NCBI GenBank assembly: GCA_013151235.1
Contig: JAADIO010000055.1
Coordinates: 39,743-103,742, forward strand
Length of the DNA: 64,000 nucleotides
Direction: 5' to 3'
Source: Deltaproteobacteria bacterium
GTDB lineage: Bacteria; CG2-30-53-67
Within the stretch, counting starts at the first letter, position 1. The number at the start of each line of letters is the position of its first letter. Shown here piece after piece: positions 1 through 64,000 of this stretch. Under the pieces are notes generated by a model that worked only from the letters and a program-made list of their open reading frames with translations, made no database searches and was not told the origin of the DNA. The position numbers and the translations under genes were made by a program.

Positions 1-1
1 C

Positions 2-745
2 GCCGCAGCGACCCTCGCTTGTTATGCCGAGATCGAAGATGTGACCCTGACACCCTCCGGGATTATCGACCTGCTCCGGGAAACGGCCGCCGCCCGCGGC
101 ATCGGAGCGGAACTGGCGCAGGGCTCCTTCCGCTATGCAAAAACACGGGGAAGAGCGGAGTGTGCCATGACCGTCAAGGGCTCGGAACTCCCCGCCTACG
201 ACCCGCGGGGGGTCTACGGCATGGCGCTGGCCTACGCCACCTCGACCCGGGGGGGCTGCCACCTCCGGGCCTACCCCATCTCCTACGAAATTCTTCGAAA
301 ACCGGTCGCCATGGACCGCTTCGATACGAGCGGCAAGGCCAGGGTGATCAAGATCAGTGAAGATCAGAACGCCGTGATCGATTCCCTCACGGCCTGCAAG
401 TTCCTCTTCTTCGCCGCCTCCCTCGAAGAATATGCCCGGGCGCTCTCCGGCGTCACAGGGATCCCGACCACCGCCCAGGACCTGCTGAAAGTCGGGGAGC
501 GGATCTACTACCATGAACGGCTGATGAATGCAGCGAACGGCTTCACCGCCGACGACGACGATCTCCCCCGCCGTTTCTTTACGGAAGGGGGGACCGGAGG
601 CGAAGGGATGACCATTCCCCCCATCGACCGGGAAGCCTTTCTTCATACCCGGTCCAACTACTACCGGATCCGGGGACTCGATAAGAAGGGGTGTCCCACA
701 CGGGAAAAGTGTGAAGAGCTGGGAATCGAATGGAAAAACTGGTAA
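2..745 (+). CDS. Aldehyde:ferredoxin oxidoreductase (AOR family, tungsten/molybdopterin), C-terminal part; 5' end lies outside the window
   Basis: The reading frame is open from position 2 with no upstream stop in the window. The translation matches the C-terminal domain of the AOR family (motifs like ...GGCHLRAYP..., GLDKKGCP). Confidence 0.8.
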   Translation, partial: AAATLACYAEIEDVTLTPSGIIDLLRETAAARGIGAELAQGSFRYAKTRGRAECAMTVKGSELPAYDPRGVYGMALAYATSTRGGCHLRAYPISYEILRKPVAMDRFDTSGKARVIKISEDQNAVIDSLTACKFLFFAASLEEYARALSGVTGIPTTAQDLLKVGERIYYHERLMNAANGFTADDDDLPRRFFTEGGTGGEGMTIPPIDREAFLHTRSNYYRIRGLDKKGCPTREKCEELGIEWKNW

Positions 746-1881
746 AAAAATATGCGATGAAACTGGTCGAGCAGGGGCTGGCCGAACCGGGCGCTCCCCT
801 CGTGGGAGGCCTCGATGCGGAGGTGGTCTGGAACCGGGACGACCCCCTCTGCTCGCTCTTAGAAGAGGTCTTCGACCGGCTCAACATCCAAAGCCTCATC
901 TTCACAAGGCCGGCAGAGCCCTACTTCTCAATCCTGAACCACCTCTCGGAGCGCACGGACGACGCCATCCATCCCGAGGACTGCGAAACCCGAACCTTCC
1001 TGCACGACATCCCGGTAGCGCGTAAGCTGACCGCCGGAAGGATTATCGAAGCACTGAAGAAAAGGAAGAGCCTCTACGTTAGAGGGGAGGGGATCGTCAC
1101 CTTCGGAACGGTCAGTCCGGAGCAAGCCTTCGTCACCTGCAGCTCGGTCTGCTTTGCCGGGTTCGTAAAGTTTTTTCTCGACTACTGCAACGGCCGGAGG
1201 GATCCCCGCGCGGAGGCGGTCTTTCAACGGGCCTTCGCCGCTTACAGGGACTTCGTCACCACCCTGCCGGAAGGAAAGCCGCTCCATAAAGGTCCCTATC
1301 ATAACCCGCAAGAGGTCATCGATGCAATGATCGAAGCGGGCAAGCGGACCATCAACTCCCGCATGGTCGACTCCTACTTCGGGAACATCTCCTATCGGTT
1401 GAACGGTACGATCTATATCAGCCGGACGGCAAGCTCCCTGGACGAGCTCGCCGGCTGCATCGACGCCTGCCCCATGGATGGTTCCTCCTGCGCGGGGATC
1501 ACCGCCTCCAGCGAATACACCGCCCACAAAGAGATCCTCGAGAATACGGACAACCGGGCCATCCTCCACGGCCACCCGAAGTTCTCCGTCATCCTCTCCA
1601 TGATCTGCGACAAGAAGGACTGCAATCGGAAAGACCGATGCCACATCGCCTGTCCGGAGAAACGGTTCGTCCGGAACATCCCGATCGTTCCCGGCGAAGT
1701 CGGCACCGGACCGACGGGACTCTGCCGCACCCTCCCCCCGGCCATCCGGGGAAACAGGGGCGCCCTCGTTTACGGCCACGGGATTTTTACCGTCGGCAGG
1801 GAGGACTTCCGTGAGGCCTTCGCGAATCTACTGCAGATCGAACGGATGTGCATGGAAGAGTATGAAAAACATTTGGGATGA
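730..1881 (+). CDS. Class II aldolase/adducin-domain protein with an N-terminal extension of about 200 aa and unknown function
   Basis: The C-terminal half carries class II aldolase hallmarks (GNISYR...ISRT, HGHP, VYGHGIFTVG...EAFANL). The start overlaps the AOR stop. Confidence 0.6.
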   Translation: MEKLVKKYAMKLVEQGLAEPGAPLVGGLDAEVVWNRDDPLCSLLEEVFDRLNIQSLIFTRPAEPYFSILNHLSERTDDAIHPEDCETRTFLHDIPVARKLTAGRIIEALKKRKSLYVRGEGIVTFGTVSPEQAFVTCSSVCFAGFVKFFLDYCNGRRDPRAEAVFQRAFAAYRDFVTTLPEGKPLHKGPYHNPQEVIDAMIEAGKRTINSRMVDSYFGNISYRLNGTIYISRTASSLDELAGCIDACPMDGSSCAGITASSEYTAHKEILENTDNRAILHGHPKFSVILSMICDKKDCNRKDRCHIACPEKRFVRNIPIVPGEVGTGPTGLCRTLPPAIRGNRGALVYGHGIFTVGREDFREAFANLLQIERMCMEEYEKHLG

Positions 1882-1937
1882 TTGCTTTTCTTCAAGGCCT
1901 TCATGGACTTCATGGTGAAGCTTTGCCCCTTTGATCT

Positions 1938-3116
1938 TTAAAAGGTCCGCGCGGCAATCCAGCCCCCGGCGATGAAGGTCCCGATGGCACTTCCCAGGTT
2001 GGCGAGGACCACGACCAGCAGGATCCGGCTGACCGGATTCGTCCAGAATCCACGGACGGTGGTAATGGCATCGGGCAGGTCTTCAAGATCCTTGACGGTC
2101 GGTTTCTTGACCCAGGCCTGTACCAACCCGGCGACCCAGCCGGCGGCGATCATCGGATTGAGACTGGTGATCGGCGCGCCGAAAAAGGCGGAGGCAATTG
2201 TCAGGGGGTGGGCGAAGGCCGCCGCCGCACCGAGGGCGGAGAGAACCCCGTTGACAAGAAACCAGATATAGACCGACTCCATGGAGTGGGTAGCCCCCCC
2301 TTTGAAGAAACCGAAGACGAGCAGGAAGATGATCAGCAGAGGAATCCCCCACTTCAGCAGGGTCGGGACCACCGATTTCGGCGGGGTCTCCATCAGCGGC
2401 TCCAACGGTTCATCCCGGTGGATATGCTCCTCGATCCCGGGCACGTGGGCAGCGCCGATCACGGCGACGATCTTTTCGCCGGGGGCACGGCGGATCTTTT
2501 GTGCGAGATAGATGTCCCGCTCATCGAGGAGCCTTTTTTTGACCTCGGGAAAGGCTTCGGCGAATTCCTTCAGGACGCTTTCAAGCTGATCCCCCTTTTT
2601 CATCTCTTCGATCATCTCAGCGTCCACATCTTCCGTGGTGAAGAGGCTCCCCACGAGGTGGACCATCATCTTCAGCTTATTCCAGAGACCGAGATACCCC
2701 CAGACACGCTTCAGGGTCATCTGTATATCCCGGTCCGCCAGGACCAGTTCCGCACCGTGGGCCTCGGCCTGACGGATCCCCTCGATCATCTCTGCGCCCG
2801 GCTGAACCCCCAACTGCTCCCCGAGCCGCCGGTAGAACGAGGAGAGGATCAATTGCGTCAGCAGGAAGAGGGCCTTCTTTTCACGGATGACCTTGAAGAT
2901 GTTCATCTGTTTCCAGGCATCCCGCTGGATGATGGCCTTGTACCTCGCCTCACAGAGTTCCACGCAGACCGTATCGGGTTGAAGAACTTCCACCGTTGTG
3001 CGGACATCCTCCACACTCTCTTTCGAAAGGTGGGCCGTCCCGATCAGATAGACTTCCCTGCCGTCCACCCGGACCTTACGGACACGGGCGGGAAGGGAGA
3101 TTTCCGTTGTTTCCAT
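1938..3116 (-). CDS. TraB/GumN family protein
   Basis: N-terminal YLIGTAHLSKES motif typical of TraB/GumN, plus a C-terminal hydrophobic region. Confidence 0.8.
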   Translation of the reverse strand: METTEISLPARVRKVRVDGREVYLIGTAHLSKESVEDVRTTVEVLQPDTVCVELCEARYKAIIQRDAWKQMNIFKVIREKKALFLLTQLILSSFYRRLGEQLGVQPGAEMIEGIRQAEAHGAELVLADRDIQMTLKRVWGYLGLWNKLKMMVHLVGSLFTTEDVDAEMIEEMKKGDQLESVLKEFAEAFPEVKKRLLDERDIYLAQKIRRAPGEKIVAVIGAAHVPGIEEHIHRDEPLEPLMETPPKSVVPTLLKWGIPLLIIFLLVFGFFKGGATHSMESVYIWFLVNGVLSALGAAAAFAHPLTIASAFFGAPITSLNPMIAAGWVAGLVQAWVKKPTVKDLEDLPDAITTVRGFWTNPVSRILLVVVLANLGSAIGTFIAGGWIAARTF

Positions 3117-3816
3117 TCCCGGATTTCCTTTTCTTCTGCAATTTTTTCATATGGAGATAGAGTTCCCGGCTGACCCAGGCATCCATGGCCGCATATCCCA
3201 CCTGGGCGGGAACCAACACATCACGGGCCCAGTTGGAACACTGAGACTTCTTGGAGATCCGAAATCCGAGGAGGACCGCAGAAAGTCCCCGTAGACCGTG
3301 GTTCTTGATCTCCATCTCCCGGGCCATCGTCCCCAGATCGACGAAACCGGCCGCCCTGAACGGTCCCAGCTCCTTGAGTTTCCGGATGTCATCGTCCAGG
3401 GCCGCACCCGCCTTGATAATCTGCGGGGAGGAGAGGATCTCCCGAAGTGGACGGGGGAATTTCAGGTGTCGAAGCTGGAAGAGGTAGACACTCCTCCGGC
3501 CGGCCAGTTGAATGAGAGAAGGTGGATAGGACTCCCCCTTCTTGAAGGAAGGCCGTGATTCCGTATCGAAACCGAGGACCTTCTCACTCCGGAGCCGTTC
3601 CAGAGCCTCACCCATCTCCTCACGGGAACGGATCACCCGGACGGTCCGCTCAAAACGGCGGATCGGCAGGGCGTTGATCTCCTCCCGGGTCATACGCCGG
3701 TCGAAACCGGGCCGGCCTGTTGACTCATCCGGCTTGTCCCCCCGCCGGACCGTTCCCGATTGAGTTCGCTCCTCGTGCATCATTGTCCTTTTACCGGACG
3801 TTCCACACCCGTACAA
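3076..3816 (-). CDS. 3'-5' exonuclease domain protein (RNase D / DnaQ-like fold)
   Basis: VLGFDTES...LIQLA... exonuclease motif I/II-like segments. The true start may be an internal Met (MMHEERT). Confidence 0.6.
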   Translation of the reverse strand: MYGCGTSGKRTMMHEERTQSGTVRRGDKPDESTGRPGFDRRMTREEINALPIRRFERTVRVIRSREEMGEALERLRSEKVLGFDTESRPSFKKGESYPPSLIQLAGRRSVYLFQLRHLKFPRPLREILSSPQIIKAGAALDDDIRKLKELGPFRAAGFVDLGTMAREMEIKNHGLRGLSAVLLGFRISKKSQCSNWARDVLVPAQVGYAAMDAWVSRELYLHMKKLQKKRKSGNGNNGNLPSRPCP

Positions 3817-3961
3817 AAACCTCCGGATCGGTCATCGTTCACAAATCTCACAAGTGACGTCAACAAGCTGCATCCATATCGACATCCACGCCGGGAACAT
3901 CCAAGGGAGAATTTTTCGGTGCAGTCGGTCTCATGATATACTTCATCTCACCTGCGAACGG

Positions 3962-4378
3962 TTAAGGCGAGCTGAATTGTGCTCCCGTAATTTTGCGTAT
4001 GGCAAGAAAATCTTTGCGGTTTTCAGTAATGATTATTGCACCGATACTCAACGCACTTAACGCAATCAATACATCGTGCGACAAGCTGACGGATTTTTTT
4101 AAATCGTAACCTTGTTTTGTCCTGAGTTCGTCCAGCACACGCCCCGCTTTCGGGAACAAGATCTTTGCAGGGACAAGAACACGGCGGGTCTTCTCAAAAA
4201 TAGCATAGAGGCGATCTACGCCTTCCCTGTTCTTCTTTGAATTGGCCCCGGCATAGAGTTCCATCGCAACAACAGAACTCAGATATCGGACCAGACCAGG
4301 CCCAAACAGCAATTTACTGTGCTTTCTTTCCCGAAACCAGTCAATCAGGATGTTCGTGTCAGGGACAACCTTAATCAT
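3962..4378 (-). CDS. vapC: Type II toxin VapC (PIN domain)
   Basis: MIKVVPDTNILIDW N-terminus typical of PIN/VapC. It overlaps the upstream small antitoxin ORF by 8 bp. Confidence 0.8.
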   Translation of the reverse strand: MIKVVPDTNILIDWFRERKHSKLLFGPGLVRYLSSVVAMELYAGANSKKNREGVDRLYAIFEKTRRVLVPAKILFPKAGRVLDELRTKQGYDLKKSVSLSHDVLIALSALSIGAIIITENRKDFLAIRKITGAQFSSP

Positions 4379-4562
4379 AGACCTTTTCAATCTCAAGCCG
4401 GCCGGCGAGCTTTTTCAAAACCATATCAATCTCACTATCTGCAATCACCTGACTCAAAGCCTTATCCACTGCATCGGTATCCGTTTTCGCCCCAAGAATT
4501 TTCCGGACCTTATCGATCTTCTCCTGGTCCAGTTTCAAATGCTTTCCTTTGATCGTCGGCAT
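4371..4562 (-). CDS. vapB: Type II antitoxin (VapB-like small protein)
   Basis: A 63-aa ORF translationally coupled to vapC (ATGA overlap). It sits on an AT-richer islet. Confidence 0.6.
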   Translation of the reverse strand: MPTIKGKHLKLDQEKIDKVRKILGAKTDTDAVDKALSQVIADSEIDMVLKKLAGRLEIEKVYD

Positions 4563-4613
4563 TCAGAGAACTCCCTTCATGAGATATGTTCAGAAGAACG
4601 TTATCAGAGATCA

Positions 4614-4640
4614 TGTACATTGTCAATAAATTCGTGTACA
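4614..4640. promoter_or_regulatory. Candidate vapB operator: TGTACA-N15-TGTACA in the vapBC promoter region
   Basis: Two palindromic TGTACA hexamers lie 15 bp apart, directly upstream (on the minus strand) of the vapB start. Confidence 0.3.
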
Positions 4641-4724
4641 CAAAAATATCAGGCATGAAGGCTGACAGGAAAGAATCCAACACCTTTTCTTTGACTTTAC
4701 AGATCCCCTCTTGATAAGACATTT

Positions 4725-5216
4725 TCAGCTCTTCATATTGACGTACTGGAGCGGCACTTCAAGATTGCTCTCCTTGAGCATTCCGATGACTTTCTGAAGG
4801 TCGTCGATCTTCTTGCCGGTCACACGGACCTGCTGGTCCTGGATCTGGGCCTGCACCTTGATCTTGAGTCCCTTGATCATCTTGACGATCTTCCGGGCCG
4901 TATCAATATCAATCCCTTCCCGGATCAGGATGTCCCGCTTGATCATCCCCTTGGAGGTCGGTTCGATCTCCTGATAGTCGAGAGCCTTGGAATCAATCTT
5001 CCGTTTGACGCACTTACCGATCAGGTCATCCTCCACGGCCTTCATCTTCATCTCGTCCTCGGTGAGGATATGAATTTTTTTTTCTTTCTTGTTGAAGGTG
5101 ATCTCCGTTTTGGATTTCCGGAAGTCGTACCGTGTGGTAATGGTCTTCCGGGTCATGTTGACGGCATTGTCCATTTCCTGCATGTCGATCTTGTTCACAA
5201 TATCAAATGACGGCAT
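4725..5216 (-). CDS. yajQ: YajQ family (UPF0234) nucleotide/c-di-GMP-binding protein
   Basis: MPSFDIVNKIDMQE... N-terminus and the overall ~160-aa YajQ architecture. Confidence 0.85.
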   Translation of the reverse strand: MPSFDIVNKIDMQEMDNAVNMTRKTITTRYDFRKSKTEITFNKKEKKIHILTEDEMKMKAVEDDLIGKCVKRKIDSKALDYQEIEPTSKGMIKRDILIREGIDIDTARKIVKMIKGLKIKVQAQIQDQQVRVTGKKIDDLQKVIGMLKESNLEVPLQYVNMKS

Positions 5217-5246
5217 GGTTGGTTCTCCTTTGTTTGAGTTCCGGGA

Positions 5247-5777
5247 TCAGAACTCGATTCCCTTACGTGCCGGCACCCCCTCCGTCTCGGCGGGATGCTT
5301 GATCTTTTTCATCTCCGTCACGTAGTCGGCCCGTTCAATCACCCGGGGATCGGCGCCCCGTCCCGTAAGGATCAGTTCGAGTTGCTCCGGTTTTTCTTCC
5401 AGCAGGCCCAGCAATCGTTCAACGGGAAGGAGTCCCTGTGAGACACAGTTGTTCACCTCGTCCAGGACGGCCAGGTCATAGGTGTCGCGAAGAATTTTCT
5501 CCCGCACCTCATCAAAATCGGTACACACCTGCCGGGCCAGTTCCTTCCGATCGATATTGGAATCAAAACGCGGGTGAATCTCGGGAAAACGGATCACCGT
5601 CATCTCCAGGGAGGCGGCCCGAACGGCAAGGATCTCCCCGGACACGCCCCGGCCTCCCTTGAGGAACTGAACGAAGAGAACCTTTTTTCCGTGGCCGACG
5701 GCACGGGAGGCCAGGCCGAAAGCGGCCGTGGTCTTTCCCTTTCCGTTTCCCGTATAGACATGAATCATCCCCCGCAT
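5247..5777 (-). CDS. cobO: Cob(I)yrinic acid a,c-diamide / cob(I)alamin adenosyltransferase (CobO/BtuR family)
   Basis: IHVYTGNGKGKTTAAFG P-loop plus the conserved VLDEV... region of CobA/CobO. Confidence 0.85.
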   Translation of the reverse strand: MRGMIHVYTGNGKGKTTAAFGLASRAVGHGKKVLFVQFLKGGRGVSGEILAVRAASLEMTVIRFPEIHPRFDSNIDRKELARQVCTDFDEVREKILRDTYDLAVLDEVNNCVSQGLLPVERLLGLLEEKPEQLELILTGRGADPRVIERADYVTEMKKIKHPAETEGVPARKGIEF

Positions 5778-7153
5778 GGAATCCTCTTTTCCGGCAGCTT
5801 TGCCGCCTTTTCCATACGGGTCAGGGCCGCTTCAAAAAATCCGACCAGGGAGAGATTCTTTGCCCGGTACCGGCGATGACCCGGATCGTTAAAATCCTCA
5901 CCGTCCATTTCCCGCATGATCTGCCTGCACCTCGGATAGATCGTTTCATAGAGGGTCTGCACCGCATCTTCATCAAAATGATAAGGTGCATCGTATTCCT
6001 TCGCACAGGCCCCGGGAGAAAAAGCCGTCCCCCGGAGGAGGAAGACACGATGGCTCAGAAGATGAGCCGTGCTGGATGGATGGCTCAGAAGATCAAGACG
6101 GAGGAGGGTCTCGAAATTGACACGCACATCCTCCAACTTCGTCTCCTTTTCAAACATGATAAACCCGATCGAAAGATGGATTCCGAGACCCTGCAGGACC
6201 TTCACGGCCCGGATATTCCGTTCCGCCGTCACCCCTTTCCGGAAACGCTCCAGCATCCGCTGGGAGAAACTCTCCACACCGAGGAAGAGATCGTGAAGTC
6301 CCGCCTCGCGCAATTCCGTGAAGAGGGACTCCTCCACATTATCGGCACGGCACTCCATACCAAAGGTAATCCCGGGCAGTCGGTACCGGATCAGACGGGC
6401 CAGTTCCGCAGACCGTTCCCGTCCCCGGTTGCCGGGGCCGCAGAAATTGGGATCGGCGAAATAGAAATAGGATGCACCGAACGCCTCCCGGACCCGGACC
6501 ATCTCCTCCACGATATTCTCCGGCGACCGTCCCCGCCAGCAGGCCTTTCCATGAGAAAGAAAATGAATGGTACAAAACCGGCACTGCCCGTAGCAGCCGC
6601 GGCTGCCGAGGATGTAAGCCGTCCCGCAAGCAAGCCTCGTTCGAAGGGGAAAGGCCAAGCGGTCAAGGTCCGATTCCTCCGGCCGCGGGATCAGGCAGGT
6701 CCGCCCTTTCTCCTGAAAGGCCACACCGCGAGTCTGCCGCCAATCCCGGTTTTCTTCCAGCCGGGCCGCCAGCCGGACGAGCGTCTCCTCGGGATCTCCC
6801 ACAACCACGCCATCGATAAAGGAAAACCGATCCAGAAGCCGGTCGTGAAAGGCACTCGGATAAAATCCGAAGAGAAAAATGCGGGAAACCTTTCCCGACG
6901 CCTTCAGACTCTTCAGCCCTTCAAGGAGGGGCTCCGTATATTCCCACTGATAGACGAGGTGGAGGATCAGTACGCTCCAACCGGCCGCAGGGGAGACCCC
7001 GGCGGTCTCGATCAGTTCCGCCTCAAACCCCGCCTTTTTCAGGGAAGCGACGGCATATCCGGCGAGAAGACAGGAGGACAGGGGGGTGTTCACCACATCG
7101 TCACACCGCGCCGCGCTTCTCCGAACGGGGGGATCGTAAATCACGAACTTCAT
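5765..7153 (-). CDS. B12-binding domain radical SAM protein (class B rSAM)
   Basis: N-terminal cobalamin-binding Rossmann-like domain followed by a CYGQCRFC radical-SAM Cx3Cx2C motif. It overlaps the cobO start by 13 bp. Confidence 0.85.
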   Translation of the reverse strand: MKFVIYDPPVRRSAARCDDVVNTPLSSCLLAGYAVASLKKAGFEAELIETAGVSPAAGWSVLILHLVYQWEYTEPLLEGLKSLKASGKVSRIFLFGFYPSAFHDRLLDRFSFIDGVVVGDPEETLVRLAARLEENRDWRQTRGVAFQEKGRTCLIPRPEESDLDRLAFPLRTRLACGTAYILGSRGCYGQCRFCTIHFLSHGKACWRGRSPENIVEEMVRVREAFGASYFYFADPNFCGPGNRGRERSAELARLIRYRLPGITFGMECRADNVEESLFTELREAGLHDLFLGVESFSQRMLERFRKGVTAERNIRAVKVLQGLGIHLSIGFIMFEKETKLEDVRVNFETLLRLDLLSHPSSTAHLLSHRVFLLRGTAFSPGACAKEYDAPYHFDEDAVQTLYETIYPRCRQIMREMDGEDFNDPGHRRYRAKNLSLVGFFEAALTRMEKAAKLPEKRIPCGG

Positions 7154-7274
7154 GGATCAGGGGTCTTTCCGGGAAAATAGATGTTTATCCGATCCTGCAG
7201 GGCTCCGCTCCAAAGACCTGCAACTACCTTGTCACAGGAGAAGAGGAGGTGTCAAGGAGGATTTCCCGCCGGAT

Positions 7275-8150
7275 TCAGTCGAAGAATCTGCCTTGGAGGG
7301 CCTCGACAACTTTCACGACGGCATCTGAACGATTGAGCGTATAGAAATGGAGATAGGAGACCCCCTGTTCGAGGAGTTCTTCACACTGCCGGATGGCGAT
7401 CTCCACCCCCACCTTTTCCATCTCTTCCGGCCGGCCGGCCAAAGGCGCCATCTTTTCTTCAACCCAGGCGGGAATCGTTGCTCCGCAGAAAGAAGCAAAC
7501 CTTTTCACTTTTGCCAGATCGGTGATCGGCATGATCCCCGGAAAGATCGGAAGCCGGAGACCCGCCCTTTCAGCCCTTTCCCGGAATGCAAAGAAATAAC
7601 GATTATCGAAGAACATCTGGGTAATGGCGAAATCCGCACCGGCATCCACTTTTTCTTTGGTATAGATAAGATCCGCCTCGAGCGAAGGCGATTCGAGATG
7701 TCCTTCCGGATAAACGGCCACGGCAATGGAAAAGTCGTGTGTTGAGCGGACAAAGGCCGCCAGATCGCGGCCATAGGGGAATTCTCCGGCGGAAGGGTCA
7801 AAATCCGGAATATCTTCAGGGGGATCGCCCCGAAGAGCCAGGACATTTTCTATCCCTTCCTCCCGGAAGGTTTGCAACAGCGTCGCCATCGAAGCACGGG
7901 TGGCACCGATACAGGTCAGATGGGACATTACGGTGAGTGAAAAGTTTTCCCGGATGGCACGCAGTGTTTTCAGGGTGCGATCCTGCGTACTACCGCCCGC
8001 TCCGTAGGTGACGGAAACATAAAGCGGATCCAGCCGACTCAGTTCCCGAACGACTTGCAGAAAAGCAACCATCCCGGCTTCCGTCTTCGGCGGGAAAAAC
8101 TCAAAGGAAAAGCCCTTTTTCCGTGTTTTCAAAAGGTCGGCGATCTTCAT
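7275..8150 (-). CDS. metF: 5,10-methylenetetrahydrofolate reductase
   Basis: FSFEFFPPKT, VTYGAGGST and HLTCIG motifs characteristic of MetF. Confidence 0.9.
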   Translation of the reverse strand: MKIADLLKTRKKGFSFEFFPPKTEAGMVAFLQVVRELSRLDPLYVSVTYGAGGSTQDRTLKTLRAIRENFSLTVMSHLTCIGATRASMATLLQTFREEGIENVLALRGDPPEDIPDFDPSAGEFPYGRDLAAFVRSTHDFSIAVAVYPEGHLESPSLEADLIYTKEKVDAGADFAITQMFFDNRYFFAFRERAERAGLRLPIFPGIMPITDLAKVKRFASFCGATIPAWVEEKMAPLAGRPEEMEKVGVEIAIRQCEELLEQGVSYLHFYTLNRSDAVVKVVEALQGRFFD

Positions 8151-8629
8151 GAGAGACAGCGTCCTTTCCGGTTGAGAGGTTGCCGGAGGAAGCCCCGCCT
8201 TTGCAGGGATTCCTCCGGTTGGGGGAGGTGTGAGATGGGTACTTGATGAGAAATTTGGAAACCGGAAGTTTCCCTTCCCCTCAAGGGTCCATGTCCTCTT
8301 CTCCTTTTCCTCTTTCCATTAGAGCAAATCCCATGCCAAGGGGGAACCCACTCCGAGGAGAAGACACCCGGACGATCTTACCGAAACGATGAATTTCTCC
8401 GTTCTTCAGAATGTTACAGGAGAATGGCAAGGAGGTGGACAAAAGAAAAAGAAGCGCAAAGGAATTCCTCTGTTCCAAAAACGAATGCGGGGAAGGGAGA
8501 AATTACCCCGGTGATTGCGGTAATTTTTCCCAGTCCATTTCCCGGCCGAAGGCCATTCGCAATCCGCTCCGCTTTATGTTAGAGTACTTTTCGGAAGAGA
8601 AACAACAATCACCGTAAACAAGGGAAACC

Positions 8630-9583
8630 ATGCAGCTTCGGATCGGACACCTGTCCACCTTTTATCACACATCGATCCTGCTGATGGCCGATCCGGAAAC
8701 CCCGGCACGCCTCGGCGTGGAAGTAGAATGGAAACTCTTCGGCACCGGCCCCGCAATTGTCGAGGCCTTCCGGACCGGTGAAATCGATCTGGCTTATATC
8801 GGCCTGCCTCCCGCCATGATCGGGATCGCTTCAGGAGTCCCTATTCGATGCATCGCCGGCGGACACATGGAAGGGACCGTGATCGTCGGGAATGTCGCCC
8901 ACCGGGACTTTGGCGATACCCACGAACTCGGCAGGATCATGGAGCAATTCCGGGGGAAAACAATCGGCGTTCCCGGCACCGGGTCCATCCATGACGTGAT
9001 CCTCACCGACACCCTCGATCGTTTCAACCTGGCGGACACGGTGCAAACAGTTCACTTCCCCTGGGCGGACGAATTAATGGAGGCGATGTTCCGGGGAGAG
9101 GTGGCGGCAGCCTTCGGGACACCGGCCCTGGCCGCCGCACTGGCCCATTACGGAGAGGGAAAGATCCTCTATCCGCCCCGCCTCCTCCGGCCGGAGAACC
9201 CGAGTTACGGCATCGTTGCGGAGATCTCCTTCCTGCAAAGGGAGGCGGAGATTACGGAGCGGTTTCTTCGACTCCATGAGGCGGCCACCGAAAGACTCCG
9301 AACCGATCCTTCCGGAGCGGCAAAAATTCTCTCCACCTTTATCGGTTTCATTGATGAAGCACTCGTACTAGAAACCCTGAAGATCTCTTCCCGTTACTGC
9401 GCACAGTTGACGGAAGGATACATCACCTGTACCCTAAGTTTTGCCGAAACCCTGAAACGGTTGGGCTACATTGAACGGACGTTACCGGAAAAGGAGATCT
9501 TCGACACCACCTTGATCAAAAAGATTCATGGTCCGGGAGATCACTACGGAGACGATGCTGTAAGGAGAGGACAAACTTCATAG
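8630..9583 (+). CDS. NMT1/THI5-like or MqnA/MqnD/SsuA-type periplasmic-binding-fold protein with no obvious signal peptide
   Basis: MQLRIGHLSTFYHTS...LAYIGLPPA pattern of the PBP-fold NMT1/SsuA superfamily. There is no N-terminal hydrophobic segment. Confidence 0.5.
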   Translation: MQLRIGHLSTFYHTSILLMADPETPARLGVEVEWKLFGTGPAIVEAFRTGEIDLAYIGLPPAMIGIASGVPIRCIAGGHMEGTVIVGNVAHRDFGDTHELGRIMEQFRGKTIGVPGTGSIHDVILTDTLDRFNLADTVQTVHFPWADELMEAMFRGEVAAAFGTPALAAALAHYGEGKILYPPRLLRPENPSYGIVAEISFLQREAEITERFLRLHEAATERLRTDPSGAAKILSTFIGFIDEALVLETLKISSRYCAQLTEGYITCTLSFAETLKRLGYIERTLPEKEIFDTTLIKKIHGPGDHYGDDAVRRGQTS

Positions 9584-9598
9584 ACAAGGAGATCGACG

Positions 9599-10186
9599 AT
9601 GACGGAAAAGAAAAAACCGCTGCCCCGACCACCCCGAAAAGGCTTCGGACCGAGAAGGGGACCTGACACCGAAGGACCGTTGAGTGCCGACAAGATGGCA
9701 GCAGCCATGGCACAGGGAAAGCTCGAAGAATACCTGTCACAGGAATTCCAGGGGAATGAACAGGCGCAAAACCTGGCAAAGATGATGATGGGGATGACGG
9801 GAATGTCCGGGATGATGCCGTCCGGCGGGTCCGTCGGTAGTATCCCGCCGGCCGGCGGAGATCCCGCTGGCCCTCCGGAAGTCCCCGAGGATATCCGGCA
9901 GGCCTCTCTCACCGGCGACATGGGACAGCTCATGACCCTGATGAAACAGGAGCACGAAAAACGCTCCGGCGGTGAACAAAAAGCGGGTGAGGAAGCCCCC
10001 ACGAAAAAAAGTCCCGATAACGAAAAGGCATCGGCACCCTCGGCGGAAGCCCCGGCCCTTCTCGACCGGGAGTCAATCGACCTTTTGATCCGGATTGCCT
10101 CGGAAAACAGCGTCTCCCTCGACTGGGTCATCGCCCGGGCCATCAAGCTCTATGCTCGGGATTACAAACTCACCGGCAGGGTCTGA
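9599..10186 (+). CDS. Hypothetical protein that is Met/Gly-rich, acidic and low-complexity, with a C-terminal helix pair resembling a ribbon-helix-helix-like fold
   Basis: MMMGMTGMSGMMPSGG tract and a C-terminal SIDLLIRIASENSVSLDWVIARAIKLYARDY segment. It starts 16 bp after the upstream PBP-fold gene. Confidence 0.5.
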   Translation: MTEKKKPLPRPPRKGFGPRRGPDTEGPLSADKMAAAMAQGKLEEYLSQEFQGNEQAQNLAKMMMGMTGMSGMMPSGGSVGSIPPAGGDPAGPPEVPEDIRQASLTGDMGQLMTLMKQEHEKRSGGEQKAGEEAPTKKSPDNEKASAPSAEAPALLDRESIDLLIRIASENSVSLDWVIARAIKLYARDYKLTGRV

Positions 10187-10269
10187 AAACAAAAGGGGAA
10201 ACCAAATATATTCAAGAACTTGCTGTGGTCCGACCCTAACCCCAGACTACCCAGTAAAACGAGAGGTTG

Positions 10270-11757
10270 TCATCGTGTTACCCTGTATAACCGCCATCTT
10301 CCCCTCTTTGTGACCGGTTTGAGAATCGGGAGGGCATCGAAGATGTTCTGTGTTTCCTGTGTACCGTTGATCAACAGGTAGTTAAAGGCAAGGATGTCCC
10401 TAATTTTTACCCACTGTGCGTTCCATTCCAGGCCGGGTGTCCAATGGGGAGGCCTCTGTTTCCTGAACTGTACAATCCCTGAAGCATGCTCGGCAAAAGA
10501 GAAATTCAGGCTCCCGCCTTTCACTGCCTGCGCGTAGGCGAAGGTCTGCAGAAAGGGTCTGCCCTTTATATATCGGCTGGTCTTTACAAAATCCAGGCCG
10601 AGCACGCGCTGTTTTGCGGGAAGCAGCATGAGAGAGCGCCTCAGCCCGGAGATTTCCTTCGTCTGGAAAAGATGCCATGCCCAGGCTGTCTGAAAGAGAA
10701 AGAAGGCAAGTACGGCCCCAAGGGAGAGTTGCTGGATCTTGTGTTCCAATGCAGGGGCGGGGAAAGAGAGGAGCAGAAATATCGAGACAATCGGAAACCA
10801 TCTTTGAGCGAAAAAGATAGTGTTCATATACTTTTCAGGTGCAAAAAAGTAGATGCATAAAAAGAGAAGAGCAGCGGTCAGAAGTTCTTTGTCAATCTTT
10901 TCTGTGAATCGATTCCGGTTTGTGAAAAACGACAGCAACAGCCAGGCAAGTATTACAACGGCCGCAATCGCTTCCGTATTCCCCTGGATTCCGCCGAACA
11001 TGGAGTTCACCAGGTACCCGGGGGCCAGACGATCCAGAGGTGAAGTCACCCAGTGTGCCGCAACATCGAAACCTGCCGATTCCCTTACTTTGGAGAATGA
11101 CTGATACCAGAAGGCCGCAAGCAATCCAGTCGGGAATAAAGGAGATAACCGGTAGATTAAGGACTTCCAGCCTTTCCAGTGTATGAGATTGTAGAGCAGC
11201 AACCAGGCCGCTCCTATCAGAAACCATAAGGCATGGCAGAAATAGAGCAGGAACGACAAGAAGATGAGAAGCACACCTCTTCTTCTGCTGAAAGGGTGTA
11301 GAGCGGCCATAAACCAGAGGACGAAAAAAGGCCAGCCGATCAGGAAGTTCAGAAAACCCCAATAAAGGGACAGGTTGAAAACCAATAACAATGCCAGTAG
11401 CGCATTTCCCAACGGCCGTTTCCGTTTCCATGCGAGCAGGTGTATCGCCATGCCCCAGGAAAGAACCAGCACGATCAAGGAGAGCTTGCCTGCGAAGATC
11501 GGAGCGAACAGGTTGCGGGCCGCATAGATCAATAGATAGACAAGGTTGTCCGGCGAATACCAATTGATGGAATAGAGATGCGTTTGGCCGGACAGGGTTT
11601 TGTTGAGTAGATAAATTTGACATAAATGCTGTGGGAGATCTGTTGCTGGAGGGAACTCTACAAAAATGAAGGGGAATAATGTCAGAACGATTGAAATACC
11701 GGCCAACAAGCCGCGTAGGGGTATCCCTTTAAAGACTACCGGAAGATTGCGTTCCAT
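10270..11757 (-). CDS. Large polytopic membrane protein, possibly a GT-C-type glycosyltransferase or DUF2079-like protein
   Basis: About 12 predicted hydrophobic helices followed by a soluble C-terminal domain of about 150 aa. AT-richer than the flanks. No family assigned with confidence. Confidence 0.55.
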   Translation of the reverse strand: MERNLPVVFKGIPLRGLLAGISIVLTLFPFIFVEFPPATDLPQHLCQIYLLNKTLSGQTHLYSINWYSPDNLVYLLIYAARNLFAPIFAGKLSLIVLVLSWGMAIHLLAWKRKRPLGNALLALLLVFNLSLYWGFLNFLIGWPFFVLWFMAALHPFSRRRGVLLIFLSFLLYFCHALWFLIGAAWLLLYNLIHWKGWKSLIYRLSPLFPTGLLAAFWYQSFSKVRESAGFDVAAHWVTSPLDRLAPGYLVNSMFGGIQGNTEAIAAVVILAWLLLSFFTNRNRFTEKIDKELLTAALLFLCIYFFAPEKYMNTIFFAQRWFPIVSIFLLLSFPAPALEHKIQQLSLGAVLAFFLFQTAWAWHLFQTKEISGLRRSLMLLPAKQRVLGLDFVKTSRYIKGRPFLQTFAYAQAVKGGSLNFSFAEHASGIVQFRKQRPPHWTPGLEWNAQWVKIRDILAFNYLLINGTQETQNIFDALPILKPVTKRGRWRLYRVTR

Positions 11758-12306
11758 GAAGATGGGGTTCTCCCTGCGGAAAAAGCTTGGGTGTCAGAAC
11801 TTAATGGGCTGTTGCTCAAACACATTTGACATTTTTGAAGATGGCTATTCCGCCGAAGGGCACACTCCATAATATCTTCATAAACCGCCGCACCTAACAA
11901 GACCTGCCTGACTTTCTCTTCTGGTCAGCAAAAAAGATCCACACGTTAAAACCCAAAAGGTGTTTTGGCAACGCTTCCGGGAGAACATCTAACAGGGTTA
12001 CCGGAATAACCATTAACGATATGAGTAACAATTCCCGTGGGGATTGTAAAGGAAATTTTAGCGCAAAAGAAAAAGCCGCCCTCCGGTGGGGAGTAACTTC
12101 CAGGAAGATTAGGGGACGTTCCTGATTACGCTGACTTATTCCTGACAAACTTTTCTCAACGAATCGTCGGGACCTCCTTTGGAAGACCGCTGCAGGTCCG
12201 AGGAAAGACCTCCCGGCCTGCTCTAACCTGATTTAAACATTGATTTTCCATTCATTTTATATTATTTTAAAGAAATTGTAATTCTGGAGAAAGGAACCCA
12301 AAAAAA

Positions 12307-13119
12307 ATGATACTCAAGGTTGCCCTTGCGGTCTATCTGTTATCCACCATCTTCTGTCTTGTCTATTTCGTTTCTCCCCGGAAGTCCCTGGCAACGGCTT
12401 ATCTGGCCAGCGCGGTCGCAGGTTTTCTCATCCATACATGGGTCCTGATCGAAAGCTATCTTCAAGCAGGGCACATCCCTGTGACCAACCTGAAGGAGGG
12501 GCTGTCCTTTTTCTCCTGGACGATTATCCTGATTTTCCTGATCATTGAATACCGCTACAAGATCCTGATTCTCGGTTCCTTCATTATTCCCCCGGCTTTT
12601 ATAGCTCTCCTCTACCCGGCATTGGCGGGTGACAGAATCACGGCGCTGGCGCCACTTCTGCAGAGTTCCTGGTTAGGGGTCCATGTGACCCTGGCCTTCC
12701 TCGGGGATGCGTCCTTTGCCCTGGCCACGGCCCTGAGTGTCATGTATATCCTTCAGGAACGCCAACTAAAATCCCACAAGTTCGGCGCCACCTTTCGCAA
12801 GCTCCCATCCCTGGAGGTTCTCGATTTGATCAATCACCGGATTATGACCATCGGTTTTCTTCTCCTGACGCTCGGCATCATTACCGGAGCCCTCTGGGCC
12901 CGGGCGGCATTAGGGAGCTACATACAGGGGGATCCCAGGGAAATCTGGTCCCTGATCACCTGGGTGATCTATGCCGGCCTCGTGCATTCCCGACTGACCA
13001 TCGGATGGCGGGGCCGTAAATCAGCAATCCTGACGATCGTGGGATTTTGCGTGCTGATCTTCGCCTTTCTGGCCATCAATACCTTCATTCCAAGTTATCA
13101 TTATCCGGGGCGTTTCTGA
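12307..13119 (+). CDS. hemX: CcsA/HemX-like cytochrome c assembly family membrane protein encoded upstream of hemA
   Basis: Tryptophan-rich segment ALWARAALGSYIQGDPREIWSLITWVIYAGLVH resembling the CcsA WWD region. Its TGA stop overlaps the hemA ATG. Confidence 0.7.
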   Translation: MILKVALAVYLLSTIFCLVYFVSPRKSLATAYLASAVAGFLIHTWVLIESYLQAGHIPVTNLKEGLSFFSWTIILIFLIIEYRYKILILGSFIIPPAFIALLYPALAGDRITALAPLLQSSWLGVHVTLAFLGDASFALATALSVMYILQERQLKSHKFGATFRKLPSLEVLDLINHRIMTIGFLLLTLGIITGALWARAALGSYIQGDPREIWSLITWVIYAGLVHSRLTIGWRGRKSAILTIVGFCVLIFAFLAINTFIPSYHYPGRF

Positions 13120-14408
13120 TGGGCATCTTCCTGGTAGGACTGAGTCACAAAACGGCGCCCGTGGAATTGCGGGAGAAGATCTCCTTTGCCGAAGAGACGA
13201 TCCCGCAAGGACTGGAAAAGCTTCGGGCGGAGTCGATCCCGGAAAACATCATCCTCTCCACTTGCAACCGGGTCGAGATCATCGCTCAATGCGAGGACTG
13301 CGTCAAAGGGATTTCAGCCACGAAAGATTTCCTGTCCGGCGAACACCAGATCCCCCTCGATGAACTGGAGCCTCATCTCTATATCCGGGAAGGCAATGAG
13401 GCAATCCGCCATATCTTCCGTGTCGCTTCCTCGCTTGACTCCATGATGGTCGGGGAGCCCCAGATCCTCGGGCAGTTCAAGAATGCCTTCACGATCGCCT
13501 CGGAGGCCAAGGCGACGGGAATCATCCTGAATCGGCTCATGCACAAGGCCTTCTCCGTGGCAAAAAGGATCAAGACCGAGACGGGGATCGCCCGAAGCGC
13601 CGTTTCCATCAGTTACGCCGCCGTGGAACTGGCCAAGAAGATTTTCGACGATCTGACGGACAAGACCGTCATGCTCATCGGAGCCGGGGAGATGTGCGAA
13701 CTGGCGGCCAAACACCTGATGCAAAACGGCGCGAAAAAAATGCTCGTCACCAACCGGACCTACAGCCGCGCCGTGGAACTGGCACAGGAGTTCAACGGGA
13801 GCGCCATCCGTTTTGAAAATTTCATCGAATCACTGATCCAGACGGACATCATCATCTCCTCCACCGGGGCGCCGCACTATATCCTGCACCACCACGATGT
13901 AAAAGAGGTGATTCACGAACGGAGGAACAAGCCGATCTTCATGATCGATATCGCCGTCCCCCGTGACCTTGATCCGGAAATCAACAAGATCGACAATGTC
14001 TACCTCTACGATATCGACAATCTCCAGGCCGTCGTTGAAACCAACATCGAAGAGCGGAAGAAGGAAGCGGAAAAGGCCGACAGCATCGTCACGCAGGAGG
14101 TCCGGACCTTCGAACAATGGCTCGCCTCCCTGAAGGTCACACCGATGATCGTCCTTCTCCGGGAACGGATGGAGCAGATCCGGCAGGAAGAACTCCGAAA
14201 GACCCTGCCCCGCCTGAACGGAATCTCGGAGAAGGAGAAGAGGTCGATTGAATCGATGTCGATGGCGATCATCAATAAGGTTCTTCACGGCCCGATGAAA
14301 GCCTTGAAGTCGTGTCACCCGGAAGAAAAAGAAACGCTCATGCAGGTGTTGCGGGAGATCTTCCAGTTGGAAGACTCTCCCCGAAAGATCGGGGAAAAAG
14401 ATCGTTAA
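13119..14408 (+). CDS. hemA: Glutamyl-tRNA reductase
   Basis: MGIFLVGLSHKTAPVELREK N-terminus, SSLDSMMVGEPQILGQ and the NAD-binding GAGEM motif. The start is re-set to the internal Met at 13119. Confidence 0.95.
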   Translation: MGIFLVGLSHKTAPVELREKISFAEETIPQGLEKLRAESIPENIILSTCNRVEIIAQCEDCVKGISATKDFLSGEHQIPLDELEPHLYIREGNEAIRHIFRVASSLDSMMVGEPQILGQFKNAFTIASEAKATGIILNRLMHKAFSVAKRIKTETGIARSAVSISYAAVELAKKIFDDLTDKTVMLIGAGEMCELAAKHLMQNGAKKMLVTNRTYSRAVELAQEFNGSAIRFENFIESLIQTDIIISSTGAPHYILHHHDVKEVIHERRNKPIFMIDIAVPRDLDPEINKIDNVYLYDIDNLQAVVETNIEERKKEAEKADSIVTQEVRTFEQWLASLKVTPMIVLLRERMEQIRQEELRKTLPRLNGISEKEKRSIESMSMAIINKVLHGPMKALKSCHPEEKETLMQVLREIFQLEDSPRKIGEKDR

Positions 14409-14440
14409 CCGTGGTATACACTCCATTGTAAGGGAAGAAG

Positions 14441-15373
14441 ATGACAAACTCAAAGGAAGTCCGTATCGGCACACGTGGAAGTCAGCTTGCACTCTGGCAG
14501 GCCAACTGGATCAAATCGACGCTCGAGGCCCGGCATCCCGACCTTGTGGTCTCTTTGGTGAAGATCAAGACCACGGGAGACAAGATCCTCGATGTCCCCC
14601 TGGCCCAGGTCGGCGGCAAAGGACTCTTCGTCAAGGAGATCGAAGAGGCAATGCTTGACGGAAGGATCGACCTGGCCGTCCACAGCATGAAGGATGTCCC
14701 CACCGACCTTCCCGGTCCGCTCCACCTGCCGGTGATCGCCGAACGTGAAGATCCGAGGGACGCCCTCTTGTCGCACGGCAAAGTGTTCGATGACCTGCCG
14801 CAGGGGGCGAAGATCGGTACGAGCAGCCTGCGGCGTCAGGCCCAGCTCCTCCACCGGCGTCCCGATATGGAGATGATCTCCCTCCGGGGGAACCTCGACA
14901 CCCGGATCAGGAAGCTCGACACGGAAGGGCTCGATGCCGTCATTCTCGCCGCGGCGGGAATCCGCAGGATGGGCTGGGCGGAGAAGATCACCCAGATCCT
15001 GCCGACGGAAATCTCTCTGCCCGCCATCGGGCAGGGGGCCGTGGGGATCGAATGCCGCCGGGAGGATCCCCGCATCAATGACCTGATCGCCTTCATCCGT
15101 CATGATGATACCTTCGATGCCGTGGTGGCGGAACGGGCCTTTTTAAAGAAACTTGAAGGGGGTTGCCAGGTCCCGATCGCCGCCTATGCCGAAGTCGACG
15201 GCAAAAATCTGAAACTCCGGGGTCTCGTCGGAAGCGTCGACGGCAAGGAACTGATCGAAGACAAAATCGACGGGCTCCGTACGGACGGCGCCCGTCTCGG
15301 CACCGAATTGGGAGAACGGGTCCTCGCTGCCGGCGCCGGCCGGATCCTCGAAGAGGTTTACAAAAATCAGTAA
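14441..15373 (+). CDS. hemC: Porphobilinogen deaminase (hydroxymethylbilane synthase)
   Basis: VRIGTRGSQLALWQA, GGKGLFVKEIE and SLRGNLDTR motifs. Confidence 0.95.
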   Translation: MTNSKEVRIGTRGSQLALWQANWIKSTLEARHPDLVVSLVKIKTTGDKILDVPLAQVGGKGLFVKEIEEAMLDGRIDLAVHSMKDVPTDLPGPLHLPVIAEREDPRDALLSHGKVFDDLPQGAKIGTSSLRRQAQLLHRRPDMEMISLRGNLDTRIRKLDTEGLDAVILAAAGIRRMGWAEKITQILPTEISLPAIGQGAVGIECRREDPRINDLIAFIRHDDTFDAVVAERAFLKKLEGGCQVPIAAYAEVDGKNLKLRGLVGSVDGKELIEDKIDGLRTDGARLGTELGERVLAAGAGRILEEVYKNQ

Positions 15374-15436
15374 CCCCTTCATTGCAGGCTGTTGTTTTCC
15401 GGTCCCTCTTCGCGACAAGGAGGACACAGGAACATT

Positions 15437-17026
15437 ATGGATTGGACGGACAAAAAATCCCCCCCGGCCCCTCTTTTACAAGGTGGAGAGAAATCATCCA
15501 TCAAAGGAAAAGTCTTTCTCCTCGGCGCCGGTCCCGGCCACCCGAAGTTGATCACCCTCCGGGCGATCGAATGTATCCGGGATGCCGAGGTCATCATCTA
15601 CGACTACCTGGCCAATCAGAAATTCCTTCAGTATGCCCCGAAGGGGTGCGAGATCATCTATGCCGGGAAGACGAGCGTTCACCATACCCTGCATCAGGAT
15701 GAAATCAATCAGCTCCTCATCGACAAGGCCCGTACGGGAAAAACGGTGATCCGGCTCAAGGGGGGAGATCCCCTCCTTTACGGACGCGGCGGGGAAGAGG
15801 CGGAAGGACTCGCCCGGGAGGGGATCCCCTTCGAGATCGTCCCCGGCATCCCGGCGGCTACCGCCATTGCGGCCTATGCCGGGATCCCTCTGACCCACCG
15901 TGACTCAGCGTCTACGGTCGCCTTTATTACAGGGCACGAAGGATCGGGCAAGAGCGGCCCGCCCGTGGACTGGGAAAAGATCAGCACCGGCGTCGGCACG
16001 GTCGTCATCTACATGGGGGTCGGCAACCTGCAGGAAAATACCCGTAAACTCATGGAACACGGACGGGCGCCCGAAACCCCGACGGCCCTCGTCCGCTGGG
16101 GTACGACGCCGGAGCAGGAGATCCTCATCGGGACCCTGGCCGACATCTACGAGAAGGCCCGGACGGCACACTTCAAGGCCCCGGCCATCATGATCGTCGG
16201 CGAAACGGTCCGGCTCCACGACAAACTCCACTGGACCGATCAACTCCCCCTCTTCGGCCGCCGGATCGCCCTCACCCGGGAACGGGAGAACGCCGGACTC
16301 TTTTCCAAGGAACTGGAGCGGCTGGGGGCGGTGATCTACTACCTCCCCGCCATCAGCATCTTTTCCCCGGAAGAGTTCGGGATCGTCGATCAGGCCATTG
16401 AAGAAATCGAACAGTTCGACTGGATCATATTTACGAGTGCCAACGCCGTCCGATATTTTCTTGATCGTCTGATCAAGAAGAATCGGGATGTGCGTGATCT
16501 GAAAGGGATTTCGATCTGCACCGTGGGGACCGCCACGGCCCGGTCTCTAAAAACCCGGGGGATACGGACCGACCTCATCCCCGAGGAGTTCACCGGGGAA
16601 GGCGTCGTTGCCGCCCTGCTGAAGGAGGGAGATCTTCCGGGGAAGCGGGTTCTGATCCCCAGGGCGGAAAAGGCGAGGGAAGTGGTCCCCGATGCCCTCC
16701 GGGAGGCAGGCGCCGAGGTCGTCGTGGCCACGGTCTACCGGAATCTTGCCCCGGAGATTGACGCACAGGCACTCCAGGAGATCCTGATCAACCGCAAGGC
16801 AGACCTGATCGTCTTTACCAGTCCATCGAATATCAGAAATTTTGTCCGGTCCGTGCAGAAAGAAGGACTGCAGAAAACCCTGCCGGGAATCAGGACCGCA
16901 TGCATCGGTCCGGTCACGGCAAAGGCGGCGAAAGAAGCCGGGCTCGATGTTGTCGTTGAACCGGAGAAATCGACACTCGAGTCGGTCTCTGAAGCGATCC
17001 GGAAATATTTCGCTGAAAAACAATGA
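15437..17026 (+). CDS. cobA/hemD: Bifunctional uroporphyrinogen-III C-methyltransferase / uroporphyrinogen-III synthase (CobA-HemD fusion)
   Basis: N-terminal VFLLGAGPGHPKLITLRA SAM-dependent tetrapyrrole methylase domain and C-terminal HemD-like domain. Start chosen at the Met after the AAGGAGG SD. Confidence 0.9.
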   Translation: MDWTDKKSPPAPLLQGGEKSSIKGKVFLLGAGPGHPKLITLRAIECIRDAEVIIYDYLANQKFLQYAPKGCEIIYAGKTSVHHTLHQDEINQLLIDKARTGKTVIRLKGGDPLLYGRGGEEAEGLAREGIPFEIVPGIPAATAIAAYAGIPLTHRDSASTVAFITGHEGSGKSGPPVDWEKISTGVGTVVIYMGVGNLQENTRKLMEHGRAPETPTALVRWGTTPEQEILIGTLADIYEKARTAHFKAPAIMIVGETVRLHDKLHWTDQLPLFGRRIALTRERENAGLFSKELERLGAVIYYLPAISIFSPEEFGIVDQAIEEIEQFDWIIFTSANAVRYFLDRLIKKNRDVRDLKGISICTVGTATARSLKTRGIRTDLIPEEFTGEGVVAALLKEGDLPGKRVLIPRAEKAREVVPDALREAGAEVVVATVYRNLAPEIDAQALQEILINRKADLIVFTSPSNIRNFVRSVQKEGLQKTLPGIRTACIGPVTAKAAKEAGLDVVVEPEKSTLESVSEAIRKYFAEKQ

Positions 17027-17030
17027 TGGT

Positions 17031-17177
17031 CTCGTAAAAAGTCGTTTTTCGGATTCCGTTCATGGTTCGACAGGCTTCCGAGCATGGTGAGCTTGCCGAA
17101 CCACACGAACGGGGAATATCAAAGACTTACACCGTTCGCCCTGAGCGTGTCGAAGGGTCGAACGGACTTTTTACGAG
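17031..17177. mobile_element. MITE/REP-like element, copy A (147 bp, 13-bp terminal inverted repeats CTCGTAAAAAGTC/GACTTTTTACGAG, long internal palindrome)
   Basis: Perfect TIRs are visible in the sequence. It shares an exact 31-nt core (CTTCCGAGCATGGTGAGCTTGCCGAACCACA, 17075-17105) with copy B and begins 4 bp after the cobA/hemD stop. Confidence 0.5.
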
Positions 17178-17221
17178 TCCATCAACAATCGAACCAGAAA
17201 ATTTAAAAGGGAGATGCCATC

Positions 17222-18205
17222 ATGTTTTTCCCCAGCTACCGTCCGCGCCGGGTACGGAAAAATGAACAGATCCGAAGAATGGTCCGGGAGACCCGGCTCT
17301 CCGTGGACAACCTGATCTACCCCCTGTTCGCCATTCATGGCAAGAAGGTCAAAAATGAGATCCCTTCCATGCCGGGAAACTTCCAGCTCTCTGTGGAGAA
17401 CCTCGTCCGGGAAGCCCGGACGGTCTACAAGCTCGGCATCCCGGCCGTCCTCCTCTTCGGGATTCCGAAGAGGAAAGATGCCGTCGGCTCCGGGGCCTAC
17501 GACGAACACGGCATCATCCAAACCGCCGTCCGGTCGATCAAGGACAAGATCCCGGAGCTGATCGTGATCACGGATGTCTGTCTCTGCGAATATACCGATC
17601 ACGGCCATTGCGGGATCGTCGAGAACGGCGAAATCCTGAACGACCCGACGCTGGAACTCCTCGCGAAGGAAGCGGTATCCCACGCCCGGGCCGGGGCCGA
17701 CATCATCGCCCCTTCGGACATGATGGACGGCCGGGTCGGCGCCATCCGGGAGGCTCTCGATGAAGAAGGTTTTGATGACACACCGATCCTCTCCTATGCC
17801 GTCAAATATGCCTCCGGATTCTACGGTCCCTTCCGGGATGCAGCGGAATCGACACCCGGTTTCGGCGACCGCGCCTCTCACCAGATGGACCCGGCCAACA
17901 CCCGTGAGGCCATGCGGGAGGCGGAGCTGGATGTCTCGGAAGGGGCGGACATGCTCATGGTCAAACCAGCGCTTCCCTACCTCGACATCATCTACCGGGT
18001 GAAGGAGGAATTCGATCTGCCTGTGGCCGCCTACAACGTCTCCGGCGAATTCTCCATGATCAAGGCCGCAGCAAAACAGGGGTGGCTCGACGAGAAACGG
18101 GTGATGATGGAATCGTTGATCTCGATCCGGCGGGCCGGCGCCGACATGATCCTCACCTACTGGGCGAAGGATGCCGCAAAACTGCTTCAGAAACAGCAAC
18201 CATAA
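17222..18205 (+). CDS. hemB: Porphobilinogen synthase (delta-aminolevulinate dehydratase)
   Basis: RPRRVRKNE...LIYPLF N-terminus, active-site [10 protein letters not shown] region, and a Cys-rich metal site ([14 protein letters not shown]). Confidence 0.95.
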
Positions 18206-18260
18206 AAAAAGAAGACCGGAATCGCCGTTTCTGATAGAATAAAAGACGGGAGGAGGACAA

Positions 18261-18527
18261 ATGTTCATTCGGCGATTTCATAGTGAAATCATCTTTCATC
18301 TCTTCAGCCTGATCTTTTTCGACCTGATCTATTTCATCGTCCTCATGTTGCTCCTGTTGCAGCATGAGGCGCTGTGGTTAGGCCTCGGGTCTCTTCTCGT
18401 CTTCGGCTACCTGCATCTCCGTTACTTCCGGAGTTTCTGCCGGGAGATCCGCTGGACCTACGTCACACCTCATCTTGTTTTCCCCTGCCTTTTGACGTTG
18501 GTCGCCTTTTTGACCTACGCGCCATGA
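18261..18527 (+). CDS. Small hydrophobic protein (88 aa, 2-3 predicted TM helices), hypothetical
   Basis: A strong SD (GGGAGGAGG) lies 7 bp upstream of the ATG. Two long hydrophobic stretches. It sits between hemB and hemL. Confidence 0.4.
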   Translation: MFIRRFHSEIIFHLFSLIFFDLIYFIVLMLLLLQHEALWLGLGSLLVFGYLHLRYFRSFCREIRWTYVTPHLVFPCLLTLVAFLTYAP

Positions 18528-18587
18528 AACAGGGTTCAAACTGCTTAAACCATTCAAACCGTTTAGAGAACAGACAGCCTCTTTCCA

Positions 18588-18617
18588 TTGACAGAACCTC
18601 CTGAAAATGTTACTAAT
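18588..18617 (+). promoter_or_regulatory. Sigma-70-type promoter candidate for hemL (TTGACA-N17-TACTAAT)
   Basis: Consensus -35 hexamer at 18588-18593 and -10-like TACTAAT at 18611-18617 with a 17-nt spacer, about 40 bp upstream of the hemL ATG. Confidence 0.45.
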
Positions 18618-18655
18618 CTTCTCATTAATTCAGGGATTCAGAAGGAGAATCAGAC

Positions 18656-19936
18656 ATGTCGAACCGTTCCGAAGAACTCTTTGTCCAAGCACAGAAATTC
18701 ATCCCCGGCGGGGTCAACAGCCCGGTGCGGGCCTTCAAGTCGGTGGGAGGCAGTCCCGTTTTCATCGACCGATCCGAAGGAAGCCGGATCTTCGATGTGG
18801 AGGGCCGGGCCTATATCGACTACATCGGTTCCTGGGGACCGATGATCGTGGGACATTCCCATCCACGGGTCGTCGAAGCCCTCAAAAAAGCCATCGACAA
18901 GGGGACGAGTTTCGGCGCTCCGACGGTGTTGGAGACCGAACTGGCGCAGAGGGTGATCCAGGCCGTCCCCTCCGTGGAAATGGTCCGGATGGTCAACTCC
19001 GGCACGGAGGCAACGATGAGCGCCATCCGGGTTGCCCGGGGCTATACCGGACGGGACAAGATCATCAAGTTCGAGGGGTGCTACCACGGCCATGCCGACG
19101 GCCTGCTCGTTAAGGCCGGCTCCGGCGCCGCCACCTTCGGAGTCCCGACCAGTCCCGGCGTCCCCGCTGATTATGCAAGGAACACTCTCACCGCCCCCTT
19201 CAACAATCTTGAGGCCGTGGAGAAGCTCATCGCCGAAGAGGGAGACGATATCGCCTGCATCATCGTTGAGCCGTTGCCGGGAAACATGGGCGTCGTCCCC
19301 CCGAAGGCGGGTTTCCTGGAGGAACTCCGGAAGATCACGGCGGAAAAGGGGATCGTGCTGATCTTCGATGAAGTCATGTCCGGTTTCCGTGTCGCCTACG
19401 GCGGCGCCCAGGAACGCTTCGGGATTACACCCGATATGACGACCCTTGGAAAGGTGATCGGCGGCGGACTTCCCGTCGGCGCCTACGGCGGGAAGAAGGA
19501 GATCATGGAACAGGTCTCTCCTTCCGGCCCGGTCTACCAGGCCGGGACCCTCTCGGGGAATCCTCTCGCCATGACGGCCGGAATCGAGACCCTGAAGATC
19601 CTCTCCGAACCGGGCGTCTACGACCAATTAGAGGAGAAATCGACGAAGCTCTGCAAGGGGATCCGGGAGGCCTTTGCGGAAGCCGGTGTTCCCGCCTTCC
19701 ACACCCAGGTGGGTGCCATGTTCTGTACCTTCTTCAACAACGGGGAAGTGACCGACTACACCTCGGCGGCCCGATCCGACACGGAACGGTTCGGGAAGTA
19801 CTTCCATAACATGCTGGAACAGGGGATCAACCTGGCGCCGTCCCAGTTCGAAGCGGCCTTCATGTCTCTGGCCCACTCCGATGAGGATATTGCAAAGACA
19901 ATCGACGCCTGCCGGAAGAGCTTACGGAAACTTTGA
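18656..19936 (+). CDS. hemL: Glutamate-1-semialdehyde 2,1-aminomutase
   Basis: [14 protein letters not shown] motif, a PLP-lysine region and aminotransferase class III architecture. Confidence 0.95.
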
Positions 19937-19940
19937 TGAA

Positions 19941-20110
19941 GTCGTAAAAAGTCACGAAGCCCTTCGACAGGCTCAGGACGAACGGTATAAGTGGTTGATA
20001 TTCCGTTCGTGTGGTTCGGCGAGCTTCCGAGCATGGTGAGCTTGCCGAACCACATGCTCGGTAGCTTGTCGAACCATAAACGGAATCCGGAAAATGACTT
20101 TTTACGAGAC
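19941..20110. mobile_element. MITE/REP-like element, copy B (~170 bp, TIRs GTCGTAAAAAGTCA/TGACTTTTTACGAG)
   Basis: Same TIR and the identical 31-nt core (20024-20054) as copy A. An internal 9-bp stem CCGAGCATG/CATGCTCGG. Begins 4 bp after the hemL stop. Confidence 0.5.
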
Positions 20111-20239
20111 CATCAACTTTAAGCTGCAACACAAGACGATTCCCTTTCCTTTCACTGCCCTTTGCCCTCTGTCGGGGGGACGGTTTTTCTTCAACACTGT
20201 GCGCTGCATACTGAAAATACGGCCCTCGTAACGAACGGT

Positions 20240-23200
20240 ATGAACGAAGAGAAAAAACCGGATCAATCCACCTTCACGCCGGACCAGAAGCGGGCGATTC
20301 ACACCTTGGGACGGAATCTCTGTGTCTCCGCCGGAGCCGGGTCCGGAAAGACGACGGTCCTCGTAGAACGATTCCTCTATCTCCTCGAAGAAGGACAGTT
20401 CAAGATCAACGAAATTGCGGCGATCACCTTCACGGAAAAGGCCGCCGGCCAGATGAAGGAGAAGATCCGGAAGAAGCTACTGGATCGGATGGAGAGAGCA
20501 GCAACTCCGGAGGAACGCCGCCGCATGGAAACCCGTTACCGTGAGGCCGGCTCCGCATGGATTCACACAATTCACGGACTTTGCACCCGCATCCTAAAGG
20601 AACAGGCGGTCGCTGCCGGGATCGACCCCGGCTATCTGACCCTCGACGAAACGGAAACCCTCCTTCTTCTCCACAAGACACTGAAATCCTTTATCGTAAA
20701 CCGCCTGAATCAGGGGAAAGCGTCGATGGTGCGGCTTCTCTCCGCATACGGACTGGAGAAGACCCGGAAAATACTTACGGCCCTGGTTCAAAGGCGCGTC
20801 GATGCCGCCCCCTGGATCAATATCTATCTTAAACAATCCGATGAGGAGATCCTGCGCCCACTCTTCGAGACACGCAAAGATTTGGAGACGGAATTGAAAT
20901 CGCACATCGCCCGTCTCCGGGATTACGGGGCGGACGACCCGGCAGACCGGATGGAGCAAAACCGCGTGACGGCCCTTGCCCTCCCGGATACCGGTCCGCT
21001 CAACCCGGAAACACTGACCACCCTTCTGAAGATAGATCTTCGGGTAGGAAGCAAGAAGAAGTGGCTTTCCGGGGATCTTCCGGCCGTTAAAGCCCTGCTG
21101 AAAGAGATCAAAGACCGTGCGAAAGATCTTCTTCCCTTATACAGCGAGGAAGCAATACGGCGGGAGCCGGAACACTTCTCCGTGCCCTCTGCCGGGAACT
21201 GGATCCCTTGTTAGAGGAGTACTTGCGGGACAAGGCACAACTGGGGGTTCTCGACTTCGAGGATCTTCAGATCAAGACCCGGAACCTCCTCCGGGATCAT
21301 TCCGGAATCAGGGAACACTATCGGAAGAATTTCGCCACCCTCCTCGTAGATGAACATCAGGATACCGACCCCCTGCAGATGGAGATCATCGAACTCCTTG
21401 CCGGCGGGGAGGAAGGACGGATCTTCGTGGTCGGCGATGACAAGCAGTCAATTTATGGTTTCCGCGGCGCCGACGTGACCGTCTTCCGGGACTACCGGGC
21501 AAAGACGGCAAAGAACGGCGGGGGATGCCTGATCTCCCTGAAGACCAATTTCCGAAGCCAGGAAGAGATCCTTCGTTTCATCAATCATCTTTTTGGGAGG
21601 ATCTTCCCTTCCGGCAATGAAACGATCCCCTTTGAAGGTCTCGATCCCTTCCGGAAGAGTCTGCCCAATGAACACTTCATCGAATCCTGTCTGATTGCCG
21701 CAGCCAAGGAGGAGAAAAAAACCGCCGAGGAGATCCGTCAGGAAGAAGCCGCAGCCCTGGCGCTGAGAATCCGGAGCATGGTCGACAAGGGAGAGAAACG
21801 GATCCTCTCCGACGATGGAGAACCACGGGCTGTACAGTTCGGCGATATCGCCCTCCTCTTCCGGGCCATGACCGATGTCAGGATCTATGAAGATGCACTA
21901 CTTCAATACGGCATTCCCTTCACCGTGGTCAGCGGCGGCGGCTTTTTCAAAAAACAGGAGGTCCTCGACATCCTCAACTTTCTTCGCCTCCTCCTGAATC
22001 CGGAAAATGATGAGGCGCTGGCGGCTCTGCTACGAAGTCCTGCGGCCGGTGTCCGGGATGATACCCTCTACTTCATGACCCGGGGGCGGACCCTTTCATC
22101 GGGACTGACCGTTGCGGAAGCCCTTGACGGTATCGACGATTCGGAAAAGGCGATCCTGATCCGGACCCGGAAACTTCTCGAAGATTTTCGGCACATCAAA
22201 AACCGGGTTGAGATTCCCGAGCTGATCGGCGGTTTTCTTGATCGGACAGGCTACGGGGCCGCTCTGTTGGCCGACCCCGTTTATGGTCGACAACGCCATG
22301 CCAACCTGCAAAAACTAATGGACATGGGACGAGATTTTTCCGCCGGTCCTTTCTTCGGCCCGGCCGATTTCATCGATTACATCGACGAACTGATGGATCG
22401 AGAGACCCGGGAGGGGGAATCCCCTGTGGAGGAGGAAGGGGAAGATACCGTCAAGATTCTTTCGATCCATAAAGCCAAAGGGCTCGAATTCCCCGTCGTT
22501 ATTCTTCCCGATCTCGGCAGAAATGCCGGGGGACGCGGATCAGGTTTCGTTGCAGTTGACAGGCACCTCGGGATCGGGATCAAGATCCCCGATGGGACCG
22601 GCGGATGGTGCAGCGGGTTTCTCCGGAAACGGATCGAGGAGACCCGGGAAAAGGAAGAAATCGAAGAGGGGAAAAGACTCTTCTATGTCGCCGCCACAAG
22701 AGCGCGTGATTTCCTTGTTCTCTCCGGGCAGGTCAAGAGGTCGAAAAACCCGGGCCGGGAAGCCGCCCTTCCGATGGAGTGGCTCTGTGAGGCTCTCGGG
22801 ATCACCGAGGAAAACTGCCGGGAGGAGATCTCTTACGGAGGCCGGCAAATCCGGCCCATCACCCCACCCCGGAAACCGGCCTCGGAAGCAGCGGAAACAG
22901 TCCGCTGGATCGACCGCTTTCCGGAACTGCTCTCCGGAGAGATTCCTGATCTCTCCGGACAGATTGTCGATGAGGAGTTGGCGAAACAGGTCTTCAAGAA
23001 ACCCCGGTGCCGTCCCTCCCGCCGATTCACCGTCTCCCAACTGCTGCTGATCCGGAAGTGCCCCCGAATGTACGAACTGGCGACCCGTTTCGGAATCTCG
23101 GAACCTGAAGTAAAAATTCCGCCCCATGGGACCGGCGGAGAAGGAGGGCGGGAACGGGGCAGCCTGGTTCATCGCATTCTGCAACAATGGGACCTCCGTC

Positions 23201-23745
23201 GGGAAAACCTCTCCGGGACCCTTGACCTTGAACTGGCCCGCTCCGGGTACCCGGAAACCGATCAGCAGGCAATCCGATCGGAGATCACCCCCTGGCTGGA
23301 GGTTTTTGCCCAATCCGGGACGGCCGAGGAGATCCGCCGGTCCGGGCAGGCCTATGCCGAAATCCCCTTTTACCTTAATCTGCAGGGGTACCGGATTGAG
23401 GGGGTGATCGATAAACTCTATCGCGGCCCTTCCGGACGGCTGATGATCCTCGATTATAAAACCGACGGAATTTCAGCGGAGGAAATCGAGACCCGGGCGG
23501 CGGAATATCGTTTGCAGCTTTCCGCCTATGCCCTGGCCGTATACCGCCTCTTCGGGGAAGAGGTCGAAACGGCCCTCGCCTTTCTCCAGCCGGGAATCAT
23601 CCGCCCAATCGACCATGACCCCGGCCGGACGGAGATTGAAATCATCGAGACGATCCGGGCCATCGACGGGGTAAAGAGCCCTCTCGTGGAGCGGACCCGG
23701 TGTCTTAGCTGCGGATACAGGGAGTCCTTCTGTATGACGGGATGA
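20240..23745 (+). CDS. AddA-like UvrD-family helicase fused to a C-terminal iron-staple PD-(D/E)xK nuclease; the reading frame is interrupted by an apparent -1 frameshift near 21140-21210
   Basis: Helicase motif I (AGAGSGKTT) is in the first ORF, motif II (LLVDEHQDTDPLQ) and motif III (VGDDKQSIYGFRGA) in the second. The C-terminus has the ILDYKTD and QLSAYA nuclease motifs plus Cys1...CxxCx6C. The two ORFs (frame 2, then frame 1) join in protein-like sequence with no start codon for the second. Confidence 0.7.
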
Positions 23746-23788
23746 ACCCCGAAGGAGAGACCTTCAGGTAGCTGATAAAAATCGTGAA

Positions 23789-24202
23789 ATGAGCGCAAAG
23801 AGAATGGAATTCGTATCCGCGAAGCAAAGATGGCCGTCCCTGAAGATTCGACTCGCCCGCTCATCCTTTCGAAGCCGGTTCCGGCTGGACCCGAAGGAGT
23901 TCGCGTACCTTGCCGACAAAGGGGATGAGATCATCCGCCGCCATGGTGAGGATTTCATACGGAACCGGCTCGCCCCGGCTTCCCCGAAAAATGACGGTCG
24001 GCAGACACCGATGAGAGGTCATCCCGTTTTCACGGCTCAGCATGCCACGGCCACCTGCTGCAGGAGCTGCCTGGCGAAGTGGCATGGAATCCCGAAGGGG
24101 GCCCCGCTGACCGATGCGGAGATCAACTATATCGTGGAGATCATCATGGCCTGGATCGGAGAACAGACAACGGATGGACAAGGAACGCTTATTCCGCAGT
24201 GA
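23789..24202 (+). CDS. DUF4186-like small protein
   Basis: HPVFTAQHATATCCRSCLAKWHG motif recalled as characteristic of DUF4186. Confidence 0.5.
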   Translation: MSAKRMEFVSAKQRWPSLKIRLARSSFRSRFRLDPKEFAYLADKGDEIIRRHGEDFIRNRLAPASPKNDGRQTPMRGHPVFTAQHATATCCRSCLAKWHGIPKGAPLTDAEINYIVEIIMAWIGEQTTDGQGTLIPQ

Positions 24203-24908
24203 CAAAGGTGGAAAAACGGATCGCCTCAAGTTTCCGTGCAAGATGACGGGCATCTGCTTCACGGAGAAACCGGCCGATCCGTACCCGGTAATAGATTTTT
24301 CGGCCGTTGTCCCACCGGCGAAGATGGACATCCTTGAAACGTGAGGCAAGGGTCCGCTTCAGGGCCTGGGCATTTTCTTTGTGCAGGAAGGAACCGACCT
24401 GTACCGTAAAACGAAGGGGCGTGGGGACGGCTTTCCCCCCTCTCTTGTAATAGCGGTTGTCTCCGAGAGAGAGAATCTCCACCTTCACGGGAACCACACC
24501 CTCGTCCACCATGCCGAGGGCCTTGGCCGCCCCGTAGGAAAGATCAATGATCCGGCCCCGCACATAGGGCCCCCGGTCATTGATCCGTACCGTTACGGTC
24601 CGTCCGTTGTTCCGGTTGGTGACGCGGACCCGCGTCCCCAATGGGAGGGTCTTGTGGGCGGCCGAGATACCATACATATTGTAGACCTCACCGTTGGCGG
24701 TCCGCCGTCCGTGGAAGTCCTTTCCGTACCAGGAGGCGTTGCCGTACTCCACCCGGCGGCCCCCTTCAAGATGGATGCCGCCTCGATGGACGGCACACGC
24801 CCCGGAAAACCAGAACAGCAGGAAAACGAAAAGCAAACGCAGACGATACACCGGTCCGGGGCACCCGCCGGAAAGAGGGGGATCAGAGGCCGATGATGTA
24901 TTTTTCAT
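24189..24908 (-). CDS. rlpA: Septal ring lytic transglycosylase RlpA family lipoprotein with a C-terminal SPOR domain
   Basis: Signal/lipobox-like N-terminus (start at the Met after GGGAGGGAG), the DPBB motif ASWYGKDFHGRRTANGEVY, and a SPOR-like C-terminus (YRVRIGRF). Confidence 0.85.
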   Translation of the reverse strand: MKNTSSASDPPLSGGCPGPVYRLRLLFVFLLFWFSGACAVHRGGIHLEGGRRVEYGNASWYGKDFHGRRTANGEVYNMYGISAAHKTLPLGTRVRVTNRNNGRTVTVRINDRGPYVRGRIIDLSYGAAKALGMVDEGVVPVKVEILSLGDNRYYKRGGKAVPTPLRFTVQVGSFLHKENAQALKRTLASRFKDVHLRRWDNGRKIYYRVRIGRFLREADARHLARKLEAIRFSTFVTAE

Positions 24909-26322
24909 CTCCCTCCCCCAACTCGGCCATCTCTTCCTTCTGCTCTTCATAACCGGAGCGCCCCATGAGGGCATAGGTTGCGACTTTTCCGTCCTCCACA
25001 CCGGGCTGGTTGAGGGGATTGATCCGGTAGAGGCCGCCGGAGAAGACCGTCTGAATCTCATACATCATGAAGAGCTGGCCCAGAGTGAAGGGATTCAACT
25101 CTTTCAGCGTCAGGGTCAGGTTGGGACGTTTATGGCGGGTCAGGGCATAGCCCGTGGCCTGCTGTTCCGCATGGATCAACTCGTTGAGGGTATGGCCCCC
25201 CAAATAAGAGATCCCCTCCATTTCGGGATAGCTGTCCGGGATCTCCATTTTCTCCCGGAATTTTTCCAGGCCGAGAAAGGTGATCACCTTGTCGTTCGGT
25301 CCTTCCACATAGAGCTGAATCTGGGAATGCTGGTCCGTCGTCCCTAAAGATTTGACCGGTGTCTGCCCGGCAAAGACCTCCCGGCCGTCAAGGGCCTCCC
25401 GTTTCCCCAGACTTTCGGACCAGAGTTGACGATACCAGTCGGCAAAACCGTAGAGGGCATTGGAATAGGGCATCATCACGGAGATCCGCTTGCCCCGTTT
25501 GGCATTCAGGATATAGTGAATGGCCGCATTCAGGTAGGCCGGATTCTCCCGGAGTTTCACCTTGCGGCACCATCGCTCCATGAAGGCCGCACCGGCGAGA
25601 AGTTCCCGGATGTTGATCCCCGATACCGCAGCGGAGAGGAGACCCACGGGGGTCAGGACGGTGAAGCGTCCCCCCACACCGTCAGGAATCACCAGGCACG
25701 AATAACCTTCCCGGTCGGCAACCCGCTTCAGGTTTCCCCTGGAGGCGTCCGTCGTCACAATGATCCGATCCTGATGGTTCTCCCGCCCGACGGCATCAAT
25801 GAGGGCCTTCTGGCAGATCAGGAAATTGGCCATCGTCTCCGCCGTTCCGCCGGACTTTGTGATTACGTTGAAACAGGTCTTTTTCAGGTCCAGAATATCG
25901 AGCAGACCCCGCAGATTGTCCGGATCGACATTGTCCAGGACATAGATGCGCGGCGCCCGTTTACGCCCCGTCTTGGTCAACTCGTTGTAACGGGGATGGT
26001 TGAGCGCCTGGTGCAAAGAGGTATTCCCCAGTGCGGAGCCCCCGATCCCCAGGACCACGAAACTCTCACACCGTCTACGGACCCCCTTGGCAATTTCCAG
26101 AATACCCTTTACATCCTGATCCGGTAAATCCATGAACGGAAGTTTACCACTCGATTTTTTTTCCTTGATCTGCTGGTGAATCTCTTTGGCCTCCGACTGA
26201 AGGGACTCGATCTCTCCATCAAAGACCCCGTGTTCCTCACCCATGAACGAAGCCATGACATGATTATAGTCGAGACGGACCGCCATCTCCTGTTTCCAGA
26301 CCTTATTCTTATAGGAAATCAT
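24883..26322 (-). CDS. pgi: Glucose-6-phosphate isomerase (short bacterial/archaeal type)
   Basis: VVLGIGGSALG, DPDN and SKSGGTAET motifs. Start set at the Met following the AAGGGAGG SD. Confidence 0.9.
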   Translation of the reverse strand: MISYKNKVWKQEMAVRLDYNHVMASFMGEEHGVFDGEIESLQSEAKEIHQQIKEKKSSGKLPFMDLPDQDVKGILEIAKGVRRRCESFVVLGIGGSALGNTSLHQALNHPRYNELTKTGRKRAPRIYVLDNVDPDNLRGLLDILDLKKTCFNVITKSGGTAETMANFLICQKALIDAVGRENHQDRIIVTTDASRGNLKRVADREGYSCLVIPDGVGGRFTVLTPVGLLSAAVSGINIRELLAGAAFMERWCRKVKLRENPAYLNAAIHYILNAKRGKRISVMMPYSNALYGFADWYRQLWSESLGKREALDGREVFAGQTPVKSLGTTDQHSQIQLYVEGPNDKVITFLGLEKFREKMEIPDSYPEMEGISYLGGHTLNELIHAEQQATGYALTRHKRPNLTLTLKELNPFTLGQLFMMYEIQTVFSGGLYRINPLNQPGVEDGKVATYALMGRSGYEEQKEEMAELGEGDEKYIIGL

Positions 26323-26477
26323 TCTGCCTCCCTTCAGGAGTTCTCTCGCCCCGGTTATTACGTACCCCACCACTTTGATGCCGGCAGTACGGATTCCGAT
26401 AGGATGAAAATGAGGTTATGTTGATATTGTGTGATATTATTGGAAAATGTACCACAGAAAAGAAGATGAATCAAGAA

Positions 26478-26512
26478 AGTAGCGCAAAAATATTACTTCC
26501 TGCAGAAATCCT
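26478..26512 (-). terminator. Rho-independent terminator candidate downstream of the DUF89 gene
   Basis: Read on the minus strand, the hairpin CCCCGCAGAGGATTTCTGCAGG is followed by a T-rich tract. Confidence 0.4.
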
Positions 26513-26523
26513 CTGCGGGGAAA

Positions 26524-27369
26524 TCAAAACGTCAGGACATGGCCGCCCACCCCGACCCCCAGGCTCTCCGCCACGGGAAGGCATTTGGCCTTGAGGAGGA
26601 ACACAACTCCCGTCCGGATCCCGTAGAGGGTCTCGTAATGTCCCATCCCTTTGGCAATCACCAGGTCGGCACGATCCCAGACCTTTCGGAACTCGGCCGG
26701 TGCCTCTTTCAGTGGAAGACCGATCGACGCCACGGTATGGGGGACGATGGGCACCAGACCGGAGAAACCGAGACCTTCAAGATCGACAACGGTCGCATCG
26801 TTTAATATCGGCTCCGCCTTGGGGGAGACGATCACCTCCTTGCCCATTTTGAGAAGCTGTTCCACCAGGAGCAGGTCAAAAACAACCTCGCCGCAATTAT
26901 CGGTCAGGTAAAGGATCGTACGGACCTGCTCCACCTCCTGCCGAAAACGGTCAAAGTGATCGACGGCAAGCCCTTGCCGCAGTTCATCATCAAGAGTCTC
27001 CAGGGCATTCCGGGAACCGTCGACCCCGAAATCAATGGCATTACCGGCAATGGCCGCGCATACCGCGGAACGGAGCGTCAGCCCCTTTTCCCGGAGGGGG
27101 ATTGCAACCTCAGAGGCAATCCGGTTGCTCTTCTCCTTCAAAGCGGCGTAGGGATCCGTCCCTGTTTTTCCCCGGATCGTCCGGTGAATCAACGTTCCCA
27201 GTTCCGCCGGGATTTTCCCGGGGAAATCCCGTTGCAGCAGACCGAGGATCTCCTCCATCAGGGCAAGGCGTACCGCCGGATCCTCCACGGCCAGTTCCAC
27301 GGCATGGGTCGCCTGATCGATGAGACAGCGCACACAAAGGTAAGTCGGAGAAATCATGATACGAAACAA
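26524..27369 (-). CDS. DUF89 (ARMT1-like damage-control phosphatase) family protein
   Basis: DLVIAKGMGHYETL motif and the overall length match the DUF89 family. Confidence 0.65.
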   Translation of the reverse strand: MFRIMISPTYLCVRCLIDQATHAVELAVEDPAVRLALMEEILGLLQRDFPGKIPAELGTLIHRTIRGKTGTDPYAALKEKSNRIASEVAIPLREKGLTLRSAVCAAIAGNAIDFGVDGSRNALETLDDELRQGLAVDHFDRFRQEVEQVRTILYLTDNCGEVVFDLLLVEQLLKMGKEVIVSPKAEPILNDATVVDLEGLGFSGLVPIVPHTVASIGLPLKEAPAEFRKVWDRADLVIAKGMGHYETLYGIRTGVVFLLKAKCLPVAESLGVGVGGHVLTF

Positions 27370-27608
27370 ACCTCATACCCCGGGATTCCGGAACCGTCAG
27401 GAGTAACACGGACTTCAGCCCCCAGTTTCAAAATTGAGTCATCATATCATAGCCTGTAATCCTGAAACAAGAGACAAACAGCCGACAATTCTTTGTCTGT
27501 TTTTTATCTTTACAACAGAGATGGTATAGATAATAATAACCGGATATGCATTTTCAGCGGTCACAATTTTAAGAGGTCCCGGCGTCAGGTATTCATGAGG
27601 AGAAAATC

Positions 27609-28160
27609 ATGTTAGATCCCAAAACGGTTACTTTATATACAGGCGGTCACAAAGGCACCGAAGAATATTTTGGAATATCCGCCGAAAAGTGGGGAATGAA
27701 AGAGGTGACCTTCAACTTTGAAGGACATGAAATCAACCGTCGGCGGGGATTGAAAATCCTGTCCGAGGAGGAACTCCTGCGTGGCGCCGTCGGCCCGGAC
27801 ATTATCCAGAAACGTATGGAACGTACATTCGCGACCACCCCCATCATGCAGAAAATATTTCAGATCCAGTTTCATATTATCAACAACGGTTATCAGGTTT
27901 TCGCTGTCGGCTGGTTATTGTCAAACGGAACGGTCAAAGGCGGCACCGGCTGGGGAGTGGAACTGGCAAAGTTATTCAACCGCCCGGTGCATCTCTTTGA
28001 GCAGGAGAGGAAGGAGTGGGTCTCCTGGGTCCACAATGAGTGGATCACGGAGGAACCCGTCATCGCACATAAAACACTGGCCATGACGGGGACACGATAT
28101 TTGAGCGAAGATGGCAAAGCTGCCATAGATCAGCTCTTCGAACGGTCGTTCAATGGTTAA
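27609..28160 (+). CDS. Hypothetical Rossmannoid protein, possibly nucleoside 2-deoxyribosyltransferase/DNPH1-like or SLOG-like
   Basis: N-terminal TLYTGGHKGTEEYF and central GGTGWGVELAKLFNRPVHLF loosely resemble the GS(I)RGG and SLGVGYELG motifs of the DNPH1/NDT fold. It lies on an AT-richer islet with its own promoter-like AT-rich upstream region. Confidence 0.35.
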   Translation: MLDPKTVTLYTGGHKGTEEYFGISAEKWGMKEVTFNFEGHEINRRRGLKILSEEELLRGAVGPDIIQKRMERTFATTPIMQKIFQIQFHIINNGYQVFAVGWLLSNGTVKGGTGWGVELAKLFNRPVHLFEQERKEWVSWVHNEWITEEPVIAHKTLAMTGTRYLSEDGKAAIDQLFERSFNG

Positions 28161-28323
28161 TCGCTGTCGGAAGGACCCCGGCGGACCGGTTCCTGGCATT
28201 CACGACAGCCGTTCCACGGGTCGGGAGTAAGTCCGGATGGCGGAAAACCTCAGTCTCCCCTTCCCCTCGATCCGCACATCGACCGCAACGCCCTCCCGGA
28301 GGAGGGGAAGGCCGGAAGGGGGT

Positions 28324-29109
28324 CTACAGCTTGGGTCCGTTCTCGGAATAGAGGCTTTGATGGAAGTGCCGGGCAAAGCTCATGACAAAGAGGAGACTCT
28401 GCCGAACCTCGGGATCCCGGGCCGCTTTCCAGAGGGCCGGCAGCCCGGCCTTCTTCGGCTGATCTTTCATCTCCGCCATCGCTTCCTGTGCACTTTCCAC
28501 CGCCGCACCGATCAGGTCTTGAATCTGGGGGTTCATAAGACGGCTCACCAGATTCTCAAACATGCTCAACATCCGCTCGACGATGCTGTCGGTAAAGGCA
28601 TGCGTCGTCGAACCGAGAAACGTCGCCATCTGAGTCAGGACTTCCAGACTACCACTGTTAATCAACTCCTCAATCGCCGGCATCGCCCGCATTAGGTCCG
28701 CTTTTGCCAGTTCATCCAACAGGGCCATCATCGTTTCCATGTTTGCAGCCATCCGTGCAATGACGCTGTCTCCCATGGAGTTTTTGGCCGCACTGATGAA
28801 GAGGGCCACCTCCTTGAGATCATTCAGAGAGCCACTTTGGTACAACTCCGTCAGGGTCCGGACTGATTGCTGCACGGCCTGAAAGACTTCGGGCTTCGCC
28901 ACCTGATCGGCCAGAGCCGTCAGGGGCTCCATGATCGCGGCCATCCGCTCGATCATGGGGTCGGTTTGTGAATCCTTGTAGGCCTGAATCGCCCCGGCGA
29001 CCTCCGACAGAGTCTCCGCATGGTTCCGGAGACCATCGATGGAATTCGAACCGGCCTGCATCATCGTCGGTAGATCCGGTTCCCGTAGCTCTTTATTCTG
29101 CATGGACAT
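28324..29109 (-). CDS. DUF1641 domain protein
   Basis: Helical protein of ~260 aa encoded immediately downstream (14 bp) of an SQR-like flavoprotein, which is the usual genomic partner of DUF1641. Confidence 0.65.
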   Translation of the reverse strand: MSMQNKELREPDLPTMMQAGSNSIDGLRNHAETLSEVAGAIQAYKDSQTDPMIERMAAIMEPLTALADQVAKPEVFQAVQQSVRTLTELYQSGSLNDLKEVALFISAAKNSMGDSVIARMAANMETMMALLDELAKADLMRAMPAIEELINSGSLEVLTQMATFLGSTTHAFTDSIVERMLSMFENLVSRLMNPQIQDLIGAAVESAQEAMAEMKDQPKKAGLPALWKAARDPEVRQSLLFVMSFARHFHQSLYSENGPKL

Positions 29110-29123
29110 ATCGTGCCTCCCTC

Positions 29124-30263
29124 TCAGAGTATGCCCCGAGCGCTTAACCAGTAAAGGCGGTTGTAGGCCAGTTTGAACCAGTGAATCATCTGAGACGGCT
29201 CCCCGGGATTGGGCGGCGTGTTGTAGTTGAACCAGACATAGGTCCCCTCCTCGAGACTGGTTTCCACGAAGCAGAAAACCTTTCCGTCATATCGGCGCCC
29301 CGGGCATCCCTCTTTAATCATGCAGATCAGTGATTCCGCAACGGTGTCGGCCTCGAAGTGGGCGGTCGATCCTGCCTTACTGATGGGAATATTGGTGGTG
29401 TCCCCCACCACAAAGACATTCTCCTTCCCTGCCATGGTCAGGCTGTGCTTATCCGTCGGGATCCAGCCGTCGGCGCCGAGGCCGGATTCTTCAATAAGGG
29501 GCATACCCTTGTGCGGGGGCACAGCAATGAGAAGGTCATAGTCCAGCGTGGATCCTTCCTCGCTGTGAATCTGCTTCTTCAGCGGATCGACCTCCTTCAT
29601 GTTGAAGAAGGTTTCATACCGGATTCCCCGACGTTCGAAGGCCTTGACCGCCCACTGGGCAACCGGCTCCAGGACATGGACCCGGGCAATGGGATAGGTA
29701 TAGAAGAGTTCGTACTTCTCTTTCAGACCGTTTTGGGAGAAAAGGTCGTCGAGCATGAAAGTGACTTCCAGGGGCGCCACGGGACACTTATGGGGAACAC
29801 CGACGGAAACGACAATCCGCCCCCCCTCAAACTCCTTCAACGCCTTCCGGAGTTTTTTGGCTCCGGCAAGATCATAGAACCAGTGCGCGCCCTCCTTGAG
29901 GCCGGGGACTTCCTCGGGGACAATTCTGGAACCGGTGGCAATGACCAGGTAGTCGTAAGGGAAGGACCTTCCGCTCTGCGCCGTGACCGTCTGACTCTCG
30001 GTGTCGATCTTCACGGCAGGGTCGACGTAGAGGTTGATCAGCGGGTCGAGGAGCCCGCGTTGATCCCGGATAATCTCATCGTCCTGCATCCGGCCAAAGG
30101 CGACGTAGAGAAAACCCGGCTGATAGACATGTTTCTCCGAAGCGCTGAGCATGTTGACGGTGACCTCTCCGCTGCGCAACTCGGTCCGCAAACCCCGGGC
30201 CAGCAGGTTGGCGACAATCGTCCCGCCTGTCCCCCCTCCGATAATAACGATACGCTTTCCCAT
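29124..30263 (-). CDS. sqr: Sulfide:quinone oxidoreductase-like NAD(P)/FAD-dependent disulfide oxidoreductase
   Basis: MGKRIVIIGGGTGG FAD-binding N-terminus (start set after the GAGAGGAGG SD), second nucleotide-binding motif VFVVGD, and conserved Cys residues. Confidence 0.8.
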   Translation of the reverse strand: MGKRIVIIGGGTGGTIVANLLARGLRTELRSGEVTVNMLSASEKHVYQPGFLYVAFGRMQDDEIIRDQRGLLDPLINLYVDPAVKIDTESQTVTAQSGRSFPYDYLVIATGSRIVPEEVPGLKEGAHWFYDLAGAKKLRKALKEFEGGRIVVSVGVPHKCPVAPLEVTFMLDDLFSQNGLKEKYELFYTYPIARVHVLEPVAQWAVKAFERRGIRYETFFNMKEVDPLKKQIHSEEGSTLDYDLLIAVPPHKGMPLIEESGLGADGWIPTDKHSLTMAGKENVFVVGDTTNIPISKAGSTAHFEADTVAESLICMIKEGCPGRRYDGKVFCFVETSLEEGTYVWFNYNTPPNPGEPSQMIHWFKLAYNRLYWLSARGIL

Positions 30264-30402
30264 GCGATGCCTCCTCTCTGACGGCGTTTCCGACCCACCG
30301 TCCATTCAGGCCACACGCTTCATTCAGATCCGGCTCCTTCTGCGATTCTCTCCCCGGGCCGGCCCCGGAATCCGCAAGATGGAGCCCCCTTTATGAGATC
30401 AT

Positions 30403-30639
30403 CTATTTAACTTTCTTCACCACGATGCTCCAGAATCCATCCTTTTCTTCGGCGCCGAGATACTCCTGCCCCACTTTGTGGATCCACTCCGGAATGTCTT
30501 TGGCGGACCCTTGGTCGGACGAGAGGACTTCGATCACCGTACCGACCGGTTCGCTCTTCATCATGCGGATCAGTTCCATCAGCGGTCCAGGACAGTAGGA
30601 ATCCCGTGCATCCACACTCTTGTCAATGGTCAGATTCAT
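30403..30639 (-). CDS. tusA: TusA-like sulfurtransferase
   Basis: 78 aa with the CPGP active-site motif (YCPGPLMEL). Confidence 0.8.
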   Translation of the reverse strand: MNLTIDKSVDARDSYCPGPLMELIRMMKSEPVGTVIEVLSSDQGSAKDIPEWIHKVGQEYLGAEEKDGFWSIVVKKVK

Positions 30640-30665
30640 TTCGCGGCCTCCTTTCGACTACAGGT

Positions 30666-31070
30666 CTAAAGATTGATAATATTATACCCTTCTGCGTCCA
30701 CGAGAAACTTCGTCATCCCTGCGACTTCGTCGAAGACGTCCTCCTCAAGGTCCGCCTCCGTCATACCGAGTACCTCCATCGCCATGGGACAGGCATAGAT
30801 CTTTGCCGCACCGAACTCCCGTGCCTGCCGGAAGAGATCGAGATAGGGGGGAACCTTCTTCGCTTGCAGGACCTTTGAAAAATCCGCCCCGGAGAAACGT
30901 TCTTCGTCACCAATCCCCTTCCGGAACTTCCGAATCGCCCCCATAGAGACGAAGAGCAGGACCTCAATCCCGGACACGGCCGCCACCGAGGCAATCATGC
31001 CGGCAAGCTGAACCTTTACATAGTCCTCGGATGAGAGGATGATTGCGATCTTTCTTCCCTCTGCCGTCAT
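30666..31070 (-). CDS. dsrE: DsrE/DsrF-like sulfur relay family protein
   Basis: 134 aa with a DsrE-like fold signature (IAIILSSEDYVKVQLA...YACPMAMEVLG, conserved Cys). Confidence 0.75.
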   Translation of the reverse strand: MTAEGRKIAIILSSEDYVKVQLAGMIASVAAVSGIEVLLFVSMGAIRKFRKGIGDEERFSGADFSKVLQAKKVPPYLDLFRQAREFGAAKIYACPMAMEVLGMTEADLEEDVFDEVAGMTKFLVDAEGYNIINL

Positions 31071-31130
31071 AAGCCCTCCTTACGCAACCCCTGGAATCTT
31101 TCCATCCTTTGCCTTCCTCCCTGTTAAAAA

Positions 31131-31145
31131 GCAAAGGAGATGCCA
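31131..31145 (-). promoter_or_regulatory. Sigma-54 (-24/-12) promoter upstream of dsrE-tusA-sqr-DUF1641
   Basis: Minus-strand sequence TGGCATCTCCTTTGCT matches TGGCAC-N5-TTGCW with exact GG/GC spacing. It lies about 60 bp upstream of the dsrE ATG. Confidence 0.6.
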
Positions 31146-31167
31146 AATATTCACAAATATGAATATT
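31146..31167. promoter_or_regulatory. Perfect 8-bp-arm palindrome AATATTCA-N6-TGAATATT abutting the -24 element
   Basis: Seen directly in the sequence. Candidate IHF or auxiliary regulator site. Confidence 0.3.
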
Positions 31168-31243
31168 TTCGATAACCCGATGATTTGACGTCTTTTTTTT
31201 GATTAGTTTGAAAGGAATTTCAACAAGCGGGACGCCCTCGATT

Positions 31244-31289
31244 TGCAGAAATGAGAATTGAGGCGAAATTCCGGTCGCAAAATTGAGAA
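31244..31289. promoter_or_regulatory. Two direct repeats GCAnAAATGAGAA spaced 32 bp apart (candidate enhancer/UAS for the adjacent NtrC-type activator)
   Basis: TGCAGAAATGAGAA (31244-31257) and CGCAAAATTGAGAA (31276-31289) sit about 100-145 bp upstream of the -24 element. Confidence 0.3.
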
Positions 31290-31324
31290 GGGAAGAGATG
31301 AAGACAAAATTCTTTTGTGGGGGA

Positions 31325-32671
31325 TTATTCTTTCTGTTCCAGTTTCCTGTAGAGCGTCGCCAGACTGATCCCAAGTCGTTCCGCCGCTTTCTGCTTGTCG
31401 CAGCCGGACCGTTCAAGAACCCCTTCAATATGCATCCTTTCGTAAACCCGGAGTGCGCTTTTTAGATTTTCTCTGGAGAGGGTCTCGGAGCGGCGATCCC
31501 CCTCCAGGAGATTCGGCGGCAGGTCTTCCGGTTGCAGCGTGGGAGGCGTCCCGAGAATCATGCTTCGTTCCATGACATTTTCCAGTTCCCGGATATTGCC
31601 TTTCCACCGGTACCCGGACAGAACCCGCAGAACCTCCGGGGAGACATCCCGGAACCGGCGGTTCATTTCAAGATTGTACTTCCGAATAAAATGATTGACC
31701 AACAGAGGGAGATCATCGATCCGCTCCCGCAATGGAGGGACCTTGATCTCTACAATATTGAGCCGATAGTAAAGATCCTCCCGGAAGGTCCCGGCATTCA
31801 TCCGCTCCTGAAGATCCTGATGGGTCGCTGCGATGAGACGGATATCAACCTTGACTCGTTCCGTCCCTCCCACAGGCAGGATCTCCTTTTCTTCAATAGC
31901 CCGAAGGAGCTTGGTCTGGAGCCCAACGGAAAGGTCCCCTATCTCATCGAGAAACAGGGTCCCCTCGTTAGCGACCTCAAAGAGCCCCTTCCTGTCTTCC
32001 TGCGCATCGGTGAAGGCCCCCTTGCGATAGCCGAAAAGCATGGAATCAAGGAGGGTCGCAGGAATGGCACAACAATTGACGGGAATGAACCGTTTCGCCC
32101 GCCGGTCACTCCTGTTGTGAATAGCCCGGGCCACTAATTCCTTGCCGGTCCCGCTCTCCCCCGTAATCAGGACAGTCCCCTTGGAAGAGGCCACCCTTTT
32201 GATCAATTCCAGCATCTCCCGAACCGGTTGAGACTGCCCGATAATATCGGAGAAATCGTATCGGCCTGCGACCTCTTCCCGAAGGAGCCGGTTATCCTCG
32301 GTCAGGTCGGTGAGTTGAAACAGCTTTTTGATCCGGAAGACGACGTCATCCAGGAGAAAAGGTTTGATGATGTAATCCACCGCACCCTGCCGCAGGGCCT
32401 CCACCGCCGTATCGACGGAAGCATAGGCCGTCATCATGACCACCGGCGTGCCGGGCCGGGAGGTCTTAATCCGTCGGAGCAGATCAATCCCGTTTATGCC
32501 GGGCATCCGAATGTCGCAGATGACGGCATCGAAAGCAATGCGATCGAAGAGTGTCGAGGCCTCATCTCCGTCGGCCGCCGTCACCGGGCTGTATCCTTCC
32601 TCGGCAAGAACCGACGACAGGGATTCCCGGATGGTTGTCTCATCATCAACGATAAGAATTTTCTTTGACAT
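31325..32671 (-). CDS. Sigma-54-dependent Fis-family response regulator (NtrC-type: REC + AAA+ + HTH)
   Basis: N-terminal REC domain (ILIVDDE...D at the phospho-site), GESGTGKE Walker A, GAFTGA-type region and a C-terminal HTH. Confidence 0.9.
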   Translation of the reverse strand: MSKKILIVDDETTIRESLSSVLAEEGYSPVTAADGDEASTLFDRIAFDAVICDIRMPGINGIDLLRRIKTSRPGTPVVMMTAYASVDTAVEALRQGAVDYIIKPFLLDDVVFRIKKLFQLTDLTEDNRLLREEVAGRYDFSDIIGQSQPVREMLELIKRVASSKGTVLITGESGTGKELVARAIHNRSDRRAKRFIPVNCCAIPATLLDSMLFGYRKGAFTDAQEDRKGLFEVANEGTLFLDEIGDLSVGLQTKLLRAIEEKEILPVGGTERVKVDIRLIAATHQDLQERMNAGTFREDLYYRLNIVEIKVPPLRERIDDLPLLVNHFIRKYNLEMNRRFRDVSPEVLRVLSGYRWKGNIRELENVMERSMILGTPPTLQPEDLPPNLLEGDRRSETLSRENLKSALRVYERMHIEGVLERSGCDKQKAAERLGISLATLYRKLEQKE

Positions 32672-32677
32672 CTTCCC

Positions 32678-33847
32678 TCACTCCTGTCGACTGCAACTCA
32701 ATTCCAGGGGAAGGAAAACCCGGAAGGTACTCCCTTTCCCCGGACAACTTTCAACTTCAATTCTACCACCGAGACTTTCCATAACACCGTAGCTGATAAA
32801 GAGTCCCAGCCCCGTGCCGCGTCCCACGTCCTTGGTGGTGAAAAAGGGCTCAAAGATCTTCGGCACAATCTCGGGAGGGATCCCCGTTCCCGTATCTGAA
32901 ATTTCGATGACGACCCATTCCCCGGCCCGGCAAGTCTCTAACGTCAGGGTTCCCTCTCCCTCCATAGCATCGGCGGCATTGATCATCAGGTTCATCAAGA
33001 CCTGCAACAGGGAATCACGCACCAGTTCCAGCGGGGGGAGCTTAGGATCAAAGTCGGTGACGATCCGAAGCCCGGCGGCCGTCTGGTTGTACTTTAGAAA
33101 AGCCAGCGCATTCTCCAGGACCTCCCGCAGATTCACCCGCTCCGTCCCTTTCCGGGCGGGCCGGGAAAAATCGACCAACTCCCGTACGATCCCTGAAATC
33201 CGGTTGATATGGGTCAGGATCGATGCCAGCCTTTCTTCGTTCCCGGGATCATCGATCCTGCGCCGGATCAATTGAACCAGCGTGGAGATCGAGGCAAGTG
33301 GATTCCCCACCTCATGCGCAATCCCCGAAGCCAGAAGCCCCAAGGCGGCCATCTTCTCCTGGTGAACAAGTTGAGCCTGGGATTCCCGGAGCTGAAGCGT
33401 CGCTTCCCGTACCCGTCTCTCAAGTCTCCGTTCGGCTTCCAGAATCTGTTCCATTTTCCGGTCCAGACTGAACATCATATCATTGAAGAGTTCCCCCATC
33501 TTGTCGGTGGGATTCTTCGTCGCCGCCTGAAAAACTTCACATTGCCGACAATCCTCTAATGGGTGAACCCGATTATGAGAGGGGGACTTCCCACAGTAGG
33601 TCCCGGCAATCTGCCAGCAACGGAGATTGGCGGACTGATAGGCAGGACAATCCTGTCGGAAGCACCGGGTCATCTCCCAACACCGAAGGAGACGGGGATT
33701 TTCGAAGCGGGTCTTAAAATCCCGGCTCTGTTCCGCCTCAAAAAAGAGGCGGCCCAATTCCGTGGTCAGCCGTTCGAACTCCGTCTTGCAATCCTTCAGT
33801 TCCTTCAGCTCCGCCCGCAGATTACGGACGTTCTCTTCTCCTGCCAT
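32678..33847 (-). CDS. Soluble sensor histidine kinase with an N-terminal cysteine-rich domain
   Basis: HEVGNPL H-box, N/G1/G2 boxes (GTGLGLFIS) and no TM segment. The N-terminal region carries 7 Cys (C-x5-C-x4-C-x9-C-x7-C-x14-C-x2-C). Confidence 0.85.
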
Positions 33848-35444
33848 GGCATTCCAACCCCTCCATCCCCAGTAAAGACAATACACAATATACCCCATCC
33901 AGGGCGGAGCTGACAATTCCCCCGGCATAGCCGGCCCCCTCCCCTAAAGGATAGAGACCTCTCACCGTCACTGAGGCGTAATCCTTTCCCCGGACAAGCC
34001 GTACCGGAGAAGAGGTCCGGGTCTCCACACCGATCAGGATTCCGTCCTCGGAGATAAAACCGGGAATTTTCTTCCCCCAGACCCGCAGCGCCCCCTTGAG
34101 CCCCGTCGTCACAAAATCGGGCAACACTGCGTGGAGGTCACAGGAGTAGACCCCCGGCCGGTAGGTCGTTTCCGGAAGACTGGACGAAACAGTCCGCCTC
34201 AGAAAATCAGTAACCCGCTGTGCCGGTGCGGAGTAATTCTCTCCCCCCGCTCGAAAGGCCGCCTCCTCCCACTTTCTCAGAAAGGCAAGACCTGCGAGAG
34301 GCCCCCGGCCCGAAAAGTCCTCCCTGCGAACCGATACCACCAGACCGCTGTCGGCATAGCCGCTTGCCCGGCCAAAACGGCTCATGCCGTTGGTGACGAT
34401 CCGACCCGGCTGAGAATTAGCTGCAATCACCTGCCCGCCGGGACACATGCAGAAGGTATAGACCCCGCGATCCTGTTTACGATCCCGGTAGGTTAAACGA
34501 TAACGGGAGGGACCGAGCCTCGGATGACCCGCCCACCGGCCATATTGAACCCGGTCGAGCCTCCCCTGGGGATGTTCAATCCGGACTCCGACGGCCAAGG
34601 GCTTTTGTTCCATCGCGACGCCGGCCCGCTCCAGAACGGCATAGGTGTCTTCCGCCCCATGGCCTGTTGCCAAAACGAGCCGGTCCGTTTCAATTTTTTC
34701 CCCGTTCTCCAACCCAAGACCACACAACCGGCCATTCTTCACAAGAATTCCGGTCATCCGGCTTCCAAAACGGACTTCGCCCCCGAGAGACTCAATCTCT
34801 TTTCGCAGGGCAACAATCACGCCCCGAAGCCGGTCGGTCCCAATATGAGGATAGGCCTCGTAGAGAATTTCCGAAGGTGCCCCGGCTTTTACAAATTCGG
34901 AGAGAAGCCAGGGAATCATCGCCGACCGTTTTCCCGTGGTCAGTTTTCCGTCGGAGAAGGTCCCGGCCCCTCCCTCTCCGAAACAGACGTTGCTCTCGGA
35001 CCGGAACACCCCCTTCGACCAGAAGGTGGAGACATCCCGGACCCGTTCCTGCATGGGACGTCCCCGTTCAAGAACGATCGGCTCCGCCCCCGCCCGGGCC
35101 AGGAGAAGGGCGGCGAAGATCCCGGCGGGACCAAAGCCGACGACGACCGGCCTTTTATAAAAACTTTTCTTGTGAAGTACGAAAGGCGGCCCCGGAGGCA
35201 TCACGATTTCGGCCGAAATACCTTCTTTTTCTCTGATGATCTTGAGGAGTTCTTCTTCCCCATCCGCGGAAATTTCAACCGTATAGAGAATGCGAACATC
35301 GTGACGTGCATCAATGGAACGTTTCAGAATGTGGAGGGAACGGATCCGGCCGGAGGGAATGTGGAGAAGGTCGGCCAGCACATCTTTCAAATCCCTGCGA
35401 TCTTCGTCAGGAGTGAGCCGAATTTCTCGAATTGAAAAAGGCAT
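33822..35444 (-). CDS. Uncharacterized FAD-dependent dehydrogenase (COG2509-like)
   Basis: VVGFGPAGIFAAL dinucleotide-binding motif and the overall ~540-aa COG2509 architecture. Confidence 0.7.
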   Translation of the reverse strand: MPFSIREIRLTPDEDRRDLKDVLADLLHIPSGRIRSLHILKRSIDARHDVRILYTVEISADGEEELLKIIREKEGISAEIVMPPGPPFVLHKKSFYKRPVVVGFGPAGIFAALLLARAGAEPIVLERGRPMQERVRDVSTFWSKGVFRSESNVCFGEGGAGTFSDGKLTTGKRSAMIPWLLSEFVKAGAPSEILYEAYPHIGTDRLRGVIVALRKEIESLGGEVRFGSRMTGILVKNGRLCGLGLENGEKIETDRLVLATGHGAEDTYAVLERAGVAMEQKPLAVGVRIEHPQGRLDRVQYGRWAGHPRLGPSRYRLTYRDRKQDRGVYTFCMCPGGQVIAANSQPGRIVTNGMSRFGRASGYADSGLVVSVRREDFSGRGPLAGLAFLRKWEEAAFRAGGENYSAPAQRVTDFLRRTVSSSLPETTYRPGVYSCDLHAVLPDFVTTGLKGALRVWGKKIPGFISEDGILIGVETRTSSPVRLVRGKDYASVTVRGLYPLGEGAGYAGGIVSSALDGVYCVLSLLGMEGLECHGRRRERP

Positions 35445-35454
35445 GATGATTCAT

Positions 35455-35495
35455 AAAAAGGGGAGCCCCCGGCTTTTTGGGGGTCCCCCTTTTTA
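35455..35495. terminator. Bidirectional rho-independent terminator between ahcY and the FAD-dehydrogenase gene
   Basis: GC-rich hairpin GGGGAGCCCCCGGCTTTTTGGGGGTCCCC flanked by an A-run and a T-run. Confidence 0.55.
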
Positions 35496-35496
35496 T

Positions 35497-36798
<1,302 letters not shown>

Positions 36799-37075
36799 TT
36801 ACACCATGAAGGACATGAAGATCATAAAGAAAAATCAAATCAAGTTATTACCGACCGTTCGCTATGCTCACTCAAGACGCAGAGTGCGTAAAGGAGGACA
36901 GGGGAAATTCTTTGTTTTTTCTCTGCGTCCTCCGCGACTCTGCGGTGAGATCATGTCTTTCTTATCTTTTGTGATTTGTTTTGCCTTCTCTGTGACCTCC
37001 GTGTGCTGGTGAATGCTTTTGCTTTTGATCTTGAACTTAGCCTCTTTGTGCCTTTGCCTTTGCCTCTTCGCTTTC

Positions 37076-38269
37076 TCAGAGTCCCGCTGCCGACTTGAGC
37101 TCTTCTGCCATGTCGGTCTTTTCCCAGGTGAATCCCGGTCCCTTCTTCCAGTGGATCCCCTCCGGGCTTCGCCCGAAATGGCCGTAGGCGGCGGTCGCCC
37201 GATAGATCGGACGCTTCAAATCAAGTTTTTTAATGATCGCCGCCGGCCGCATGTCGAAAATCTCCCGGATAATCTCGATGATCCGTTGATAAGGAATCTT
37301 CTCCGTTCCGAAGGAGTCCACGTGGACCGAGACCGGCTGGGCCACACCGATGGCATAGGCAAGCTGTACCTCGCACTTGTCGGCGATCCCCGCAGCCACG
37401 ACGTTCTTGGCGATATACCGGGCCATGTAGGCACCGGAGCGATCGACTTTGGTCGGGTCCTTGCCGGAGAAACAGCCGCCGCCGTGGCTTCCCACGCCGC
37501 CATAGGTGTCGACGATGATCTTCCGCCCGGTAAGGCCGCAATCCCCCATGGGGCCGCCCACGACGAAGCGTCCCGTGGGATTGATATGATAGATCACCTT
37601 CTCTTCGTCCAGGAGGTTCGCCGGGATGACCGGCTTGACGACCTGCTCAATCAGGTCCTCACGGATCTGCCTGAGGGTTACGTCGGGACTGTGCTGGGTA
37701 GAAAGGACAATCGTATGAACCCGTTTCGGGGTACCGTTCTCGTACTCAATGGTTACCTGCGACTTACCGTCGGGCCGGAGGTAATCCAGAACGTCCTCCT
37801 TCCGGACATCGGAGAGCCGCTGCGTCAGTTTGTGGGCCAAGCTGATCGGAAGCGGCATCAACTCCTTCGTCTCGTTCGTGGCATACCCGAACATGAGACC
37901 CTGGTCCCCGGCCCCCTGTTCCTCATGCAGCCCAATCCCCTCGCTCACCCCCTGGGAAATGTCGGGCGACTGCTCGTCGATGGAGGTGATGACGGCGCAG
38001 GTCTCATAATCAAAGCCGTATTTGGCGCGGGTATAGCCCAACCCCTTGATCGTCTTGCGCACGACTCTTGGAATGTCGACGTAACAGTCCGTCGTGATCT
38101 CGCCGGAGACCATGGCCAGTCCCGTCGTCACCAACGTCTCGCAGGCAACACGGCCGTTCGGATCCCGATTCAGAATCTCATCGAGAATGGAATCGGAGAT
38201 CTGGTCAGCTACCTTGTCGGGGTGACCCTCCGTTACCGACTCCGAGGTGAATAGATATTTTTCCGGCAT
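37076..38269 (-). CDS. metK: S-adenosylmethionine synthase
   Basis: [30 protein letters not shown] and [10 protein letters not shown] motifs. Confidence 0.95.
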
Positions 38270-38300
38270 GGATCCTTCCTTTCTCCAGGGTTTGAAACGA

Positions 38301-38816
38301 TTAGAACTTCAGTAACGAATATACAGGATAACCATTGAGCTTCTCCCGCCCCTTCAGGAATTCCAGTTCTACCAGAAAGGCACATTCCACGATATTTCCA
38401 TCCAGCTGCTTTACCAGATCAATGGAGGCCCTGACCGTCCCCCCCGTCGCGATCAGGTCATCGGCGATGAGGACATTCTGACCCGGAGAAATCGCATCTT
38501 CATGAATCTCCAACTGGTCCGTGCCGTACTCCAACTCGTAGATCGTCTTGTGCGTCTTGTAGGGAAGCTTTCCCGGTTTCCGGACCAGGATCACCCCGGC
38601 ACCGAGACGGTAGGCCAACGCCGCCCCGATCACAAATCCTCGGGACTCGATCCCGACGACAAGATCAATATCCCGATCCATATAGCGGTTTGCAAGGGTA
38701 TCGATGGCGCGGGCGAAAGCCCGTTTATCGGACAACAGGGTCGTGATGTCCTTAAAGATGATCCCCTTCTTGGGAAAGTCGGGGACATCCCGGATCAGTT
38801 TTTTGAGTCGTTCCAT
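38301..38816 (-). CDS. apt: Adenine phosphoribosyltransferase
   Basis: PRTase motif [13 protein letters not shown] and the type-I PRT fold length. Confidence 0.9.
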
Positions 38817-38845
38817 GAAAAGCTCCTATCTTTTAAAAAGTCCTA

Positions 38846-38940
38846 TTCGTAAAGTGGCCTGTCTGCGTGCGGAGACACGCACAGGCAAGCATTTGAGGGC
38901 GGCAGGGCAGCCCCCCCGGTGCGTCACAGTATTTACGAAC
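38846..38940. repeat. Palindromic element bounded by TTCGTAAA/TTTACGAA inverted repeats, between the sigma-factor gene and apt
   Basis: Terminal inverted repeats and an internal imperfect GCCTGTCTGCGTG...CACGCACAGGC hairpin are visible in the sequence. Its TIR flavour (CGTAAA...TTTACG) is similar to the MITE-like elements but the interior differs. Confidence 0.3.
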
Positions 38941-38951
38941 AAGACGACCCC

Positions 38952-39881
38952 TTACAGAATCTCGTCTAAAATCAGAGATTCCCTGGTGATAATATAGCGG
39001 AGTTTCTTGAGGGCTGAAGACTCAATCTGCCGTATCCGCTCCCTCGTTACGCCGAACTCCTCGCCGATCTTCTCAAGGGTCATCGGATCCCCATCCTCGA
39101 GTCCGAAGCGGAGGATCACCACGTTTTTCTCGTTCTCCGTTAATTTTTCCAGCCAGACGGAGATCATCTCGTGCCGCTTGATCCCTTCCACAATATCATC
39201 GGGCGAAAGAATGGAGGTATCTTCAATGACATCCTTGAGAGAATTCTCCTGCTTTTCGCCGATCGGCATATCGAGAGACTGTGTCGAGCGGACAACCTGC
39301 ATTACCTCTTTGATCTTTTCAACGGTCGTATCCATCACCTCCGCCATCTCATCCACGGTAGGCTCCCGGCCCTTGACCTGGATCTGCTCCCGCAGAACCC
39401 GGACCAACCGGTTGATCTTCTCGTCCACATGAATGGGCAAGCGAATCGTCCGAGTCTGGTTCACGATGGAACGTTCGATCGCCTGGCGAATCCACCAGGA
39501 AGCATAGGTACTGAATTTGAATCCTTTTTTGTACTGAAACCGTTCCACCGCCTTGATCAACCCGATATTCCCCTCTTCGATCAGATCCAGGAAGGGAAGT
39601 CCCCGGTTCATGTACCGTTTGGCAATGCTGACAACGAGTCGAAGGTTGGATTCAATCATCTTCTCCCGTGCCGATGCGTCATTTTTCTCCACGCGCTTGG
39701 CCAGGGCGACTTCTTCTTCCGGGGTCAGAAGAGGGATGGCACTGATTTCACGAAGGTAGATCTTGATCGTGTCCAGAGAAGCGGAAATCGCCTTCTGCTT
39801 CTTCGGCGATTTCTTGCCGGCCTTCGCCTTCATAACATCCGGAGACGCCTCAGCGTCTTCTCCTTTTGCATTCTGCACCAA
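38952..39881 (-). CDS. RNA polymerase sigma-70 family factor (group 1/2, RpoD/RpoS-like, short form)
   Basis: Regions 2-4 are present ([32 protein letters not shown]...RERIRQIE). Confidence 0.85.
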
Positions 39882-39966
39882 TGCAGACCTCCATTACGCC
39901 GGAATATATGATCACCAAGACCGCCATGGCGGGGAAACCGAGTCAATTTTACTCCATCGTAAAGAG

Positions 39967-40043
<77 letters not shown>

Positions 40044-40057
40044 ATCCGGAAGTCTGC

Positions 40058-40666
40058 TCAGGCCTCATCCTTTTGCGATACGGCCCGGGAAGACATCTTC
40101 TTTACAACGTAGAAACCTCCTATGAGGAGGATGACAAACAGAATCGAGAGGAGATTAAAATATTTCTCGATAAATCCGGTGATATAATCCCCGAAAAGAA
40201 CGATCATGCCGGCAACCAGGAAGAACCTGGCCCCGCGGCTTATGAATGATACTAAAACGAATTTCAGAAAGTCAATATAAAAAACCCCTGCCGAGAGGGT
40301 GAAGATCTTGTAGGGGATGGGGGTAAACCCGGCAATTCCAATGGCCCAGGCCTCATATTTTTCGAAATAGTCATGTACCATACGGATTTTCCCCGCCGAA
40401 ACAAATCGGTTCAGAAGGGGACGGCCGCCCTTCTGCCCGAGGAAATAGCCGAAGACCCCGCCGGCCGCCGACCCCACCGTACAGAGAAGAGCGTAATAGA
40501 GGGCCTGACTGGGGGCGTTGAGCGACATGGCGATCAGGAGAATATCCGGGGGAAGGGGAAAGAAAGAGGACTCGGCAAAGGCAAGAAAAAAGAGCGCCAC
40601 CAGAGCATTATCGGTTTGTGCCCAGGAAACAATCCAGGTTTGCAATTCATGAATCCAGGGCATCAT
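40058..40666 (-). CDS. DedA/YqaA family inner-membrane protein
   Basis: DedA signature region (FAESSFFPLPPDILLIAM...G) and multiple TM helices. Start set at the internal Met to limit overlap with pcm. Confidence 0.75.
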   Translation of the reverse strand: MMPWIHELQTWIVSWAQTDNALVALFFLAFAESSFFPLPPDILLIAMSLNAPSQALYYALLCTVGSAAGGVFGYFLGQKGGRPLLNRFVSAGKIRMVHDYFEKYEAWAIGIAGFTPIPYKIFTLSAGVFYIDFLKFVLVSFISRGARFFLVAGMIVLFGDYITGFIEKYFNLLSILFVILLIGGFYVVKKMSSRAVSQKDEA

Positions 40667-41342
40667 TCCTCTTTCCCCGGCGGGAAGGGCTTTTCTCCCA
40701 ACCGTATCTTCCGACGAGTTTAACAAACCGGCAGGGATCGAGTTCGATCCGATCCATCCCGGAAGAACGTTTGATCACTTTGATCAGACGCTGGGAGCCG
40801 TCGACCTCCAGGGGGATGATCATCTTCCCTCCCACACGGAGCTGCCGAACCAGATGTTCCGGAATCCGGGGAGACCCGGCGGAGACCACAACAACATCAA
40901 AGGGAGCCTGATCCGGCCAGCCGTAGGTCCCATCCCCGATCCGAATCGCCACATTGGAAAGCCCAAGGCGGTCAAGGCGCGGCCAGACCTGATTCCCCAA
41001 AGGACGGATCCGTTCCATGGCAAAGATCCGTTCCGCAAGATGCGCCAGGATGGCCGTCTGATACCCGGAGCCGGAGCCGATCTCCAGAACCTTTTCGTTC
41101 CCCTGCAATTCCAGCGCCTGTGCGACATAGGCAACCGTGGAAGGCTGGGAGATCGTTTGCCCGTACCCGATGGGAAGTGCAACATCCTCATAGGCCCGAA
41201 GCGCCAGCGCCTCATCGACGAACCGGTGACGAGGCACACGGCGGAAAGCGGAGAGAACCCGGACGTCTTCGATCCCCGCTGCGGGAAGGATCTCGTCCAC
41301 CAGCCGTTTCAGGGCAATCCCGGGATTCCTGTATTGGACCAT
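40647..41342 (-). CDS. pcm: Protein-L-isoaspartate O-methyltransferase
   Basis: VLEIGSGSGYQTA SAM-binding motif and the surE-pcm gene order. Confidence 0.9.
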   Translation of the reverse strand: MVQYRNPGIALKRLVDEILPAAGIEDVRVLSAFRRVPRHRFVDEALALRAYEDVALPIGYGQTISQPSTVAYVAQALELQGNEKVLEIGSGSGYQTAILAHLAERIFAMERIRPLGNQVWPRLDRLGLSNVAIRIGDGTYGWPDQAPFDVVVVSAGSPRIPEHLVRQLRVGGKMIIPLEVDGSQRLIKVIKRSSGMDRIELDPCRFVKLVGRYGWEKSPSRRGKRNDALDS

Positions 41343-41369
41343 GACGACCTTTCCGACGGCAACAATCGC

Positions 41370-42119
41370 TCAATCGCCCTCAAAGAGGATGCTTTCCATC
41401 TTCTCGAAGACCTCATAATGGGTCAGATCAAGATGCAGGGGAGTCACGGAGATGCCGTTTTCAGCAATGGCCTCATAATCGGAATGCCCCTTCCCCCCGG
41501 AAATAATCTCCTCCCCACCGATCCAGTAGTAGGCACGCCCTCTCGGGTCCTTCTTTTCCACCACCGGGTCCTTGAAGGTCCGCCGCCCCATGGAGGTAAT
41601 CCGGATTCCCGAGAGCTGCTCCGCCGGCAGACTGGGAACATTCATGTTCAAGAAGGTATCGGCAGGCAGTCCGTGATCTGCGATCTTCCGGGCCAGCCGC
41701 AAAGCGGCCTTCGCTGCCTCCCCGTACCGGAAATGCCCCTCACCGACGACGGAGACTGCCATCGAGGGAATCCCGAGCAAGGCCCCTTCCATCGCCGCCG
41801 CAACCGTGCCGGAATAGGTGATGTTATCGCCCAGATTGGCTCCCCGGTTGATCCCGGAAATCAGGAGGTCCGGTTTTCCCGGCAGGATCGTATTCACCGC
41901 CAAGGTCACACAATCGGTCGGTGTTCCGTTCACGCTGTAAACATCTTCCCCCAGTTCATGGACCCGCAGTGGTTTGTGGAGGGTCAGGGCATGGCCCACG
42001 GCGCTTCGTTCCCGGTCCGGCGCCACCACAACGACGCGCCCCAACACGTGCAGCGTTTCTGCCAACGCCCTCAACCCCGGAGCGGAAACCCCGTCATCAT
42101 TGGAAAGCAGAATCAGCAA
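41370..42119 (-). CDS. surE: 5'/3'-nucleotidase SurE
   Basis: MLILLSNDDGVSAPGL N-terminus diagnostic of SurE. Confidence 0.9.
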   Translation of the reverse strand: MLILLSNDDGVSAPGLRALAETLHVLGRVVVVAPDRERSAVGHALTLHKPLRVHELGEDVYSVNGTPTDCVTLAVNTILPGKPDLLISGINRGANLGDNITYSGTVAAAMEGALLGIPSMAVSVVGEGHFRYGEAAKAALRLARKIADHGLPADTFLNMNVPSLPAEQLSGIRITSMGRRTFKDPVVEKKDPRGRAYYWIGGEEIISGGKGHSDYEAIAENGISVTPLHLDLTHYEVFEKMESILFEGD

Positions 42120-42248
42120 GAAAACCTCGATCGGACCGAGTCGCCGATCAAAATGAAAAAAGCCCCGGAAGGGCTCTCGTTCATTCAGCCGGCAATGAAT
42201 TCACGGACGTGATACGGAAAATCAACAAATTCCATTCGTTCGGGAAAA

Positions 42249-42326
<78 letters not shown>

Positions 42327-42395
42327 CTTGCACGTACAGAAAAATTCAGTCGCAACCTTTGATCCAACAAGAAGAAATCTTACTGAGTCCGTCGT

Positions 42396-42899
42396 TTGAT
42401 GTCAAGGCTTTTCTCCCGCCACAACGATCGGCATGCAGCAAACAAAAGCTTTTTCGGGGGAGGGGGGGAGTTATCGATCATAGACAAACAATACAAATCG
42501 GTTGACAGCACATATATAAAGTTAAATCGCAAAGCCCTCCATTTCCTGCTGAACATCCGCTTCAACCCCTTAGAAAAGAGCCTCTTCAAAGGAATCCGTA
42601 AACTGCCTCCGGGAACGATCCTCCGTTTCCAGCGGTCTTCCCTGCGGCAGCAACGATATTGGAGTCTTCCCGACTCCGTCGATTCCTCGATCCACCGCCC
42701 GGAAGACTGCATCGAAGAAACCAAAATGGGGCTTCACTTTCGACCCCTATTACCAATTCCAGAAAGACCTGCGAAAAACGGAAATAAGAGAATTAACCCC
42801 GGAACGGATTCGGGAGCAGGGGATCTTCAACCATTCATCGAACAAATCCTGACACATCCCCCGCACCGCTGGATGCGCTGGCACTATTTTCTCCTCTGA
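42396..42899 (+). pseudogene. Fragment resembling the N-terminal region of asparagine synthase (glutamine-hydrolysing), truncated
   Basis: ...LFKGIRKLPPGTIL... resembles the AsnB segment. There is no synthetase domain and the fragment is low-GC. Confidence 0.3.
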
Positions 42900-43480
42900 C
42901 TGATTCTGGGAATCAAACCGAACGACTCATTCCATACTGCACCGGCCCTCCTCTCGGCAAAAAACCAGCATTCGCCCGTACCGGGTCTGTACCCGGGGAT
43001 CAACCCTCTTGCGGCAATGCGGCGAAGATGTTTACGAAGACTGTTCGCCTGAGAATAAATATCCCGAACAAGGATGAGAAAACGTGCATCGGGAAAGATC
43101 CCACGGAGATAACCGATTTTGTTCATCAGGTGGGTCGATTTGTTCAGGATTAAAGAAGAACTCGCCCCACTTCAGGACGGTTTCATTCCCGTAGCGGATC
43201 TTCCGGTAGCCGCGATAGACAAACTGCATAGGATAATCCGTCTACAATAAAACAGATCAAACGCCCGCCGTACCCGGTCACAAACCTCTACGGCATCGGA
43301 GGCACTTCCCGACGGACAGCAGGCTACCGTCCCGCAGGGCACACAGCCGACCTCGGTCCAGAAGCGGTTCATCTCGGAGCCGACCACCTGGATCCGCCGG
43401 TTCGCCGAAAAGAGGTTGCGGAAGAAGATCGTCCCCGAGCGCATTACTCCGAGAAGAAAAAGATTGGCCGGTGACCTCAT
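42884..43480 (-). pseudogene. Sulfotransferase-family gene broken into three reading frames
   Basis: LFLLGVMRSGTIFFRNL (a 5'-PSB-like P-loop) is in one frame, and RFLILVRD (3'-PB-like) is in another frame downstream. Confidence 0.4.
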
Positions 43481-44976
43481 GCTTCCTCCTTACCTCCGGA
43501 TCCGACGGACCCATGCAACGCGTGAGAGGAAGAAAGCCGGACGAAATACTCCCTTATTCCCAAGAAGACATATCCGGCAAGGCCATAGAGAGCAAGTGCC
43601 ACGGGATAGACAAGCCATGAAGGGAACCGGCCTGAAAGGAACGATGAGATAACCGCAAGCAACAGCGCGAAAAAAGGCAACAGACACAAACGAACCGCAC
43701 GGATACGGATCTCCTCCGCCTTACGCATGGCAAATACCCAGAGGAGGAAAACGGCAACGCCCGTCACCGAGGTCCCTGCGGCAATCCCTGAAAGGCCGAA
43801 GGGCGAGACCAGGGCAAGGCTGGCCGTGATATTGATTAGAAGACGGATGGGTGAAAGCTTCATCACGATATCGGGCCGCCCCATGCTAACAAAAACCGAC
43901 CCGACCGCCCCCACCCCTCCGCGCAGAACCAAACCGACCGCCAGGATCCCGAACGGGACGAAGGCCTGCTGGAAAAGGGGCTTTCCCGGATAAAGAACGG
44001 CAATAAGGGGATGAAATCCCCACCAGAGGACCAGGGCTGTTCCGGCAAGAAGAAAGAGCGTGATCCCGATGGTGTTCCGTATGAAGTTCGTCAAGGCATC
44101 TCTGCGATCCGCAAGGTAAAGCTCGGTAATCACCGGCCCGGTCACCTTGATCAGGGCGGTCGGGAGAAGAGTCAGTCCCTGCGTAAAGAGAAAGGCCACG
44201 CTCAAGATGCCGACCGGACCGGTCCCGAGAAAATAGCCCCCCAGGAGAAAGGCGATTCGTCCATCCAGTTCCAGGAAAAACCGGCTGAGCAGAATCCGCC
44301 GCCCATAGGACATCAGATGCTTGAACGGTTTACGGAGTCCGCTGAGAGTGAACTTGGCATAAATCTTTCCGGCCCAGGCAAGGAGCACAAAGAGAAGCCC
44401 CTCGGAGACGACCAGGGCCGCAGCGGCGGCGACCAGCGTACGACGGACCATAACAAGAAGAAGGGTCACCCCCACGATCAGGATCACGCGCCAGCTCTCC
44501 CCGATGGCAAAGTTGCGTATCCGGCGCAACCCGCGTATACGGGCCAGGATCATCTTGTTGACGGCAAAGAGGGGGATCCCGGCCACTGAGATCCCGATCA
44601 GGACGGAAAGTCGCGGAGTCCTGAGAATGCCGGCCAGGGAATCCCGGAACACAAGGAGAAGTAGGCAGACAGCGAGGCTTCCTGCAAGCGACAGAATTAG
44701 AGCGGACGACAAATAGCGTCGCTCCAGCTCCGGGAGGAACCTGTGTTCCGTGGCAAACTTGGTCACTGCCCCCGGCAGGCCGAGACTCGCTAATGTCCCG
44801 GCCGCGAGGTAGACCGTCATAAAGAGTGTATAGACGCCCAGTCCACCGCTTCCGAAAAGGTTCCCGATAAGAACATTCAGCCCGACCCCGGCGAGAGCGA
44901 TCACCGTCGTGCTGCCAAGGACCCAGAAGGCCTCCCCCGCGATCCCCCGGAGCGGATCCTGCACCCTCCTTTTCAT
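43477..44976 (-). CDS. wzx: Polysaccharide biosynthesis / oligosaccharide flippase (Wzx, MOP superfamily) membrane protein
   Basis: About 14 TM helices and a MATE/Wzx-like N-terminal pattern. The ORF is intact. Confidence 0.7.
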   Translation of the reverse strand: MKRRVQDPLRGIAGEAFWVLGSTTVIALAGVGLNVLIGNLFGSGGLGVYTLFMTVYLAAGTLASLGLPGAVTKFATEHRFLPELERRYLSSALILSLAGSLAVCLLLLVFRDSLAGILRTPRLSVLIGISVAGIPLFAVNKMILARIRGLRRIRNFAIGESWRVILIVGVTLLLVMVRRTLVAAAAALVVSEGLLFVLLAWAGKIYAKFTLSGLRKPFKHLMSYGRRILLSRFFLELDGRIAFLLGGYFLGTGPVGILSVAFLFTQGLTLLPTALIKVTGPVITELYLADRRDALTNFIRNTIGITLFLLAGTALVLWWGFHPLIAVLYPGKPLFQQAFVPFGILAVGLVLRGGVGAVGSVFVSMGRPDIVMKLSPIRLLINITASLALVSPFGLSGIAAGTSVTGVAVFLLWVFAMRKAEEIRIRAVRLCLLPFFALLLAVISSFLSGRFPSWLVYPVALALYGLAGYVFLGIREYFVRLSSSHALHGSVGSGGKEEA

Positions 44977-45641
44977 TCCACTCCTTTCCTTCCCGATTCA
45001 CCCTCATATGGGAAACTGCTGGCGTCCTCTGAAGGAAAAGAACTCTCCCGCCACAAGGTCACGCTCTCTTCAAAGGTCGAGGCAATTCGGACCTTCCGGG
45101 AGATCCGCCGGAGGAATTTTTCCCAGCCGATCAGGGCTTGGTCGGTAGAAAAGTTCATGATATGAGCCATATAGTTGTGCGGCTGTACCACCGGACGTCT
45201 GTGCAGCAAATAACAAAGAAACCGGGACCGGGACAGGACCGCAAGGCACATACGGAACCATACACTCCTCCCTGGAGATTCGTAACTTGCCGGAATCAGG
45301 AGACCAAGCCGGGGGAGAATCACCAACTGGTCGGAGTCTTGCGGATAGACCCTCCAGGGACGAAAGATCTCACGGAACCCTCCGGACGCAGGCAAGCCGG
45401 TTTCACTTAAAGGACGCTTCAACCAGAGTATGGAGGTCAGGAAACAGCACCTTCTCTCCGCGTAGAGCCGATCCGTGACGCCCGGTTTCCATCCGTGCCC
45501 CGGTGCGACGAAGATTTTCGGGAACCGCCACCCCAGCCTGCGATAGATCCGTCCACTCCACTCGATCTGCCGCTCCTGTTCGGCCACAGGCCGAACGGAA
45601 GCCGTCCGATAATCGTGGAATTCGACATACCGTCGCCCCAT
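44973..45641 (-). other. ORF of uncertain status, a possible remnant contiguous with the decayed glycosyltransferase gene
   Basis: Only partly protein-like. The frame differs from the neighbouring GT fragments. Confidence 0.2.
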
Positions 45642-46592
45642 TGATGGCTGTAGCCGTGATCCGCAACCAGAATGTGGCGGGTATTCCTTTCGAGAAAATC
45701 AATCAATCTGCGGGAATCGGCATATTACAAATAACGTAACGGCCAAGCGCCAGGGACTCGAAAACCATTCGGGGCATGCCGTCATGATAATTAATGCGCA
45801 ACAGCCCCTTGACCTTTCTCAGGACAAGACGGATATCTTCGACATAACCTAAAAAACGGAGATTGGGAGGAAGCCCTTTCGGATCCGCACCACGTCCGAC
45901 AACATCGATCCTGAGATCCGGAGAATCTTCGGCCAACCGGCAGAGGGTCTTCCAACCATAAAAGTCCCGGGTATCGGAGCTGGCATGAAAACCGATATAC
46001 GCAAGCAGGCTCCACTCCTCCGGAAGAGGGACCTCTTCAACCGGAATATGATTCAGTACCGGTAGGTATTCGGCTTCAACACCTGCGGATTTAAGTTCAT
46101 CAACCAGATGGTGGGCACACGCCGTATGGCGGGCCACAAAGGCGGAGACATAAGATATGAATGTTCGAGAAAAATGTATGGCCACCCGTGCAAACAAAAC
46201 CAAAAATCCCCGAACACCGCTTATTGCTCCCGCTACGGCGGGAATGTCACGCTCCGCACCGATATCCCGAAGAGGAGGACGGTACCTGACGGTCACCTTC
46301 AGAACGTCTCCTCCGGTCCACTGGAGAAGGACCGGCTTACCCAGACAACAAGCAATCGGCGAAAAAGAAGGATACGAGTATTTGAGGGTGAATGACAATA
46401 GACGAGATCCGCCTGCTTCATCCGGCGAATGACTTGCAAGATATGCTTCGGTCGGAAAGGACGGTCATAGGAATCAATTTCCATGGCCGTCAGGCGTCTC
46501 AGCAAGGAAAAGGCAGGGTGGACCTTGCAGGACGCCAAGACAACCACCCGCAAGGAAACATCCTTTTCAGTCATCGCAGCCTGATGCGTCAT
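45437..46592 (-). pseudogene. GT4 (group 1) glycosyltransferase split over at least three frames
   Basis: The GT4 C-terminal motif (RIDVVGRGADPKG...RFLGYVEDI...HDGMPRMVFESLALGRYVI) is in ORF 46398..45703, with N-terminal-like and tail-like pieces in other frames. Confidence 0.4.
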
Positions 46593-46899
46593 CGTTCAGA
46601 ACACCTTGCGCGGGAATCAGACCTGGAATGGAAATCATGCACAAAAGACGGTTGCGAACAATCCCCATCCTCGGTCCGACACAGAAAAATTCATCCGCTC
46701 CGATCTCCTCCAAAACAACATCCTCCACTCTCTTTTGCGTGGGTACAGTCTACCTGTATCTCGGAAGCCATGTCAACTTTTTCCATTTATTACTTGGGAT
46801 TCCGACCGTTTGCTCCGTGATTCTCCTTGATTCAGCATGGCTGATCTGTTAGGGTAAATCCGTTTGGAGGCTTAAATTCACTGAAAGGAACTGTTTGTC

Positions 46900-47628
46900 A
46901 TGATCCATCTTCTGATCTCCGTCGCCGCAGGGGCGGTGATTTTCTGCCTGCTCTATTTCTTTCATGTTCTTGCCTGGGGATGGGCGCTGCCGATCGCCCT
47001 GGTCGTTATGATGGGAGTCAATTATCTCCTGGGACGCCGGCTCAGTAAAGCCATTGCCGAACTCATGGAGGGGGTCGGACGGGACCTGAAAACCGGGAAG
47101 ATGGACCGGGCGATCCGAACCCTGGAAGGGGGATTGAAATACGGTCGTTACCAGTTCTTTGTCACCTCTCAGCTGAAAGCCCAGATCGGTGTTATTCATT
47201 ACATCAAGAAAGACTTCAACACCGCCTTTCCCTTTCTGAAGAAGGCCTTTGCCCGGCACTGGATCGCCCAGGGAATGCTCGCCGCGATCTATATGCGGCG
47301 GAAAGACAAGGAACGAATGATCAAAACCTTCCAGCGGGCCGTACGATACAATCCCAAGGAGGGGCTTCTCTGGAATCTCTATGCCTTCTGCCTGCTTCGC
47401 ACGGGAGACCGGGCCGAGGCGATCCAGGTCTTGATCAAGGGGTCGAAGAAGCACCCCAGCGATGAACAGATTCGGAAGAACCTGATTCATCTGCAAAACA
47501 ATAAAAAGATGAAAATGAAAAGCTATGGCGAGATGTGGATCCAGTTTCACCTGGAGAAGATGCCCGGCAACCTGGGCCGGCGCCCCTCCTACCCCGTCTC
47601 CCGGAGACGGCGCATGGCTCGCCGTTGA
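46900..47628 (+). CDS. Membrane-anchored TPR-repeat protein
   Basis: Two N-terminal hydrophobic helices followed by TPR-like helical repeats. Confidence 0.55.
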   Translation: MIHLLISVAAGAVIFCLLYFFHVLAWGWALPIALVVMMGVNYLLGRRLSKAIAELMEGVGRDLKTGKMDRAIRTLEGGLKYGRYQFFVTSQLKAQIGVIHYIKKDFNTAFPFLKKAFARHWIAQGMLAAIYMRRKDKERMIKTFQRAVRYNPKEGLLWNLYAFCLLRTGDRAEAIQVLIKGSKKHPSDEQIRKNLIHLQNNKKMKMKSYGEMWIQFHLEKMPGNLGRRPSYPVSRRRRMARR

Positions 47629-47644
47629 TTCCCGGTTCCCCGCA

Positions 47645-49405
47645 CTACTCCTCGGCCTCCTCTTCCCATTCCGGCTCATCCGGGAACATCGACTGCATTC
47701 GTTCTTTTGTCCACTCCTCAATCTCCCGGGCGGTCGCGAGGTTGAGAATCTCTCTGGCCAGTTTTCGGGAATCCTTCAGGGTCACCTGCCGGAGGATACG
47801 CTTGACCCGTGGAACGGCAACCGGGTTCATACTGAAGGTCTGAAGCCCCAGTCCTAAAAGAGCCGCTGCATAGAGAGGATCTCCGGCCACCTCGCCGCAC
47901 ATCGCCGCCGGAATATTTGCCTCCCGGGCAACCGTCATGACATGCTTGATCATTCGGATAATCGCCGGATGCAAAGGTTCATAAAGGTAGGCGACGTGCT
48001 CGTTGACTCGGTCAATGGCCAGGGAATACTGGATCAGATCATTGGTCCCGATGCTGACGAAATCAACCTCGTTGACGATCAGATCGATGGCAATCGCTGC
48101 GGATGGAACCTCGATCATCACGCCCAGGGGAATTTCCTCTTGAAAGAGTACCCCCTCTCTCCGAAGATCCTCCAATACCCCGTAGTAGATCTCCTTGGCC
48201 ATCCGCAGTTCCCGGAGACCTGAAATCATAGGGAACATGATCTTCAGATTCCCGTAAATTCCGGCCCGTGCCAGTGCACGAAGCTGTGTCCTGAAGATGT
48301 CCGGGTGTTCCAGGCAAAAACGGATTGCACGTAATCCCATGGCAGGATTGCTCTCTCCGGGGTAAGGAATGTGCCGCGCCAGTTTGTCCCCGCCCAGGTC
48401 CAGGGTTCGAATGATCACCGTCTCCGGATAGATGATCTCCAGGGCACTCTTGTAGGCCTGGAACTGGTCTTCCTCGCCCGGAAGTTCCGTGCGGTTGAGA
48501 TAGAGAAATTCCGTCCGGAAAAGTCCCACGCCGTCGGCACCGTGTTCCAAAACTCCGCAAACATCTTCGGGGGTCTCAATATTCGCCGCCAGGCGGATTT
48601 TATGCCCATCCAGGGTCTCCGCCGGCAACGGGGACAGCTTCTGCAGTTCCTTTTCAAAATAGATATAGCGACGCTGCTTTTCCAGATACCGATTAAAGGT
48701 TTTGCTGTCCGGATTGACGATCACGGTCCCGCTGTTGCCGTTTAAGATCAGGGGATCACCGGTTTGAACCCGGGCCGTAAAATGGACCATGCCGACCACG
48801 GCCGGAATTTCCAGCGAGCGGGCCATAATCACCGTGTGACTCGTTTTACCTCCCAGATCGGTTACAAACCCTTTGACATGCTTCCGGTCCATTTGCATGG
48901 TATCCGCCGGCGTCAGATCATGGGCCACCACAATCACATCTTCGTTCAGGCCGGCAAGACTGTGCTGCTCACGGCCGGAGAGATTACGCAGGATTCGTTC
49001 CCCCACATGGATCATGTCGGATTTCCGTTCCTTCAGATAATCGTCTTCAATCCCGTTAAAAACCGTCAGGAACTGATCCAGAACTTTTTTCAAGGCGCCA
49101 TCCGCGGCGATCTCCTCCCGACGGATCACATCTCGGACCCCGTCGATCAGGAGAGTGTCCTGAAGCATCAGGATATGACTTTCAAGAATATAGGCATGAG
49201 AAGCGCCGACACGGTTGCTGAACTGTTTTTTTACGGACTGAAGCTGTTCCACCGAGATTGAAAGGGCCTGATCAAACCGCCGGATCTCTTCGTCCACTCG
49301 GTCCGGTGGAATCGACTGGACTTCCGCCTTGACCATTTCCCGGTTCAGCACATAGGCCTTCCCAATCACGATCCCGGGCGAGACCCCCATCCCTTTGAAT
49401 TTCAT
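47645..49405 (-). CDS. ptsI: Phosphoenolpyruvate-protein phosphotransferase (PTS Enzyme I)
   Basis: GMGVSPGIVIGKA N-terminus, the phospho-His region GGKTSHTVIMAR, and a PEP-utilising C-terminal domain. Confidence 0.95.
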   Translation of the reverse strand: MKFKGMGVSPGIVIGKAYVLNREMVKAEVQSIPPDRVDEEIRRFDQALSISVEQLQSVKKQFSNRVGASHAYILESHILMLQDTLLIDGVRDVIRREEIAADGALKKVLDQFLTVFNGIEDDYLKERKSDMIHVGERILRNLSGREQHSLAGLNEDVIVVAHDLTPADTMQMDRKHVKGFVTDLGGKTSHTVIMARSLEIPAVVGMVHFTARVQTGDPLILNGNSGTVIVNPDSKTFNRYLEKQRRYIYFEKELQKLSPLPAETLDGHKIRLAANIETPEDVCGVLEHGADGVGLFRTEFLYLNRTELPGEEDQFQAYKSALEIIYPETVIIRTLDLGGDKLARHIPYPGESNPAMGLRAIRFCLEHPDIFRTQLRALARAGIYGNLKIMFPMISGLRELRMAKEIYYGVLEDLRREGVLFQEEIPLGVMIEVPSAAIAIDLIVNEVDFVSIGTNDLIQYSLAIDRVNEHVAYLYEPLHPAIIRMIKHVMTVAREANIPAAMCGEVAGDPLYAAALLGLGLQTFSMNPVAVPRVKRILRQVTLKDSRKLAREILNLATAREIEEWTKERMQSMFPDEPEWEEEAEE

Positions 49406-49687
49406 CTATTCTTCTCCAAACTTCTCATTGACCAGCCGGACCAGGTTCTCCAGCGCTTCCGCCTCATCCGGACCGGAGACCCGAACCGTCAACTCCGTCC
49501 CCTGGGCGGCAGCCAGCATCATGATGCCCATAATGCTTTTCCCGTTCACTTCGGTGCTCCCCCGAATCACAACAATTTCCGACTCAAAGCCGTTGGCCGT
49601 TTGTACGAACATGGCAGCGGAACGGGCGTGCATCCCCAACTTGTTCTGAATCGTTACATTGGCCGCCTTCAAACTTTCACTCCCCAC
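49406..49687 (-). CDS. ptsH: Phosphocarrier protein HPr
   Basis: GMHARSA (His15 region) and GSTEVNGKSIMGIM (Ser46 region). Confidence 0.85.
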   Translation of the reverse strand: MGSESLKAANVTIQNKLGMHARSAAMFVQTANGFESEIVVIRGSTEVNGKSIMGIMMLAAAQGTELTVRVSGPDEAEALENLVRLVNEKFGEE

Positions 49688-49736
49688 GCCTTTCTATCAC
49701 CATACACGGCACAACCGGGGATCCCTTGCGGATATG

Positions 49737-50498
49737 CTAAAAGGTGATCCATCCCATGTGTGTCAAAAAAAGGGACAACAAAAAGAGAAAAACGACCCGC
49801 ACCGAAAGGGGGACCCCCCTTCGCTCCCCAAGCCAGGCACCGGCGATCACAACGAGCAAAAAACCACACAATCCAAAATAGGCAAAAGACCGCATGGGCA
49901 AGGCCTGTATCCCCCAGAGAGGAAGAAAGGCCCCCACGGCAAATAATGTCAGGGCATTCATCCAGTAGATCTTCTTCTGAAGTTCCAGGCGCTTCAGATA
50001 TTGCAATAAATTCAGACCGGAACCATAACCATTGACGATGCCCGACACCCGCAACCAGAGCGTCACGCTGTTGTAGAACAACAGAAAAAAAAGAGGCGCC
50101 ATGGTTTCCGAAAACATCGCCGTCAGAACTGCCGACAATCCGGCGAGCGGACGCAGCGTCCCCCAGACGAAGGAATCCCCCAAAGCACCGAGGGCACCGG
50201 TCAGATCCTCCCGGAAAAGATCTATCTGCTCCACAGAGACATGCCCCTCCGCCCGTTCCATTTCAAGGCGGAGCGTTCCTCCCGCAATCATCCCGGCAAA
50301 ATAAGGATTGGTGTTAAAATATCGCAGATAACGCCGGGAGACTTCTCCATCGTCTACCCCTCTCGGCAGAAAAGGCACCAGCATATAGGCAAACCCGATC
50401 CCCTGAAAATTTTCATAGTTCCAGGCCGCCTGCAGAAAGAAACTCCGTACCACCAGCTGGGTCCCTTGCACGAAAGAAAGCGATCTCTTCTTCACCAC
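49737..50498 (-). CDS. PTS mannose/fructose/sorbose-family IID component
   Basis: FLQAAWNYENFQGIGFAYMLVP IID signature. Confidence 0.8.
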   Translation of the reverse strand: MVKKRSLSFVQGTQLVVRSFFLQAAWNYENFQGIGFAYMLVPFLPRGVDDGEVSRRYLRYFNTNPYFAGMIAGGTLRLEMERAEGHVSVEQIDLFREDLTGALGALGDSFVWGTLRPLAGLSAVLTAMFSETMAPLFFLLFYNSVTLWLRVSGIVNGYGSGLNLLQYLKRLELQKKIYWMNALTLFAVGAFLPLWGIQALPMRSFAYFGLCGFLLVVIAGAWLGERRGVPLSVRVVFLFLLSLFLTHMGWITF

Positions 50499-51274
50499 CG
50501 TTTCTCCATCATAGACTTCCTTCGCCCTTTCAGAAAGGTAATTCCCAACGCCGCCGCCATCAGAACCGCCGGTACAAATCCCGGGACCTCACCCAGAATC
50601 CAGAAAAGGAGAAAAGCCATAAGCCCACCTGCGGTACAAAACATCCATCCCCGGGACAAGTCTTTCCGGACGACCAGAGACCCGATCCCGATCGCGGGGA
50701 GAAGAAAAAAGAACAACCGCAACCCTCCCGGCAGGGTTTCCGGCAAAGCCGTATAGGCCTTCCACAGCAGGGAAGAGAAAAAACCGGTGACCAACAGGGT
50801 CAGCAGGAAATAATAAAGAAAAAAAAGGCCGATCCCCGCCCACGTTGAGCGTCGTACACCCTGCCCCAGCGATGGAGCCGCCTTTGCCATGTGGATCAAG
50901 CGTGCATTCTTTCTCCGAAGCCACCGGTCCAGAAAACCGATGGGGTATAAGAGAAGCCCCACCCACAAAAAGACCCACGCCGGCCACGCCATATCGATAC
51001 CGGGGCCGGCGCCCCACACAGACAGCGAGATCCCGGTCGTCAGAATGGCCGACAGGGTCGCATTCTTCGGAACGTGCCCCCCCACGGGAAGACCACGGAA
51101 CCAGAAGAGTTCCAGGACCACACCGATCTGCATACCGTCATGAAAATCCCCCAGAAGCCACCCGACCAAGGGTGCAGCCACAATCGGCTGGGAAATCATG
51201 AACTGCCCGAAGGCCAGGCGATCCAGCCCGATCACCCCGCCTGCCAATGAAACCCGCAAAAGATCCCCGAACAA
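50492..51274 (-). CDS. PTS mannose-family IIC component
   Basis: GGVIGLDRLAFGQFMISQPIVAAPL IIC signature and a multi-TM protein. Confidence 0.8.
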   Translation of the reverse strand: MFGDLLRVSLAGGVIGLDRLAFGQFMISQPIVAAPLVGWLLGDFHDGMQIGVVLELFWFRGLPVGGHVPKNATLSAILTTGISLSVWGAGPGIDMAWPAWVFLWVGLLLYPIGFLDRWLRRKNARLIHMAKAAPSLGQGVRRSTWAGIGLFFLYYFLLTLLVTGFFSSLLWKAYTALPETLPGGLRLFFFLLPAIGIGSLVVRKDLSRGWMFCTAGGLMAFLLFWILGEVPGFVPAVLMAAALGITFLKGRRKSMMEKRW

Positions 51275-51326
51275 GAGTTCCTCCGCCTTCCCACCGATAA
51301 TCCGAATCGTAGAAACTCTCCGAATT

Positions 51327-51800
51327 TCAGAGCAGGCTTTTCAGATTAACCGACTGTTCCGCAGGAACCGTCCGCACTTCCACCCGGATCCCCGAATCGA
51401 GAATCGCCTGCAGTTCCATCAGATCGTCCTGGGAGGCATTGATGCCCTGTCCCAGAAACTGCGTTTTCCCCATCGAATGGAGACCACCCAAATTGACTTC
51501 CTTCAATGGAAGACCGCAGGAGATCGCCTTCCTCACATCCCGGGGATGACGGAAAAGGAGGATCCCCCGATATGATGAAAATTCTCCGGCAAGGCACCGA
51601 TCAACCGCCTCCCGCACCGGCAGAACCTCCGTACGCACACCGTAGGGGACCACCATCTCCATGAGACTGCACTGAAAGGCGTTTTCTGCCGCAGCATCGT
51701 CGGCAACCACCACCAGATCCGGATGAACGTAATGAAACCAGCCTTCGACCACCTGCCCATGAATCAGACGATCATCGATTCGACAAAGTACGATACCCAT
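51327..51800 (-). CDS. PTS mannose-family IIB component
   Basis: IVLCRIDDRLIHGQVV with the phosphorylatable His. Confidence 0.85.
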   Translation of the reverse strand: MGIVLCRIDDRLIHGQVVEGWFHYVHPDLVVVADDAAAENAFQCSLMEMVVPYGVRTEVLPVREAVDRCLAGEFSSYRGILLFRHPRDVRKAISCGLPLKEVNLGGLHSMGKTQFLGQGINASQDDLMELQAILDSGIRVEVRTVPAEQSVNLKSLL

Positions 51801-51853
51801 TATTTTCTTCCCGGGAGCCGGGACATTTCCGGCTCAGTCCATGAGCAGCTGCA

Positions 51854-52276
51854 TCAGGACCTCAGTCCCTGCTGCTCCTTCAGAAGTTCACTGGCCACAA
51901 TGATCCCCCGTTTGCCGGCCTCTTCGAGGAGACCGCACAATTCCAGCAGGGGCCCATCCTTTCGCATCGTCACCCCTTTGATCAGCATCGGGAGATTCAC
52001 GCCCGTCATCACCTCCACGGGAATCTCCGGGCTGTCCAGAAAGGAAAGGCCGATATTGGAAGGGGTGCCACCGAACATATCGGTCATCAGAATCACGCCA
52101 CTGCCCTGATTCACTTCCCCTATGGCTGAGGCAATCTCTTCCCGCGCGACCTCCACCGATTTATTAAAATCCACGGAGACGGTTTTCACACCCGTCTGTT
52201 TGCCCAGCATCCCCTCCATGCATTTGTATAACTCCGTACCGAGGTTTCCATGAGTCACGATGACCAGACCGACCAT
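51854..52276 (-). CDS. PTS mannose-family IIA component
   Basis: MVGLVIVTHGNLG (His10 region). Start set at the Met after the AAGGAG SD. Confidence 0.8.
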   Translation of the reverse strand: MVGLVIVTHGNLGTELYKCMEGMLGKQTGVKTVSVDFNKSVEVAREEIASAIGEVNQGSGVILMTDMFGGTPSNIGLSFLDSPEIPVEVMTGVNLPMLIKGVTMRKDGPLLELCGLLEEAGKRGIIVASELLKEQQGLRS

Positions 52277-52536
52277 CTCTCTTTTCTCCTTTCGACTGAA
52301 AACACACAAGACTGCATTCCGGAATTCACAATCCGGTTCACACATACCATAACACGAAGAATCAGGCCCTTGGTGGTCCTGTTCGCAAATACCGTGACGC
52401 ACCGAGAGGGTTGCAGGGTAGTCTCGTCAAGACGCGCGACTGAGGCGTACCCCTGTGGTACGGTGCAGGGAGCACAGCGAAGACAAGGCCGCCCTGCGGC
52501 ACTCAAATGCCACCGTATTCACAAATAGGGGGCCAC

Positions 52537-53406
52537 TTAGCCGCGTTCAATATCCCTGTACCATACGGCAACCCGACAGGAACCTGCTTCCAGATGGGAC
52601 CGGACGGCATCCGTAATCACCACCGAACGGTGCCGCCCGCCGGTACAGCCGATTCCCAGGGTCAGGTAGGATTTCCCTTCCCGCACATACTGCGGAATCA
52701 GGTAATCGAGAAAATCATAGAGCCGCTTCAGATATTCCCGGGTCCGGCTCTGCTCCAGGACATAACGGACCACGTCGGGGTCCCGGCCGGTTCGGCTGCG
52801 CAGATGTTCTTCAAAGTAGGGGTTCGGCAAAAACCGGACATCGAGCACCATATCCGCGTCGTGTGCAATCCCGTATTTAAAACCGAAGGCGACCAGCGTA
52901 ATCGACAGATTGTCATGATACAACGAGGTCTCAAAATGTTCCCGCAGGAGGTTGCGCAGATCATGAATCGAATAGTCCGACGTATCGATTACGATATCGG
53001 CACTTTCCTTGACGTCGGCCAGCATCTCCCGTTCCAGAACCAGCCCCTCCCGGACCGAAGATTCCGCCAGGGGATGTTTCCTCCGTGTTTCATTGAACCG
53101 CCGGATCAACACCTCCCGGGAGGCCTCTAAAAAAAGGATACGATAGTTCACGCCCCGCTTCCGGATGGCCTCCAACACCTCACGGTACCGCTTAAGAAAA
53201 CGTTTCTCCCGGATATCAACGACCAGAGCAACCTTGTCGATCTCGCTGCCCCGTTGTCCACACAATTCCAGAAATTTCGGAATCAGATCCAGGGGCAGAT
53301 TGTCGACACAGAAAAACCCCATATCTTCGAACTGTCCGATGGTCGTACTCTTTCCGGACCCCGAAATACCACTGATAATCACCAGGCTAAGCGTCTGTTT
53401 CTTCAT
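52537..53406 (-). CDS. rapZ: RNase adapter protein RapZ (YhbJ)
   Basis: LVIISGISGSGKST Walker A and the ~285-aa RapZ architecture. Confidence 0.9.
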   Translation of the reverse strand: MKKQTLSLVIISGISGSGKSTTIGQFEDMGFFCVDNLPLDLIPKFLELCGQRGSEIDKVALVVDIREKRFLKRYREVLEAIRKRGVNYRILFLEASREVLIRRFNETRRKHPLAESSVREGLVLEREMLADVKESADIVIDTSDYSIHDLRNLLREHFETSLYHDNLSITLVAFGFKYGIAHDADMVLDVRFLPNPYFEEHLRSRTGRDPDVVRYVLEQSRTREYLKRLYDFLDYLIPQYVREGKSYLTLGIGCTGGRHRSVVITDAVRSHLEAGSCRVAVWYRDIERG

Positions 53407-54361
53407 GCTGACGGGAAATCCTCTTCATCAGCCGTTCTTCAAAACGGCGGGCGGAGAAATGACCGGCCGATTTCAGAAGATGGTTCCGGGCCGCCACTTC
53501 TATGATCAACGCCATGTTTCGTCCGGGCCGGACCGGCATCTGCAAAAAAGGTTTCGGGACATCCATAATCCTGTAGGCCCGCTCATCGAGCCCCAGTCGT
53601 TCGACATTGTCTCCGGGGGCCCACTCCATCAGTTCCACCACCAACTCGATTTCCTTTTCATGCTGTATGGACGAAACCCCATAGAGGTCCTTGATGTTAA
53701 TCACCCCGAGGCCCCGGATTTCCATGTGCCGCCGGGTCATCTCCGGGCTTTTCCCCATCAGGGTTTCCGGTCCGTTCTTCCAGATGGTTACGGCATCATC
53801 CGCAACCAGGCGATGTCCCCGGTCGATCAGGTCAAGGGCACACTCACTCTTGCCGATCCCGCTCTTGCCGAGGATCAAAATACCGACACCGTAAACATCG
53901 ACCAGGACCCCCGGTCTTGTCAGGTGCCGCGCCAGGGCCTTCTCCAGGTACGAAGTCACCTGTTGAATACAATGCGAGCTGAAATGGGGGGTCAGGAGCA
54001 GAGGAATATTTCGGTCCTCGCAGACCGCAACCAGTTCTTCCGGAATTTCCAATCCCTTGGTCACGATACAACAGGGGAGCGGGGATTGACTGAACTTGAG
54101 CAGGTTCTCTTTGCGGTCGGCGGGTGAAAGCCTGAAGAGGTAGGAGATCTCCGTCTCCCCGATAATCTGGATCTTGGCGGTATCGATATGCGCCGTATAG
54201 CCCGTCAGGGCCATACTCGACTTCTGGATACGGGGCTTCCGGATCGGGTTTCGCTTCCCTTCTCTGCCGGCGATCCACTCCAGATCCAGCTTGGATCGGT
54301 TGGCCTCAAAGAGATCCTCCACCGAAATCTCACATTTGAATCCTTCATGATCGGAACGCAT
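53387..54361 (-). CDS. hprK: HPr kinase/phosphorylase
   Basis: GVGILILGKSGIGKSECALDLI P-loop and HprK C-terminal domain. Confidence 0.9.
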   Translation of the reverse strand: MRSDHEGFKCEISVEDLFEANRSKLDLEWIAGREGKRNPIRKPRIQKSSMALTGYTAHIDTAKIQIIGETEISYLFRLSPADRKENLLKFSQSPLPCCIVTKGLEIPEELVAVCEDRNIPLLLTPHFSSHCIQQVTSYLEKALARHLTRPGVLVDVYGVGILILGKSGIGKSECALDLIDRGHRLVADDAVTIWKNGPETLMGKSPEMTRRHMEIRGLGVINIKDLYGVSSIQHEKEIELVVELMEWAPGDNVERLGLDERAYRIMDVPKPFLQMPVRPGRNMALIIEVAARNHLLKSAGHFSARRFEERLMKRISRQHEETDA

Positions 54362-54474
54362 GGAACCCCCCTGCCTTTCAGGCTACAGTCGAGCCAGGGC
54401 CGTTGACGACTCTCCGGGGATCGTTTCTGAAAAGAACGGACGGAACAAAAAATGACGGAGGCGGAAAAAGGATT

Positions 54475-54942
54475 TTAGGATCCGTATTTCTCATCTTCCT
54501 CGCAGATCAATTGATAAAGTTCCTTGGCGGAGCCGGCCTCCAGAAGGCGATCCCGAAACTCCCTGTTTTTCAAGACACGGGAAATTCGCGCCAAGGCCTT
54601 CAAGTGGTCTCCCGGTGAATCTTCCGGGGCAATAAGGACGAAAAAAATATGAACCGGTTTCCCGTCCATGGCATCAAAGTCTACCCCCTTGTGAGAGATG
54701 CCGCAAGCCAGAACCAGACGGTCCATGTTTTTCAATTTGCCGTGGGGAATGGCAATCCCTTCGCCGATTCCGGTACTCCCCAGAGCTTCCCGTGCCAGGA
54801 TCACCTCTAAAAAACCGTTTTGATCCCGGATTTTTTCCCGGGAATCAAGCAAGGCGGCAAATTCGTTTAAAACCTCTCGTTTATTTTCTCCCTGAAGATC
54901 GGGCAGGACCAGTTCCAGATCCAGAATATCCGTCAGTCTCAT
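54475..54942 (-). CDS. ptsN: PTS IIA-Ntr (nitrogen regulatory IIA)
   Basis: PTS EIIA type-2 fold with the GIAIPHGK active-site His region. Confidence 0.85.
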   Translation of the reverse strand: MRLTDILDLELVLPDLQGENKREVLNEFAALLDSREKIRDQNGFLEVILAREALGSTGIGEGIAIPHGKLKNMDRLVLACGISHKGVDFDAMDGKPVHIFFVLIAPEDSPGDHLKALARISRVLKNREFRDRLLEAGSAKELYQLICEEDEKYGS

Positions 54943-55022
54943 ACTTGACCTCTTATTATTTTCTCTATTACCTGCGCCACCCCGATCCACTGCTGCCGGG
55001 TTCTCCGGATGTTCCCGCTCCC

Positions 55023-55586
55023 TTACTCGTACACCGGTTCAATCAACCCGAGATTCCCATCCTTCCTGCGATAGAGCACATTAACCTCTTCCGACGTTGA
55101 GTCCGTATAAACAATAAAATCCTTATCCAGCAGATCCATCTGCAGCGCCGCTTCATCCACGGACATCGGTTTCACGGCATATTTCCGTGACCGAATGATC
55201 CGGGGTTTGGAAGGATTAAAACCTTGTTCCAGCTCTTCCCCTTCCGCTCCTGCGGCCGGATCCTGAATCAAGGCCTCATCCGGCAGCCCGCTCTTCCCTT
55301 TTCCGTCCCAATGCTTTGATTTGAAGCGTTTAAACTGTTTCCCAACGCTCTCGATCGAACGATCCACCGACTGGTACATATCTTTGGTTTCTTCCTTGGA
55401 CTGCAGCAGATGACCTCCCACATTACAGGAAACCTCCGCAATGTGTCGATATTTTTCCACACAGAGAGTTACCTGGACTTCCGCTTCTTTGTGAAAATGA
55501 CGTTGCAGTTTTTTTAATTCCTTCTCAATATGCGATCGCAGGCCGTCGGTCAACTCCATATGTCTTGCAGTAATGTTCAATTGCAT
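55023..55586 (-). CDS. hpf: Ribosome hibernation-promoting factor (long HPF)
   Basis: MQLNITARHMELTD...HIEKELKKL N-terminal RaiA/HPF domain plus a C-terminal extension. Confidence 0.9.
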   Translation of the reverse strand: MQLNITARHMELTDGLRSHIEKELKKLQRHFHKEAEVQVTLCVEKYRHIAEVSCNVGGHLLQSKEETKDMYQSVDRSIESVGKQFKRFKSKHWDGKGKSGLPDEALIQDPAAGAEGEELEQGFNPSKPRIIRSRKYAVKPMSVDEAALQMDLLDKDFIVYTDSTSEEVNVLYRRKDGNLGLIEPVYE

Positions 55587-55743
55587 AGTCTTTCCCCTTT
55601 CTCGTCATCCCCTCGGTGTCCGGGAAACAGAGTCGAGACGAATGTTCGGTCCACCCAATTGATTTGAGTCGAATCGGATCGATTCAGAAAAGACCCCTTT
55701 CGAATCGTGGGTCATCGTTGCAGTGATACAAAAAACAGCCAAA

Positions 55744-57168
55744 TTACCGGATCATTCTTCTTCTTTCCGTTGTGGAAAGAATATTCTGCTCGATACGATA
55801 TTTCGTGACCGTTCTCCGGGCAATATCTATCCCCTGCTTTTGAAGAATCTCAACAATCTTCTGGTCACTGAGCGGTTTCTTCCGATCTTCCTCCATGATA
55901 ATCTTGCGAATCTGTTCCTGAACACTGATCGACGAAACCGTCCCATCCTCCGTACGAAGGCCGCTGCAAAAGAAATATTTCAGCTCGAAGATCCCGTGGG
56001 GCGTATGGACATATTTGTTGGTCGTCACCCGGCTGATCGTGGACTCATGCATATTGATGTCCTCCGCTACATCCCGCAGCACCATCGGCTTCAAACGCGA
56101 AGGTCCCTTCTCAAAAAAATCCCGCTGAAATTTCAGGATGCTTTCCATGGTCCGGTAGATGGTCTTCTGCCGCTGTTCAATACTCCGAATCAACCAGAGG
56201 GCGGACTTGAACTTCCCCTCTACATATTCCGCCGTGGACCGATTCATCTGGTTCTTATTTTTCAACATCCGACGATAAAAGGAAGAGACTCTGAGGCGCG
56301 GCAAGCCATCATCGTTCAGGAGAATGAGAAAATCATTTTCATCGCGGACCACATAAATGTCCGGGATAATATAGACCGGGTCCTCCCCGCCGAACGAGCG
56401 GCCCGGTTTGGGTTCAAGGTTCTCAATGACCCGGGATGCCGTGTCGACATCCTCCAGCGTTACCTCCAGTTTTCGGGCAATGGCGGCATAATCCTTTTTC
56501 TGCAACCATGGAAGATAATCCTTGATCATGGCTTCCACCAGCGGCAGATCGGCATCCAGTTGCCGGACCTGAAGAAGTAGACACTCCTGTAGATCTCTGG
56601 CACCTACACCGACGGGATCCAGACTCTGGACAAGGTCCAGCGCCCGTGCAATGGTCTCCGCTTCCGCCCCCGTCATCGTCTCCAACTCCGTCTCGCTCAC
56701 GCGCAGATAGCCGTCCCCATCCAGATTACCGATGATGTTTTCCGCGATCATCTTCTCTTCATCGCTTATGTGGGAGAGGTTCAATTGCCAAAGAAGGTGC
56801 TCACTCAAACTGGGTTTACGGGAAAGGGTATTCTCGTAGGAAGGGGTCTCACCATTGTCGGAATAGGGCTCATAGGCCTCGTAACCGGACCCCATGGAAT
56901 CCTTCAGGTAGTGCTGCCAGTCAAAATCTTCCTCTTTTCGCTCCGGTTTACCGTCCTCTTCCGATTCTTTGTTGAGCGTGGCCCCTTTTTCCTCTTCCGT
57001 TAATTCCTGTGCTTCTTCTTCCAGGACCGGGTTTTCCACCAGTTCCTGATGGATACTCTGGATCAATTCCAATTTCGAGAGCTGGAGGAGCTTGATCGCC
57101 TGCTGAAGTTGGGGGGTCATCACCAGCTTCTGAGTCAGTTTCAGGTTGAGTCTCGTGTCTAATTGCAT
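55744..57168 (-). CDS. rpoN: RNA polymerase sigma-54 factor
   Basis: LKLTQKLVMTPQLQQAIKLLQLS region I, and the RpoN box ARRTVTKYR at the C-terminus. Start set at MQLDTRL. Confidence 0.95.
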   Translation of the reverse strand: MQLDTRLNLKLTQKLVMTPQLQQAIKLLQLSKLELIQSIHQELVENPVLEEEAQELTEEEKGATLNKESEEDGKPERKEEDFDWQHYLKDSMGSGYEAYEPYSDNGETPSYENTLSRKPSLSEHLLWQLNLSHISDEEKMIAENIIGNLDGDGYLRVSETELETMTGAEAETIARALDLVQSLDPVGVGARDLQECLLLQVRQLDADLPLVEAMIKDYLPWLQKKDYAAIARKLEVTLEDVDTASRVIENLEPKPGRSFGGEDPVYIIPDIYVVRDENDFLILLNDDGLPRLRVSSFYRRMLKNKNQMNRSTAEYVEGKFKSALWLIRSIEQRQKTIYRTMESILKFQRDFFEKGPSRLKPMVLRDVAEDINMHESTISRVTTNKYVHTPHGIFELKYFFCSGLRTEDGTVSSISVQEQIRKIIMEEDRKKPLSDQKIVEILQKQGIDIARRTVTKYRIEQNILSTTERRRMIR

Positions 57169-57227
57169 AGGGGTCTGAGTTCCTCTCTTATGATCCAGCG
57201 TAAGACAGTCATGTCGAGACTGACCGG

Positions 57228-57980
57228 TCAAGCAATTTCAAAGTTTTTTCCAAGGTACTGATTCCGTACCACCGGATCTTTCGTTACTTTTTCGGGAGGG
57301 CCACTTACCTGAATTTCACCTTTGATCATTATATACAACCTGTCGGCAATTTTCAACATTTCTCTCGCATTATGGTCCGTAATCAGAAGGCCAATCCCTT
57401 TTTCTTTCAATCGTTTAATCATCTCTTCGATCTCTCCCACAGCAATGGGGTCAATCCCGGCAAAGGGCTCGTCGAGGAGGATGAAGGAGGGAGAAATCAC
57501 CAGGGCCCGGGCAATCTCCACCCTTCTCCGCTCCCCGCCCGACAAGGTAAACCCCTTCTGTTTCCGAAGGTGGGCAATCCCGAAATCACGCAGCAAAGAT
57601 TCCAGACGGTCCTTTTTCTCACCGGTCGAAAGATGCATGTTCTCCAGGATCGCCTTCAGATTCTGCTCTACCGTCAACTTCTGAAAGATCGACGCCTCCT
57701 GCGGAAGGTAACTGATCCCTTTTCGGGCACGCTGCACCATCGGATACCGGGTAATCTCTTCCTCCCCCAGAAAGACTCGTCCCCGGTCCGAACGAATCAG
57801 CCCCACCATCATGTAGAAGGTGGTCGTTTTCCCGGCCCCGTTCGGCCCGAGAAGGCCGACGATCTCACCGGGAGCGATCGTAAGATTTACATCCCGGACG
57901 GCCTCGCTTCCATGATAACGCTTGAGCAACCCTTCGGCAAGCAGCACCGGACCGGCAGGGTTCCCGACGGCATGCATCAT
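57228..57980 (-). CDS. lptB: LPS export ABC transporter ATP-binding protein
   Basis: GLLGPNGAGKTT Walker A, LSGGERRRVEIARAL signature and the position upstream of rpoN. Confidence 0.9.
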   Translation of the reverse strand: MMHAVGNPAGPVLLAEGLLKRYHGSEAVRDVNLTIAPGEIVGLLGPNGAGKTTTFYMMVGLIRSDRGRVFLGEEEITRYPMVQRARKGISYLPQEASIFQKLTVEQNLKAILENMHLSTGEKKDRLESLLRDFGIAHLRKQKGFTLSGGERRRVEIARALVISPSFILLDEPFAGIDPIAVGEIEEMIKRLKEKGIGLLITDHNAREMLKIADRLYIMIKGEIQVSGPPEKVTKDPVVRNQYLGKNFEIA

Positions 57981-58519
57981 TTCCCGGCCCCTTCTTCCCC
58001 GGTCTTTTTTCCTTTCCCCGGATAAAAGAGAAATTTCGGCCGTTCCACCGTATTGCCCTCCACCTCCGTCCGGTCTTCATTCAGGTAGATCCTGATCACC
58101 GGCCCGATCAGGGTATTGTCACCATCGTAGACCTTGGCGTTCCCCGTCAATACCAGGATCTCCCCTTCTTCCAGATACTCCGCCCGATCCGCCACGGAAG
58201 AGCGCGTCCCGCTGATCACTTTCACATGTCCCGTCGCCACCACCCGTTTCAGATCCTTCCCTTTGTTCTCCGGATAAGTTTCCACCTTGTCTGCATAAAG
58301 AATCATCTCTCCCCGTACGACCTTGACATGGTCCAGAAAGGTAATAATTCCCGACTCGAAGTTGCCTTCCATTCTCTCCGAGGTAATGATAATGGGAAGG
58401 TCCTTTCCGGGGGGTTGCCCCGCAGCGATCACGGGAAGGAGAAGGGAGAGGCACAAAACCACCGCACACTTCAACCGCCCTGCTCTGAACCGAATTCTTC
58501 TTCCATTCATCCTTGCCAC
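57977..58519 (-). CDS. lptA: LPS transport periplasmic protein LptA (OstA-like N-terminal domain)
   Basis: Signal peptide, OstA-like beta-jellyroll pattern and the conserved lptC-lptA-lptB order. Confidence 0.7.
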   Translation of the reverse strand: MARMNGRRIRFRAGRLKCAVVLCLSLLLPVIAAGQPPGKDLPIIITSERMEGNFESGIITFLDHVKVVRGEMILYADKVETYPENKGKDLKRVVATGHVKVISGTRSSVADRAEYLEEGEILVLTGNAKVYDGDNTLIGPVIRIYLNEDRTEVEGNTVERPKFLFYPGKGKKTGEEGAGK

Positions 58520-59106
58520 TCCTTGCCGGAACCGGGTCCGGGCAGGATCACCATCCGGACATGTCCCTCCACTTCCAGCTTTTTTCGATCCGGCCAGTAT
58601 CGTATCCGGTCGCCCCGAACCTGATCACAAGCCGTCTTCAGCCGAACCGGTTGATCCGAAGAGAGGAGACCTTTCCCCGCCTCCCAGACCAGTTGCTTGG
58701 CATAAAGAGTATACCCGGAATCGCTTTGCACCGTAACATCACCGCGTAAAACAACACGCTGTTTTTTCTCCCAATAGTCCCCTTTGCGTCCCGCCATGCG
58801 CAGCACATCTCCCTTCTCCAGCAACACCTCGATTTTCACCTGGTCCATATGGACCCGGGAATCCTTCAGGAACCGCTCCGCCCGGTCCGCCCGAATCTCC
58901 CACTTCCGCTCCCCTTGTTCCCGCTCGGTAAAATGAAATTTTCGAAAGGAGACCTCCGCCCGCTTTTCAACCCGTTGCCGGAATCCTTCTACACCCTTTT
59001 CCCGGCCTTTCCCGGGAATCATCCGGAAAAACAGGATGAGAAGAAAGAGGATCGCTACCAGAAGAAAAAGAGAGTATTTTGTCTTTTTCACTGCAATAAC
59101 AGGCAT
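58507..59106 (-). CDS. lptC: LPS export protein LptC
   Basis: N-terminal TM anchor followed by an LptC-like periplasmic domain, with gene-order support. Confidence 0.65.
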   Translation of the reverse strand: MPVIAVKKTKYSLFLLVAILFLLILFFRMIPGKGREKGVEGFRQRVEKRAEVSFRKFHFTEREQGERKWEIRADRAERFLKDSRVHMDQVKIEVLLEKGDVLRMAGRKGDYWEKKQRVVLRGDVTVQSDSGYTLYAKQLVWEAGKGLLSSDQPVRLKTACDQVRGDRIRYWPDRKKLEVEGHVRMVILPGPGSGKEWQG

Positions 59107-59163
59107 TTATGACCTCAAGATGGCCTGAGTATAACACAGATCAGGGGTGCTCACAACCGAATC

Positions 59164-59820
59164 TCACGGCAATTTCCCAACCCCGGGACCCGCGATCAGA
59201 AGGATCCTGATTTTTCGCAATATCGCCCGGGCCTCCGAACCGGAGAGCTTTTCTTCCGGGTTAAAATTCCCCGCTCCATCGAGATCCATGATCCCCATGG
59301 CAAGGAGCCTTCGCACGACCGGATAGAGAAGATGTCCCTTCGGCAGATCCAGCGGCCCTCTGCCGCTCTCCGGCAGCGGGCTTGCTTCCACCCCGCCCTG
59401 TTCAAGGAGCGCATCAAAAATTCCGGCCGCATCCCCCCGCGTCACGGGGAGATCCGGCTGGAAGCGATGACCGGCCTGAGCGGACATCCACCCCAAACGG
59501 ACCACCTGGATGATCTCCTTTCTCGCCCAGTGGTTCGACACATCAACAACGATTTTCTCTCCTGACCGTTCGGGAAGACTGCCGGCAGGAATCTCCATCA
59601 ACATCAGGACGGCCAGTCCCGCCCGGGTAAGGGTCCGCACCTTCTTCAAGGGCGTCAGTTCCGGAGGAAGCGAGACCGGCCGGAGGATCCCCTCCATGGG
59701 CAGCGATCCTTTCATCGGCCCTGTCCCGGGAAGACATCCACAAAACATGAGGAGGAAACAAATCCGGAGGAAAAAAGAAATGTAAAAAGAACGCTGTCCT
59801 TGATGCTCCATGTCGTGCAA
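59164..59820 (-). CDS. Secreted protein/lipoprotein with two S-layer-homology (SLH)-like domains
   Basis: Signal-peptide-like N-terminus, plus VDVSNHWARKEIIQVVRLGWM...FQPDLPVTRGDAAGIF and a second YPVVRRLLAMGIMDLDGAGNFNPEEKLSGSEARAIL segment matching the SLH consensus. Confidence 0.5.
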   Translation of the reverse strand: MHDMEHQGQRSFYISFFLRICFLLMFCGCLPGTGPMKGSLPMEGILRPVSLPPELTPLKKVRTLTRAGLAVLMLMEIPAGSLPERSGEKIVVDVSNHWARKEIIQVVRLGWMSAQAGHRFQPDLPVTRGDAAGIFDALLEQGGVEASPLPESGRGPLDLPKGHLLYPVVRRLLAMGIMDLDGAGNFNPEEKLSGSEARAILRKIRILLIAGPGVGKLP

Positions 59821-59837
59821 CCCCGCCGTGCCGTCGG

Positions 59838-61436
59838 TCAGTCAATCGATTCTGTTTTCCTGACCGAAGGAAACTGGGATCGATCGGTATGAGGAAGAAA
59901 GAGGGCGGCACTAAGCAGACTCATGAACTCCCCTTCCACATTTAACTCCACATAGGTAATCCTCCGGCAGATTTCGTCCAGTTCCTCCCGCCGGGCGTTG
60001 GACAGAAGGGTCAGGCAGGCCCCGGTCACGGAACTGTTTTTCAATGGTCGATAGCGTTCGAGGGGGATGTCGGGCAGCATCCCGATATTCCGGGCGGACT
60101 CCGGATCGATATACCCCCCGAAGGTCCCCGCCACATGGAAATGCTCGAGATCCCCGAAGGAGACCCCGGCATATCGGGTGATCACCGTCAACGCCGTATA
60201 CATGGCCCCCTTGGTCCGGAGCAGGTTGTTGATATCGAGTTCCGTCAGAAGGATCTCCTCCCCACACCCCGTCGCTTCCGCCGGGACAACCCGGTAGGCC
60301 TTCACTCCATCCTTTTCCACGACAAATGGCCCCTCCGACGCAAACTTTCCCCGTTCGTCGATAACACCTGTCCGAAAAAGCTCGGCCATCAGGTCGATCA
60401 GCCCCGATCCGCAGATCCCCACGGGCGGGACGTCTCCAATCACCGTACAGCGGGACTCTCCGCTCTCCCCATCGATTCGGACGGACTCAATGGCCCCGTC
60501 GGCGGCACGCATCCCGCACCGGACCACTCCCCCCTCCAGGGCCGGCCCGGCGGCACCGGCGGCCACCATCAGCCACTCCCGGTTTCCCAGGACGATCTCG
60601 GCGTTCGTTCCCACATCAACGAGGATCGATACCGATTCCGCCCGGTGCATCCCCGAGACCAGGATCCCGGCGATCACATCCCCGCCGACGTAGCTCCCCA
60701 CGTTCGGAAGAGAGTAAAGAAGAGCCTTTGAATTTCCGGTCAGTCCGACCGTGCGTGCGGGATAGATATCGGGCCGGTTCACCACGGGAAGATAGGGCTC
60801 GCGGCAGATTCGGAGCGGGGAGAGACCGAGCAGGAGGTGAATCATGGTGGTATTGCCGGCAACGGCGTAGGCGTAGATGTGCCGGGAATCGATGCCGTGC
60901 CGGTCACAGAGGGCGCCGATCTCCCGGTTCATGGCATCGATAACCACCTGCTGAAGCTCCCGCAGTCCTTCCGGCCGCCGGCAGTGGTGGATCCGGCTTA
61001 AGATATCCTCCCCGAAACGGACCTGTGGATTTTCCTCCGCCCATTCCTCCAGCACGCGTCCTCCGGTCAGATCGATCAGGGAATAGACAATATTGGTCGA
61101 CCCGAGGTCAACGGCCACACCGAAGTTCTCCCGGCTCCGGTCACCGGGCTCCACATCGAGGAGTTCCCAGTCGGTGCGGCAACGTCCCACGGTCAGGGTC
61201 AGGGCGTACCCCTGCGTATGGAGCAGATCGGAAATCTTTTCCGCCAGGGGAAGAGAGACAACGGGGCGGGAAAATTCGCCGGTCCGTTCCAATGTGTCCA
61301 GCACCCGGTCGACATCACCCCGGTTGTCGCCGAGGACCGGGGTAGGAATCTTCAGCGGGACCTTCCGAACCAGGGGATCGAGATCCTCCGATGGAAGGAG
61401 GGGGCTTGCATCATGCAGGTTGCGCTCTTTCATCAT
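59838..61436 (-). CDS. ASKHA-fold protein of the RACo (corrinoid reductive activase)/DUF4445 type, lacking an N-terminal [2Fe-2S] domain
   Basis: VAVDLGSTNIVYSLIDL and VDVGTNAEIVLG phosphate-binding motifs typical of the RACo C-terminal ATPase domain. There is no N-terminal Cys cluster. Confidence 0.65.
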   Translation of the reverse strand: MMKERNLHDASPLLPSEDLDPLVRKVPLKIPTPVLGDNRGDVDRVLDTLERTGEFSRPVVSLPLAEKISDLLHTQGYALTLTVGRCRTDWELLDVEPGDRSRENFGVAVDLGSTNIVYSLIDLTGGRVLEEWAEENPQVRFGEDILSRIHHCRRPEGLRELQQVVIDAMNREIGALCDRHGIDSRHIYAYAVAGNTTMIHLLLGLSPLRICREPYLPVVNRPDIYPARTVGLTGNSKALLYSLPNVGSYVGGDVIAGILVSGMHRAESVSILVDVGTNAEIVLGNREWLMVAAGAAGPALEGGVVRCGMRAADGAIESVRIDGESGESRCTVIGDVPPVGICGSGLIDLMAELFRTGVIDERGKFASEGPFVVEKDGVKAYRVVPAEATGCGEEILLTELDINNLLRTKGAMYTALTVITRYAGVSFGDLEHFHVAGTFGGYIDPESARNIGMLPDIPLERYRPLKNSSVTGACLTLLSNARREELDEICRRITYVELNVEGEFMSLLSAALFLPHTDRSQFPSVRKTESID

Positions 61437-61468
61437 GGACTCTCGGTAACATTCAGAGGAAGGGCCTC

Positions 61469-63397
61469 TCAGGAACTTTCATAGACCACCCTTCCCATCT
61501 CTTCCACATCGTACCCCCCCAGGTCATGGATCGTCTTCCGGAAGACAGGATCGTTCCGGAGAATGTCAAGGAGGGCAACAATCGGTTCCAGCTTCAGCAA
61601 GTCTTCCGGAATCACAAAATCATAACGTTCCCGAGCCTGGGGGATGAAGTCAAGGTCGAGGGCCCGGGCCGCCGCCAGGATACAGACCCCGGCATCGGCC
61701 GTCCCGCCGGCCACGGCGGAGGCCACTCCCATATGGGTATACTCCTCCCGGTCGTATCCCCTGATGCTCAAGGGATCGATCCCCAGCCGTTTCAGATGAG
61801 AATCCGTCAGCAGACGCGTCCCCGATCCCTTCTGGCGATTGACAAAAACAACCTCCCCGCGGGTCAGGTCCGGGAATCCCCGAATCCCCTTTGGATTGCC
61901 CTTCGGCACACAGAGCCCCTGCCGGCGGAAGACCAGATTCACCAGGATCACCGGGGTCCCGGAAAGAAACCTTTTTACGAAGGGGACGTTGTACTCGCCG
62001 CTCTTTTCATCGAGGAGATGGGTGCCGGCAAGATGAGCCTCCCCCCGTTTGACCGCCATCAGCCCCCCCATGCTGCCCACATGTGCCGAGGAGAAGGTCA
62101 TTTCCGGATGGGCCTTCTTCAGCAGATTCGCCAGGATATCAAGAGAGTTGTCGTGGCTCCCGATGCAGACGAGGGTCCGGTCGATCTCCGAAGGGGAGCG
62201 GAACAACCGGACGTCAACGGCCTCCCCGGCGGCGATTCCCTCACTCCCGCCCGGAATCCGGATCACCCCATCGGCCCGCACGAGGGACATGAGCATCCCG
62301 GCCCCCCGTTCCACGGGGGTGACAATTCTCTTTTCTCTGACCCGGCCGACCTTGACCCGGACAAACTCCTCCGGCCCGAGGGTGGAGGAGACCTGCCGGG
62401 CAAGGACGGCTGTCAGGGTTTCCGGCGGGGAAGGGGCGAGCCCCTGCCACCGGAGGATCAGCGGTTTCAGGAAAAGGTCCATCGTCAGAACGGCAGAGAC
62501 GGGATAACCGGGAATCCCGACCACGGGTTTGCCGTTCACCCGGGCAAGAATCACCGGTTTGCCGGGCTTGATATTCACCCCCTGTACAAAGACCTCCCCG
62601 ATTTCACGGAGGACATGGACCGTATAATCCTCCCGCCCGGCAGAGGAGCCGGCATTCACAACGACCAGGTCCGCTTTCTCCAGAGAACGGAGAAGGGCCG
62701 TCCGGATCGCCTTCGGATCATCCCGGACGATCTCCTGCCGCAAAGGAATCCCCCCCCATTCGCGAAGCATCCCGCAGAGAATGCGGGAATTGAATTCGGT
62801 GATTTCTCCCTCCCGGGGGGTTGCCCCGGGCTGGATCAGTTCATTCCCCGTGGGAAGTACGGCAACCACGGGACGGCGGCGTACCCGAACCTCCCCGACT
62901 CCACCGGCCAGCATAGCCCCCAAGTCGGCGGGGCGGATGGGATGGTTTTCCGGCAGGATCAGTTCCGTAGCGACAATGTCTTCGCCGGTTCTCCGGACGT
63001 GCTGATAGGGCGTGGCCGGAGCGAGAATCTCGATCTCCCCTTCCCCGCAGCGATCGACCTCCTCGATCATGATCACTGCGTCCATCCTTTCCGGAAGGGG
63101 ATCCCCCGTATCGACAAAAACGGCCTGCCGCCCCACCTGCAAGCGGACGGGACGCGTCTCGGAGGCACCCTGGGTATCGGCAAAACGGACGGCCACACCG
63201 TCCATGGCGGCACTATGATAGGTCGGAGAAGACCGAAAGGCCGTCACCGCCTCCGCCGTGATCCTTCCCAGGGAACGATCCACAGGAAGGGTTTCACCCT
63301 GCAAAGGAACGTTGATACCGGCCGCATCGAGTCCTTCCTGCCACAGCCGGAGGGCATCCTTTAAAGAGGTACTGTCCGGATAGACCTGCCGTTTCAC
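61469..63397 (-). CDS. moeA: Molybdopterin molybdenum/tungsten transferase MoeA fused to a C-terminal periplasmic-binding-protein-like (molybdate/tungstate-binding type) domain
   Basis: MoeA domains including DLVVVNAGSSAGREDY and GIPGYPVSA motifs, plus a C-terminal extension of about 230 aa with a PBP-fold pattern (LVCIGSHDNSLD...). Confidence 0.8.
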   Translation of the reverse strand: MKRQVYPDSTSLKDALRLWQEGLDAAGINVPLQGETLPVDRSLGRITAEAVTAFRSSPTYHSAAMDGVAVRFADTQGASETRPVRLQVGRQAVFVDTGDPLPERMDAVIMIEEVDRCGEGEIEILAPATPYQHVRRTGEDIVATELILPENHPIRPADLGAMLAGGVGEVRVRRRPVVAVLPTGNELIQPGATPREGEITEFNSRILCGMLREWGGIPLRQEIVRDDPKAIRTALLRSLEKADLVVVNAGSSAGREDYTVHVLREIGEVFVQGVNIKPGKPVILARVNGKPVVGIPGYPVSAVLTMDLFLKPLILRWQGLAPSPPETLTAVLARQVSSTLGPEEFVRVKVGRVREKRIVTPVERGAGMLMSLVRADGVIRIPGGSEGIAAGEAVDVRLFRSPSEIDRTLVCIGSHDNSLDILANLLKKAHPEMTFSSAHVGSMGGLMAVKRGEAHLAGTHLLDEKSGEYNVPFVKRFLSGTPVILVNLVFRRQGLCVPKGNPKGIRGFPDLTRGEVVFVNRQKGSGTRLLTDSHLKRLGIDPLSIRGYDREEYTHMGVASAVAGGTADAGVCILAAARALDLDFIPQARERYDFVIPEDLLKLEPIVALLDILRNDPVFRKTIHDLGGYDVEEMGRVVYESS

Positions 63398-63441
63398 TTC
63401 AATGACACTCCTCGCATGTTCAGGGTCCAGGTTGCTTCTCT

Positions 63442-64000
63442 TTACGAAGGGAAAAGCCGGACGATCACCGACTCCCCTTTTTCCAGACCCGCTTTTTCTT
63501 CCGGGATCACCACGGTTCCCGCTGCCGCAACAAGAGTGGAGATCAGACCCGACTTCCCCAGGATCGGGCGGGCCGTGACTTCCTCTCCCTCCCTCTTCAG
63601 AGCAACACGCAGGTAGTCCTCCCGCCCCGGCCGGGAGGAAACACTCCGGGTCAGCGTCGCGATAACCGTCCTCCCCGACCGGTCGGTCCAGTCGGGAGGT
63701 TGCTCTCCGGAAAGACTCTGCAGGATCGGTTTCACAAAAAGGTCATAGCCGATCACCACGGCAGCCGGATGTCCCGGCAGCCCGAAAACAGGGCGGCCTT
63801 TTACAAGTGCGCAGAGGGTCGGTTTCCCGGGCTTCACCGCCACACCGTGAAAGAGGAGCCCCTCACCGAGGGAGGTGAGGACCTTTTCCGTCAGGTCCCG
63901 GGTCCCGACGGAACTCCCGCCGGAGAGAATCACCAGATCACTCCCGGCAACGGCACGATGAACGGCCTCCTCCAGACGATCTTCATCATCAGGGATAACC
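63442..64000 (-). CDS. moeA: Second MoeA paralog, C-terminal part only; the 5' part runs off the window
   Basis: ILSGGSSVGTRD, VAVKPGKPTL and GLPGHPAAV MoeA motifs. The frame stays open to the window edge. Confidence 0.75.
   Translation of the reverse strand, partial: VIPDDEDRLEEAVHRAVAGSDLVILSGGSSVGTRDLTEKVLTSLGEGLLFHGVAVKPGKPTLCALVKGRPVFGLPGHPAAVVIGYDLFVKPILQSLSGEQPPDWTDRSGRTVIATLTRSVSSRPGREDYLRVALKREGEEVTARPILGKSGLISTLVAAAGTVVIPEEKAGLEKGESVIVRLFPS

Follow-up and report, generated by a model that had tools for sequence, protein, structure and literature searches.

A probable MITE with 19-bp ends and a 6-bp target-site duplication at two gene ends of a deltaproteobacterial haem-synthesis locus

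Results

Two copies of one element lie among the haem-synthesis genes

The window, by which we mean the whole 64-kb stretch of DNA analysed here, carries hemA, hemC and cobA/hemD, followed by a repeat element (copy A), hemB, a small ORF, hemL, a second copy of the element (copy B) and a gene encoding a UvrD-like helicase. Copy A spans 17025-17183 and is 159 bp long, copy B spans 19935-20114 and is 180 bp long. The first-pass annotation had described copy A as a 147-bp element with perfect 13-nt terminal arms, placed 4 bp after the cobA/hemD stop codon. Both arms are present (CTCGTAAAAAGTC at 17031-17043 and GACTTTTTACGAG at 17165-17177), as are the nested internal dyads described with them (17063-17076/17090-17103 and 17056-17064/17104-17112). 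However, the inverted repeat extends 6 nt further outward on each side, and the element is larger and starts inside the stop codon, TGA 17024-17026, rather than behind it. The features of the two copies are as follows.

17019-17024, no strand: left target-site duplication of copy A, AACAAT, read from the sequence; the 6-mer is repeated at 17184-17189
17025-17043, + strand: left terminal inverted repeat of copy A, GATGGTCTCGTAAAAAGTC, 19 nt, from inverted-repeat and end-pattern scans
17044-17164, + strand: interior of copy A, two hairpins with a spacer between them
17055-17113, + strand: long hairpin of copy A, -31.7 kcal/mol
17132-17165, + strand: second hairpin of copy A, -17.9 kcal/mol, 11-nt loop, abutting the right repeat
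17165-17183, - strand: right terminal inverted repeat of copy A (GACTTTTTACGAGTCCATC on the + strand), complement of the left repeat
17184-17189, no strand: right target-site duplication of copy A, AACAAT, read from the sequence
17190-17206, + strand: relic of the original cobA/hemD 3' end, seen after in-silico deletion of the element
16735-17106, - strand: spurious antisense ORF, 123 aa, GTG start, (M)WFGKLTMLGS, starting in the central hairpin
19929-19934, no strand: left target-site duplication of copy B, AACTTT, whose last T begins the hemL TGA (19934-19936)
19935-19953, + strand: left terminal inverted repeat of copy B, GATGAAGTCGTAAAAAGTC, from the end-pattern scan
19954-20095, - strand: interior of copy B, inverted relative to copy A, with a 24-nt duplication in one arm of the central hairpin
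20096-20114, - strand: right terminal inverted repeat of copy B (GACTTTTTACGAGACCATC on the + strand), from the end-pattern scan
20115-20120, no strand: right target-site duplication of copy B, AACTTT, which, read on into the following AA, gives back the earlier TAA stop, its codon position unchanged
20158-20190, + strand: terminator-like hairpin with a T-run, outside the element and 3' of copy B, from a consensus scan only

The second copy had been placed 2.9 kb from the first, which is where we find it; the exact core that the two share in forward orientation is 32 nt long (17074-17105 = 20023-20054) and not 31 nt as reported. A forward alignment of the two copies matches in the palindromic centre alone. 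Aligned with the reverse complement of copy A, copy B shows 84% identity over the full length with a single 24-nt indel. Copies A and B are therefore one element in opposite orientations, and the forward core is shared because the central hairpin is palindromic. Folded as RNA, copy A gives -76.7 kcal/mol (z -7.6) and copy B -84.5 kcal/mol (z -8.5).

The 12-nt core of the ends is perfect in all four ends within the window. A scan with the 19-nt end pattern, allowing at most 3 mismatches, found 4 occurrences in the window against 0.43 expected, a number reached by none of 100 shuffles, so the features of the element exceed chance. Only two copies are present within the 64 kb. Since the end cores and the duplications are perfect, copy A is a recent insertion.

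The antisense ORF at 16735-17106, which the first-pass annotation had called spurious, has no Pfam match, and we share its judgement. The left junctions of the two copies (17024-17038 and 19934-19948) read TGATG, a stop overlapping an ATG, and at copy A this ATG opens a 3-codon mini-ORF (ATG GTC TCG TAA) within the end repeat; this is probably incidental. Elsewhere in the window, two tRNA genes found with Rfam on the - strand (39970-40043 and 42253-42326), 2.3 kb apart, share a 54-nt stretch of 83% identity that reaches past the end of one tRNA.

An uninterrupted relative preserves the site of copy A

The TGA stop codons of cobA/hemD (17024-17026) and hemL (19934-19936) are chimeric, each consisting of the last T of the duplication and the GA with which the repeat begins. 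Deleting 17025-17189, that is copy A and one duplication, restores the reading frame ...GAA AAA CAA TCG AAC CAG AAA ATT TAA (...EKQ-SNQKI-TAA), and the restored TAA is followed by a 15-nt spacer with a GGGAG ribosome-binding site and then by the hemB ATG at 17222.

Among homologues of CobA/HemD that lie on a long contig, the closest is P0004 (87% protein identity), encoded on JGI contig Ga0117756_1000002. In this relative the genes are likewise arranged hemA-hemC-hemD-hemB, the hemB ATG follows the hemD stop after 15 nt, and no end-like sequence was found in its 21.5 kb. We compared the filled with the empty site by pairwise alignment with affine gaps. The window minus 17025-17189 aligns with the relative without a gap across the hemD-hemB junction, and the restored CobA/HemD tail, YFAEKQSNQKI, is as long as YFGAIRSKPHI, its counterpart in the relative. 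Moreover, the 14 nearest CobA/HemD homologues all have tails longer than the truncated ...YFAEKQ of the window. Because the deletion restores a junction colinear with the uninterrupted relative, copy A was inserted five codons ahead of the original cobA/hemD stop. The insertion shortened CobA/HemD by 5 residues and widened the distance from its stop to the downstream hemB from 15 nt to 195 nt; the ancestral 15-nt junction was probably translationally coupled.

For copy B, reconstruction places a TAA at the same codon, and HemL of the relative ends at the same position, a comparison limited to the hemL stop position since the downstream gene order differs in the relative. Copy B sits exactly on the hemL stop, which it changed from TAA to TGA.

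In the relative, hemB is followed by an ORF of 88 aa (L125, 12865-13131) with no Pfam match on record, and an ORF of the same length lies at the same place in the window (18261-18527, + strand). This may be a real small gene.

The ends and a 6-bp duplication define a dispersed family

The first-pass annotation had asked after copies beyond these two loci, and they are abundant. We scanned a genome collection with one genome per GTDB species for two 12-nt end cores lying 115-145 nt apart. The scan yielded at least 120 stretches, often on several contigs of one MAG. Carriers among the matches listed are MAGs labelled Desulfobacterales, Desulfobacteraceae, Syntrophaceae (Syntrophales), Syntrophorhabdus, Thermodesulfovibrionales and Nitrospirota. 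The window's own genome is not among the matches listed; the copies counted there are the 2 in 64 kb.

From 123 elements we derived the 19-bp end consensus GAYGRNNTCGTAAAAAGTC. On both flanks these elements read AANNTT and then GAYGRNN-TCGTAAAAAGTC. Target-site duplications were also sought, and in the window they are 6 bp long, AACAAT for copy A and AACTTT for copy B. Across the family, the 6-mers directly outside GAYGR are exact direct repeats (6/6) in 66 of the 123 elements, compared with 2.6 on average and at most 8 in shuffled pairings, and inverted 6/6 matches between the flanks occur in only 4 of the 123. The 6-mers that are identical on both sides include some that depart from AANNTT, such as AATACT, ATAATG, AACAAA and TTTCTT. 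As these departures match on both sides, the length of the duplication is fixed at 6 bp. A duplication of 2 or 4 bp combined with a longer repeat is ruled out, since non-consensus bases at positions 1, 5 and 6 co-occur on the two sides.

The interiors of 125 elements fall into 23 unrelated clusters, the largest with 57, 32 and 5 members, and the two copies in the window form a cluster of their own. The ends are thus the sole part conserved across the family.

Several arrangements were seen in individual loci. In members of the 57-member cluster, L032 and L088 among them, a second end-like sequence, GACGGCAAAGTAAAAAGCTC, is found ~8 nt inward of one outer end; it hints at a nested insertion or at what is left of an end, and at a related variant of the end sequence. 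Four or more elements stand head to tail in L108 (4468-5190). In L055 (2600-7100), copies occupy one intergenic gap after another along a co-oriented run of thiolase-like and neighbouring genes.

Relatives of the window's subfamily share ends and differ in their interior modules

A protein search with the translated element retrieved four spurious ORFs of the same kind, P0121-P0124 (MWFGKLTMLGS...TFYETI), three of which could be traced to contigs, all from JGI metagenome 3300005096. Two loci, L250 and L252, hold clear relatives of the window's element with the same ends. They contain three complete copies with the duplications ATTCTT, AATTTT and AGGCAT. Within the 9.8 kb of L252 (1-9833) we counted four copies, complete or partial, and one of these separates ruvA from ruvB. 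Copies of this subfamily differ in how many internal hairpin modules they have, with module expansions in L252. In L251 (10100-10300), modules of the subfamily adjoin a MazE/PemK pair and are accompanied by no recognisable ends, and they may be a decayed copy or free-standing modules. In a metagenome scan with the interior 18-mer CCGTTCGTGTGGTTCGGC, every match inspected was coding (PFVWFG) and came from high-GC organisms, and none was an element.

Two interior modules, GTTCGCCCTGAGCNNGTCGAAGGG and GCTTCGACAGGCTCACCATG, located in the window at 17132-17165 and 19957-19983, were also found on plasmids and chromids of other bacteria, namely Sphingobium (as many as 15 places in one record), Comamonas, Novosphingobium and Moraxella osloensis. 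Of these places we examined two, one in Sphingobium and one in Moraxella (L253 400-480 and L254 400-465), and both are intergenic and carry no MITE ends. Likewise, Sphingobium, Comamonas and Moraxella replicons contain numerous copies of the modules GTTCGCCCTGAGC..GTCGAAGGG / GCTTCGACAGGCTCACCATG that lack the ends described here. A literature search for the interior module sequences found nothing.

The element very probably moved by transposition as a MITE

Taken together, the element is small (159 bp and 180 bp) and non-coding, its sole ORF being the spurious antisense frame; it has 19-bp terminal inverted repeats matching GAYGRNNTCGTAAAAAGTC and generates duplications of fixed length, 6 bp; copies are dispersed over unrelated sites at no fewer than 120 loci in many MAGs, in addition to those in L250-L252; and for copy A the orthologous site in Ga0117756_1000002 is empty, lacking precisely the element and one duplication. 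We conclude that it is very probably a bona fide prokaryotic MITE that was moved by transposition, and that its position at gene ends does not reflect targeting of terminators. The first-pass annotation had spoken of a MITE/REP-like element; the terminal repeats, the duplication, the further copies and the empty site uphold the first half of that name and the second half finds no support, because REPs have neither target duplications nor long terminal repeats.

We searched all fetched loci (1.69 Mb) for an autonomous element with these ends, by inspecting solo ends and by pairing relaxed ends 600-3500 bp apart that had a matching 6-mer, and found none; the search yielded only neighbouring MITEs and ordinary metabolic genes. 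A scan of viral contigs gave three matches: one partial MITE, and two end-like sequences standing alone, each lacking a partner.

The following sequence of events would account for the data. A transposase would recognise the 19-bp ends GAYGRNNTCGTAAAAAGTC and make a 6-bp staggered cut at AT-rich, AANNTT-like sites, and repair of this cut would leave the 6-bp duplication. Mobilisation would presumably occur in trans and by a DDE mechanism. As the target ends in T and the element starts with GA, every insertion would create an inward TGA at both ends, with a TAA in a second frame 11 nt further in. The hairpin-rich interior would be cargo, freely variable between subfamilies, and whatever it does to RNA, for example pausing, incomplete termination or protection of 3' ends, would be a by-product of an element that is itself presumably neutral.

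Insertions at gene ends do not point to terminator targeting

We surveyed how reading frames meet the element. On 225 element sides we counted open frames of 100 codons or more that close at the element: 16 end at the T|GA junction (~7% of the sides), 10 at the TAA inside TCGTAAAA and 6 at a TAA just before the duplication. Both copies in the window supply the stop codon of the gene they follow, compared with the ~7% of surveyed sides that do so through T|GA; with n = 2 this is suggestive of an excess over chance. Insertions into the last few codons of a gene can be survived because the ends close two of the three inward frames.

The first-pass annotation had offered two explanations for the position of the element at a gene 3' end, a target preference for intergenic terminator regions and a use as terminator or mRNA-stabilising hairpin. 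The preference finds no support in the family. Sixty-four elements with clear neighbours lie between 42 tandem, 12 convergent and 10 divergent gene pairs and adjoin 66 gene ends against 62 gene starts, and in the two large interior clusters elements are oriented at random with respect to transcription (7:7 and 7:8). Since the surveyed elements show no 3'-end bias and no orientation bias, terminator targeting is unsupported. The window, at 56% G+C, contains 206 AANNTT sites; only 39 lie at least partly outside predicted coding sequence, and 9 are no more than 20 nt from the 3' end of a gene. Target availability together with purifying selection would, we infer, suffice to explain the position at gene ends.

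The alternative with the best standing is that the element is of mobile origin and was then adopted by the host as a terminator or as a stabilising 3' hairpin, and that this adoption explains its position; we regard it as unlikely. Its appeal lies in the very stable folds of both whole elements, in the -17.9 kcal/mol hairpin of copy A, which is followed by AC and then UUUUU at the downstream end (ACUUUUUAC), and in the A-run and T-run of the two ends, which resemble the flanks of bidirectional terminators. Reviews of MITEs also include terminator-like elements, for example SPRITE (PMC10969869, PMC3184786). However, copy A lies inside the hemA-hemC-hemD-hemB operon of an essential pathway, in a spacer that ancestrally measured 15 nt, so a terminator that worked efficiently there would sever hemB from the operon's transcript. 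A consensus terminator scan gave no + strand call at copy A. Copy B has a separate terminator-like hairpin downstream (20158-20190), although this folds weakly (-11.5 kcal/mol, z -0.7, no better than shuffled sequence), and its own hairpin and T-run face the other strand. In addition, a sister copy splits ruvA and ruvB, the L055 copies fill successive gaps between co-oriented genes, and family members flank gene ends and gene starts equally with random orientation. The element thus appears to be tolerated rather than used, an adopted function of any kind being improbable. An effect of the hairpins on RNA is possible, as the whole of copy A would make a very stable fold in the hemD-hemB transcript. 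Copy A and the ruvA-ruvB copy have the same orientation, each with hairpin and U-run at the downstream end, and a directional RNA effect may possibly exist in the window's subfamily.

Could the locus instead encode a structured non-coding RNA, the terminal pairing being part of its fold? Both copies fold strongly, and some MITEs are known to yield small RNAs (PMC10969869). However, family interiors are unrelated and only the ends are kept, and the two copies in the window face opposite ways relative to the operon. A search of Rfam gave nothing at gathering score at the element, only far sub-threshold microRNA/sRNA matches with E up to 10, and a consensus scan of 14000-22000 found no promoter-like site on the + strand. 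We consider an RNA gene very improbable.

That the element is a REP/REPIN-type palindrome spread by a RAYT (an IS200/IS605-like Y1 transposase) is extremely improbable. It shares with these an intergenic location, the palindromic structure, the multiple copies and the GC-rich hairpin set. However, REPs and REPINs lack a target-site duplication and long terminal inverted repeats, and here 66 of the 123 elements carry an exact 6-bp duplication, conservation is confined to the 19-bp ends, and an interior with several hairpins makes up most of a 159-180 bp element in place of a palindrome of 20-40 nt.

The idea of an integron attC site following a gene cassette, to which the imperfect palindrome, the suitable length and the start right at a stop codon would lend themselves, has next to no probability: the neighbours are core haem-synthesis genes in conserved order, the relative differs by just the element and one 6-mer, the ends GATGG.../...CCATC as we read them do not fit the R''/R' cores RYYYAAC/GTTRRRY, flanking direct repeats are present, and elements are also found upstream of genes and between divergent genes.

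Discussion

The reading that we prefer, a MITE moved by transposition, invites comparison with small repeats described in other organisms. The Correia element (NEMIS) of Neisseria is similar: it too is a MITE with long terminal repeats, 100-160 bp in length, whose numerous copies lie near genes, are transcribed together with their neighbours and fold into hairpins as RNA. Correia elements have a TA duplication, 26-bp ends of different sequence and an IHF site. In contrast, the element described here has a 6-bp duplication at AANNTT, and we saw no IHF-type site in it. The plant Tourist and Stowaway superfamilies resemble the present family in being defined by shared ends and duplication length, with unrelated interiors; they are eukaryotic, belong to other transposase families and make 2-3-bp duplications. 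REP/REPIN sequences with their RAYTs are likewise intergenic GC-rich palindromes that generate spurious ORFs, but have no terminal repeats or target duplication, are shorter and are mobilised by another chemistry.

SPRITE, BOX and RUP of Streptococcus pneumoniae are, like the element here, small modular hairpin repeats, and the variable number of internal modules in BOX recalls the expansions in L252. SPRITE is terminator-like and favours convergent genes' 3' ends, according to PMC3184786. The present family differs in having neither a 3'-end nor a convergent bias, and in that its conserved part is the ends and not the modules.

A close counterpart is Chunjie of Geobacter uraniireducens Rf4 (Chen et al. 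2008), a deltaproteobacterial MITE for which PMC3184786 gives 21-bp repeats and 9-bp direct repeats. By the accounts in PMC3184786 and PMC10969869, both elements are ~180-235 bp long with ~20-bp terminal inverted repeats, direct repeats and AT-rich targets, and both have very stable predicted RNA folds, overlaps with gene ends and one operon-internal copy. The 19-bp repeats and 6-bp direct repeats found here set the two families apart. Because the duplication length and the repeats differ, a transposase different from that of Chunjie would be involved.

Duplications of 6 bp (5-7 bp) are known from few IS groups, for example ISDol1 and IS1634. A literature search for ISDol1 returned only unrelated mentions. 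Within the literature searched we found no published description of the end sequence, of the spurious peptides or of MITEs in sulfate reducers or Deltaproteobacteria, and within those limits the superfamily appears undescribed. The element itself is of an ordinary kind, and its family is widespread in bacteria of the sulfate-reducer type.

The interior modules recur in distant phyla. A tentative reading, less likely than not, is that the ends make up a superfamily spanning orders and phyla, with a 6-bp AANNTT duplication and inward stops, moved by a transposase, and that its interiors are put together from short hairpin modules which spread among bacteria on their own. If this is true, the modules would form a distinct pan-bacterial layer of DNA, mobile or selected, with the MITEs as mere carriers of it.

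For the host genomes, the insertions alter the ends of genes, as with the truncated CobA/HemD and the exchanged HemL stop, and they split operons. They also seed the protein sets of MAGs and metagenomes with spurious ORFs of the MWFGKLTMLGS, TFYETI and DFLRDHQ type. With a model of 19-bp ends and a 6-bp duplication, the elements could be masked during annotation and the true 3' ends of genes recovered, and individual copies can serve as presence/absence markers for strain tracking. The conservation of the ends across MAGs of Desulfobacterales, Syntrophales and Nitrospirota, around an interior that varies, points to a widespread transposase not yet matched to them.

Follow-up and report, generated by a model that had tools for sequence, protein, structure and literature searches.

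A conserved two-CW kinase and regulator trio adjoins a sulfide:quinone oxidoreductase cassette behind a sigma-54 promoter

Introduction

In a 64-kb stretch of DNA, here termed the window, genes for a two-component system with a sigma-54 activator lie directly before genes for sulfur carriers and a sulfide:quinone oxidoreductase (SQR). This layout raises the question of whether the genes form one dedicated sulfur-handling module, as the original prediction held, and whether the regulator controls the genes that follow it. In Acidithiobacillus, the sigma-54-dependent two-component systems TspS/TspR and TcsS/TcsR are encoded upstream of sox-II and tetH, respectively, and respond to periplasmic thiosulfate in the model of one review (PMC6335251). 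Their kinase and NtrC/ZraR-type activator genes sit directly upstream of the sulfur-oxidation operon that each activator switches on, a layout resembling that of the window and a precedent that removes the novelty first ascribed to control of this kind. The target in the window differs, being an SQR cassette instead of sox or tetH.

Results

ORF and domain searches of positions 28324-35444 identified seven genes, all on the minus strand, rather than the eight originally counted; the predicted co-orientation stands, and profile searches of the seven ORFs bore out every domain assignment. The genes belong to two joined units, a regulator trio and a dsrE-tusA-sqr-DUF1641 cargo cassette, both of known kinds of system. 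Because trio and cassette each occur separately elsewhere, the locus is not the single dedicated module envisaged.

The trio begins with a 540-aa FAD-dependent flavoprotein of the VP0956/COG2509 family (33822-35444, minus strand; Pfam FAD-depend_C, 2.3e-72), which matches PDB 3nlc, 'uncharacterized protein VP0956', at 1.2e-142. The stop of its gene overlaps the start of the kinase gene by 26 nt, and 6 nt separate the kinase and regulator genes. This trio of flavoprotein, two-CW kinase and NtrC-type regulator is conserved across eight contexts including the window, in seven of which the FAD-protein gene precedes the kinase gene. The kinase (32678-33847, minus strand) comprises 389 aa; its start was set at 33847 because an identical protein is publicly annotated at that length, and a 416-aa ORF extension was dropped. 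An N-terminal coiled coil is followed by a two-CW Cys-rich domain, a HAMP-AS2-like helix, HisKA and HATPase_c. The kinase is soluble and cysteine-rich, as predicted: no transmembrane-like segment was found in it (top 19-residue Kyte-Doolittle mean 1.01), and its N-terminal Cys-rich stretch resembles the NCBIfam two-CW model NF045718 (E 5.8e-8; 33 bits, cut-off 35). The two-CW core (kinase residues 56-103; 33539-33682, minus strand) follows the pattern C-W-x4-C-x4-C-P-x8-C-W-x6-C-x14-C-x2-C, whose seven cysteines were invariant in eight kinase orthologues and 72 diverse proteins. Across many signalling proteins this domain pairs with many kinds of output domain, and its distribution marks it as a general-purpose signalling module rather than one specific to sulfur. 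It is the only input domain of the window kinase, which in this respect and in its solubility is unlike TspS and TcsS. The third gene encodes a 448-aa NtrC-type response regulator and sigma-54 activator (31325-32671, minus strand; REC, Sigma54_activat, AAA_lid_14, HTH_8), with an AAA+ motif that reads GAFTDA as opposed to the canonical GAFTGA and a helix-turn-helix that is nearly invariant across orthologues.

In FisR, a one-component activator, cysteines of the protein's own regulatory domain sense persulfide, whereas the window activator combines a canonical receiver domain with a separate kinase partner. Described for Acinetobacter baumannii as the sigma-54 activator of sqr-pdo (PMC7315123), FisR shares with the switch predicted for the window the sigma-54-dependent activation of a sulfide-oxidation operon, although the window operon has no pdo gene.

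The cassette starts 254 nt beyond the regulator gene with a 134-aa DsrE3-like sulfur carrier (30666-31070, minus strand; Pfam DrsE_2, DsrE) whose single cysteine, Cys94 in YACPMAME, aligns with that of PDB 2qs7 (1.8e-12). After 26 nt follows a 78-aa TusA-family carrier (30403-30639, minus strand; Pfam TusA, 1.7e-18) with a single Cys16 in CPGP, and after a further 139 nt a 379-aa type III-like SQR (29124-30263, minus strand; Pyr_redox_2), which starts at the second Met like all its homologues. The only SQR model in NCBIfam to match this flavoprotein was 'type III SQR, selenoprotein subtype' (E 3.9e-101; 339 bits, cut-off 525). Its catalytic Cys160 (VPHKCPVAP) and Cys331 (KVFCFVE) align with the pair in human SQOR (profile E 1e-40). 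The C-terminus carries only a short conserved amphipathic helix and extends 23 aa beyond the aligned core, compared with 40-54 aa in solved SQRs. The last gene, 14 nt further on, encodes a 261-aa DUF1641 protein (28324-29109, minus strand; Pfam DUF1641, 2.2e-7, 31 bits, cut-off 21) composed of helical 64-aa repeats and a C-terminal DUF1641 domain.

The tusA-sqr-DUF1641 order was kept in all 82 related loci (relatives in 514 GTDB species): tusA adjoined sqr and a homologous DUF1641-type ORF stood behind sqr in every case, with dsrE present in most. None of the 82 had the kinase/regulator pair upstream, and in the closest relatives the cassette adjoins recJ. As judged from this conservation, dsrE-tusA-sqr-DUF1641 is a widespread cassette and not a new module. 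Nor is its core the novel set first proposed, as a type III SQR-TusA-DsrE2 operon (MFUM_v2_0219-21), up-regulated by H2S, has been reported in Methylacidiphilum fumariolicum SolV, with a proposed role in oxidizing sulfide to sulfur with a quinone acceptor (PMC10205796). By description, the same three gene families share one operon there; the SolV paper contains no mention of a DUF1641 partner, and neither a sigma-54 promoter nor a two-component regulator is described in it (PMC10205796).

The -24/-12 element originally predicted before dsrE proved correct: the sigma-54 promoter TGGCATctcctTTGCT (31130-31145, minus strand) reads TGGCAT-N5-TTGCT and lies 60 bp 5' of the dsrE ATG. The window contains two matches to TGGCAY-N5-TTGCW where 0.06 would be expected, and none of 100 shuffles reached two. 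Transcription is predicted to start near 31119-31120, leaving a leader of about 50 nt. Two candidate activator sites lie upstream on the minus strand, TTCTCAATTTTGCGAC (31274-31289; about -144 from the -24 element) and, 32 bp from it, TTCTCATTTCTGCAAA (31242-31257; about -112). Between these and the promoter is AATCATCGGGTTA (31173-31185, minus strand), one mismatch from what we take to be the IHF consensus, WATCAANNNNTTR; this presumed IHF site is conserved as AATCATTGGGTTA in L083, one of the other trio loci. Sigma-54 itself, on which a promoter of this type depends, is encoded within the window but outside the seven-gene locus, by rpoN (55744-57231, minus strand; Pfam Sigma54_AID, Sigma54_CBD, Sigma54_DBD) in an lptB-rpoN-hpf-ptsN-hprK-rapZ cluster. 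A search of the regulator-dsrE gap revealed no terminator-like site, so read-through could add to cassette expression.

A sigma-54 promoter was also found 3' of the orthologous regulator gene in five of the eight contexts (the window, L083, L084, L089 and L090). The L083 promoter is identical (TGGCATCTCCTTTGCT) and is preceded by roughly 90 bp of DNA homologous to that in the window, though its cargo differs; where the two units join, the promoter thus goes with the regulator and not with the cassette. Paired TTCTCA sites (about -144 and -112) occupy matching positions in the window, L083 and L084, with site 1 at an equivalent position in both relatives and a perfect palindrome, TTCTCATTGTTGAGAA, at -110 in L083; the paired arrangement is missing from L089. 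The hexamer TGAGAA/TTCTCA was the sole one common to all eight promoter-upstream zones. With up to two mismatches, TTCTCA-N4-TGAGAA matched 13 times in 138.7 kb, eight of them at conserved positions within 240-bp zones upstream of promoters (binomial p 6e-13, for a motif derived after the fact from sequences that are in part homologous). The TspR activator site, TGTCCCAAATGGGACA, shares this 6-N4-6 palindromic format.

Behind the orthologous trios lay YeeE/molybdoenzyme genes, cytochromes or an M56 peptidase: YeeE with a Psr/Phs-like molybdoenzyme in L083, multihaem cytochromes c with cytochrome b in L084 and L089, and YeeE/YedE-type transporter genes in both L083 and L090. This variety of cargo between genomes is unlike TspR and TcsR. 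Three of the eight contexts (the window, L083 and L090) were clearly sulfur-related, and trio and cassette were adjacent in the window alone among the eight trio contexts and about 90 cassette loci. YeeE-type genes are also found in the YTD cluster of sulfur disproportionators and cable bacteria (yeeE/yedE, tusA-like, dsrE-like, chp1, chp2; PMC13047784). The window cassette resembles that cluster in combining TusA-like and DsrE-like carriers, but has an SQR and a DUF1641 protein in place of YeeE/YedE and chp genes.

Discussion

From the genes, domains, promoter, synteny and cis-elements directly observed, we infer a route in which a trio switch activates the sigma-54 promoter of an SQR cassette equipped with a DUF1641 quinone conduit; as a whole, we give this reading a probability of roughly 0.6. 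A cytoplasmic signal, most likely reactive sulfur or a redox change at a metal-thiolate centre in the two-CW domain, would lead the soluble kinase to phosphorylate the regulator. The regulator would bind the two TTCTCA-containing sites and, aided by an IHF-like bend, activate the promoter. The SQR would then oxidize sulfide on its Cys160/Cys331 pair and reduce quinone, sulfane sulfur would pass to the single-Cys carriers TusA and DsrE, and the DUF1641 protein may dock the SQR to the membrane and channel quinone, by analogy with HucM, ForE and Ncp.

The cassette might have landed beside an unrelated two-component system, its promoter being served by an activator encoded elsewhere. In relatives the cassette is indeed unlinked, with no regulator pair upstream, and its recJ-linked copies retain a sigma-54 promoter; the palindrome at these promoters is a different, better-conserved one (TGAGACA-N3-TGTCACA), and the promoter of cassette locus L179 lacks a TTCTCA site. 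Such incidental adjacency is nevertheless quite improbable, given the homology of the window promoter and its upstream DNA to the region after the L083 regulator, before different cargo, and the matching TTCTCA pairs. The pair is kept with other targets, which goes part of the way towards the refutation that the original prediction named, but the recurring promoters and sites favour a real regulator-to-promoter link. Since promoters follow the regulator in most contexts, TTCTCA pairs recur and the L083 promoter is identical, the regulator probably drives whatever occupies the slot behind it. A link of this kind may still answer to redox state or electron transport in general (oxygen, nitric oxide or redox poise through an Fe-S centre) instead of to sulfide or persulfide, making the trio an accessory-respiration switch. 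We regard this as a serious possibility, if short of even odds: the cytochromes and molybdoenzyme among orthologous cargo, the seven invariant cysteines suggestive of a metal cluster, the many outputs joined to the two-CW domain and the translational coupling of flavoprotein to kinase all fit it, whilst the three sulfur-related contexts speak against it and any cluster or cofactor in the domain is putative.

The cargo admits alternatives of its own. The flavoprotein could be another type of disulfide reductase, such as a reductase of persulfides or polysulfides with TusA/DsrE-bound sulfur as its substrate; it scores below the cut-off of its sole matching SQR model, sulfur carriers always accompany it, and the searched literature yielded no assayed member of its 379-aa clade. 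We consider this unlikely, because every one of its top solved relatives is an SQR and the two catalytic cysteines align, and menaquinol-driven sulfur reduction would be unfavourable by our estimate of the midpoint potentials. Cys159 and Cys339 are the corresponding catalytic residues in the type III SQRs of cable bacteria (PMC13047784), and the homologous operon is sulfide-induced (PMC10205796).

For the DUF1641 protein, the nearest guides are the conduit subunits HucM of the Huc hydrogenase, ForE of the ForCE formate oxidoreductase and Ncp/YjlC of Ndh-Ncp filaments (PMC13524794, PMC8808070), which provide enzyme scaffolding, membrane attachment and quinone transport (PMC13524794). Its profile weakly matches HucM, ForE1 and Ncp (three of its top four PDB matches, each non-significant at E 0.016-0.043). 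Like them it is small and helical, carries its DUF1641 domain at the C-terminus and is encoded beside a soluble quinone-reducing enzyme without a full membrane anchor; unlike them it partners an SQR and has 64-aa N-terminal repeats of variable copy number, and beyond the DUF1641 domain the likeness, known here from sequence, is weak. A role in assembly, in regulating SQR or as a scaffold for sulfur globules or persulfide handling would suit a similarity confined to that short domain and repeats without a significantly similar counterpart, yet such a role seems doubtful to us: all three solved DUF1641 proteins do one job with three unrelated quinone-reducing enzymes (PMC13524794), Ndh is, like SQR, a flavoprotein with two dinucleotide-binding domains from the same superfamily (9pxk_C is among the SQR's profile matches), the pairing with sqr is invariant and the SQR's C-terminal extension is short. 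The invariant pairing and the HucM/ForE/Ncp analogy suggest a quinone conduit, and we predict that the protein is a membrane-docking, quinone-conduit subunit.

No description of the SQR-DUF1641 pairing was found in the searched literature. The new points raised by this locus are the putative two-CW sensor domain of the kinase and the cassette's likely quinone-channel partner protein, and the invariant SQR-DUF1641 pairing is the freshest lead.

A sigma-54 regulatory unit in front of a sulfur cassette

Seven genes, all on the minus strand, occupy 28324-35444 of the window; their shared orientation is as originally predicted, the count of eight is not. All of the domain calls in that prediction were backed by Pfam and NCBIfam searches. 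The three upstream genes form a regulatory trio, encoding a 540 aa FAD-depend_C/COG2509 flavoprotein (33822-35444; matching PDB 3nlc, 'uncharacterized protein VP0956', at E 1.2e-142), a kinase with HisKA and HATPase_c domains (32678-33847; 389 aa, as annotated for an identical public protein) and a regulator in which domain searches identified REC, Sigma54_activat, AAA_lid_14 and HTH_8 (31325-32671). Behind them lies a four-gene cassette, in which domain searches likewise identified a DsrE/DrsE_2 protein (30666-31070), TusA (30403-30639) and a 261 aa DUF1641 protein (28324-29109). The remaining cassette gene, sqr (29124-30263), encodes a 379 aa Pyr_redox_2 flavoprotein that starts at the second methionine, as in all its homologues, and whose sole strong NCBIfam match was 'type III SQR, selenoprotein subtype' (E 3.9e-101). 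The 139 bp spacer between tusA and sqr (30264-30402) carries a GC-rich palindrome (CCGGGGCCGGCCCGGGG) with no T-tract behind it, which could act on mRNA processing or stability and so set the ratio of carriers to enzyme. Convergent with the cassette is a 183 aa ORF at 27609-28160 on the plus strand, for which Pfam and NCBIfam searches returned no matches.

Sigma-54 promoters were called where GG at -24 and GC at -12 occurred with TGGCAC-N5-TTGCW spacing 5' of a gene start. The -24/-12 element expected before dsrE was recovered as TGGCATctcctTTGCT at 31130-31145, 60 bp 5' of the dsrE ATG, which is itself preceded by a good AGGAGG ribosome-binding site. The strict pattern matched twice in the 64 kb window against 0.06 matches expected, and this excess, taken with the promoter and the confirmed domains, indicates that the observation is real and beyond chance. 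The other strict match, TGGCATGGGATTTGCT at 8323-8338 (minus strand), lies approximately 170 bp 5' of a methylenetetrahydrofolate reductase gene (7275-8150, minus strand) and has no TTCTCA-N4-TGAGAA motif near it. Transcripts from sigma-54 promoters start about 12 bp past the GC element and depend on rpoN and an activator. The window encodes rpoN itself (55744-57231, minus strand; Sigma54_AID, Sigma54_CBD and Sigma54_DBD domains) within a canonical lptB-rpoN-hpf-ptsN-hprK-rapZ cluster. Mannose-family PTS EIIA/B/C/D genes follow this cluster, with PTS enzyme I at 47645-49405; rpoN and all these neighbours lie within 47645-58000.

The regulator follows the NtrC-family plan of a receiver with an acidic pocket and phospho-acceptor Asp, an AAA+ sigma-54 domain and a C-terminal Fis-type helix-turn-helix (Response_reg 8e-31, Sigma54_activat 1.5e-70, HTH_8 6e-11). 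Receiver residues D9, D10, D53 and K103 are invariant, the Walker A sequence GESGTGKE is present and the helix-turn-helix is nearly invariant across orthologous regulators. In enhancer-binding proteins, sigma-54 is contacted by the GAFTGA loop. The corresponding loop here (residues 218-223) reads GAFTDA in all seven orthologues, retaining F and T with D for G at the fifth position, and from its sequence is best described as a conserved variant of GAFTGA.

Candidate activator sites

Trio-bearing loci were surveyed in eight contexts, including the window, and a sigma-54 promoter lay directly 3' of the regulator gene in five of them. The closest comparison was the trio locus L083, which has the same 16-mer promoter and approximately 90 bp of alignable upstream DNA, including the IHF-like AATCAYYGGGTTA, in front of different genes; a promoter shared in this way argues that it belongs with the regulator and that cargo has been exchanged behind it. 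Only one hexamer pair of 2080, TGAGAA/TTCTCA, was found in all eight promoter-upstream zones. As the palindrome TTCTCA-N4-TGAGAA it is perfect in L083 and, allowing up to two mismatches, matched 13 times in 138.7 kb of loci, with eight of these matches inside the 240 bp promoter-upstream zones (binomial p 6e-13, for a motif chosen post hoc and sequences of which some are mutually homologous). Two of the three matches in the 64 kb window sit in the 180 bp spacer before the promoter. Measured from the -24 element, candidate sites keep conserved positions: the window has them at -144 and -112, L083 at -143 and -110, L084 at -144 and L090 at -114 (the last two being further trio contexts). The link between the regulator and the cassette promoter is thus probably functional.

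A sigma-54 promoter was also considered as a general trait of the cassette and rejected, a loose match being present in 4 of 77 loci and a strict one only in the close relative L003. Cassettes linked to recJ also have sigma-54 promoters, which share another palindrome, TGAGACA-N3-TGTCACA. A TTCTCA-type half-site occurs at -85 or -72 in three such cassettes (L003, L171 and L002) and TTCTCA was absent from the recJ-linked cassette promoter of L179. That the same regulator controls recJ-linked cassettes in trans is a weak possibility.

Conservation of the trio with apparently exchangeable cargo

Full-length orthologues of the kinase numbered about nine in 5.8 billion proteins, and a metagenome scan with the kinase alignment added a single orthologous locus (L091), indicating that the lineage is rare. 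The FAD protein, kinase and regulator occurred together in seven of the eight contexts, and in most of these the FAD gene stop overlaps the kinase start, with translational coupling. The FAD protein, which may or may not be an obligatory part of the sensor, belongs to the widespread VP0956 family and was missing from the trio region of L090. On the 5' side, rpoD-PRT-metK-ahcY precedes the trio in the window, L083 and L085.

The genes behind the regulator differed from genome to genome. In place of the dsrE-tusA-sqr-DUF1641 cassette of the window, L083 (9090-15440) and L090 (3876-6045) carry another sulfur-related set: a putative cytochrome, a split YeeE/YedE transporter and a 71 aa ORF. In L083 this set is extended by genes for a TorD-like chaperone and for a Psr/Phs-like molybdoenzyme together with its FeS and NrfD subunits. 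L084 has cytochrome b and a multihaem cytochrome c in this position, L089 a multihaem cytochrome c and cytochrome b561, and L085, L088 and L091 an M56 peptidase. In L085, a Hainich relative, a sulfur-carrier-protein biosynthesis cluster (13474-19131) was also observed approximately 2 kb 3' of the trio, in the order PALP, ThiS, NIL, NIL, ThiF, JAB, DsrE, DsrE, an unassigned small ORF, TusA and PALP.

The neighbourhood survey speaks in part against a kinase/regulator pair tied to this particular cassette: its downstream genes vary by genome, and the trio was upstream in none of 82 cassette loci. In the closest relatives, with SQRs 81-88 % identical to that of the window, the cassette lies between recJ and DUF456-secFD. 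A Hainich groundwater sample contained both elements on separate contigs of similar coverage, the trio on one (L085/L086) and the cassette on another (L003, H32-bin143). Since trio and cassette were apart in all other loci examined, the window arrangement is unique in this sample of loci. In sum, sensor, activator and promoter appear to stay together as a unit, and it is the respiratory or sulfur cargo behind them that changes from one related genome to another.

A widespread SQR cassette with an invariant DUF1641 partner

Database searches returned more than 7000 relatives of the flavoprotein, and 514 were encoded in genomes sampled at one per GTDB species. Relatives at 62-68 % identity came from Nitrospirota, Alphaproteobacteria and Gammaproteobacteria, nearly all of them 379 aa long. 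Among the 82 cassette loci retrieved, tusA was directly upstream of sqr in every locus reaching that far, and dsrE preceded tusA in most, being absent from several Nitrospirota loci. In many proteobacterial cassettes there is another tusA, divergently oriented, 5' of dsrE and approximately 1 kb 5' of sqr (L011, L016, L037, L041, L054, L059, L061, L066-L068, L071 and L082), and a Nitrospirae-labelled clade encodes an extra 110 aa TusA between tusA and sqr (8300-8632 in L171).

The best solved relatives of the SQR profile were themselves SQRs, led by human SQOR (1e-40) and followed by the Acidianus (3h8i) and Aquifex (3hyv) enzymes. The N-terminal FAD-binding GxGxxG motif reads IIGGGTGG, and the invariant Cys160 (VPHKCPVAP) and Cys331 (KVFCFVE) coincide in the alignment with the catalytic cysteines of human SQOR; the equivalent residues of cable-bacterial type III SQRs are Cys159 and Cys339 (PMC13047784). 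The sole NCBIfam SQR model matched was SQR_III_seleno, an 'exception' model for the selenoprotein subtype, and its score of 339 bits, under the cut-off of 525, is expected because the protein has Cys and not Sec. TusA (PF01206, 66.6 bits) has a single cysteine, Cys16, within YCPGP, and DsrE (PF13686, 43 bits; PF02635, 35 bits) likewise has one, Cys94, aligned with the Cys of 2qs7, in line with a DsrE3-type sulfur carrier. In Methylacidiphilum fumariolicum, H2S up-regulates an operon of type III SQR, TusA and DsrE2, to which a role in sulfide oxidation has been attributed (PMC10205796). The cargo had been proposed as a new sulfur-trafficking set; its conservation across a widespread cassette, and its core operon in M. 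fumariolicum, place it instead among kinds of system already known.

An ORF homologous to the DUF1641 protein lay directly behind sqr in 82 of 82 loci. The window protein matched PF07849 at its C-terminus (residues 216-249) with 31.1 bits against a cut-off of 21. The three solved DUF1641 proteins, HucM, ForE and Ncp/YjlC, each serve a soluble quinone-reducing enzyme as scaffold and membrane attachment, and conduct quinone through a hydrophobic tube (PMC13524794, PMC8808070). Our partner profile matched HucM (E 0.016), ForE1 (0.028) and Ncp (0.043) weakly, and these took three of the first four places in a search of 177,635 PDB sequences. Ncp works with Ndh, a member of the flavoprotein superfamily that also contains SQR, and 9pxk_C was among the SQR profile matches. 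Compared with solved SQRs of types I, II and V only, the 379 aa form extends only 23 residues past the aligned core, where those extend 40-54, and these 23 residues form a single helix that is invariant, aromatic and amphipathic. The partner is made of 64 aa helical repeats, and 325 aa relatives have exactly one repeat more than the 261 aa form; most proteobacterial versions are 165-190 aa, so the length of the putative tube would differ between lineages. An AlphaFold2 monomer of the partner, built from a nine-sequence alignment, was all-helical and unusable (mean pLDDT 36). The literature searched held no discussion of the SQR-DUF1641 pairing; the two genes are adjacent and co-induced in an Ignicoccus proteome table. 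We infer that the 379 aa SQR clade reaches quinone through a DUF1641 conduit.

The two-CW kinase as a predicted cytoplasmic sensor

The kinase is soluble and cysteine-rich as predicted, with no hydrophobic segment (peak 19-residue Kyte-Doolittle mean 1.01) and seven cysteines in a two-CW domain. This domain, which matched NF045718 at E 5.8e-8 with 33 bits where the cut-off is 35, is its sole input domain, and a Pfam search with the kinase N-terminus matched nothing meaningful. Neither the seven cysteines nor the two CW motifs vary in eight orthologues or in 72 diverse relatives, and the invariant cysteines point to a predicted metal-thiolate or Fe-S centre. A full HMMER scan placed the two-CW domain in 819 cluster representatives. 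Partner domains in the 72 sampled proteins included HisKA/HATPase (42), receiver (20), HAMP (16) and GGDEF (10), along with PAS, GAF, HD, EAL and MCP. Two orthologous kinases of 495-498 aa have tandem two-CW modules (P0123 and P0124; L088 1679-3166 and L091 9001-10485). The nearest non-orthologous kinases have HAMP upstream of HisKA, at the place of the two-CW module here, and on our own reading the GELFNxMM helix at the end of the two-CW domain resembles the second helix of HAMP. The AlphaFold2 model of the kinase had a mean pLDDT of 58, with the two-CW region below 50 and too low to use, and a literature search for 'two-CW domain' found no paper. The mixed cargo behind the regulator, comprising sulfur enzymes and cytochromes, fits sulfide/persulfide sensing and general redox sensing alike.

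Relation to known systems and proposed model

Control of sulfur-oxidation operons by sigma-54 two-component systems is established, with TspS/TspR upstream of sox-II, where the activator site is a 6-N4-6 palindrome, and TcsS/TcsR upstream of tetH (PMC6335251). The locus resembles TspS/TspR in gene order and promoter, with kinase and sigma-54 activator genes directly upstream of a predicted sulfur-oxidation operon. It differs in its sensor: kinases of the TspS type are modelled as sensing periplasmic thiosulfate, whereas the lack of any hydrophobic segment excludes a periplasmic sensing domain here. FisR-type regulators are one-component proteins with a Cys-bearing N-terminal regulatory domain in place of the receiver, and have no partner kinase. 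The activator had been held to be unlike FisR, and this is borne out by its canonical receiver domain and adjacent kinase. FisR itself is a sigma-54 sulfide regulator (PMC7315123). Membership of the cassette in a YTD cluster was ruled out, as the YeeE/YedE and chp genes are absent.

What the window contains is a sigma-54 regulatory unit that is real and well formed, placed in front of a widespread predicted sulfide-oxidation cassette. A joint reading of all its parts, in which the 379 aa SQR clade (at least 514 species) operates in the cytoplasm as a complex mounted on a DUF1641 tube, hands sulfur to TusA and DsrE and is switched through a sigma-54 'cargo slot' by a two-CW sensor, is tentative, and we give it a probability of about 0.3. 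Under such a model, the 379 aa SQR would differ from the classical monotopic membrane enzymes; the 64 aa repeats would determine how long its DUF1641 tube is, and its sulfur would pass to TusA and DsrE as dedicated persulfide acceptors. The seven-cysteine two-CW domain would act as a cytoplasmic metal-thiolate receptor for reactive sulfur, switching the SQR complex on in this lineage, and the sigma-54 cargo slot that it feeds would be filled with different respiratory modules per genome. If true, this SQR would join Huc, ForCE and Ndh-Ncp as a fourth class of enzyme that uses a DUF1641 quinone conduit, and two-CW domains would represent a class of cytoplasmic sensor not characterised before.

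Current views are left standing, and each element extends a known class. Two leads are worthwhile: the two-CW sensor, with a cargo slot that appears exchangeable, and the invariant pairing of SQR with a DUF1641 protein. For the two-CW domain, the kinase offers a tractable entry: it is minimal and soluble, its regulator and promoter are defined, and candidate binding sites are at hand. For regulatory evolution, the locus presents a case in which the sensor, activator and promoter would stay fixed while the cargo downstream is swapped. For a very widespread SQR clade, it provides a concrete, testable model in which quinone would be reached through a DUF1641 conduit and sulfane sulfur would pass to TusA/DsrE.

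Follow-up and report, generated by a model that had tools for sequence, protein, structure and literature searches.

The cysteine-rich N-terminal module of a soluble histidine kinase, encoded in the 64,000-nucleotide stretch of DNA that we analysed as a whole (hereafter, the window), corresponds by profile comparison to a domain that is already catalogued, the two-CW domain (NCBIfam NF045718), a named but unstudied family. This module is the sole candidate input domain of the kinase. The reading that we prefer, and to which we give about an even chance, is that of a cytoplasmic kinase whose two-CW input acts as a redox or metal-thiol switch and signals through an NtrC-type regulator to a sigma-54-dependent dsrE-tusA-SQR-DUF1641 operon. 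The features on which this proposal is built are collected in Table 1.

Table 1. Features of the kinase gene and its neighbourhood; positions are those of the window, residue numbers those of the kinase unless another protein is named.
Feature	Position	Strand	Remarks
DUF1641 protein gene	28324..29109	minus	PF07849; last gene of putative operon
Type III sulfide:quinone oxidoreductase (SQR) homologue	29124..30305	minus	NF049943, E 3.9e-101, below its cutoff
TusA sulfurtransferase gene	30403..30639	minus	CPGP motif, Cys16 of TusA; Pfam TusA, E 1.7e-18
DsrE-like sulfur-carrier gene	30666..31070	minus	Cys94 of the product; Pfam DrsE_2 and DsrE; first gene of putative target operon
Sigma-54 -24/-12 promoter-like element TGGCATCTCCTTTGCT	31130..31145	minus	about 60 nt upstream of the dsrE-like ATG
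NtrC-type sigma-54-dependent response regulator	31325..32671	minus	REC, AAA+, HTH_8
Histidine kinase gene	32678..33847	minus	389 aa, soluble, NtrB/AtoS-like core; from translation, Pfam, NCBIfam
HATPase_c catalytic domain	32702..33019	minus	residues 277-382; PF02518, 98.6 bits, E 3.9e-28
HisKA (DHp) domain	33161..33343	minus	residues 169-229; PF00512, 45.1 bits, E 1.1e-11
HAMP-AS2-like helix and signalling helix	33344..33511	minus	residues 113-168, continuous with DHp helix 1
Two-CW module (alignment A1)	33455..33724	minus	residues 42-131; RFxNPxL lead-in, seven-Cys core, GE.FN.MM helix
Seven-Cys core	33539..33682	minus	residues 56-103; CWEMTRC...CRQC, both CW motifs inside
N-terminal helix	33725..33844	minus	residues 2-41; AF2 helix, pLDDT 85-97; carries Cys20 (codon 33788-33790)
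FAD-dependent protein gene, VP0956/3NLC family	33822..35444	minus	3′ end overlaps kinase start by 26 nt

A soluble histidine kinase with an N-terminal cysteine module

Translation of the minus strand, which the earlier note had left unstated, gave the kinase with exactly the cysteine spacing claimed there, C-x5-C-x4-C-x9-C-x7-C-x14-C-x2-C (residues 56, 62, 67, 77, 85, 100 and 103). The protein is 100% identical to a 389-residue NCBI entry from a metagenome-assembled genome (MAG), 'hypothetical protein GXP58_10480 [Deltaproteobacteria bacterium]', and shares 58-76% identity with its orthologues. It is a class I histidine kinase by its attributes: both Pfam domains score above their cutoffs, and an H-box histidine is present together with the N, G1, F and G2 boxes. 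The phospho-acceptor, His178 in IAHEVGNPL, is near-invariant in our kinase alignment (A6), and N290, D318, G320, G322, G344, G346 and G348 of the HATPase_c domain are conserved. AtoS and ZraS were the top NCBIfam models for the kinase core, with scores far below the equivalog cutoffs.

No transmembrane segment was predicted in the kinase (the highest 19-residue Kyte-Doolittle mean was 1.01), in agreement with its earlier description as soluble. The last module cysteine lies 65 residues ahead of HisKA, close to the 60 or so that had been given. A Pfam search of residues 1-156 returned no family, Cys-rich and zinc-finger families included (best E no better than 0.04); Pfam has no model for the two-CW domain. 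The module is thus distinct from PAS, GAF and Cache domains, as had been supposed, and likewise from the NreB-type cluster, as there was no PAS match and the spacing differs from C-x2-C-x11-C-x2-C.

The cysteine module matches the two-CW domain

NF045718, entitled 'two-CW domain', matched residues 55-111 (E 5.5e-8; 33.1 bits against a curated cutoff of 35) and was the only family to match the N-terminal region of the kinase. It was also the only match for all nine of the other family segments that we tested, at 26-45 bits, four of the nine scoring above the 35-bit cutoff. Detection was reciprocal, in that our A2 profile retrieved P0273, annotated as 'two-CW domain-containing protein [Ca. Odinarchaeota]', with E 1.1e-7; both CW motifs and the same seven cysteines in the same order recur in this NCBI-named protein and its relatives. 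The form embedded in kinases differs from the stand-alone two-CW proteins in its Cys2-Cys3 loop, which is x4 rather than x12-14, and in having an RFxNPxL lead-in and a GE.FNNMM output helix. A literature search by name, accession and broader keywords found no publication on the two-CW domain or NF045718.

We searched 1.84 billion proteins with the module profile and obtained 1,510 cluster representatives (50% identity) at E<=1e-3, 633 of them at E<=1e-10. Across 165 copies of the domain, drawn from the 150 best of these representatives, each of the seven cysteines is conserved at 97-100%. When 54 full-length family proteins were examined, 46 carried HATPase_c (45 together with HisKA), with PAS also present in 37, HAMP in 14, REC in 13 and GAF in 10. 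In most members the two-CW domain stands between PAS/GAF domains and the kinase. The module is duplicated in tandem in P0003 and P0004, and it also occurs in stand-alone proteins of 79-120 residues that have neither helix nor kinase; two related proteins of this kind sit within a redox gene cluster (FrhB-like, HdrD-like, HdrA-like and FlpD). By these architectures, two-CW is a widespread, generic signalling module. A scan of taxa and habitats, using two peptide patterns only, gave matches with MAG labels of Thermodesulfovibrionia and other Nitrospirota, Desulfobulbia, Geobacteraceae and Thermoleophilia/Gaiellales, mainly from groundwater, deep-subsurface and hydrothermal samples and frequently with several paralogues per genome. 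The apparent bias of the family towards anaerobes is read from this two-pattern scan and from the generally known lifestyles of these taxa.

Predicted metal sites and extra cysteines

The module very probably holds metal, as Fe-S or Zn. The simplest division of its cysteines would be into one site of the type Cys3+X (C56/C62/C67) and another of the type Cys4 (C77/C85/C100/C103). In the wider family, about 46% of members have an eighth cysteine, reading CPCYG instead of CPAYG, and the residue beside Cys1 co-varies with it, being Tyr if the optional cysteine is present and Trp (89%) if it is absent. This covariation suggests that the fourth position at the Cys1-3 site is variable. In members that lack the eighth cysteine we looked for a His or an acidic residue that might replace it as ligand; there was none, only the Trp/Tyr switch beside Cys1.

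The window kinase has another extra cysteine, C20, located 36 residues N-terminal to the first module cysteine (C-x35-C) and, by our reading, more or less in register with the hydrophobic 3-4 repeat of the N-terminal helix. The C-x35-C spacing is kept in nine of the eleven module copies of the kinase's clade, second copies of tandem modules included, and is absent elsewhere. The Cys5-Cys6 loop, GGxVQGxFAxK in the rest of the family, is divergent in the window kinase and was modelled there by AF2 with low confidence.

Fold of the module and its coupling to the kinase helix

Profile-HMM analysis and structure prediction, both proposed in the earlier note, yielded the NF045718 match and a confident AF2 model of the domain (pLDDT 87.9, pTM 0.79) that had no fold match in the PDB. 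The Cys region is mostly coil in this model, which we take to be typical of metal knuckles. Sequence searches of the PDB found no relative, only a single chance match (E 0.17), and profile searches gave zero PDB matches at E<=10; Foldseek with the domain model returned nothing from the PDB at E<=10, and from BFVD only matches with E>=8.

In the full-length AF2 model, residues 113-197 form one unbroken helix that runs through His178. The distances from FNNMM to the corresponding histidine fall into three heptad series (32/39/46/60/67, 34/41 and 52/59/73) in 133 of 135 family kinases. Alignment of A2 with HAMP by hhalign paired only the C-terminal, AS2-like helix (probability 72%, E 3.4e-5). The module resembles HAMP in its place directly ahead of DHp helix 1, in the GELFNDMM motif, comparable to DEIxxLAxxFNxM of AS2, and in its heptad-phased linkers, but in place of AS1 and the connector it has a seven-cysteine core, some 60 residues long and largely without helix. 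We rejected membership in HAMP (PF00672), for which there was no match even at E<=10 and AS1 remained unmatched.

The regulator, the promoter and the adjoining operon

The ATG of the regulator gene lies 6 nt past the kinase stop codon, and the two genes are predicted to be translationally coupled. The overlap of the FAD-dependent protein gene with the kinase start indicates that these two are probably co-transcribed. AtoC/ZraR-type models were the best NCBIfam matches of the regulator, with scores far below the equivalog cutoffs. Its loop reads GAFTDA where GAFTGA is canonical; GAFTDA is found in six of the seven orthologous regulators, and GTFTDA in that of locus L001. The SQR, TusA and DsrE neighbours listed in the earlier note are there as a type III SQR homologue, a real TusA and a DsrE-like protein, the last two having the cysteines given in Table 1, and the best PDB matches of the SQR homologue were SQR/SQOR (E 3e-29). 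A search of the window's promoter region for an inverted repeat that might serve as an upstream activator site gave nothing.

We compared seven orthologous loci (the window, L001, L002, L083, L084, L085 and L086). Sulfur genes lie directly downstream of the kinase-regulator pair in three of them (the window, L001 and L086). L083 and L085 have genes for cytochrome b or multihaem cytochrome c there and no sulfur genes, and L002 and L084 have an M56 peptidase gene, with ThiS/ThiF/DsrE/TusA genes farther downstream in L002. The downstream runs of L001 and L086 begin with a three-haem cytochrome c gene and encode YeeE/YedE-type transporters, to which L001 adds a Psr/Phs-like molybdoenzyme. The sigma-54 16-mer of the window recurs identically in L001, within a conserved flank of about 70 nt downstream of the orthologous regulator; with similar elements in L083, L085 and L086, good sigma-54 motifs are present 3′ of the regulator at five of the seven loci and missing at two. 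Upstream of the kinase, the FAD-protein gene is found at six of the seven loci (L086 lacks it), although genome relatedness alone may explain the upstream synteny (rpoD-like, metK, ahcY and the FAD protein). As judged from these seven loci, adjacency to sulfur genes is not a conserved property of the kinase-regulator pair. The earlier argument from sulfur context to cysteine-based sensing holds in part: the neighbours are there, but they adjoin the pair at only three of seven loci, and the domain is generic.

Discussion

We propose that the compact two-CW module, some 60 residues long, has been inserted between a coiled-coil helix at the N terminus and the HAMP-AS2-like helix of the kinase. 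A change at its metal/thiol centre, which might be oxidation or reduction, loss of a cluster, or thiol modification including persulfidation, would repack the flanking helices and shift the balance between kinase and phosphatase. The phosphoryl group would pass to the co-translated NtrC-type regulator, which would activate the sigma-54 promoter ahead of dsrE-tusA-SQR-DUF1641. As to the direction of regulation, we infer that the kinase probably turns on the adjoining sulfur-handling operon. As for the signal, cellular redox state or reduced-sulfur status is the likeliest candidate, in preference to any single sulfur compound; that orthologous pairs adjoin either sulfur genes or cytochrome operons makes a general redox/metal-thiol sensor likelier than a dedicated sensor of sulfane sulfur. 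Weighing against the proposal as a whole are the divergent Cys5-Cys6 loop with its low-confidence model, the failure to find an activator site ahead of the operon, the two loci that lack a good sigma-54 motif and the GAFTDA loop of the regulator.

The module might instead be a structural Zn element with a role solely in transmission or dimerisation, substituting for HAMP, and the signal might originate in a partner such as the FAD-dependent VP0956-like protein, or in other members in upstream domains. We think this unlikely, if by no means far-fetched. The module always stands directly N-terminal of the output helix, with its AS2-like character and heptad-phased linkers, and it could be a passive transmitter given that most members already have PAS, GAF or Cache sensors upstream. 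The position of the FAD gene, overlapping the kinase start in the window and lying upstream at six loci, would suit a partner, but L086 does without it and the synteny has the other possible explanation given above. A role in transmission alone also fits poorly with the stand-alone proteins, which have no helix or kinase to act on and in two cases belong to redox gene clusters, and with the tandem duplication of the module, and a variable metal position is not what one would usually see in a Zn(Cys)4 site whose role is structural alone.

Another alternative, which we rate as quite unlikely, is a dedicated sensor of sulfane sulfur or sulfide, in which module cysteines, possibly with a Cys20 pair across the dimer, would be persulfidated or polysulfide-bridged and so induce DsrE, TusA and SQR. 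The sulfur operon directly behind the window's sigma-54 promoter is what such a sensor would lead one to expect, as are the transporters of L001 and L086, the molybdoenzyme of L001, the ThiS/ThiF/DsrE/TusA genes of L002 and the restriction of Cys20 to the kinase's clade, and sigma-54 control of sulfur genes has precedents in FisR (PMC7315123) and TspS/TspR (PMC6335251). Against it, the family is generic, with many paralogues per genome and combinations with PAS, GAF and REC, and the pairs at L083 and L085 adjoin cytochrome genes and those at L002 and L084 the M56 peptidase gene. Nor is the kinase homologous to known persulfide sensors: it gave no Pfam or NCBIfam match to the CsoR-like, ArsR-like or FisR domains of CstR, SqrR/BigR and FisR. 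A structural zinc ribbon, named in the earlier note as part of the outcome that would refute a sensor role, does not discriminate here, because in PerR persulfidation at the structural Zn site is reported to serve in sensing sulfane sulfur (PMC9952342). That the module is a chance Cys-rich stretch or lies in a mis-called frame can be set aside almost with certainty, in view of the conserved cysteines, the canonical kinase core in the same frame, the identical NCBI protein and the orthologues.

Beyond the redox or metal-thiol switch proposed for this kinase, we put forward more tentatively that two-CW could represent a new class of metal-cluster sensor for redox state or reactive sulfur, probably Fe-S, with an open or variable fourth ligand at one site and a fold unlike solved structures. 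By way of a HAMP-like helix, such sensors would control kinases and cyclases in many subsurface and hydrothermal MAG bacteria and in some archaea, and the C20 of the kinase's clade may tune them for the control of sulfur metabolism or respiration. The domain is present in at least 1,510 protein clusters (50% identity), mostly multi-domain signalling proteins of organisms that are represented by MAGs only. The kinase and its orthologues have the minimal architecture of coiled coil, two-CW and kinase, and the partner sigma-54 regulator with its conserved promoter next door offers a read-out, and hence a practical entry to what the domain binds or senses. Should the domain prove to sense redox state or sulfur, this would account for the way in which many uncultured subsurface bacteria change over between respiratory modules linked to sulfur and those linked to cytochromes.

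In NreB, AirS, FNR and ArcB, a cytoplasmic Cys cluster or thiol reports redox state or oxygen to a kinase or transcription factor. The two-CW kinase differs from these systems in lacking a PAS fold and in its cysteine spacing, and has no homology to them detectable in Pfam or the PDB. AtoS/AtoC and ZraS/ZraR supplied the best-scoring models for the kinase core and regulator, yet their input domains are unrelated to two-CW. A similar arrangement is that of TspS/TspR of Acidithiobacillus, a sigma-54-dependent two-component system encoded ahead of the sox-II cluster; there too the genes of a ZraS/ZraR-like kinase and an NtrC-type regulator immediately precede a sigma-54-driven sulfur-oxidation operon, and a review's model places TspS sensing in periplasmic thiosulfate metabolism (PMC6335251). 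The window kinase, by contrast, is cytoplasmic with a two-CW input, and its putative targets are DsrE, TusA and SQR rather than Sox. FisR, which activates sqr/pdo operons in response to sulfide, shares with our proposal the sigma-54-dependent induction of an SQR-containing operon (PMC7315123), but is a one-component protein that works without a kinase or a two-CW domain.

Identity and conservation of the cysteine module

The kinase is identical to the 389-aa NCBI MAG protein annotated as hypothetical protein GXP58_10480 (Deltaproteobacteria bacterium). A longer reading frame, reaching to 33928, was considered and is unsupported; an ATG start at 33847 agrees with both the NCBI protein and the orthologue N-termini. 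Pfam assigns HisKA to residues 169-229 and HATPase_c to residues 277-382, and finds nothing in the first 156 residues. The earlier note had described a kinase devoid of transmembrane segments that carries seven N-terminal cysteines, an observation that proved real and conserved: the cysteines (Cys56, 62, 67, 77, 85, 100 and 103) are spaced exactly as proposed, and the highest 19-residue hydropathy mean in the protein is 1.01.

We scanned residues 1-156 against NCBIfam and obtained a sole match, NF045718 "two-CW domain" (residues 55-111, E 5.5e-8); its score of 33.1 bits lies below the curated cutoff of 35. This was also the only model matched by nine further segments from diverse relatives (26-45 bits). 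A profile of our own alignment recovered a 97-aa protein named by NCBI as "two-CW domain-containing protein" (Candidatus Odinarchaeota archaeon), which has the same seven cysteines in the same order. These matches identify the module as a probable kinase-embedded relative of the catalogued family, so that the kinase would be a new member of a named, uncharacterised domain family. The family exists in name alone: it lacks a Pfam model, a literature search found no article on "two-CW domain" or NF045718, and no relative was found in the PDB by sequence or by profile. AlphaFold predicts the module confidently (pLDDT 87.9, pTM 0.79), and a Foldseek search of this model against the PDB returned no match even at E ≤ 10.

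A profile of 13 aligned sequences, searched against 1.84 billion representative proteins, matched 1,510 representatives at E ≤ 1e-3, 633 at E ≤ 1e-10 and 65 at E ≤ 1e-30. The 150 best representatives supplied 165 domain copies, in which the seven cysteines are kept at 97-100%; R-C-W, G-T and, in the downstream helix, E-x-F-N are conserved to the same degree. An eighth cysteine (CPCYG) occurs in 46% of these copies, is otherwise Ala, Ser or Val, and is missing from the window kinase. The residue after Cys1 is Tyr (59%) or Trp (18%) when the eighth cysteine is present and Trp (89%) when it is absent, a covariation that we read as pointing to a variable fourth position near a Cys1-Cys3 site; members lacking the eighth cysteine showed neither a His nor an acidic residue in compensation. 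The Cys5-Cys6 loop of the window kinase departs from the family GGxVQGxFAxK. It contains two His that are missing even in the 76% orthologue, and is the lowest-confidence part of both AlphaFold models.

Features of the kinase region and of related loci (window coordinates unless a locus is named)
Feature	Position	Strand	Remark
Histidine kinase	32678-33847	minus	389 aa
Cys20 codon	33788-33790	minus	
Cys5-Cys6 loop	33563-33601	minus	kinase residues 86-98
NtrC-type regulator	31325-32671	minus	REC-AAA+(sigma-54)-HTH_8 by domain matches; ATG 6 nt from kinase stop
FAD-dependent protein	33822-35444	minus	uncharacterised VP0956 family (PDB 3NLC); stop overlaps kinase start by 26 nt
Sigma-54 -24/-12-like motif TGGCATCTCCTTTGCT	31130-31145	minus	in 254-nt intergenic region 3' of regulator
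SQR homologue	29124-30305	minus	type III
DUF1641 gene	28324-29109		after SQR homologue gene
Sigma-54-like motif TGGCATGGGATTTGCT	8323-8338	minus	only other in window with a single mismatch
Motif TGGCATCTCCTTTGCT, orthologous locus L001	8990-9005	plus	identical 16-mer
Stand-alone two-CW gene, L087	5001-5294		
Stand-alone two-CW gene, L091	3618-3893		

Domain architectures and distribution

We counted architectures in 54 full-length members of the family drawn from genomes. HATPase_c was found in 46 and HisKA in 45; PAS (37), HAMP (14), REC (13) and GAF (10) also occur, and Cache, Hpt, GGDEF or HD domains appear in a few. In the proteins whose positions were read out (at locus L006, and P0082, P0091, P0099 and P0138), the module sits between sensor domains and the output domain, a placement that the short motif-to-His distances across the family fit. 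Modules stand in tandem within single proteins (P0003, P0004, L024 and L031), and two or three two-CW kinase genes adjoin one another in Nitrospirota MAGs (L051, L060, L065, L066, L071 and L073). In stand-alone forms, which are 79-120 aa long, the Cys2-Cys3 loop is longer and flanking helices are absent. Two related ones of 91-97 aa (L087 and L091), one of them from Ca. Odinarchaeota, are encoded between two FrhB/FdhB-like genes and HdrD-like (CCG), HdrA-like and FlpD genes; three others have unrelated neighbours.

The genome matches are MAGs, from Thermodesulfovibrionia and other Nitrospirota, Desulfobulbia, Geobacteraceae, Thermoleophilia/Gaiellales and Phycisphaerae. They come mainly from groundwater, deep-subsurface and hydrothermal samples, and several paralogues per genome are common. 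The taxa of most matches are known mainly as anaerobes; this apparent bias, drawn from a scan with two peptide patterns only, is no more than suggestive.

Predicted coupling to the kinase core

In profile-profile comparison with HAMP domains of related kinases, alignment was confined to the module's C-terminal helix (about residues 108-137), which paired with AS2 (probability 72%, E 3.4e-5). The module is not itself a HAMP domain, as AS1 is unmatched and Pfam HAMP gives no match. The full-length AlphaFold model (pLDDT 88.9) comprises a long N-terminal helix (residues 2-41) that contains Cys20, a Cys-rich core (42-112), mostly non-helical, in which three short helices and a hairpin are predicted, and one unbroken helix (113-197) running through the phospho-acceptor His178. 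We measured how far the H-box His lies from the end of the FNNMM motif in 135 family kinases: 133 fit one of three heptad series (32/39/46/60/67, 34/41 and 52/59/73), and heptad stepping of this kind marks a coiled-coil linker that keeps its phase. Taken together, the AS2-like helix, the unbroken predicted helix and the heptad distances suggest that the module is mechanically coupled to the HisKA dimerisation domain (DHp), much as HAMP and S-helix modules are.

The kinase-regulator pair and its adjoining operons

The DsrE, TusA and SQR genes that the earlier note had placed near the kinase all lie in the operon 3' of the regulator, which encodes a DsrE-like protein (Cys94), TusA (CPGP, Cys16), the SQR homologue and a DUF1641 protein; the ATG of the dsrE-like gene follows motif TGGCATCTCCTTTGCT by about 60 nt. 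The best NCBIfam model for the SQR homologue is the selenoprotein subtype of type III SQR (E 3.9e-101, under its cutoff).

Besides that of the window, we read six loci whose kinases are orthologous (58-76% identity), and the kinase-regulator pair is kept in all seven. In the five of these six with distinct gene content, the regulators are 64-81% identical. The sigma-54 contact loop of the regulator (residues 218-223 of the window protein) reads GAFTDA where GAFTGA is canonical, and each of the seven orthologous regulators has the G-to-D change (as GTFTDA in L001).

Good sigma-54 motifs lie 3' of the regulator in five of the seven loci. The window and L001 share TGGCATCTCCTTTGCT in this position, where about 70 nt of flanking sequence are also conserved, yet the operons behind it differ. 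That of L001 encodes a three-haem cytochrome c, two YeeE/YedE-type proteins and a Psr/Phs-like molybdoenzyme with Fe-S and NrfD subunits, and L086 is similar. Cytochrome b genes and a seven-haem cytochrome are found in L083, a seven-haem cytochrome c and a cytochrome b561-type protein in L085, and an M56 peptidase gene in L002 and L084, with ThiS/ThiF/DsrE/TusA genes farther along in L002. Given the conserved pair and the sigma-54 motifs, the two-component system most likely controls the adjoining operon. These operons are respiratory or sulfur-trafficking modules, sulfur-related only in some loci. The tie of the kinase to sulfur is local only.

A candidate metal-binding input domain

We favor the view that the two-CW module is a cysteine-based input domain that binds metal, as suggested by the seven invariant cysteines, the coil-rich and confidently predicted core, and the Cys-Pro at Cys3, which we take to be ferredoxin-like. 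The redox or ligation state of this metal/Cys centre would act through the AS2-like helix on the kinase, which, through its NtrC-type partner, would induce DsrE-TusA-SQR-DUF1641. Sigma-54 control of sulfur genes has precedents in TspS/TspR (PMC6335251) and FisR (PMC7315123); both share this regulatory logic, but their sensors differ.

The FAD gene lies upstream of the kinase in six of the seven orthologous loci and is itself preceded by ahcY, metK, phosphoribosyltransferase and rpoD-like genes. The main rival to a sensing metal centre is a structural Zn module that transmits a signal received from a partner protein, for example the probably co-transcribed flavoprotein. We lean slightly toward Fe-S over Zn as the cofactor, on the grounds of the one variable ligand position, the subsurface or hydrothermal source of most matches in mainly anaerobic taxa, and the stand-alone forms within Hdr/Frh-like clusters.

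Persulfide sensing, raised in the earlier note, is possible. By our reading, Cys20 falls roughly on the hydrophobic 3-4 repeat of the N-terminal helix, a position from which it could bridge subunits through a disulfide or polysulfide. The domain is distributed generically, however, and some orthologues adjoin cytochrome operons, both of which speak for a broader redox signal. The minimal two-CW kinase offers a clean model system for a sensor domain that is widespread and unstudied. Cys20 stands exactly 36 residues before Cys1 in 9 of 11 module copies of the window's clade, second copies of tandem-module proteins among them, and its equivalent occurs nowhere outside this clade.
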